Positions 1-38,910 of a DNA stretch of 38,910 bases are shown here, one piece after another. Source of the DNA: Nemertoderma westbladi (Eukaryota; Animalia; Xenacoelomorpha); NCBI GenBank assembly GCA_032718475.1, contig JAUCBJ010003625.1, positions 1-38,910 on the forward strand, read 5' to 3'. The first letter of the stretch is position 1. Every line of letters starts with the position of its first letter. The position numbers and the translations under genes were made by a program. The notes beneath the pieces are model-generated. The model worked only from the letters and a program-made list of their open reading frames with translations, made no database searches and had not been told where the DNA came from.

Positions 1-390
1 CGATGTGGGTGATTGATGCAGACTTGCATTAAAGTCTCCCAGGAATGTTAAGAATGCATGCTGATCCACTCCATCAGTAGCTGCTTGTAGATTGTGGTAG
101 AAATTGTCCACCCCCTCTACAGGGGCAACACTAGTTGGAGAGTAGCACACAATCAGAACCACCTTAGGAAACTTCTTAGCCAGTCTTCCAGAACATGAGA
201 AGTGGCAACGGATGATGCGGTTAGAGATTTGGTCTATTTTGTCCAATGCTGCATGTGCAGTTGGATTCATCAATGGACCAATTCCACCATTGCCACTATC
301 ATCTGCTGACGCGAGGGCGAGTCGCCAACCGCCCCCCATGTCCTTAATCAGAACCTCATCAGTCTGTCCAGTCTGCATTCGGTGCAGACA
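1..390 (-). mobile_element. RTE-like non-LTR retrotransposon fragment (apurinic-like endonuclease domain), runs off window edge
   Basis: Manual minus-strand translation gives GNGGIGPLM..ISNRII..VVLIVCYSPT...VDNFYHNLQ...LTFLGDFNA, i.e. the APE motifs (GxG, YSPT, GDFNA) typical of RTE-clade ORFs; frame open to position 1. Confidence 0.7.
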
Positions 391-399
391 TTCGGTGCA

Positions 400-2275
400 T
401 TCGGTACTCGCCTAACACACCCAGATAAGTCACCAATTATTGAGCAAGTGAGACCCACCAATGTTAACAAACCTGATATGACTGAGCTTCGAGAATTCCC
501 ACCAGTATCGAAGGAAGACGTGAAAAAGCTAATTGATGGCTCAAAATCCAAAACTAGCCCGAATGATCCTATTCCGACGGGGTCTCCTAAAACGCTGCAT
601 GGGATTACTCTTACCTATTATCACACTCATAATTAACCTCTCACTCACCGTATTGACTATACCCTTTTTATTCAAAGAAGCTGTGATTTCACCAGTACTG
701 TAAAAAATCAAGCTTGATCCTAACATACTTAAGAACTTCCAACCATTGTCAAATCTGATGTTTATTTCAAAGCTAATTGAAAAAGCTGTAGCAAACTTAC
801 TAATTGAACACATGTGTGTTAATAAGTTTAATGATCCTTTTCAGAGCGCGTACAGATCGATGCACAGCACAGAGACTGCGCTTTTACGAGTCAATAACGA
901 TGTATTCAAGAATATCGACGACGGCTCAGTAGTTCTTCTGATACTGTTAGATCTCAGTGCGGCCTTCAACACAGTCTAGCACTCTATTCTTCTAGACATA
1001 TTGGATAATGATATTGGAGTAAAAGGTGAAGTTTTAAATTGGTTTCGATTTTATCTCACCAAAAGGCAGCAATCAGTCCGGATTGGTAAATCGTACTCTA
1101 AAAAGAAAACTCTACACTTTGGGCTACCCCAGGAATCGGTACTTGGACCTCTACTTTTCACCATATATATGCGCTCACTCAGCAATGTAATCAAGAACCA
1201 TGGGCTCTGCTATCATTTATAAGTTGACAATACACAGCTGAATATTGCCTTCAAACCGTCAAACACTTCCAGTGCCGTTACAATCATTACTGAATGTCTA
1301 CAGTATATAAAACGATGGATGTCCTGTCCACCCACCTGTTGAAGATGAATAATGATAAAACTGAGGTACTTCTAATCCAGTCCAGGTTTTCAGCAGTTGT
1401 GCTGACACATATCAATGTAGGTGACAAGCAGGTCAATCTGACTCATTCAGCGAGAAACATCAGTGCAATTTTTGATACTTACATGAACTTTGAAAAACAT
1501 ATATCATCGACAGTTCGTAGTGCCTTTTTTCAACAACGTAATATCTCAAAAGTTAAACGATGCTTCGACAAAAAGACTAGAAGTTTTAATCCACGTACTG
1601 ATCTCTAGCAAACTAGATTACAACAACGCGTTACATTATGGTCATCCTTGGAATGTGGTTAAAAAGTTGCAGTATGTCCAGAATTCTGCCGCACGCAAGC
1701 TAACAAGAACACGCAAAAGAGACCACATTACACCAGTGTTGAAAGAGCTACATTGGCTACCTATTCTACGCCGGATTGATTTCAAGATTGCGCTAATGAC
1801 CTATAAATGTATTCACAACATCGGCCCATATTATCTTTGTGACCTAGTCCAGCCTTATCATCCGCAAAATGAACTACATTCCGCTGAACTGAGCCTTCTT
1901 AGCGTTCCTAAATTCAATCTTGCAAGATATGGTAAACGATCTTTCGCGGTAGCTGCACCAACAATTTGGAACTCGCTTCCATCAACATTCGCCGATCTCC
2001 CTCGATAGAAATATTTAAGAAACTATTAAAGACCCATTTATTCAAAATGGAATTCCAATGATAATAGTTAAATTTTTTTAACATGAATTATAATCTCACG
2101 TTTCTCAAGTGAACTCATGTTCAGTTCAGTTGTGTTTTTAATTATGTTTTTAACTCTTTTAATTCTGTTCATACAGAGATTGGTTTTTATTAATTTTAAG
2201 ATTATGTGTAATGTGCGCCTTTGACCACTATGTAAAGGGCGCGATATAAATTTATATATTATGATTATGATTATA
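400..2275 (+). mobile_element. Degraded, 5'-truncated L2-clade LINE (RT + C-terminal region, 3' UTR)
   Basis: Frameshifted ORF pieces: [53 protein letters not shown]; 3' stem-loop GCGCCTTT..AAGGGCGC (2215-2242), then ATATAAAT and a TATGAT-type tail; collinear with the intact element at 10022-14337. Confidence 0.9.
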
Positions 2276-2362
2276 CGACCATTTTGATTGAGTGAAGCGC
2301 GAGGTGAATTTTCGATTCGGGATATGTTCTGTAAAACGACGTTTGAAACACGAATTTGAAAC

Positions 2363-3130
2363 AGTTGGCAATATGGTAATCACAGACACCAGTGCCAATA
2401 TTGTAATTACAGACAACAGTACCAATGTTGTAATTACAGACACCAGTGCCAAAATGGTAATTACAGACACCAGTGCCAATATGGTAATTACAGACAACAG
2501 TGCCAATATTGTAATTACAGACACCAGTGCCAATATTGTAATTCCATACACCAGTGCCAATATGGTAATTACAGACACCAGTGCCAATATGGTAATTACA
2601 GACACCAGTGTCAATATTGTAATTACTAATGCCAGTGCCAATATGGTAATTACAGACACCAGTGCCAATAGTGTAATTACAGACACCAGTGCCAATAGTG
2701 TAATTACAGACACCAGTGCTAATATTGTAATTACTAATACCAGTGCCAATATGGTAATTACAGACACCAGTGGCAATATTGTAATTACATACACCAGTGC
2801 CAATATGGTAATTACATACACCAGTGCCAATATGGTAATTACAGACACCATTGCCAATATTGTAATTACATACACCAGTGCCAATATGGTAATTACATAC
2901 ACCAGTGCCAATATGGTAATTACAGACACCAGTGCCAATATGGTAATTACAGACACTAGTGCCAATATGGTAATAACAGACACCAGTGCCAATATTGTAA
3001 TTACAGACGCCAGTGGCAATATTGTAATTACAGACATCAGTGTCAATATGGTAATTACAGACACCAGTGCCAATATGGTAATTACAGACACCAGTGCCAA
3101 TATTGTAATTACAGACACCAGTGCCAATAT
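2363..3130. repeat. 27-bp minisatellite (~28 units, consensus CCAGTGCCAATA(T/G)GTAATTACAGACA-like)
   Basis: Direct tandem repetition; the repetitive ORFs in several frames (SANMVITDT / GTGVCNYHI / ALVSVITIL) follow from the 27-bp period; a further ~1.3 units lie at 3352-3387. Confidence 0.95.
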
Positions 3131-3351
3131 ATTTTTTTTTCACTGAACGTGATTAATTTATTATTGTTCAATAATATGAGAAACCCACCACCAAACTAAA
3201 ATATTTGTATATACAAATGTATTAATTAACCGTGAAAAAAACAAAGGGCGAGGGAAATTCAAATTTGTCAAGTTTGCTGTCTGTCTCCCTTTCAAGTTAG
3301 GCTTGTGTCCGCGTTGGCCAGACGGATGGGTGCTTCTATGATGATGGATGG
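3131..3351 (-). mobile_element. Short retroposed insertion (poly-A tail, 11-bp target-site duplication) interrupting the minisatellite
   Basis: AGTGCCAATAT at 3120-3130 and 3352-3362; T-run at 3132-3140 (poly-A on minus strand) with AATAAA ~20 nt upstream on the minus strand. Confidence 0.6.
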
Positions 3352-3892
3352 AGTGCCAATATTGTAATTACAGACACCAGTGCCAATACGGTACATTTGT
3401 ACAGAACTACTTTATTAACTTGCTATGTGACATGACTAATTACCGCATAGAGACTACAGTGAGTTACAACACCCCAAATAGATATAGATTCAAATATAAA
3501 TATAGGATTCAGCACATTAAACGTCATTTTTTTTTAATTGATTTAAAACGCATTTTGCAGTAATCATTTAATATCTAAAATAAGTCGACAAAATTCAAAC
3601 AATTCTATCTTCAAAATAAAATAATATAAATAATTCGAAAATATACTAAAAGCTTAATTAATGCGCTAGTTACATGTTTAGATTCTTATATTGAAATTAA
3701 TATATGAATAAAACCAAATCTATATGTCAAATCTCACACACCATATTTGCATGCAGTACCTTGTAACATACAGACACATCGTGAAATGACATGAACTCAT
3801 CCCAATAATCTTCAAAACTCCTGACCAAACATGCCATGGCATGGTACGTCTACTGTGTAAACAATACACAGAAAGGACATGCAAATGACAAG

Positions 3893-4550
3893 TTAAGTCG
3901 TTAGGTCATCGGGTAACATCGCTGAACAAGTTCCTTTTATGTTCCCCTGAGTATCAGGAAAGTTAATCAATCCAGGTTTATATTCCAGAAATCCATCTGG
4001 GGAGATATCTACAGGGTATGGAATTAGGTGTCCTGGTAGGTCGTTGGGTTCATCCTGTATGTACAACTCCCAGTTGCGTTCTGCTAACTCATTAACGGTT
4101 TGGATGCAATTAATGCCGCTGGGCTCAAGGAAACGATCTACGTTGTTCACGAACTCTGTTCCTAAATGTTCGGCGAACAATGACATTCGGAATCCGTGGA
4201 CCGCTCCACGAGGTGCCGTGGCTCCATCATCTACGTGTCCCGGCTGGTAGGCCCCAACCGCAATCTCACTGTCACGTCCTCCACTCATTGATCGCTGGTT
4301 GATGTTGGCAGATCCAACGATTGCCACTCCATCATCTACGTGTCCCGGCTGGTAAGCCCCAACCGCAATCTCACTGTCACGTCCTCCACTCATTGATCGC
4401 TGGTTGATGTTGGCGGATCCAACGATTGCCACTTCATCATCTACTATCATCATCTTAGAGTGAACGTAGATCGGGAACCGACGGGTTGACTGCAGATTTG
4501 TCTCGACTGCGGTCGATCCCACGCAGATGTCTTCAGGTAAATCCGCCTCC
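3893..4550 (-). CDS. PLD: PLD exon 7 (second HKD motif, PLD C-terminal domain, stop)
   Basis: Acceptor ttgaAG at 4552-4551; [48 protein letters not shown]. Confidence 0.92.
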
Positions 4551-7500
4551 CTTCAAATAAAAATATTATATAGTAAGCATTAATTCCTGAAAGCCATAAT
4601 GTATGACATATCTAAACTATGCTATAATTTTGAAAGGCAACAGAAACAAATTATATACCTGTTTACTATACAATAAAACCGTAGATATTCAGTTAATTCT
4701 CTTCCTCCTGGTCTATCTGAAGTCCTCAAACAATCAGCCAATCGTTTGTACATCATTTCCATCGTTCTGCATTGCCATTGGAGGATTTCTTGGGTGGCTG
4801 CTGCATTTGGATCGCCTTCTGGGAACATGGGTATGACAATGTAAACTGTGAAATCTTCGTTATTACTACAAAATAATAAATGAATTGTAATTAAATGCAG
4901 AAATTATGCTTGTTATAAAATTTATAATTATTATTTTATTATTTATTATATTCAATAATTATAGAAACAGTTTAACAATTTTTAATTAAATATAGTAAAA
5001 TAATTATCACAGTAGAACACTATTGTATCATTAAAAAGAAAATAATAACAGAATAGGACTACAACAAATTAGGAGAAACTATAGAACCAATAAAGCAACA
5101 ATAAATTTTGACAAACTATAGAACTGAAAAACTGATAAAACAACATATTTTGACAGACTCAAGCATACAGTATGTTCACTATCATATCATTAAAAAGAAA
5201 ACAACAACAGAATAGGACTACTACAATTTAGGAGAAACTGAAGAAAAACAAGTAGAGCAACGGCGTTTAGGGTAAATCAGCAGTCTGGTCTAGAGGTGTC
5301 TCCCCTGTCTCTCCCTGTACCCCTCCACTCCATTTCACCCAAACCGAAAGATTCTGTCACGCAGGAGGAATTGCCGATCTGAACACAGATCCCAATTCGT
5401 TGACGGAGAAATTCAGTGGCACGTTTGTTTCCTGTGCTACTCTCAATGCGTCTACAAACCTCTCGGAGAAATGCCAAGGAGCATGGGCCAATACCACCCA
5501 GGGTTTCAAATGCAACTGGTTGCACAATATAACTATTAGATAGCTCCTTGTACTTATCGAGCATTGGTTCCCCCAAGCTTGACACTAGAACAAAATCGCC
5601 TCCGCTTTGCAGGACATTGCTTTCGCCGTGAGGACCAGCCAGTGCATAATCTTGTACTTTGGCAGCCTCATGGAGTGAATAAGCATGGTGGACAGCCCAA
5701 GACATTCTTGAGATGCATCTTAAAGGACACTGGCCTTAAAGATGCGGATGATCTAGCAAATGTCATGGGTGATAGGGAGTTGTGGCGGTGCAATTTTGTT
5801 TGACAAGCCGGCACAGCATTCTTAAAAATGCAGCTGCAATGCAGCATGCCGATCCTAGTAGTAGTAGTAGTAGTAGTAGAGGTGTTTCGGGTTGATGAGC
5901 ATCTTCCCACCTCGACGGCCATCCAATCATTCTGCATTGCATGACATTTATTCCCAAATCACAATAAAAATTAGGAAAGTAACCTATCAACTGTATTAAA
6001 AGCATGGCGAGAAGACAATGATCTAACCACTGCCTTATATAAAATGGTGGTTCCAACACCAACCTGAAGTGGCTTTAATGATGTGTGGCTATACCATTGG
6101 TAGACGAGTTCATGCAATTTGTCCGATCTCCTTGATGACACTTCAACACAAATGTGATATCACTGATCATACTTTTTCTTGTGAAGGAATAGGGTATAGA
6201 TTGTGGAAGCACCCCTCGAAAAGGGTCACACAGGTAGAAGGTTATGCACCCCTGCACCCCCCCCCCCCCCCCCCCTACTACAACTACTACTACTACTAGG
6301 ATCGGCATGCAGCATTGCAGCTTCATTTTTAAGAATGCTGTGACGGCTTGTCGACAAAATTGCGCCGCCACAACTCCCTATCACCCATGACATTTCCTAG
6401 ATCATCCGCATCTTCAAGGCCAGTGTCTTTTAAAATGCGTCTCAAGAAAGTCATGGGCTGACCACCATGCCTATTCACTCCATGAGGCTGCCAAAACACA
6501 AGATTATGCACTGGATGGTCCTCACGGCGAAAGCAATGTCCTGCAAAGCGGAGGCGATTTTGATATAGTGTCAAGCTTGGGGGAACCAATGAGACACCTC
6601 CTATGTTATATAGTGTCTGATTGAAGATATGTGCATTGTACTTGACACAATGAACTCGGCGTAGCATTCTTGTGAATGTGCCATCCAAAGATTTGGTGTC
6701 CTCAGCAGTTAGAGCCCAGCATGGACTCCCATAGATGAGTACTGGAACTACTACTGCTCTAAATAATCGGACCTTAAGCTTCCGATCAATTATCTGTGAC
6801 TTCCAAATCCTGGAAATCCTATTCAAGGCTTTACAGGATGCCTTTCCCTTACTTATTCGAAGGTCCTCACCTGACTTCCGGATCAATGCCCCCGCCAATG
6901 CGAAATCTCGATAAAATATATCCAAACTTGGTACATATGTAGTCTGGCAAAAGTTTAGAAATTTTCCAAGTTGAATTTGCGTTGGGTCTTCGTGCAGTAT
7001 CTGTGTAACTGTCTTACAGTTATAATAAATTTATCTCCCCAAAAATTATTAGGCTTGGCATCAGCTGGTTGCTAGGAGACAACGGGATTACAGTACGGTA
7101 CCAGTACTGTTAACTGTTACAGTGGTACAGAGTTACCAGTACCGTCTTCAGGTCGTTGGTCGTTGGCAAGGCCATCTAAACAACAGGCCATGACAAGGAC
7201 CTAGCCTTCAAAATTATCGTAGGCTGACTGCTGATTATGGTACCTAAACCTGTAAACTGTACCTAATCTCAGAAGCTATATACTGTTATTGGGCTTTGGA
7301 ATAACATTAAAATATTTTATTATAAAACCATCGGAAATATCCGCAAATGCCACTCCATTACTGTTTTAAACGCTTCCGACAGTCCGATGTATCTAGACCC
7401 GAGCAGCCGAGTGGCATCAAGATGCGATTAACTGAGGAATAAATACTACGGAATTGCTTGCTTGCCAATAAGATTCTATTTACTACACTGGGAATACGGC

Positions 7501-10500
7501 GGTCGGTCGGATCATAATGCGGGCCACTGCCAAGTTCCTCATGTCTCACTCAGGCCACCCACCTTGGAGTGCGGTGGGAAGAGTCCGACTTACGTCGACG
7601 ACTGGACGAATCGACGAGGATTGCGATTTGGGTTTAGTCCGGTGACTACGGACGGATACTGGGATGAGCAGGTATTTCGAACGAGTTTCTCTTATTCTCG
7701 ATTTTCTCGAATTCTCGATATTTCCTATAAACCACATGTTTTCGCATATTGAACGTGTGATTGGAAATAAGTTTGTGCTACGCTTCCGCCACTTGGGTGG
7801 TAGATGTCGCGGTTATGTATTGGTTGGTAGGAAGGGGGGGGGGGGGGGGGGGGGTGGTGTTACAGATTAAAAGGGTTGAACACGTACTGTCCCCCTTTTT
7901 TTTATTGATTGTTGGTATGGTTAAATTTCTCAAATACTGATTTTGTGATACAGTCGCTCAATTTTTTTTTGTATCTCATAACTGGGCCTCGTCCTGCGCG
8001 AAGGCCCCACGAACGTGTTTGAGGTGCTTAAGTCTGAGAATTCCCTACTATAGAAAATTTGTTACTCTATAAGCTCAAGGTCTGATCTGAGAAGGACCAT
8101 GAGCTGAATCTGGTGGTACAGGTATAATTGTCATAGATCTACTACATTGAAGCCAATACAATCAACTATGTTGCTAATTAATCCATCTTATATGTTGTAT
8201 GATTCCAACATCAATAAATAAACAGTTTGACTTACTTTATCTTTCTAATGATCTTGTTTACAATCTCTATAGGTACCAAGTGAATAGCCTTTGTCGCTGG
8301 TTTGTCCCAAGCATGTGCACTCCCGAGGAAGTATTGATTCTCGATGTAGATAAATTTATTGGCTCGCCGTATGTGGTGAATATAGGCCTTGTAGATAGAT
8401 GCTTCAGTGTTCTTTCCTGATTTCTTCAGAAGACTATTTTTTAGGTTTTCTTTAAAACTCACCGAATCGCTGTTTATCGACCTAGAAAGTAAATTATTTA
8501 GTAAAGATAAACAGAGTACTGATTAGCTTGGCTATATTATGCTAATCCTTGATATTTTGTATTAATATTACATTATAAATGTTATTATAATTATTTTTAA
8601 TATTGCATTAACATGAACTTGTTACACATGTTAAAAACAAGTAAAATTTATACAATATTTTATGATTAATTGATACAATATTATTTAACGATTTAAATTA
8701 CATATTTTTTCTAACCTGAACAATTGAACACTCCATGTATCAGAAGGATTATCATCTACAACACCATCGATGTCATAGTCTTCCGGAGATAAATCTTCAA
8801 GTAGATCTGCTTTATTCTTTGCTTGCTTTATCCAACGCTCTTTGAAGTTGAGTAAAACATCATAAACAATTCGCCCCTCTATCTGCACCAGCATATAAAA
8901 AGCATTATGATATAAAATAGATTTTGTTTCATTATGTCAACTTAACAGCGTGAATTATAGTCCATGGGCCATCCGGCTTAGGGGATACTTTTTGGTAACA
9001 ATCTGGAACTTTTATTTTTGGGAAGACCTATCTTTTGGCCTCTCATTTTGATATGATAACAAATCTGAATCGGTAGCTGAATTGGTGTTATCACCGGTTG
9101 AATATGGAAATGGCAAAATATCAAACATGCTGTAGTAGTCTAAGAACTCAATATAAATTCATCGCGTCTGGTCTTACTTAGTTTTAATTAGTTTACTAAT
9201 CTAATTAGTTTACTTTTCGAATGACCTCCACATTATTAATTTGACCCTTATGATGTCTATTTAAGTTATTTAGTTTTCGAATGACTTCCCAATTATTCTA
9301 CACGTTTTCTGGACTCAATGATGCTCTATTTATATTACACCGTTATTTGCTATTCTGCTGTTTGTATTTCACTAGTTGTTGTTACTTGGTGCTCGTTAAT
9401 TTGTTTTCCCCTAATTTCATTCTGTCAATAAAATAATAATAATGGGAGGGCCATGGGCCGTATTTATGTATATTATGATAACTTAAGGATGGTGGTTTGG
9501 GTTGATTTGATTTAGAAACAACCAATTAGTTGAGATTTTGCGGTTTCAAGTTGATGTTCTATGGGACTTTCAGATTATCGGTAATTTCTTATAAACTGTT
9601 ATGTTATTTTTTATTTCATACACAAAAAAGTGTTCTAGAAAATATATCAAAAAATATATCACAGAGTACACCCGTGGACTAAGAATACTCCATTTCCTCT
9701 TATGACATCATACGAACTAAGAATACTTACATACCTAATTAAGTATTTATTAAATAAAGTGGATTTAGTATTCAAAAATGTCATTATATAGAGGGAATCA
9801 TCTTTACAGAAATCATTTAGGAACAATGATATTCTAAAGTTAATACTAACCTTATTTTATGGTAGGTGTCAAGTCATATGTTTCATTGTGTGCGTCTGGG
9901 TCATTATTTGGATTGTAAACTTAATTTCAGTGGTAAACTGTATGAAATTACAGTTTTTTTTACTTTACGACTGAATTATTTATCTGGCAGTATCGACATC
10001 GAGAAAATATTGTAGAGCTCAATGGCTAAAGCCCCCACCAAAGAGAAGAGCAGCTGGACTAATCAGTCGGTCTGTTGCACAGAGTGTGACGTTATTTGGA
10101 CAGATATCAGGTATATGAAGTCGACGGCGGCGGCGGAAACCATAAAGAACAGCGACTTTCTTTGCGGAATCTGTGCCGCAGGTACAACAGCAACACTCCG
10201 GAAACAGATTGCCGAACTGCGGAGCAAAACAGCGATAATAACGGAATCGATATCAGGCGACGGCGACGAGGATAATCCGATCTCATGGTCGTCAGTCGTA
10301 TCCTGGCGAAAAAAGAGACAAGCGGGCGGCATTGTTCAGCCGAGTAATGTTTCAATCATTGCGAGAGAGTTGCAGAATGAAGTAAAACTTCAAGAGGAGA
10401 AGAAAAATAACCTCATCGTAAGTGGTGTTCCAACAAGTTCTGATCTTAGTGACGAGGAAATAATTGTCGACATCGCACTCGATATAGGAGTGGAGCTGTC

Positions 10501-13500
10501 AACAGTTGATGTCATTAATACTAAACGGATTGCCCCTTATTCGAGGGCCAAAAGAAATCAAGAAAGAATTGGGTCAACTCAAACCCATAATTCAAATGCT
10601 CATCTTCGGAAGATCGTGGTTACCCTCAGCCCGGAAAATCGGCGACTGCTCCTGCAGTCTTCCAAGAAGCTCAAGGACTCGCTACGTCATGGTTCAGTTT
10701 ATGTCAATCCAGATCTTACTGCGGCTGAGCGGAAGGAACAGTATGAACTTCGTGAGGCTTTGCGACAGAAACGCGTTAATGCGCCTGCGAAACAATGGAT
10801 TATCCGCCGCAATCAAGTAGTTGAATTATCCAACAGACGTTCGTCACCAGCTGCTATGAGAGCCGACGATTCGGTTGTAGCCGTTGAGGGAATGGACTGA
10901 CTGGTGGATGCCGACTTTGAAATGACCTCAACAGAACGTGTCATCCAGACCTCGCAAGTTCCGGCCTCGCCAGTCCGGGCCGGGCTTGTTCCGGTGTCGC
11001 CAGCCACCATGGCCTCCTCGCCATTTTGGGCCATCCCAGCCTTGCCAGTCCGGGCCTCCACGGTCTCGCTTGTTCCGGCGTTGCCAGCCAACACGGCTTC
11101 GCCAGTTCTAGCCTCACCAGTCCATGCCTCAACAGCATCTCCAGTTCAGGCCTCTGCGACCTCGCCGGAAGTCTCAGACACAGTTTCCACAGCATCTGTT
11201 CAGTCACCCTCGGACCCCGGTTCCACAGCAAGAAAAATTAACTTTTGCCTTTTCAACCCACGATCAGTATGTAATAAATCCGACTTTATAAAGGACTATA
11301 TTGTTGACAATAATGTTGATGTTATGGCAGTAACAGAGACTTGGCTGACTGGGACTGATGATGATGTGTGGATTACAAAAAACATTTGTACTCTTGGCTA
11401 CCGCATTATCCATCGACCACGGATTTATCGTATTGGTGGAGGAACTGCTTTAATATATAAAGATTCTCTCAATGTAAAACTCGGTTCAACTAATAATGAC
11501 TATGTAACTTTTGAAGTATTGGAGTTATTGCTTCATCAGGAAAGATCACTATGGAGAATCTACGTGATATATAGACCATGCCCAAGTAGTAAAAATGGCT
11601 TGAACGTTGGAAACTTTATGGAGGAATTTTCCACCTTTCTAGAACATGTTACTACAACTACTGGGAAATTATTGATAGTTGGGGATTTTAACTTTCATGT
11701 GGATGATAAGAATGATAAGGATGCACAGAAATTTTTGGAACTCTTAGACTGCTTCGGTTTCACACAACATGTAAATGAACCAACACACATAGCCGGTCAT
11801 ACTCTGGATCTGATTATATCACCTACTGAGGAGAGCCTGGGTACCAATACGATACACATACGTGATATTGGATTATCAGATCATTTTACAGTCATGTTTA
11901 ACCCTGATTTTGACAGTCATAAACATGATAATCTCGGAATGAAGACATTCAGAAAGTATTCACACGTGGATATTGAATCATTTTGTGAAGATATTCTTGG
12001 TTCAAATTTAGCATGTTCACAGACGGAGTACAGCCTGGATAATCTAGTGACTGGATATCACGACGTACTGGCGGATTTGCTCGATCAACATGCACCACTT
12101 ATACAGGTAACCAACAATAAACGGCCATCAGCCCCATGGTACTCGGTAGAGATTGCAGATCAGAAGAGGATTCGGCGCAAGCTCGAGAGGAAAAAGAGCC
12201 GGAGAGATTCAAATGAGACTGACAAGATATTATACCGTGAGAAATGCAAAGAGGTCGCTGATCACATAACGAGAACAAAGCAGAATTACTACAGAGAACT
12301 TGTTGCGAGTCCTGGTATCGATACACGCGACTTATTTAAGGTTATTAATAAAACTTTGCATCGTGAACAGAGTACTTGTTTACCACAGCACGACTCTGAA
12401 CTAGACTTGGCAAACAATTTTGCCGACTACTTCGATGGTAAGATACAAAAGTTACAAGACGAGTTGGATAACTACAATGTTGATTACACTACTCAGTCTT
12501 CCACAGTCACTGATGACTTCAACATTGAGCAAAATGCAACATTTGCAGGATCAACGGACATTCCAAAGCCAGTATTTGACAAGTTCGATTCTGTATCACC
12601 TGATGACGTTAACGACATGTTAAAGGACATGAAGTCAAAGACAAGCCAAACTGACCCAATTCCAACCTGGATGGTAAAACGCTCCATCTCAGTCTTGCTA
12701 CCAATACTAGTTGCGATTGTCAATCTATCTTTGTCTCTTGCGAAATTTCCACAGTCTCTAAAAGATGCTGTCTTGACACCAATATTGAAAAAACTTAATT
12801 TAAATCCCGAGTTATTAAAGAACTTTCGACCTGTGTCAAATTTGAAGTTTCTCTGCAAACTGATAGAAAAGGCCGTTGCCATTCAACTAATAAAGCATCT
12901 TGAAATTAACAACCTATATGAGCCCTTGCAAAGTGGTTATCGCAAATGGCACAGCACTGAGACGGTATTGCTCAGGGTTCACAATGATATGCTCTGCGGA
13001 ATCGATAATGGTAGCGCTGTATTGCTGATTCAGTTGGACTTGAGCTCTGCCTTCGACACCATAGAACATGAGAAGCTACTTAATATACTGCAGAGAGACA
13101 TTGGAGTGACCGGCGATGTTCTCTCATGGTTCAAATCGTACCTGTGTGATAGAACTCAATCAGTCTCAATAGGAAGTGAACGTTCTAGAATATTTAAACT
13201 GCGTTATGGTGTCCCACAGGGTTCGGTCTTGGGCCCATTGTTATTCATCATCTACATGCAGTCTCTAGGGAATGTTATCCGGAAGCACGGTCTATCGCAT
13301 CACATATATGCGGATGACACCCAAATTTATATATTATTTAAGCCTGAACAATATTTACAAGCGAAATCAGTCACCGAAGAATGTTTGAAAGAGATTCAGG
13401 AATGGATGAGGGAGCACTTCTTGAAGTTGAATACCGATAAAACTGAAACAATTTTGTTACAATCACGCTATGCGGCACCTCCACATCACATGAATGGTGC

Positions 13501-14306
13501 AATACAAGTGGGTGATGATTTGGTGCCAATAAGCGAATGGACTAAGAGTCTAGGTGCCATTTTTGATACCAACTTCACAATGGTTAGACATATAAACGCG
13601 ACCGTGCGATGTTGTTTCTTTCATTTAAGAAGAATCGCGAAAATCAGAAACTGTTTTGACAGTCGTACCTTGGAAACAATGGTGCACACGTTCATTACCA
13701 GTAGATTGGACCAAAACAACTCTCTTTATTATGGTCTACCAAAGAACCTTATCGGCAAACTACAGAAAGTTCAAAACGCCTCAGCACGTCTGATAAAACG
13801 CATCCGCAAGAGAGATCCTATTACCCCTACACTGAAGGAATTACATTGGCTGCCAGTAGAGAGAAGGATCGAGTATAAGATTGCACTACTAACATATAAG
13901 TGCGTTAATCATTTGGCTCCAAGTTACTTGGCCGAATTATTGGATCGATATGAACCATATCGTACCTTAAGAACAAGTGGTGCTGGACTGTTACGCATTC
14001 CAACGTGTAGACTTACCTATTATGGTAGACGGTCGTTCTCCTTTGCAGCTCCAACGGTGTGGAACTCACTACCCTCGAAAATCAGAGACTCTCCCACACT
14101 TGATTCGTTTAAGGCTCAGCTAAAAACCCATCTCTTCATAAAGCAATACGGGAATTAAGTTTTTCAGCGTGTTTTTAAACTTTTAAATTCATTAATGACC
14201 GATCTCTTTGTATAGCAATACTTTTTAATGTTTTTAAAAATTTTAAATCGTTAAATTTTGTGCAGTGCAGCGCCTTTGATCATCACGTTAAAAGGCGCTA
14301 TATAAA

Positions 14307-14337
<31 letters not shown>

Positions 14338-17300
14338 CTTAAATTGCATCTGTAGTCATGGTATCCTGTGAAGGAGTGGTGTCTGAAATGCCATTTAGAT
14401 GTCACTTGTTATTTTAAAGTATTGTACTATAGTCACATTATGATTGCTTTTCATTGACCTAAATATTTTGTTAAAGTCATAATTATGAAACAGAGTGAAA
14501 TGAGATTAAAATGATGATAAAGAAAAATATTTCAGACATGGGTATATCTTTGGTACCATATATAACCGTTATAACATAACAGGTTTCGCTCTCAGTATAC
14601 CAAAATTTTCCAAAACTAATATTCATCAACATGTGGAAATTTGTTTTTAAAATAATGATATTGTTCTAGAATGGTAGCTAGTTTTCTAAAACATGTCAGT
14701 TTTCATTTAGCAGCGCTTCCATGGCAACAATATTTATATTCCAGAATGTTATGACACATTTAGCGGCTTTTTTATGTGAGGTATTCTGAGCTTTTTTTCA
14801 AGGATTTTTTTCAAGGTTTTTTTTTAGTTTTTTTTCTAGCTTTTTTTCAAGCTTTTTTTCTAGCTTTTTTTTCAACCTTTTTTTACGCTTTTTTTGAGAT
14901 TTTTTTGAGCTTTTTTTTCTAGCTTTTTTTTTGAGATATTTTCAAGCTTTTTTTGAGCTTTATTCTATAGTTTAGGTTTTACTATTTGAAAAGCAGATTC
15001 ATCTTGAAGCAATTAAATTCTAGAAATTGTTATAACTAAAAAAAAAAAGCTCAAGCGCGAAATGGGCCTTCAGCAGGAGTACCTATATTATATATTCACA
15101 TAGGATTCACTGGGAAGAGATATTCCGCTTGACGACGGGGTAATACCTATAGAAGGAAACTAAATTTATTATTTGGCTCTATTCGTTGTTATTTATCTGG
15201 TTGTGCATCATGGGCATTTTTTATAAATATTCGGTAATCTTATCTTATATCTTGTAAACATGCTTGATAATAAAATTATTTGCTTCATATTATATTTTTG
15301 TTAGTGGTAACTAAGTTTCATTTGTTATTATGTGGGGCGAGCCACAAAGTCAGCTAGCCTCACGCCTTACAGTTTAGACAATTGTTTAGTTTACTTACTG
15401 CTGACTGACATAGTTCTTTGAAATATTCTTGGCTAGGATTCTTCCTCCGGGCTCCTTCCAGCCAGCTTGCTGGCGTTCTAGTAAATTCACAAGTAAATGC
15501 CAATTATATTACAAGACAAACCGAACCCTCTTATTTGTTACACTGATTCCGGGGTCTACCGCATATCCTCGACAGGCCACTGGTTGACCGACAGCAGGTT
15601 CCCTGAGCGAAACCGGAAGTCAAGTGGGAAGGGAGGTAGGCATTCTACTAGGGAATCACCTAATAATCGGATAAGAGGCTTTCGAGTATCTCACACACCC
15701 GACGATCCCTGACCTTTACTGGAGGAGTTCCCTTAAGGCCTGTTTAAACGTGGCAACTTTACTAGCAACTTGGTCGGCAACTTTTAGCGCGCAACTTGGC
15801 TAGTTTGACTGTAAAATAGTGGGTACTGCTTCAATATGCGTACACCCCTCACCAAATTTTATCTACTAGCTAGTATTTTATAATTTCTTTTTTTGAAATG
15901 TTAGCTATTTTATTTTGAAAAAGTTAACATTTTTTAGACCAAGGCCTGGTTTGTAATTAAAAAGCATTAAAATTTATGGTAGCTAATAAATAATAAAAGC
16001 AATGATAAAAGTAATTTTTAGAAGAATTTTTTTTTCAAATTTTAAATTTTTATTGTTTCACTACTGTAGCTAATAAAAAGTACTAGCTAACACAAAATCT
16101 AGATCTAAATGAAAAAATCTAAAATCTAAATCTATAACACAAAAGCTACAATCTTACTGTCAGAAGGTCAAATATTTGTTCGAGAACAAAAACCTGATGA
16201 TAAATGATGAAAAAATTTGACTTCTGGATTTCTCTCACAAAATTTCAAATTATCGTATTATCGTATTATATTATTATCGTATTGTTCAAATTATCAAAAT
16301 ATCAAAAAATTTCTCGAATACTGCTTAATTTAATTTGATTATGCCGCTTTAATCCTCGCAAATTCCTTCAAGTTGCCGTAAAAGTTGAGCAACTTTTACA
16401 GCTACGTTTTTTCAGCAACTTACGTGTTTACACGGAGCAACTTTATCGGCTACCGGGGTTGCTCTACAAGTTGCCCAGAAAGTTGCTCTAAAAGTTGCCA
16501 AGTGTAAACAGGCCTTTACACCAAGAAACATATTTCCCTTTAAACCAAAACATTTTCATTGATATATATATACATCATACTAACCTTACTATGTATATCA
16601 TGCCATGGTTCTCTGGGGCCACATTCCGCTTTAACAACAGCGCAATTCTGACGGAAATCACCACAGTGTGTAGTTCGCAAAGTTTTAAACAAGGAATGGA
16701 GAGGAGTATCATAACGTCCATTTGTCAGATCCAAGCCACCCACGAAACCAACCAATCGCCTGCGACCATCTCCAGCCAACCCATCATCATCGCAAATAAT
16801 CGTCTTTTGGTGGTGGGAGAAGCTTGTTGATGCTGCATGCTTATCTAACATACTTCGCAATTTGCTGACTGGTGTTTCAGGGTAATTCTTAAACCGTCCA
16901 GCTAGTTTAACTTCCACTTTCGTCCCTTTAAAGAACTTTCGCGTGTCTTCGTCATGTGTGTTCATCATTCCAGCTGTAATTGAGGTACTGGTCTTCTCAT
17001 TCCACAACAACATCAAACATTTGACTCCTTCCGAAGCTTTCTCCTTGAGTAATTGACCTAATGTGCACTGTGATTTCCCCTCACCTCTTTGCAACCGGAT
17101 TTGTGTGTATAATGACCATCCTGTTATGTATATGAATCGTTGGGCCTCCCGTAAGGCTTTCGCTACATCATCCCAAGCACTAGACATCATGTAACGGCCA
17201 TTATGCATCAGAATATCTGGGTTATCCGAAAAACCCTCTTCAACACATGCGTCTTGGTAAAGAGTTACCCGGCAACCACGACGTAATGGGAAGTACATAT

Positions 17301-20185
17301 CAGGTACCTCCTGGTCGCGAGGTAACGCCCAAGGCGGGATGAACTGAATACTGAACTCCAAGGTTGCATTCTGAATGGGATTCCCTTTGTTGTCAACAAG
17401 ATTAACGACTTCTTTTATCAGTTGCCCACTCTCTACGGCATGAGCCGGCATATTGTGTTTCCTAATATAAATGAACAAAAATTATAACTAAATTATATGA
17501 TACAGTAGTGTATACCAGTAAAACCACCTACAATTGATATTGTAACACCAATGATTTGATGTAATTAGACTGTTTGGGTTGTTTGTTTTTGCATAGTCGA
17601 ATAATGATGCATACAATAGTAACAGCCGGGTAACTTTGGACACATGAACCTTTATCATACATATTTTAGTGCGGTGCAAATAGGTATTTTCTAGTGTGAA
17701 AATAATTCAGAAAATTTTATCTTATTTGCGTAGCCCCTCTGTGTTAAATCGTATGAAATGTGACCAGATTTGTGTCATACTTGTGATCACACCCACGGAT
17801 GGGCTGGAAATATATCCACTATCCTACAATATACTAAGTACTTCTTCAATAGCTTGGTGATAGTTACTGTACGTACAACACATAACCTACCCTAATAATT
17901 CACTACCGATTCGGTCTTTGTCTTTAACAGCAAATTCTACTGTGCTACACTTATTACCAACATCGATAGAGTGTTTCTCATTCCACTTGGGATTCAAATC
18001 GTCATTAATCACCATGGTTTTTATGACTCGCGCTTTGCCAAGCAACACCACAACGTAAGGGTCGCTGAGATCCTTCCTAGACAGGTGAAAACAATAAAGT
18101 TAAACAACATGGCGTTAACAGAAGCCTTTGTTTGGCCAGCGGCCTTAGCTTCAGAATTATAACCGTACACTATTATCTGGACATCAATAATCTATACTGA
18201 TTTGGCAACATTCGTTTGATATTCTTTACGCACGGTAAGTATAAGCCTAATTAATCACAAAAAAAACGGAGTATAAATTTTATATAACTGCAATAAACCA
18301 CATTAACCACTGCAGACGGGTACTAGTGCAGTATGTGTAGGCCTACTCTCATTTTAGGCTCCATGTAAGCGTTCATTTTTAAGCGGCCCTCTATGGGTTC
18401 AAATCGACCACTGCAGTTCCAATGAACAACCACATGCAACCATTAAAAGCCTATAATGATAATGCTTTCCTATATAATATCGCGGCATTACTATGATATG
18501 GATACCCACATTCTGACCAAATTTTTCATAAGAAAATGACTTTTATCATGAGGATTTTTGTTCTAGAACAAATATTTGACCTTGTGACAGTAAGATGGGA
18601 GCTAGTTATTTTAATTTTATAGTCATTATTTACTAGCTAATTTTTTATACAAAATATTGATTGATGTCTGTAAAAATACACAGTTAGTATTGTATTATTC
18701 AAAAATGCCAATAATATAGATATAAAAAACTGTGTCTTTTGACAGACATCAATGTTTTGTATAACAATTTTGTCGACCGAAGGTCAAATATTTGTTCTAG
18801 AACAAAAATCCTCAAAATTGGTCAATAGGTAGGTACCAAAAATTTGGCTTTGTAAATTATAAAACACTAGCTACCATAAAAAAAACAATAGCTAACGTCC
18901 CCCAGAAGATGACATTTGTTCTAGTACAAAAAAGCTCATGATAATAATCATTAACATGAAAAATTTGGTACCCATAACATAGTAATGACCCAGCTAGTAA
19001 TATTAAAAAAATTGGAATAGGATGTACCGTAATTCGGGGTGACTTGATACAGTTTTTGCCTTTAACTGTGAATATCTTCTGAAGTTTTTATCCTACACAG
19101 ATGGAATAAAAATAAAATTTTATAGTCGGGATGAGTACTACACTACTAGACTAAAGCACTATTTCAGGTGCTTAGTCTAGTGGTGTTTTTTTCGTAAAAA
19201 CCAGCTGTATCAAGTCACCCCACATAACGGGGTGACTTGATACACAAGCAAATTTTCCGCAATAATACCACTCTGTGAATGAGTTTGGATCATGTTGTAG
19301 GCTGTGGGGGTGACTTGATACATCTTGGAAATTTTAAAAAAAGAACGAAGTCCCCACCTAACGGGGATATAAAATTATGGCTAAAATTAAAAATAACTCC
19401 ATTTTTTATGGCAAAATATTTCATATTTAACAAGTTAAATTGCACTTTAAAAACGAAAAAGACCTTCATTGTTAATTTTTGAACAACATTAACCCAAAGT
19501 GTCAAAAATTCGACCTATATTTTGACTTTGAAAAAAAGTGAATTTTTGAACAATGCATTCTTGGCTCTAGAGATCACAAATGCGAAGCAATGACAAAATT
19601 TATTTTACTATTTGATAGACAAATTATTCAGACATCTTCTAATATTTCAATTTTTATCATAACATCACGCAATCACCCACAATCCGTTAAAGAAAAAAAG
19701 TATAACTTGCTGTATCAAGTCACCTCAATGTATCAAGTCACCCCGAATTACGGTACGCGTACTGCGCTATATTACCAAACTACTGAGTCAAGTAATGGAT
19801 ATAATTATAAATAAATTACAAATTAAGATAGACAAACAAACATAAATGTGTCCAAATATTATTTTATTTATGTGCTAATTATTTATCATTACTTATTTAC
19901 CTTATTTTTGAGCCATAACTAAGTCGCCTAGCTATAATACTGTGCATTTTACTGTTTCAACTTGTATATTTACTTGTATATTTTACTTATCGCTGATATG
20001 ACTGTGATGTATCCGGACTCCGAATAATATAATAATAATAATAATAACCTGTTGACTTTTCTGAAAAACTTTTTTACTTTACGACTAATGTCTACATCGG
20101 CATCGGGAAGGTTATTTGCTCTTATTATATGAACATTCAACTTTCCACTCAGCTCGATCTCATCACTGGTGTTACTCTGAGCCAT
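3893..20185 (-). CDS. PLD: C2-domain phospholipase D (plant PLD alpha/beta/delta-type architecture), 7 coding exons: join(20185-20049,18076-17891,17461-16585,8882-8716,8481-8236,4865-4659,4550-3893), ~825 aa
   Basis: All six introns are GT-AG with compatible phases (2,2,0,2,2,2); total 2478 nt; C2 (SDPY, NPKWNE, VKDKD), [27 protein letters not shown]1 [34 protein letters not shown]2 [21 protein letters not shown], ends LPDDLTT*. Confidence 0.9.
4659..4865 (-). CDS. PLD: PLD exon 6
   Basis: Acceptor ttttgtAG, donor AG|GTATAT; [15 protein letters not shown]...QEILQWQ.RTMEMMY...[10 protein letters not shown]. Confidence 0.9.
5277..6250 (-). mobile_element. Degenerate CRE-like non-LTR retrotransposon remnants (REL endonuclease C-terminus at 5277-5560; possible RT remnants at ~5980-6090), interrupted by an RTE copy
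   Basis: KY.EL...[15 protein letters not shown]...AFLREV.RRI...[21 protein letters not shown] resembles the CRE-clade restriction-like endonuclease terminus; LKPLQVGVG and AFNTVDR-like peptides further upstream. Confidence 0.6.
5562..5879 (+). mobile_element. 3' fragment of an RTE-clade LINE with (TAG)n tail
   Basis: [24 protein letters not shown]...GG.PKT..R.ILKDTG...MGDRELWR, short 3' UTR, then (TAG)n. Confidence 0.85.
6276..6895 (-). mobile_element. Second, longer 3' fragment of the same RTE-clade LINE, inverted relative to 5562-5879
   Basis: [22 protein letters not shown]...[26 protein letters not shown]; (CTA)n on plus strand at ~6276-6298. Confidence 0.85.
6903..7637 (+). repeat. Dispersed ~740-bp non-coding repeat, copy 1 (copy 2 at 21389-22158)
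   Basis: Near-identical sequence from AAATCTCGATAAAATATATCCAAACTTGGTAC to GATTGCGATTTGGGTTTAG at both loci. Confidence 0.9.
8236..8481 (-). CDS. PLD: PLD exon 5
   Basis: Acceptor tttctAG, donor GTAAGT; [29 protein letters not shown]...HLVPIEI. Confidence 0.92.
8716..8882 (-). CDS. PLD: PLD exon 4
   Basis: Acceptor tgcAG, donor AG|GTTAG; [17 protein letters not shown]...WSVQLFR continues HDIHSK of exon 3. Confidence 0.9.
10022..10900 (+). CDS. LINE ORF1 protein (Cys-rich zinc-finger-like N-terminus, coiled coil, RRM-like domain)
   Basis: CTEC...CGIC; NLIVSGVP...[10 protein letters not shown]...ELR..LR...WIIR typical of CR1/L2 ORF1. Confidence 0.85.
   Translation: MAKAPTKEKSSWTNQSVCCTECDVIWTDIRYMKSTAAAETIKNSDFLCGICAAGTTATLRKQIAELRSKTAIITESISGDGDEDNPISWSSVVSWRKKRQAGGIVQPSNVSIIARELQNEVKLQEEKKNNLIVSGVPTSSDLSDEEIIVDIALDIGVELSTVDVINTKRIAPYSRAKRNQERIGSTQTHNSNAHLRKIVVTLSPENRRLLLQSSKKLKDSLRHGSVYVNPDLTAAERKEQYELREALRQKRVNAPAKQWIIRRNQVVELSNRRSSPAAMRADDSVVAVEGMD
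10904..14158 (+). CDS. LINE ORF2: APE endonuclease + reverse transcriptase (first ATG at 10922)
   Basis: FNPRSV, TETW, GGG, IYRP, GDFN, TLDL, SDH; [32 protein letters not shown]; C-terminal [12 protein letters not shown]. Confidence 0.95.
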   Translation: MDADFEMTSTERVIQTSQVPASPVRAGLVPVSPATMASSPFWAIPALPVRASTVSLVPALPANTASPVLASPVHASTASPVQASATSPEVSDTVSTASVQSPSDPGSTARKINFCLFNPRSVCNKSDFIKDYIVDNNVDVMAVTETWLTGTDDDVWITKNICTLGYRIIHRPRIYRIGGGTALIYKDSLNVKLGSTNNDYVTFEVLELLLHQERSLWRIYVIYRPCPSSKNGLNVGNFMEEFSTFLEHVTTTTGKLLIVGDFNFHVDDKNDKDAQKFLELLDCFGFTQHVNEPTHIAGHTLDLIISPTEESLGTNTIHIRDIGLSDHFTVMFNPDFDSHKHDNLGMKTFRKYSHVDIESFCEDILGSNLACSQTEYSLDNLVTGYHDVLADLLDQHAPLIQVTNNKRPSAPWYSVEIADQKRIRRKLERKKSRRDSNETDKILYREKCKEVADHITRTKQNYYRELVASPGIDTRDLFKVINKTLHREQSTCLPQHDSELDLANNFADYFDGKIQKLQDELDNYNVDYTTQSSTVTDDFNIEQNATFAGSTDIPKPVFDKFDSVSPDDVNDMLKDMKSKTSQTDPIPTWMVKRSISVLLPILVAIVNLSLSLAKFPQSLKDAVLTPILKKLNLNPELLKNFRPVSNLKFLCKLIEKAVAIQLIKHLEINNLYEPLQSGYRKWHSTETVLLRVHNDMLCGIDNGSAVLLIQLDLSSAFDTIEHEKLLNILQRDIGVTGDVLSWFKSYLCDRTQSVSIGSERSRIFKLRYGVPQGSVLGPLLFIIYMQSLGNVIRKHGLSHHIYADDTQIYILFKPEQYLQAKSVTEECLKEIQEWMREHFLKLNTDKTETILLQSRYAAPPHHMNGAIQVGDDLVPISEWTKSLGAIFDTNFTMVRHINATVRCCFFHLRRIAKIRNCFDSRTLETMVHTFITSRLDQNNSLYYGLPKNLIGKLQKVQNASARLIKRIRKRDPITPTLKELHWLPVERRIEYKIALLTYKCVNHLAPSYLAELLDRYEPYRTLRTSGAGLLRIPTCRLTYYGRRSFSFAAPTVWNSLPSKIRDSPTLDSFKAQLKTHLFIKQYGN
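14788..14962. repeat. Low-complexity AGC(T)n repeat tract
   Basis: Repeated (A/GA)GCTTTTTTT units. Confidence 0.7.
15736..16515. mobile_element. PIF/Harbinger-type non-autonomous element (MITE)
   Basis: TIR AGGCCTGTTTA(A/C)AC(G/T)TGGCAACTTT at both ends, TTA duplication (15733-15735 / 16516-16518), subterminal GCAACTT repeats. Confidence 0.85.
16585..17461 (-). CDS. PLD: PLD exon 3 (end of C2, first HKD)
   Basis: Acceptor tattAG, donor AAG|GTTAGT; [70 protein letters not shown]. Confidence 0.93.
17891..18076 (-). CDS. PLD: PLD exon 2 (C2 domain core; not in the supplied ORF track)
   Basis: Manual translation [61 protein letters not shown]; ctAG acceptor, GTAGGT donor. Confidence 0.88.
18486..18987. 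mobile_element. Fold-back/MITE-like element with long imperfect inverted arms
   Basis: CATTACTATG...ATTTTTGTTCTAGAACAAAT at left versus ATTTGTTCTAGTACAAAAA...CATAGTAATG at right; a related segment lies at ~16152-16210. Confidence 0.55.
19027..19753. mobile_element. TA-target (Tc1/mariner/pogo-like) MITE
   Basis: Perfect TIR CCGTAATTCGGGGTGACTTGATACA, TA on both sides; internal copies of GGGGTGACTTGATACA (~19206 inverted, ~19229, ~19307, ~19711 inverted). Confidence 0.88.
20049..20185 (-). CDS. PLD: PLD first coding exon (start of C2)
   Basis: [30 protein letters not shown]...; donor CAG|GTTATT, phase 2 fits exon 2; possible upstream acceptor catcAG at ~20194. Confidence 0.75.
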
Positions 20186-20427
20186 TGGATAGTCTGATGT
20201 AATATAAAATAATAGAGAAGTAATGTAACTTACTACATACAATACAATACGTACAACCAATAACAGTATAATTAAATAAATAAATATATGTAAGATAAGT
20301 TCTAGAATATTTAGTGTTTCCATAATATATTAAAATATTTGAATAATAAGTTACTCTGAGCCATTTGGTTAACATTAATTTATTCCATAATTGTAACATT
20401 AATCAATGCCGTTAGTATTAACTATAT

Positions 20428-20474
20428 TTATTACCCTATTATTGAGTTATTTTAACTCAATAATAGGGTAATAA
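20428..20474. repeat. Perfect 22-bp inverted repeat with 3-nt loop
   Basis: TTATTACCCTATTATTGAGTTA-TTT-TAACTCAATAATAGGGTAATAA. Confidence 0.9.
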
Positions 20475-21388
20475 GTGTGTTATTCCCCATTACCTTCACT
20501 CACCAACGAGTAATTTTTTGCTAAGGCTTCAAACATTTCTAAAAGGGTTTTGTTTGGGGGGAGATGATTAAAAATGGGGCGGGGTATTTTGGGGGGAAAT
20601 AACTATGCATATATATTCTTATCACTATTTTGTTCCTATACTACGAATATGACTTATGGTAGACATTATTTCAGTAATCTTATTTTATGTCAATTATTTC
20701 AGTCATGTTTAATGCTTTCTTATGTGGCCTTTCTACAGTAGAGCAATAAATTTATTAAATTACGTATTTATATAGTAGGTAACAGCGTAAATGTTATAGC
20801 TCTATTTCTCAGATTTATTTCCCAGCTACAGATAAGGGGACTTTCGACATAATAAAAAGCATTGGGCGCATTTTTACTTGCATCCTTAAATGATAGCTAA
20901 ATGAGTACTGGCTTTTCCACTGGGGAGTATAGTTCGAGAGGGACCGCACTGGAATTAAGTCGTCCTACTTTGCACGGAATCCCTGGCCTAACGGCCGAAT
21001 AAAAATTTTACTTTTTTTTTTACTTTTATACCGCTCCAGGGTAAAATCGACGCAGATAACAGCTGATCACTATTAAAAATACAACTGTAACCTTTTCTAT
21101 TGCCTTTCATTTATTGTAATGTATTGTTTTATAATTTATTGTTATTTGTTTAATTTAACATTAAGACGAAATATGAATTCGCCGAGAAGGGTCAAATTTC
21201 AGATTCCAGAAATATCTACATATCCTTTGATGGCATAGGGGCTTATATTACTTACTTGTGGGGCGAGCGTCGAAAGTAAGCGAGCTTAGCATACAGGTAC
21301 CACTAACTCAATCGGTGTGTCTGTTGTTCTGTCGAGCTGTTGTTCTGGCGATCTGTTGTGTCCAATTTTAAACGTTAATAACTCAGCC

Positions 21389-22158
21389 AAATCTCGATAA
21401 AATATATCCAAACTTGGTACACATATAGTCTGGCAAAAGTTTAGAAATTTTCCAAGTTGAATTTGCGTGGAGTCTTCGTGCAGCATCTGTGTAACTGTCT
21501 TACAGTTATAATAAATTTATCTCCCCAAAAATTATTAGGCTTGGCATCAGCTGGTTGCTAGGAGACTATGGGATTACAGTACGGTACCAGTACTGTTAAC
21601 TGTTACAGTGGTACAGAGTTACCAGTACCGTCTTCATGTCGTTGGTAGTTGGCAAGGCCATCTAAACAACAGGCCATGACAAGGACCTAGCCTTTAAAAT
21701 TATTGTAGGCTATCTGCTGATTATGGTACCTAAACCTGAAAACTGTACCTAAGCTCAGAAGCTATATATATACTGTTATTGGGCTTTGGAATAACCCATT
21801 CAGCCTTTTATTTTAACATTGAATCCCCTTATTTATTATAAAACCATCGGAAATATCCGCAAATGCCGCTCCCTTACTGTTTGAAACGCTTCCGACAGTC
21901 CGATGTATCTGGACCCGAGCAGCCAAGTGGTATCAAGATGCGATTAACTGAGGAATAAATACTACGGAATTGCTTGCTTGTCAGTAAGATTATATTTACT
22001 ACACTGGGAATACGGCGGTCGGTCGGATCGTAATGCGGGCCACTGCACTGCCAAGTTCCTCATGCCTCACTCAGGCCACCCACCTTGGAGTGCGGTGGGA
22101 AGAGTCCGACTTACGTCGACGACTGGACGAATCAACGAGGATTGCGATTTGGGTTTAG
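21389..22158 (+). repeat. Dispersed ~770-bp repeat, copy 2 (element probably extends to ~21255 on the left and towards the minisatellite on the right)
   Basis: Direct match to 6903-7637. Confidence 0.9.
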
Positions 22159-22321
22159 CGGCGGCCCGGACAGCCGGATCCTGGGATCACCCGGGGGAAA
22201 TTGCTGAAAGTCGGGCAGACGTGTATCGCACCGGATTACATCCCCTGCCACGCGAAAGTGTGAGGCGAATTCGTTGTCGAATTGGGTCGGAAGCTGCGGG
22301 AATTCTACTGTTCTGCGGGAA

Positions 22322-25300
22322 TAGCAATATCTTGGGCAGTACCACAAGGAGCAATATCTTGGGCAGTACCACAAGGCACAAGGTGCAATATCTTGGGCAG
22401 TATTAGAAGGTGCAACATCTTGGGCAGTATTAGAAGGAGTAATACCTTGGGCGGTACCACAAGGAGCAATATCTTGGGCAGTACCACAAGGAGCATATCT
22501 TGGGCAGTATTAGGAGAAATACCTTGGCGGTAACACAAGGAGCAATATCTTGGGCAGTATCAGAAGGAGCAATATCTTGGGCAGTATCAGAAGGAGCAAT
22601 ATCTTGGGCAGTATTAGAAGGAGTAATACCTTGGGCGGTACCACAAGGAGCAATATCTTGGGCAATATCAGAAGGTGCAATATCTTGGGCAGTATTAGAA
22701 GGAGTAATACCTTGGGCGGTACCACAAGGAGCAATATCTTGGGCAGTACCACAAGGAGCAATATCTTGGGCAGTATCAGAAGGAGCAATATCTTGGGCAG
22801 TATCAGAAGGAGCAATATCTTGGGCAGTATTAGAAGGAGTAATACCTTGGGCGGTACCACAAGGAGCAATATCTTGGGCAATATCAGAAGGTGCAATATC
22901 TTGGGCAGTATTAGAAGGAGTAATACCTTGGGCGGTACCACAAGGAGCAATATCTTGGGCAATATCAGAAGGTGCAATATCTTGGGCAGTATTAGAAGGA
23001 GTAATACCTTGGCGGTACCACAAGGAACAATATCTTGGGCAGTATGAGAAGGTGCAATATCTTGGGCAGTATTAGAAGGAGTACTACCTTGGGCGGTACC
23101 ACAAGGAGCAATATCTTGGGCAGTACCACAAGAAGCAATATCTTGGGCAGTATTAGAAGGAGTAATATCTTGGCGGTACCACAAGGAGCTATATCTTGGG
23201 CAGTATCAGAAGGTGCAATATATTGGGCAGTATTAGGAGTAATACCTTGGGGGTACCACAAGGAGCAATATCTTGGGCAATATCAGAAGGAGCAATATCT
23301 TGGGCAGTACCACAAGGAGCAATATCTTGGGCAGTATCAGAAGGAGCAATATCTTGGGCAGTATTAGAAGGAGTAATACCTTGGCGGTACCACAAGGAGC
23401 AATATCTTGGGCAGTATCACAAGGAGCAATATCTTGGGCAGTATCACAAGGAGCAATATCTTGGGCAATATCAGAAGGAGCAATATCTTGGGCAGTATCA
23501 GAAGGAGCAATATCTTGGGCAGTATCAGAAGGAGCAATATCTTGGGCAGTATCACAAGGAGCAATATCTTGGGCAATATCAGAAGGAGCAATATCTTGGG
23601 CAGTATCAGAAGGAGCAATATCTTGGGCAGTATCAGAAGGAGCAATATCTTGGGCAGTATCACAAGGAACAATATCTTGGGCAGTACCAGAAGGAGCAAT
23701 TACTTGGGCAGTATCACAAGAAGCAATATCTTGGGCAGTATCAGAAGGAGCAATATCTTGGGCAGTATCACAAGAAGCAATATCTTGGGCAGTATCAATC
23801 TTGGTCAGTATCAGAAGGTGCAATATCTTGGGCAGTACCACAAGGAGCAATATCTTGGGCAGTATCACAAGGAGCAATATCTTGGGCAATATCAGAAGGA
23901 GCAATATCTTGGGCAGTATCAGAAGGAGCAATATCTTGGGCAGTATCAGAAGGAGCAATATCTTGGGCAGTATCACAAGGAACAATATCTTGGGCAGTAT
24001 CAGAAGGAGCAATATCTTGGGCAGTATCACAAGGAACAATATCTTGGGCAGTACCAGAAGGAGCAATTTCTTGGGCAGTATCACAAGGAGCAATATCTTG
24101 GGCAGTATCAGAAGGAGCAATATCTTGGGCAGTATCACAAGAAGCAATATCTTGGGCAGTATCAGAAGGAGCAATATCTTGGTCAGTATCAGAAGGAGCA
24201 ATATCTTGGGCAATATCAGAAGGAGCAATATCTTGGGCAGTATCAGAAGGAGCAATATCTTGGGCAGTATCAGAAGGAGCAATATCTTGGGCAGTATCAC
24301 AAGGAACAATATCTTGGGCAGTACCAGAAGGAGCAATTTCTTGGGCAGTATCAGAAGGAGCAATATCTTGGGCAGTATCACAAGAAGCAATTTCTTGGGC
24401 AGTATCACAAGGAGCAATATCTTGGGCAGTATCAGAAGAAGCAATATCTTGGTCAGTATCAGAAGGTGCAATATCTTGGGCAGTACCACAAGGAGCAATA
24501 TCTTGGGCAGTACCAGAAGGAGCAATTTCTTGGGCAGTATCAGAAGGAGCAATATCTTGGGCAGTATCACAAGAAGCAATATCTTGGACAGTATCAGAAG
24601 GAGCAATATCTTGGGCAGTATCACAAGGAACAATATCTTGGGCAGTACCAGAAGGAGCAATTTATTGGGCAGTATCACAAGGAGCAATATCTTGGGCAGT
24701 GTCAGAAGGAGCAATATCTTGGGCAGTATCACAAGAAGCAATATCTTGGGCAGTATCAGAAGAAGCAATATCTTGGTCAGTATCAGAAGGTGCAATATCT
24801 TGGGCAGTACCACAAGGAGCAATATCTTGGGCAGTACCAGAAGGAGCAATTTCTTGGGCAGTATCAGAAGGAGCAATATCTTGGGCAGTATCACAAGAAG
24901 CAATATCTTGGGCAGTATCAGAAGGAGCAATATCTTGGGCAGTATCACAAGGAACAATATCTTGGGCAGTACCAGAAGGAGCAATTTCTTGGGCAGTATC
25001 ACAAGGAGCAATATCTTGGGCAGTATCAGAAGGAGCAATATCTTGGGCAGTATCACAAGAAGCAATATCTTGGGCAGTATCAGAAGGAGCAATATCTTGG
25101 TCAGTATCAGAAGGTGCAATATCTTGGGCAGTACCACAAGGAGCAATATCTTGGGCAGTACCAGAAGGAGCAATTTCTTGGGCAGTATCACAAGGAGCAA
25201 TATCTTTGGCAGTATCAGAAGGAGCAATATCTTTGGCAGTATCACAAGAAGCAATATCTTGGACAGTATCAGAAGGAGCAATATCTTGGGCAGTATCAGG

Positions 25301-25531
25301 AGCAATATCTTGGGCATTATCAGAAGGAGCAACACCTTGGGCGGTACCACAAGGAGTAATATCTTGGGCATTATCAGAAGGAGCAACACCTTGGGCGGTA
25401 CCACAAGGAGTAATATCTTGGGCAGTATCAGAAGGAGCAATATCTTGGGCAGTATCAGAAGGAGCAATATCTTGGGCAGTACCACAAGGAGCAATATCTT
25501 GGGCAGTACCAGAAGGAGCAATTTCTTGGGC
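22322..25531. repeat. 27-bp minisatellite, ~119 units (GCAATATCTTGGGCAGTATCAGAAGGA) with higher-order structure
   Basis: Direct tandem repetition; the long repetitive ORFs (EQYLGQYQK / GAISWAVSE / RSNILGSIR / LLLILPKIL) follow from the stop-free 27-bp unit. Confidence 0.97.
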
Positions 25532-26696
25532 ACATCATATCAGTCCATAACTTGGAAAAGCCCTGATTGTATTTTAATTTTCCATAATGGTGATTTTTAT
25601 ACGATACGACATCTAAAACTTTATTACAATTATTCTGCTCCTATCAATTTCCAAAAAGAGTACAATTTTATGGGCTACCAAAGCTACTAGATTGATATGA
25701 TTGGCTATAGATTGGATGGATTGTATAGATTAGATGGATTGATATGATTGGCTATTGTTACGGCTACCTACTGATTCTGCTACGCTATTGCGGAATCTTT
25801 TGTCCTGGGTCGCCACACCCAATTTATTATTTTTGTTTTAAACAGCTCATCTTCAAAACAATTACTAATAAAGCGATAACTAATATAACTAAATATATTT
25901 ATTAGACAAGAAAACAACACTGCATTTATTAATAAGCGAATGGAGAACAAATACTTGAAATACGAGGTTATAAAGTAGTAATTCAATCCTTGTCAGAAAT
26001 CGTTAGTTTTCAACAAATTCGGCATAAACGATAAGCATGGATCAATCTACACATTGAATTTAATAAATAAAGTAATAAAATCTATTTATTATAATATTAA
26101 CTACGCACGGTTTGTCAGACAACAGTAAAATTAAAATCAGACCAGTATAAAAATAGCCAACCAGTAAGTAGACTTCTACAATATTTGCAGATTGATTTCA
26201 AATTAAGAGAACTTTAATTATAAAAAATAAAGGCAGTAGAATTTACGTCCGTTTTTTTGACATTTTTTTTCAATTTTATAATCTCTTATCCATATCATTT
26301 TTTTTAAAACAACATTTTCTGTCTGTTTAATTACTTTTTTTTGTTGGAGAAATACTATCTTGCCGAATAAAATATGTTAAAAAACAATTAAGTGATTAAG
26401 AGGTTACAGTGCACGTTAGTCTAACCAAAACAATAAACTAAACTCAATAGAACAGGTTCCAGTCTTACAGTTCTATTATTGGGAGTAATCAGCTGTTATT
26501 TGCGTCTATTTACACCTGGAGAGTCATTAATTTTGATTTGCGTCGAAAGTCCGCCCCCTCTCCCATCTGAACCGAAACCAACCCGCCAACCTGAGTAACA
26601 ATTTAAAAGTAGCTAAATTACTAGCTTGTTAGATCACGGGGCGAGCGCATCAAATAAGGTTTACATAAATATACAAGGGTCATACACGCTGATTAG

Positions 26697-27467
26697 TAGG
26701 GATGTGGCGACTGTCCGCATCCGCATCCGCGGATTTAAGCATGGTTTTTCGCATCCGCATCCGCACCCATGGCATGCGGATGTGACATGTGGATGTTAAT
26801 GCACTATTCAAGCATCCTGTCGGAAGGCCCAGCAACCACTCAATTAAATTTTCAATAATAAATACTGGTAATTAATAGTAATTATAGTAGAATAGTAATA
26901 GTAATGGTAATTAAAAAATACAATAATAATACTTGTTTATTGTTTGACCGACATACATACAGACAGACAAGCAGACTGACTAACAGACATACAAAGAAAC
27001 AGAAGGTCAAGATGCTGTCAAAAGTAAAAACTGACATCGGAAATGAGTTCGCCGACCTGGAAAACCCCCATAGGCATATTTTGGTGAGGATAAATGATTT
27101 TGTTTATTTTTTGACCGACAAACAGACAGACAGACATTTAGACAGTTTCTGTAAGAGGAGCAACCTTATAAGTTCGATTTGGTGTGTACCAATATGTGTA
27201 CACGTACATTGTTGTACACTATACACTAACACTCGACGGGAACAATATAAAAAATGTTTGTTGTTTTATTGTTTAGTTATATTATGTCCCATTCTGTTCT
27301 ATAACCTTAGACGCTTGTTAGTTTATTAATATAAGATTATAATATAATATTAAAATGCTGGTATAACCTTGATGTAAAAGGGAGGCCAGGCAAAAATATA
27401 TATGTTTTAATAGACATCCGCATCTGCATCCGCGGATGTTAAAAATATGAAATTCGCAACATCCCTA
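26697..27467. mobile_element. hAT (Ac/Ds-like) non-autonomous element
   Basis: TIR TAGGGATGT(G/T)GCGA, 8-bp TSD CTGATTAG (26689-26696 / 27468-27475), subterminal CATCCG repeats. Confidence 0.9.
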
Positions 27468-27704
27468 CTGATTAGTGCTTTTCTCACTCACATTTGTCAA
27501 CTTATCGGTGTTCCGAATGCTTAATTATTACCTTTAATATTAAAATGTTTAGCAATATTAAGGAAATTAATATCCTTTGTATGCAATTAATTCCAGTTTG
27601 TTACAGAATCAACCGTTTCTTACTTGTTTCAACTGTCAATTACAAAAAGGATAAATAATCTGACACTGGATGGATACCATCAATGGGGAATGCTCAAGAC
27701 GTGT

Positions 27705-27930
27705 TCAAGAAGTCGGTTGGTTGAAAGTCGGGCATTCAATCTATTGGTTGTAGGTTCGAGCCCTACCAACGCCCATTCACTCACTAAGCCTTTCACCAGG
27801 ACTACCGCCCACTCCTTCCTTCGGGTAGGAGCTATCGAGAGATGAGCATTAGGGTCACCTCCGGCCACGGCCGATTGTTTGCTTTTAGTTTCTATAGGCC
27901 GCAACGCTGTAAAAATGAACTTTGTTGAAT
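27705..27930 (+). mobile_element. Probable tRNA-derived SINE
   Basis: T-arm-like hairpin GTAGG-TTCGAGC-CCTAC with B-box GGTTCGAGCC (~27752-27761), degenerate A-box upstream, GC-rich body; no convincing acceptor stem. Confidence 0.5.
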
Positions 27931-29327
27931 TATGAGGTTGTTACGTTTCACCTGACCGTTTTAATACATTAAATATAATAAAAATTATCACCAGAAGGCT
28001 GATAAGTTGACAAAATGTAACAAAAATAATAAAAACAAACGGATAAAAAAAATAAAAAAATGTTCAAAAAGTGAAAAAAAGGACGTGACGTAATTTTTAA
28101 AAAGATCAAAAAGTTCTGGAACAACAATTATAGTCCCAACATTAAATAAGGAAAATCAGAAGTAACACCGTCTAACAAAATGTTCATCAATTCAATGAAA
28201 ATCATAGGTAAATCTAGACGAATATACCATAACTTTAGTAGATTAACACGGTTAGTGGAATATATTTTATATGATAAGTTATTATCTAAAAAGGTATGTG
28301 TTCACATAATGTGTGTGTGTAGTTGTATGTGGGTGTATGTATGTCTGGATAGAACGTGGCTAGCGACAAATTGTAATTTGTCGCTTAACAATTGTAATTT
28401 GTTAAAAAATATATTACATACATTCTGATTCTAGAAAGCAAATAAAAACGAATAAAACTATAAGCGCCTCTACCTACATGTCCTTACACCCTCATTGAGA
28501 TACACATATACGTCATGTGAACATACCTTAAGTTAATGAAAGTTATGAATATCTCAATTTTTTAAAGTCAATCGGCAAATACTGTGGATTAGCATACAAG
28601 TCTGTATTTACATCATAATTAACGCAATGAATAAAACAGAATTGAGGGTTGAGGAAGTAAAGGCAGTAGACCCACCCCCGTCCCATTTATATAAAAGCGG
28701 GTGTAATTGTGAGGTAAATATAGGCTCTAGGATAGCTTAGTTATTAACTTATGAAAAGAAGCCACTGTTACTGATCAGATAAAACACATACTGCTAACAA
28801 TACATAAACAAACACATATATAAAATTTAGTAATTAGAATTACTTAAGTACAGAAATTAATTCGTAAGTTAATTTTCAATTAATTATCTAATTACCAGAC
28901 ATCGTGATCAACTAAGATGTTGGGGTACATTGAATTAACTCTAAAGTTTAGAAACTAAAATACAAGAAAGTGGTACCTTTCACTTCTATAAGATTCAAAT
29001 TTTCTTGAAATTACCAGATTTTATCAACTAAATATTAAAAAAGTTGTCTAAAAAAACAAACAATTAATTAAACAAAGATACTAAATAAAATAATGTTAAG
29101 TTAATCAAATAAAAGTTTGAAACACTGTTTGTTAAGCAATTTATAGTAATAAAATCAATTAAATCATCCAATTATAAGCAAAACAAAAAATTGAAATTAA
29201 TTAAATGTTAGTCTAAAATACAATCAAATGTTTAGATAGGGTGATGTTGGTGGGTGAAAGTATTACCTACTGTAACTGCATAGATATAGATATATAGATA
29301 ACATTCCCCAAGGTTTGATATAACCTA

Positions 29328-29537
29328 ATTATTCCCAAAAATTACTTTTATCACCAGATTATAAGTAAAATTTATTGAACAATAAATTTATCATAATGGA
29401 AAAGCGTTTTTATGTTTAACACTTTATATCACGCCGGGAAGTGCGATAAACATCACACTTTATCCCGCCGGGATATAAAGTGTAATCGAAGCTGTCAAGT
29501 TCGCTACTAATAAATAAAGATAATTTTTAGGAATAAT
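29328..29537. repeat. Small MITE-like palindromic remnant
   Basis: 17-bp IR ATTATTCC(C/T)AAAAATTA at the ends; internal ACACTTTATATC...GATATAAAGTGT hairpin at 29419-29483. Confidence 0.45.
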
Positions 29538-30737
29538 AATGTTTTTCAACCGAATCGAAAACCCTTACCCGAATAGCTTATCGAATACCCAAAGGAGTTG
29601 ATCAATATATCAATTAGTTAGGGTGTTTGGTCCAGGATTTTGAATAGCACCGTAAAATAAATAAATATATCAAATTATAACCGCGCCTGGTGCATCACCA
29701 CAGTGACCACCGCAAATGCATGCCATATGAGATACTATGTCATGAGTTTCTTTGGTTAAAATAACTAAACTGTATAGCTGGGTGCTTGTGAGATGAATTA
29801 ATTGGTGCGTCATACAATATGAAAATAGTTTATCGGCAAAAGTATTATTTACTTAGAATGTTAAAGAATAAAACTAAAATAACCTTAAATGTATAAAATA
29901 CAAGAAAACTACAACCACTAAATGCAAAAATAAGACTTTTAGCAGACTATTTCTAAATTCCATTTAAAAATTATAAAGGTAAAGTTGGAAAATTTAAGGT
30001 AAAACACATTACAGGAGACTGTAAGAACAACAGCAAGATCAAAACTGAAAAGAAAGAATATTACAATTTATAGTCAGTAAACAAATTGAATGGAATTATC
30101 ACTAACATTATCACATAGGAGGTCAATGACACCAAATACACAAACTTGCGATAGTTAGATAGGCGATTAAAAATAAAACGGCAATGAAAACTGGTCGCCC
30201 AGAATATTCAAGGGATTTCCGCATTTGAAATAAAATAATAATAATAAAAACTTTCATAACGCGCAGAATTTCTTATGTAGGAAGGAATACTAACTGCGGT
30301 AATTTATCAAATAAAAAACCCTCACATATTATTAGTATATTAGATACACAAGTCAATATAGCAGCAAATAATGTCAATGAAACTAAATTAATTAATTAGT
30401 GGCGTATAAATAATGAGAATCAAATAAAGTAAAAAGCGAATTTACTGCCGGGATGAAAGTTTGCCCAACTCCTTAGTACGTAAATGTTCACAATATTTTA
30501 ACTTCCGCATTAGATGAAATAATTAATGACATGTCGTTACAACTTACGATTAATTAATTACTTATTTATAACTAAATAATAAGTAATTAATTAAGTACTC
30601 TTTAGCTAGTAATAGGGTGACTTTAGAGCAAGTTTGGGTGATTTAGGTCGCACCGCACTAAACAAGCACATATTGAACCTGATTGGATCGAGATATTATA
30701 TTAAAAGCAGCACAAACTTGTAAGGAAGATCTATGGG

Positions 30738-33700
30738 CTAATCCTTCCGGGGCTTTCGCGAGTACTTCCTCCGGCGCAGTCTATCTCTAACTGACATGGA
30801 AGATAACTCCTTAACGTATTCGTTAAGGCGGATGTGGAAGAGACCGCCTCGCTGCTCCTCCAGTGAGAGTCTGGCCTCGCGGTGTATAAACGCCCCCATC
30901 ATCTGCGTCTGGTTGAACGGCTTCAGGAAACGCCGCAGCGATTTCGAAGACTTTTTCCTGCGAAAGGCGTCGGCGTCGAAGCGAACCAACCGATCGGTGG
31001 CGCCGCTAGTTAAGTGGTCGTGGAAACCGACTAAAAGTTCCACGAAAAACCGGAGGAACGATTCGACCACGACGGTTCGTTGGGGGCAGTCCCCGCGTTC
31101 CACCGAGTAAATGGAGTTCTCCAAGGCTTCGACCAGCCGGGACGGGAGAAGGGAAGATTCGTCGCCTATAGTCCGGACGAAGGTGCCGCAATCGAGGTCC
31201 ACGAGAAGGACCTCCTCGAGGGGCAGTGTCTCCAACTCGGGGACCCCGATGCTGAGAACCCCGACAACGTACGGCGTCGGGGAGCAGCACATGTCGATGA
31301 GATCCACCGGGAGTACCGGTATGTAGGTGTGCTGCCACTGGAAGGGGTAGAGCAGCGCGGACAGCGCGTGGACGCACTCCGAGAGTTTACTGATCTTACG
31401 AGCCGACAAGATAACCCGTCGTTCTAGAAGCAACGATGCAAACACTTGAATCACCTTGGTGACGGAGAGACTCGAGAACAAGCAATCAAAGTTAACGTGT
31501 TCTAATCGCGAGTCTAGGGGGCGCTGAAGGACTAAGACGCTGCGCTTAAAGTCGACTTTCTGCCAGTCCGGGAGATCCACTTCTATTTTTTCTCCGGCGC
31601 GCGGAAACGGGTGATTAATGACGCTCTTAAGGAAGGCGAAGACCGCGCTGGTAGAGATACTACGGTGTTCCTCGACTTCGTTAAGGATCGCCTCGTAAAG
31701 GCCGAAGCAGCCGAGCGGAGAGATGATGCAGTAGGTCTCGGGAAGCCGGGGGTTGCCGACCCCGGGTGGGCCGCCCCCGACACGCCTCTGGGAGCTGCGG
31801 TTCCCAGCCGCCGCCGGGGGGAGGAACCGCCGGCAGTAGCCGAACAACCGCGACCCGTCCTCCGAGGTCAGCACGAAGGAAAAGGTCTCGCTGCGGTACG
31901 CCTCTACCGGGGCCCAGAGCCGCGCGTCCGGGAAGCAGAAGGAAGGGATGGCGTCGAGTTTGTCGCAGGGATCGGAACCCGAAGGATCCGGGGGGAACCG
32001 GTAGATAATCGCGGGTTGGTAACCCGCCGCCCCGTCCGGGGACTTATTGAGTCCGACGACGAAAACGTAGTCGAACAGCTGTTGGTATTTGTCTTCGGCG
32101 TTTCTCCGGTCCAACGAGACGCATTTCATCGCGTCGACGACCGAGTCGCGATCCTCCAACGAGGTCAGGGAGGCGACGTCGCTTCCCGAGGGCCCCGCTG
32201 GATGGCGTCGTAACCCCGAGAACGCGGCAGCGATCCGCTGTCGCAACCCGATTCCTCGCTCCCCCGACGCCGAGGACAACTCGCTGCGATCCGTTAGCTG
32301 CGATACGTTGGACTCGGCGCGGGACTTTCCCTCGGATCTCGTGTCCGACGAGGGTTCCTCGCTGTGCTCCGCCGCGTTCCGACGCGATCGCATCGATTTG
32401 GAACGCCGCAGAACGTTCCCCAACGTGCGCGTCTTCATGTTGAAGGTCCGACGGAACTCGGAACGCCCATGACGCAGCGTTCCGTCCGACTGCGGCTGCG
32501 ACGGCGGGGAACGCAAGTAATCCCCGATCGTGTTGTTCCGAGCCAGGGGTTCTGAACGTGTGAGATCAGAATCCCCGGACAGATCCGTATAGAACGTTGC
32601 CGGACGATTCATTTGCAAATTATTCGTCTCAGCAGCTGAAACGGAAGTACCGCTAATATTATTATTAACTTTACTAGGCCTACCTGCTACTGTACTACGG
32701 TTCCTATTTGCACTGCCATTCACCTCCTTATCAGTTGGACTTCGCCCTCGAATAGTTTGTTTATTATCTCGGCTACCCGTGTGGTTCACTCGTTCAACTA
32801 ATCTCAGAGTATCTCGCATTAATACCGCGTCCGCTGGGCGCCCCCTTGCCCCCTGCTGCCCCCCTGTTCGCTCCTTCAGCTGCTCCAGATCGTACGCGAA
32901 TGTGCGCGCGGGTTTGGGCGGCGGGGTAGCCTCCGCGCGCACCGGGCGTCCCAACTCTCTAACCGCTCGATTTATTACCTCCAACAGTTCCGCCTCGCTG
33001 CTGTGGTTCACCGACCGTTTATACGGCCGATGTCGGAAACTCAGATCCGACAGACTTTTAGGCTTCCCTTCCGGGCGCGACTCCCTCGCCGGGAGCGCGT
33101 CGCAACTTCTCCTTGAGACCTTCTCCGATGAGATCGCCTCGGTAGAGTCGCAGCTGAGGTACGTGGTCTCGCTGCTGGACTCCACGTTGCCGCTGTCCAC
33201 TTCCGAAGGTTTCTCTCGCGGCGAGAACCGATTCGGGAGCAACTCGGCCGAGTTGCGCTTCCCGCGGTTGTCGTTCGGAGGCGGATTGGCGACGGAGTAT
33301 CGGCTGCGGACGATTCGCGGCTCGGCAGCGGAGGCGTCGAGGCCGCGGTAGACCGCGTCCACGATGGACGAGCGTACAGAGCGACGAGCCTCCTTGTCGA
33401 ATTGGTAGGTGGAAACGTCGAAGTTCTCCGCGAACATTCGGACGTAGGGGCGGGGGGATTGGCGTCCGAGGGGGGAGATGGAACGGCGGTGGTTGGAGGA
33501 GCGGAAGTCGGTGTCCTCCGGGAGGGAGTGCCGGGCTGGCTGACGGAGAGGAACTCGGAGCGACGCGGGTTGACGGACCGGGGCCGTCGAATTTACTGCG
33601 TCCCGTACCGCCGCCGCCGTCTGGCCTACCGGCACGGGATTACGTACCAATCGCTCCACGGCGCTGCGTTTTGAGTCGGAGGTGTTCGCCCGCCGTCGGG

Positions 33701-34811
33701 GCGACCTGGTCGAGGGGGGACTGGGGGACTTCTTATCGGACATCCGGGACTTCCACAACGGGACCGCGTGGATGGGGGATCGGCTGGCTCGGGTGGAAAC
33801 CGTGGCCGGGGTAGATTCAATGGGAGACCTAACTGGTTCGGTTGGAGATCTTCTATGGGATCTAACTGGTTCGGTTGGAGATTTAATCGGCTCAGTAGGA
33901 GATCTCGCATAGGATCTAACGGGTTCAGTAGATCTGGAAGGGGATCTAATGGATTCGGTGGGGTTGGGTAACCACACGGTTCGAGCTCGAACCGCTTTGT
34001 TTGGAAAGGGCGCGCGGCCACTACTGGGTCCGAGTTGTGAGTTATTGGAATTATCCCGTTTACTGAACGCGTCGATGGCGGCGGCAACCGGGGAGGTCTC
34101 CCTGTTGTTGTTGGAGTCCTCGGGGGTCGTCTCTATGGTAACCGAGGATGTGGTCGACGTGTTGGTTATCTCGGAGAGCGCGACGGATTCCGGGGAGCTG
34201 ACGACGTCACTGGAGGAGGTCCGCAGTCGGGAACGACGGCGGTCAACCCAGGACTGCAGGTCGCCTTCGTAACCGAAGGTGACCTCGGGAGGGGAGGTTG
34301 GGGGCGATAGGGAAGGGGTCAACCGGTAGTGAGTCGGTTGGGTGGGGGAAGCGAGCGACGGAGGGGAGGACGTCTTACGCGGGCTGTGTAAATCACCGGC
34401 CGACTTCCTCGTCTGCGTGATTCCTCCCTTAGGTGCACTCGACGAGTGCGGCTTTACGAAGGCGAATGGATTGGGTTGGACCTGGGAGTAAACCGAGACC
34501 GGGAGACGGGGGTGCGGCCCTTCGCGTTTAGATTCCCCGTAGCGACCTGAGGCGGCTGAGTCGGGACGCGAGGAATCCGAGCCGGATTGCTCGCCGTTCT
34601 CGGCGATCCGCGAGCGGAGGAACCCGACGGCGTCCGGTTGCCCGTACAAGTCGCTGCGACGTCGCGGAGCCCCGAAGGCCGGGCGACGGGAGTGCGGGCG
34701 TTCCGACTGGCCTCGGTGGTGGGAAGTCTTCGAGAAGTCCTTAGATACCTCGTCCACCCGACCCCGGTCTTCCCACATACTGATTTTTGATTGAAGACGC
34801 GACGGATTCAT
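30738..34811 (-). CDS. DENND2: DENN domain-containing protein 2 / ST5-like Rab GEF, long disordered N-terminus, single uninterrupted ORF (~1357 aa from ATG 34811; frame open from 34886)
   Basis: QQLFDYVFVVGL, AIPSFCFPD, SETFSFVLTSEDGSRLFGYCRR, RLPETYCIIS.LGCFGL, RPLDSRLEHVNF, FASLLLERRVI, LYPFQWQHTYIPVLP..LIDM.CSPTPY, FLRFFVEL, F.QTQM..FI match the uDENN-cDENN-dDENN module of the DENND2/ST5 family. Confidence 0.9.
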   Translation of the reverse strand: MNPSRLQSKISMWEDRGRVDEVSKDFSKTSHHRGQSERPHSRRPAFGAPRRRSDLYGQPDAVGFLRSRIAENGEQSGSDSSRPDSAASGRYGESKREGPHPRLPVSVYSQVQPNPFAFVKPHSSSAPKGGITQTRKSAGDLHSPRKTSSPPSLASPTQPTHYRLTPSLSPPTSPPEVTFGYEGDLQSWVDRRRSRLRTSSSDVVSSPESVALSEITNTSTTSSVTIETTPEDSNNNRETSPVAAAIDAFSKRDNSNNSQLGPSSGRAPFPNKAVRARTVWLPNPTESIRSPSRSTEPVRSYARSPTEPIKSPTEPVRSHRRSPTEPVRSPIESTPATVSTRASRSPIHAVPLWKSRMSDKKSPSPPSTRSPRRRANTSDSKRSAVERLVRNPVPVGQTAAAVRDAVNSTAPVRQPASLRVPLRQPARHSLPEDTDFRSSNHRRSISPLGRQSPRPYVRMFAENFDVSTYQFDKEARRSVRSSIVDAVYRGLDASAAEPRIVRSRYSVANPPPNDNRGKRNSAELLPNRFSPREKPSEVDSGNVESSSETTYLSCDSTEAISSEKVSRRSCDALPARESRPEGKPKSLSDLSFRHRPYKRSVNHSSEAELLEVINRAVRELGRPVRAEATPPPKPARTFAYDLEQLKERTGGQQGARGRPADAVLMRDTLRLVERVNHTGSRDNKQTIRGRSPTDKEVNGSANRNRSTVAGRPSKVNNNISGTSVSAAETNNLQMNRPATFYTDLSGDSDLTRSEPLARNNTIGDYLRSPPSQPQSDGTLRHGRSEFRRTFNMKTRTLGNVLRRSKSMRSRRNAAEHSEEPSSDTRSEGKSRAESNVSQLTDRSELSSASGERGIGLRQRIAAAFSGLRRHPAGPSGSDVASLTSLEDRDSVVDAMKCVSLDRRNAEDKYQQLFDYVFVVGLNKSPDGAAGYQPAIIYRFPPDPSGSDPCDKLDAIPSFCFPDARLWAPVEAYRSETFSFVLTSEDGSRLFGYCRRFLPPAAAGNRSSQRRVGGGPPGVGNPRLPETYCIISPLGCFGLYEAILNEVEEHRSISTSAVFAFLKSVINHPFPRAGEKIEVDLPDWQKVDFKRSVLVLQRPLDSRLEHVNFDCLFSSLSVTKVIQVFASLLLERRVILSARKISKLSECVHALSALLYPFQWQHTYIPVLPVDLIDMCCSPTPYVVGVLSIGVPELETLPLEEVLLVDLDCGTFVRTIGDESSLLPSRLVEALENSIYSVERGDCPQRTVVVESFLRFFVELLVGFHDHLTSGATDRLVRFDADAFRRKKSSKSLRRFLKPFNQTQMMGAFIHREARLSLEEQRGGLFHIRLNEYVKELSSMSVRDRLRRRKYSRKPRKD

Positions 34812-35399
34812 ATCGCTAGGTCTCCAACCATCCGAACCGTTTGCTATGGCTACTGCAATAACATTATCTTTGATGTTGATCTTCAATTGACAAAATATTT
34901 AATTAATATCATTTAAATCCAGCATAGGCCTATATAATAAGCGCTAGTATTTCTGTAAAGCGAAGCTGGAAGCCAGGTATTCATTACATTGTAATATTAT
35001 TATTATATTTATAGGGCTGTAGGGCCTAGGCCTAGGCTATTCATTAATGCATTACGCCCTGAAAAGGGACGGCTACAGGGCTACTGTAAATATAAACAAT
35101 AAACAATAATATATAATACTGGCACCGCACTTGAACTTTAACATAACATAGGCATATACTTTAAAATAGAGTTTTATGAAATTAATAAATTTATTTCCAT
35201 CATATGCAGATATGGTAAAATTTATTATAGATCAAAAAATAAACCAAAACATTTGTTAATTAAAATCTAAATTATAAACGGTTTAGGGACATAAAAGCGA
35301 AGAGTCAGTTTTACAATATATTTATAAAGGCTGGTCGGGGCGTTGCAAGCACATTAGAAACAGAATAACTCTCAAGTTGCTTCGGCGGGGTGGAATTTT

Positions 35400-36270
35400 A
35401 CTACACGAGTTGTAATGCTCATGGCCATCCATGCTCATGGGCACCATAACCAGCAAAAAGAATCGTCCGTTGAACGCCAGCATGGGGGATCACTGTAGAG
35501 TTGATGGTGCCATCTTTTCGACACTAGCTGTGCTCCGGCCCGGCGGCGTTTTCCAGCAAGACATTGTAGATCAACAGGAGAACTAGCAGACTAGCTGGAT
35601 CCTCTACTGCAAGTAGGATGGCTGTTGACGAAGAATATCGGATGATGCCGCACCATACTGCCATAACTTCCAGTACAACGCGCGGAGACGTTGAACATAG
35701 GTTAGCGTTAGACCCTCCACTTGATCATTGTCTACTAAGATACAGCATCCGTATGTGATAGCGGGTAATATTACAGTATTATAGACCGACACAGATGATG
35801 TGCCGAGTTTATCGACATTAGTTTTAGATTTACTCTGAATGCTAGACACGCGCATGCTGCTAATGCTAAACCTTTATTGTATAGATAATCATAGTGACCC
35901 TTCGCTCCATTTTTTGTGGAGAACACGATACGAAGTAATTAAAGGATGTGGCAAATTCTAGTTGATGGCCACTGTACTCAAGCTTATCATGGATGGATGA
36001 CGGCCACCACGACGGAATTTGACAACTTTAGTTTTGCTTATATTAACAGTTAAATGGTTTGAATGGCAGTAGGCCTATTCTTCAAGAGCCCTTAGGCTGT
36101 TTTGGACTTCAATGATACTGTTTCCAACGATGACAAGGTCATCTGCTTGCATACATTATCGTAAAACACATAAATGAAGACAGAATCAGTGGGAGGTCCA
36201 GAGGTCGGATATGAAGAGGCTAAATAGAATTGGGGAAAGCTTATCGCCCTGAATCACTCCTATGGCAGTA
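35400..36270 (-). mobile_element. Degraded LINE RT/C-terminal remnant (RTE-like)
   Basis: GVIQGDKLSPILF (~36260-36222), ADDLVIV (~36150-36128), YNTVILPAITYG. Confidence 0.55.
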
Positions 36271-36299
36271 TGGTTTGGGTAATGGGATCAAGAACATAT

Positions 36300-38045
36300 T
36301 GACCAATACAACTCTCGGAGCCGATGTAGTATATCTCGATTTGCGTTGTGCCTTGATACTGTATCCCACAAGCTGCTACTCCAAAAGTTGAACGCATATG
36401 GAATCCAAGGTAGTGTGGCACAATGGATCAGCAATTTATTCTCCAATCGTTCTCAATGTGTACGTGTAAATGGTGTACTAAGCTAAGTAGTTCCCGCATG
36501 GTCTCCAGTGGTGTCCCCTAAGCACTAAGGAACGATGACTGCCCTTATTTCTGTATTTTGTTCGTAAATTTGTGAATGACATTCCTGATGTTGTATCGTC
36601 CATTTGTAAGGTGTTTGTTGATGACACCAAGATTTACAGGCCAATCCACAGTTCTGCTGATATTGATTGTCTCCAGGCTGCAGGGCTGACTTACACTCAC
36701 TTGATGATTGGGCAAATAGTTGGCATCTTCAGTTCAACCCAGCCCAGGTTGGAATTCATGCATGAGCGCGCAGGTACGCTTTGTTGTTTTGAAATCACCG
36801 CGCACCTGAAATTGGCTCGTCGCGCACCTCATCATATGTCATAATCCAAACAAAATCGCGCAGCTCATGTCATGCATATCTCAAAAAATCGCACAGTTCA
36901 TAAGAACAATTTTACATTCCTATTTTACAAGTTTGAGCGTTTTAAGCTTATCTTTACGTCTGTCTGTCTGTACGTTGAATCTAGGCTTACATAATAAATG
37001 TAATTTTTGCAACATCAAAATTGTTAATATTAAAAAATATTTTTTTAATCCACTACTATGGTGGCCCATCGGGCTCACTGCTTTTATAACAGAAAATATT
37101 ATTTTAGATTACAAACAAAACATGTACCGGTAATTTCAAAAAAACGAATATTGAAATAGGTACCAGTCTGCCAATAATACTTTGTATAGGCCTACCTAAC
37201 AATTAGGCTTAAACATACAGTTGGCTTATAATTAAGTCATACTTATAATACATTGTTACTTTCTGACTTTACCTGTTTACTAACGTAACATCGGCATAGC
37301 ATAGACCTAATAACAATACAACAATAGAGTACTGTAGTTAAAATAAATAGACAAATTCAGCTCCGGTTGCCGGTATTACAGTATTATGGTGAAGTGATTT
37401 GACTGTTTGAAGAATTGGAAATGAGAAACTAATGCGAGCGCAGCGAGCGAAATTTTTTTGTGTATTTTCGTGATTTCAATTAATTTGTGGTGCGCATCAG
37501 AGGCAGAGCTGCGCGCTGAGGCGCAACGCGCACCTGTCTCACACCCGAACGCGCACCTGTCTCACCCAAACGCGCAACGCGCATCTGGTTTGCGGTCATT
37601 CGCGCAGGTACGCGTCCGAGTTTTGCAGCATGAATTCCAACCTGGAACCCAGCTAAGTGTAAAGTTGTTCATCTTGGACGTAATCCACTCGGAATGGCAC
37701 CATTCATGGAATAACAGAATAAGATCTGTTATTCCATGAATGGTGCCATTCTAGAATCTGTCAATGAAGAAAAGGATCTTGGTGTAACGTTTAGTTCTAA
37801 TCTTTCATTCACCATTCACTGTTCTATCATAGCAGCCAGAACAAGGCGTGTTCTAAATCTTGTGAAACATACATTAACCTTTATGGAACCCCGTATGTTC
37901 CTCAACCTGTATCGAGCTATTATAAAACCACTTCGCGAGTATGCTACAGTAGTTTGATGCCCCTACCAGCAGAAAGACATCGACATGACGACATGTTAGA
38001 ACGTGTGCAGCATCGTACCATCAAGATTGTTGCTTCCTCCAGGCT
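36300..38045 (+). mobile_element. Degraded CR1-clade LINE RT region, split by a hAT-like insertion
   Basis: DVVYLD, DTVSHKLLLQKLNAYGI, SGVP, VNDIPD...FVDDTKIY, WHLQFNPA|KCKVVHLG across the insertion, EKDLGV, LERVQ. Confidence 0.85.
36744..37645. mobile_element. hAT-like MITE nested in the CR1 remnant
   Basis: Perfect 18-bp TIR CCAGGTTGGAATTCATGC, 8-bp TSD AACCCAGC (36736-36743 / 37646-37653), subterminal CGCGCA repeats. Confidence 0.9.
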
Positions 38046-38053
38046 GAGGCTGT

Positions 38054-38087
<34 letters not shown>

Positions 38088-38093
38088 GGGGTG

Positions 38094-38869
38094 TAGGGCT
38101 CGATCGGAGCTCCGGCCTCCGGCTCCGGCCATTTTGGCACCTCCGGCTCCTGCTCCGGCTCCGGTAAAAATATTGCCGGAGTTAATTTTTTAATAAAGTA
38201 TTATATTTCGTGCATATTCTAATAACTGTAGTACAGCTTCAATATCAAGCATAATACCTGAATACTGCAGTATTTACTTAAAGTCAATGACTGACTGACT
38301 GTACTGCCTGACTGCAGTACTGGCTGACTGGTACTGGCCAGCTGGCTAACTAGCAGACTATTACAGATAGGCCCTACTGTGACTGTCAGACTGTAAAAAA
38401 TTGTAAATGCTATGATTGTACACTGTACCACTGCAGCATTTACTGATTTACTGAGGCTGTCATGCCAGCATACTGTACTGAAGTCATGCAGTACTGGTAC
38501 ACGTACGGCAGTACGGTAGGCTACCTACAATCTGACAGTACACACCTCTACCACACAGTTAGTGAGTTAGGTACCACTGTAGGTAATTTTTAGCCGTCAG
38601 CGTCAGGCCGTCTTTCTGTGATAATTAATTAATTAAATTTTAAATTGAAAATTCGTAAATCTATAAATTCAAATTATGAAATTAATTAGACCTACAGTAT
38701 GATTGATTATGAGCGATTGGCGAACGATAACCATACTTATTTTTTTTTAATAAATAATTAAATTTTTTAAATTTTTTAAACACTCCGGCTCCTGCTCCGG
38801 CTCCGGCCAAATTGTCCAACTCCGGCTCCTGCTCCGGCTCGGCCAAATCCCAACTCCGATCGAGCCCTA
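38094..38869. mobile_element. hAT-type MITE
   Basis: TIR TAGGGCTCGATCGGAG, 8-bp TSD GTGGGGTG (38086-38093 / 38870-38877), subterminal CTCCGG repeats. Confidence 0.92.
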
Positions 38870-38910
38870 GTGGGGTGCCTACATACTATTGTACTATAAG
38901 TATGCCTTAC

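What the first reader, a model, noticed from the sequence alone, without database searches (positions are those of the whole stretch)
3893..20185. Plant-type C2-domain phospholipase D as an intron-containing gene in an animal-like genome
Seen: seven exons splice in frame to ~825 aa, with an N-terminal C2 domain, two HKD motifs, IYIENQYF and a C-terminus LPDDLTT. Established: canonical animal PLD1/PLD2 have PX-PH N-termini, whereas the C2-HKD-HKD architecture with motifs such as YFP.R.GC.VTLYQDA, Mx[13 protein letters not shown] and LP..LTT defines the plant PLD alpha/beta/gamma/delta class. The neighbourhood (DENND2/ST5, L2/CR1/RTE LINEs) looks metazoan, and the gene has AT-rich, TE-laden introns, so it is embedded in this genome and unlikely to be contamination. 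Inference: either an ancient, patchily retained C2-PLD lineage or a domesticated horizontal acquisition, which would give an animal a Ca2+-regulated route to phosphatidic acid. Similar genes may already be auto-annotated in some invertebrates; I cannot check this.
Basis: partly seen in the sequence, partly recalled or inferred. Interest (0 to 1): 0.8.

Follow-up and report, generated by a model that had tools for sequence, protein, structure and literature searches.

The report
Plant-type phospholipase D retained in animals
This invertebrate genome carries a spliced gene for the C2-domain ('plant-type') phospholipase D, a predicted calcium-regulated lipid-signalling enzyme whose relatives are already annotated in crustaceans and comb jellies, so it is likely an old eukaryotic gene kept by scattered animals rather than a new theft from plants.

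Summary
Observation confirmed: seven GT-AG exons give 825 aa, C2-HKD-HKD-PLD_C. One public run holds a contig of a near-identical copy with introns 4-6 spliced out; genomic contigs from two other studies cover exons and introns. A 105-bp tandem duplication in exon 7 is absent from that contig, so the usual protein is likely 790 aa. Not unique to this animal: C2-PLDs are named from 20 crustacean species and a ctenophore, and from an ichthyosporean, euglenids and red algae; two Mnemiopsis PLDs, one with a C2 domain, were published in 2018 as horizontal transfers (PMC6005172). In ML trees the gene joins ctenophore, crustacean and unnamed copies, not land plants (SH-aLRT/UFBoot 96.7/93 with two long branches removed; UFBoot 74 with them). 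Forcing it among plants is rejected only marginally or not at all (AU 0.046-0.72). It shares no intron position with the plant alpha/epsilon or copepod genes examined. Best reading: an ancient eukaryotic C2-PLD, patchily retained in animals, likely a Ca2+-recruited source of phosphatidic acid. New member of a known family; its value is as a third animal lineage that questions the ctenophore transfer claim. No earlier scan note on this protein was found.

The parts
20049..20185 (-). Exon 1: start codon, first strand and loop 1 of the C2 domain (D30)
   Evidence: GT donor and in-frame join; aligns with C2 start of homologues; not covered by the spliced run X4
17891..18076 (-). Exon 2: most of the C2 domain (D51, D98, D100, E105)
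   Evidence: Pfam C2 E 3e-13; PDB C2 domains, e.g. 4v29 E 5.5e-9
16585..17461 (-). Exon 3: end of C2, linker, first catalytic half with HKD1; D178, H363, H395 of the active-site Ca2+ site
   Evidence: PLDc; 6kz8 E 3e-60; held by 5 runs of 3 studies; an X4 contig stops exactly at the donor 16585 with 28 further letters
16789..16812 (-). HKD1 (H325, K327, D332)
8716..8882 (-). Exon 4
   Evidence: X4 contig joins exon 4 to exon 5 (joint 8474-8716)
8236..8481 (-). Exon 5 with IYIENQYF
   Evidence: X4 contig runs exon 5 into exon 6
4659..4865 (-). Exon 6
   Evidence: X4 contig skips intron 6, 108 nt, ends CT..AC
3893..4550 (-). Exon 7: HKD2, GSANIN motif, E734, PLD_C domain, stop
   Evidence: PLDc E 2e-13, PLD_C E 6e-23; 6kz8 E 4e-44
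4439..4462 (-). HKD2 (H637, K639, D644)
4222..4444 (.). In-frame 105-bp tandem duplication (35 aa), three mismatches between copies, ends share a short microhomology; private allele or assembly error
   Evidence: X4 contig skips 105 nt
10016..14337 (+). Intact CR1/L2-type LINE inside intron 3, antisense to the PLD: ORF1 294 aa, ORF2 1085 aa (endonuclease + RT), ATT tail
30738..34811 (-). Neighbouring DENND2-type gene, coded in one uninterrupted frame (host marker, not part of the PLD)
   Evidence: uDENN/DENN/dDENN; animal hits

Best explanation
This is a spliced host gene for a C2-domain, two-HKD phospholipase D that likely descends from an ancient eukaryotic C2-PLD kept by scattered animal lineages, and is predicted to cleave membrane phospholipids to phosphatidic acid when calcium rises. 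Shown: domain order, intact HKD motifs, splicing of introns 4-6 in a near-identical copy, synonymous excess among variants, grouping with ctenophore and crustacean copies in the best trees. Inferred: Ca2+ binds the acidic C2 loops (D30, D51, D98, D100, E105) and docks the enzyme on a membrane; the two HKD halves close one active site, with a second Ca2+ at D178/H363/H395/E734 as in Arabidopsis PLDalpha1; a phosphatidyl-histidine intermediate (textbook PLD chemistry, recalled) is hydrolysed to phosphatidic acid plus head group. With acidic C2 loops it would behave more like plant beta/gamma/delta PLDs than alpha PLDs, giving a Ca2+-driven route beside the GTPase/PKC-driven PX-PH PLD1/2 (recalled). 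Inferred history: present in the animal ancestor, duplicated in crustaceans, lost in vertebrates, flies and nematodes (their lack of it is recalled, not tested).
For: Architecture and catalytic residues; the four AtPLDalpha1 Ca2+ ligands D187/H372/H406/E722 (PMC11174929 passages) map to D178/H363/H395/E734 in the PDB alignments. C2 ligands: acidic at 5 of 5 positions in the window protein, against 1 of 5 and 0 of 5 in two alpha PLDs and 4 of 5 in two beta/gamma PLDs. Splicing: one 916-nt X4 contig joins exons 4, 5, 6 and 7; X1-X3 show none of these joints and bridge exon-intron borders. Constraint: 19 of 35 listed exonic differences are synonymous against 22% expected, p 3e-5 (alleles and paralogs mixed, one search list cut). 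Distribution: 20 named crustacean species, Pleurobrachia, Amoebidium, two euglenids, two red algae, Mesostigma, land plants. Trees: window + ctenophore + crustaceans + unnamed rows on one side of a branch in all five free trees: FastTree (0.953 and 0.964), IQ-TREE quick SH-aLRT 98, 48 rows UFBoot 74, 46 rows 96.7/93. In the 46-row set AU rejects window+streptophytes (0.046), ctenophore+streptophytes (0.035), ctenophore+red algae (0.021). Two likely copepod contigs carry the gene beside Pex3, a MICAL-like gene and a myosin tail. 0 of 6 intron positions shared with plant alpha/epsilon genes, which keep a phase-1 intron inside HKD2. No viral relative among 95 pattern matches; prokaryotic hits 23-37% identical, none matching before query residue 90.
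Against: The tree signal is weak. In the 81-row set the tree with the window held among plants scored 20 lnL higher than the quick free tree (AU 0.72). In the 48-row set no alternative was rejected under LG (plants 0.126, red algae 0.176), and under C20 only red algae (plants 0.33, red 0.03). The rejections came after dropping two long crustacean branches and from shorter constrained searches, one unfinished, which favours rejection. Amoebidium does not group with animals in the free trees (a holozoan clade is merely not rejected, AU 0.40-0.45). 9 of the 16 rows in the animal-side clade are unnamed, the five-row group holding the best BLAST hit has no named member, and a protein labelled Minutocellus (diatom) nests among crustaceans. 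Vertical descent needs many losses. No intron is shared with the copepod genes either. The tree is unrooted and held no PX-PH PLD. GC3 is 0.43 against 0.70 for the DENND2 neighbour. The review reports no Ca2+ in the C2 domain of crystallised PLDalpha1 and finds the four active-site ligands also in PX-PH PLDs, so Ca2+ regulation is not shown by conservation alone.
Confidence: 0.58

Rival explanations
1. One or a few old horizontal transfers from a eukaryotic alga or protist put the C2-PLD into animals (into a stem animal, or into one marine lineage with later spread among ctenophores, crustaceans and this host). The enzyme would work the same way.
For: Very patchy animal range: only crustaceans and a ctenophore among named hits. 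Hernandez and Ryan 2018 call ML00555a and ML49231a confirmed transfers. Amoebidium falls with euglenids and red algae, not animals. No shared introns between window and copepod genes. The window-ctenophore pairing (90/83; UFBoot 57) does not follow the animal tree if the host is a bilaterian.
Against: No donor clade is sister to the animal copies with support. The published test, as read in section 10, held the ctenophore gene against top animal hits from human, fly, Capitella, Nematostella, Trichoplax, Amphimedon and RefSeq; those were probably PX-PH paralogs (my inference), which would reject animal monophyly whatever the origin. That paper itself dropped candidates with unicellular holozoan hits; an ichthyosporean C2-PLD exists. 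A transfer into a stem animal cannot be told from vertical descent by my trees.
Confidence: 0.27
2. A lineage-specific, more recent transfer from a plant or alga into this host alone, independent of crustacean and ctenophore copies.
For: The window branches at or near the base of the animal-side clade on a long branch (0.55-0.66); identity to plant beta/gamma PLDs (40-41%) is close to that to named crustacean ones (40-43%); plant placement not rejected.
Against: All five free trees place it with animal copies; 46-row AU 0.046; best BLAST hits are non-plant; lacks the HKD2 intron found in plant alpha/epsilon genes; no hit among the 211 proteins compared is above about 46% identity over the full length.
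Confidence: 0.09
3. The family is real and expressed in this animal, but the copy in this window is a damaged allele or redundant paralog (35-aa duplication, full-length LINE in intron 3), and the working enzyme is the near-identical second copy.
For: The X4 transcript differs from the window at 11 of 240 and 12 of 169 letters in exons 5 and 4 and follows an alternative intron-5 acceptor also seen in X1-X3; loose ends show a further paralog diverging at 4014. X4 lacks the duplication.
Against: Frame intact, all catalytic residues present; X1 contigs match exon 3 and exon 7 stretches with 0 differences; the duplicated residues fall in a loop of variable length among homologues; X4 differences are mostly synonymous and may be allelic.
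Confidence: 0.1
4. Contamination or chimeric assembly with algal or plant DNA.
Against: Held by runs of three studies with one organism label; introns are filled with repeats at depths in the thousands in the same runs, and contigs bridge exon-intron borders; animal DENND2 on the same contig; animal homologues exist.
Confidence: 0.02

Closest known systems
Plant C2-PLDs (Arabidopsis PLDalpha1, PDB 6KZ8/6KZ9; beta/gamma/delta subtypes)
   Same: C2-HKD1-HKD2-PLD_C order, [25 protein letters not shown] motifs, four active-site Ca2+ ligands, C-terminal LTT; about 40% identity
   Different: Outside the streptophyte clade in free trees; C2 loops fully acidic, unlike alpha; none of the alpha/epsilon intron positions; beta/gamma/delta gene structures were not available
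Crustacean 'phospholipase D alpha 1-like / gamma 1-like' (Penaeus, Homarus, Hyalella, Oratosquilla, Lepeophtheirus, Caligus and others; automatic annotation)
   Same: Same architecture, 40-43% identity, same side of the tree; named as a differentially expressed gene in a shrimp transcriptome paper (PMC8867067, two passages)
   Different: The window gene lies outside all crustacean paralog groups; the two likely copepod genes have one intron each, at another position
Ctenophore C2-PLDs: Mnemiopsis ML00555a and ML49231a (PMC6005172), Pleurobrachia EP00116_P000573
   Same: Intron-bearing animal plant-type PLD genes (14 and 6 introns in Mnemiopsis; C2 listed for ML00555a); Pleurobrachia is the window's sister in most trees, weakly
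   Different: Published as horizontal transfers; my trees place the Pleurobrachia protein with other animal copies. The Mnemiopsis sequences themselves were not in my sets
Animal PX-PH PLD1/PLD2 (PDB 6U8Z, 6OHR, 6OHM)
   Same: Two HKD motifs, GSANIN motif, same predicted reaction
   Different: PX-PH instead of C2; exon 3 E 1e-7 against 3e-60 for plant PLDalpha1; no PX or PH match in the five PLD exons scanned

Membership tests
C2-PLD (plant-type HKD phospholipase D) | N-terminal C2 domain | tested here: met
   Pfam C2 above cut-off; PDB C2 hits
C2-PLD (plant-type HKD phospholipase D) | Two intact HxKxxxxD motifs | tested here: met
   325-332 and 637-644
C2-PLD (plant-type HKD phospholipase D) | PLD_C (PF12357) C-terminal domain | tested here: met
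   E 6e-23
C2-PLD (plant-type HKD phospholipase D) | Active-site Ca2+ ligands equivalent to AtPLDalpha1 D187/H372/H406/E722 | tested here: met
   D178/H363/H395/E734; not exclusive to C2-PLDs per PMC11174929
C2-PLD (plant-type HKD phospholipase D) | Ca2+-dependent hydrolysis and transphosphatidylation of phospholipids | not testable with these tools
   needs an assay
Streptophyte alpha/beta/gamma/delta/epsilon subtypes | Groups inside the streptophyte C2-PLD clade | tested here: inconclusive
   outside it in all free trees; forced placement AU 0.046, 0.126 (71), 0.33 (81), 0.72 (53)
Streptophyte alpha/epsilon subtypes | Phase-1 intron inside HKD2 (window codon 643) | tested here: not met
   found at this position in 9 plant loci of the 23 loci examined; the window has no intron there
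PX-PH PLD (PLD1/2, zeta) | N-terminal PX and PH domains | tested here: not met
   none in the five exons scanned; the N-terminus is C2
Horizontally acquired gene | Nests with support inside a non-animal donor clade | tested here: not met
   no such nesting; constrained versions not always rejected
Horizontally acquired gene | Absent from the host's relatives and from other animals | tested here: not met
   present in 20 crustacean species and a ctenophore; the host's own relatives could not be examined (no genome handle)

The most novel reading that the evidence does not exclude
Animals ancestrally had two PLD classes. The C2-PLD, described in print as unique to plants and as a confirmed horizontal transfer in ctenophores, is one animal orthology group shared by ctenophores, crustaceans and this third lineage, inherited from a eukaryote-wide ancestor and lost in the model animals; these animals have an unstudied, directly Ca2+-activated phosphatidic acid pathway.
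Probability: 0.5. Interest if true: 0.55.

Novelty: new member of a known kind. Interest (0 to 1): 0.36.

Why it matters
C2-PLDs are written of as 'unique to plants' (PMC3056787, passage), and the ctenophore copies stand in print as confirmed horizontal transfers (PMC6005172). A spliced copy in another animal lineage that groups with ctenophore and crustacean copies makes 'transfer versus loss' directly testable, and would turn a cited transfer into a case of hidden paralogy. It also points to a Ca2+-gated phosphatidic acid route in farmed shrimp, lobsters, krill and sea lice, for which I found no enzymology. The gene itself is an ordinary member of a well-known enzyme family.

Tried and rejected
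Whole-genome look-up: none held, so paralogs, a PX-PH PLD and synteny in the host could not be checked. Host phylum: DENND2 is about equally distant from vertebrates and echinoderms; left unidentified. 'No RNA holder listed'; X4 is recorded as guessed DNA and I read it as RNA from its spliced contig and bare introns; a processed DNA copy is unlikely since X1-X3 lack the joints, but not excluded. X4 does not cover exons 1-2: no evidence either way. X1 has no cover at 4261-4311, and bin depths in X1-X3 at 4312-4362 are fully explained by contigs starting at 4331 or 4340 (my arithmetic): fits one copy of the repeat but is absence of cover only. Single-sequence fold of exon 2: pLDDT 48, useless; no fold search run. 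ESM Atlas: only Streptophyta-dominated clusters at 0.92 or above; smaller clusters are not searched. Viral contigs: no relative. Prokaryotic genomes: distant PLDs only. The quick 81-row tree was dropped as a basis for tests after one search showed it had missed the optimum. Automatic intron placement for the two copepod loci and for several plant 5' junctions was ambiguous (near-tied scores); only the HKD2 intron was well fixed. No LINE target-site duplication found. Paper searches gave no study of crustacean C2-PLD origin or enzymology and none holding PLD + Ichthyosporea + C2 domain; the library lacks most subscription journals. Supplements of PMC6005172 (trees, taxon tables) were not read and may bear on how its test was built.

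Full report
Observation. Seven exons on the minus strand (20185-20049, 18076-17891, 17461-16585, 8882-8716, 8481-8236, 4865-4659, 4550-3893) join through six GT-AG introns to one frame of 825 aa. Pfam finds C2 in exon 2, PLDc in exons 3 and 7 and the PLD_C domain in exon 7. Exon 3 matches Arabidopsis PLDalpha1 at E 3e-60 and human PLD1/2 at E 1e-7 to 1e-6. Both HKD motifs are intact (H325/K327/D332, H637/K639/D644).

Is it the host's gene? Exon 3 is held by five runs from three studies under one organism label. In X1-X3, contigs bridge exon-intron borders and the introns are full of repeats at depths in the thousands; in X4 one 916-nt contig joins exons 4, 5, 6 and 7 with introns 4, 5 and 6 removed at the predicted borders, and another stops exactly at the exon 3 donor. 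X4 is on record only as guessed DNA; I read it as RNA. It does not cover exons 1-2. Its letters differ from the window by a few percent and follow an alternative intron-5 acceptor also present in X1-X3, so it represents another allele or a close paralog; loose ends show one more paralog diverging at 4014. Of 35 listed exonic differences 19 are synonymous against 22% expected (p 3e-5; the list was cut). The DENND2 neighbour is 45-49% identical to vertebrate and echinoderm proteins (best 120 of 1300 hits): the host is an animal without a close annotated relative. Earlier scan notes on this genome also describe animal genes (unchecked leads).

A correction to the model. Exon 7 holds a 105-bp in-frame tandem duplication (4222-4444) repeating the 35 residues after HKD2. 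The X4 contig joins across it with one copy, and the A/G difference between the two copies at 4310/4415 is also seen as a variant in X3. It is a private allele or an assembly error; the usual protein is likely 790 aa, in the range of its homologues.

Relatives. Searches with exon 3 and with the Penaeus protein (best 120 of 2829 and of 2072 hits) and cluster look-ups of 30 proteins name C2-PLDs from 20 crustacean species (decapods, krill, mantis shrimp, amphipods, isopods, sea lice; several with two or more paralogs), the ctenophore Pleurobrachia bachei, the ichthyosporean Amoebidium parasiticum, the euglenids Ploeotia and Entosiphon, the red algae Pyropia/Porphyra and Timspurckia, Mesostigma and land plants; 16 of 16 checked carry C2, PLDc and PLD_C. 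No vertebrate, insect or nematode name appeared, but only the best hits were visible. Two metagenome contigs carry likely copepod copies beside Pex3, a MICAL-like gene and a myosin tail. Viral contigs gave nothing; prokaryotes only distant PLDs.

Literature. PMC6005172 (section 10 read, passages of sections 3 and 12; supplements not read) lists Mnemiopsis ML00555a ('PLD alpha 1', C2 + PLD, 14 introns) and ML49231a ('PLD gamma 1', 6 introns, Rhodophyta origin) among nine confirmed transfers. PMC3056787 (passages) calls C2-PLDs unique to plants. PMC8991923 and PMC9607936 (passages) document red algal C2-PLDs. PMC8867067 (two passages) lists a shrimp 'PLD alpha 1-like' as a regulated gene without comment. 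PMC11174929 (passages) gives the AtPLDalpha1 Ca2+ ligands and the alpha versus non-alpha C2 difference. Nine searches found no study of crustacean C2-PLD origin or activity.

Phylogeny. All trees are unrooted and hold C2-PLDs only. FastTree on 209 and 190 rows (17 short rows dropped in the second) and a quick IQ-TREE on 81 rows put the window with the ctenophore, crustaceans and unnamed rows. The quick tree proved unreliable: holding the window with plants gave a tree 20 lnL better. A full search on 48 rows again gave the animal-side clade, UFBoot 74, with window+plants 19 lnL worse but not rejected (AU 0.126), nor window+red algae (0.176) or a holozoan clade with Amoebidium (0.40); under LG+C20 the values were 0.33, 0.03 and 0.45. 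Without two long-branched crustacean paralogs (46 rows) the clade reached 96.7/93, and AU rejected window+plants (0.046), ctenophore+plants (0.035) and ctenophore+red algae (0.021), from shorter searches, one unfinished. Of the 16 rows in that clade 6 are named animals, 9 are unnamed, 1 is the window; 20 of the 30 other rows are unnamed; a protein labelled Minutocellus nests among crustaceans in the larger trees (contamination suspected, not shown). So: a shared animal clade is the best tree each time, with moderate support, and no donor is visible.

Introns. Among 23 loci examined, plant alpha/epsilon genes keep a phase-1 intron inside HKD2 (9 loci, window codon 643) that the window lacks; the two copepod genes have one intron near codon 190-200; none of the window's six positions was matched. 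This argues against a recent DNA transfer from an alpha-type plant gene and is silent on deeper origin. Beta/gamma/delta, ctenophore and decapod gene structures were not available.

Mechanism. Shown: domains and residues. The active-site Ca2+ ligands map to D178, H363, H395, E734. The C2 loops are acidic at all five usual ligand positions (D30, D51, D98, D100, E105; positions aligned to solved C2 domains, canonical numbering recalled), as in most animal-side copies and plant non-alpha PLDs and unlike alpha PLDs. Inferred: a Ca2+ rise docks the enzyme on a membrane through C2, the paired HKD site cleaves phosphatidylcholine or -ethanolamine through a phospho-histidine intermediate, and phosphatidic acid is released for signalling or membrane traffic. 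The review cautions that Ca2+ binding to the C2 domain is unproven even in plants.

Verdict. A real, constrained, spliced C2-PLD gene of an animal: a new member of a known family whose animal members are auto-annotated in crustaceans and published in ctenophores. Ancient retention with many losses 0.58, old transfer 0.27, recent host-specific transfer 0.09, contamination 0.02; separately about 0.1 that this particular copy is a damaged one. The interest lies in the chance (about one half) that the three animal lineages share one ancestral gene, which would overturn a published transfer claim and point to an unstudied Ca2+-driven lipid signal in invertebrates.

Noticed in passing
window 10016-14337 (+): Full-length, uninterrupted CR1/L2-type LINE in intron 3 (ORF1 294 aa, ORF2 1085 aa, ATT tail); depth over most of it in X1-X3 is near the exon level, so it looks low-copy and present in those samples; no target-site duplication found. 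A decayed relative lies at about 300-2040.
   Followed up: partly
window 22323-25532: 3.2-kb satellite of a 27-bp unit with 54- and 81-bp higher-order periods, open in several frames for up to 815 codons; an unrelated 27-bp satellite of 28 copies lies at 2369-3130.
   Followed up: no
window 30738-34811 (-): DENND2-type gene coded in a single uninterrupted GC-rich frame (GC3 0.70) in an AT-rich surround; vertebrate DENND2 genes are multi-exon (recalled). Could be intron loss or a retrocopy.
   Followed up: partly
window 4014 and 4863 (loose ends): Contigs in X1-X3 point to a second near-identical PLD copy with a different intron-5 acceptor and, in X1 and X2, to a paralog with a different C-terminus: a small C2-PLD family in this genome.
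   Followed up: partly
window 5540-5880 and 6290-7030: Two oppositely oriented fragments of an RTE-type LINE 3' end in intron 5, and a roughly 700-bp repeat at about 6900-7640 with a second copy at about 21390-22160.
   Followed up: no
protein P0190: A C2-PLD labelled as from the diatom Minutocellus nests inside a crustacean paralog group; likely contamination of that transcriptome, not checked.
   Followed up: no
proteins P0355 and P0336: Variant architectures: an Entosiphon PLD with PH before C2, and a Hyalella PLD with two C2 domains.
   Followed up: no
proteins P0177 and P0200: Two copepod-side paralogs have lost two of the four active-site Ca2+ ligands while keeping both HKD motifs.
   Followed up: no
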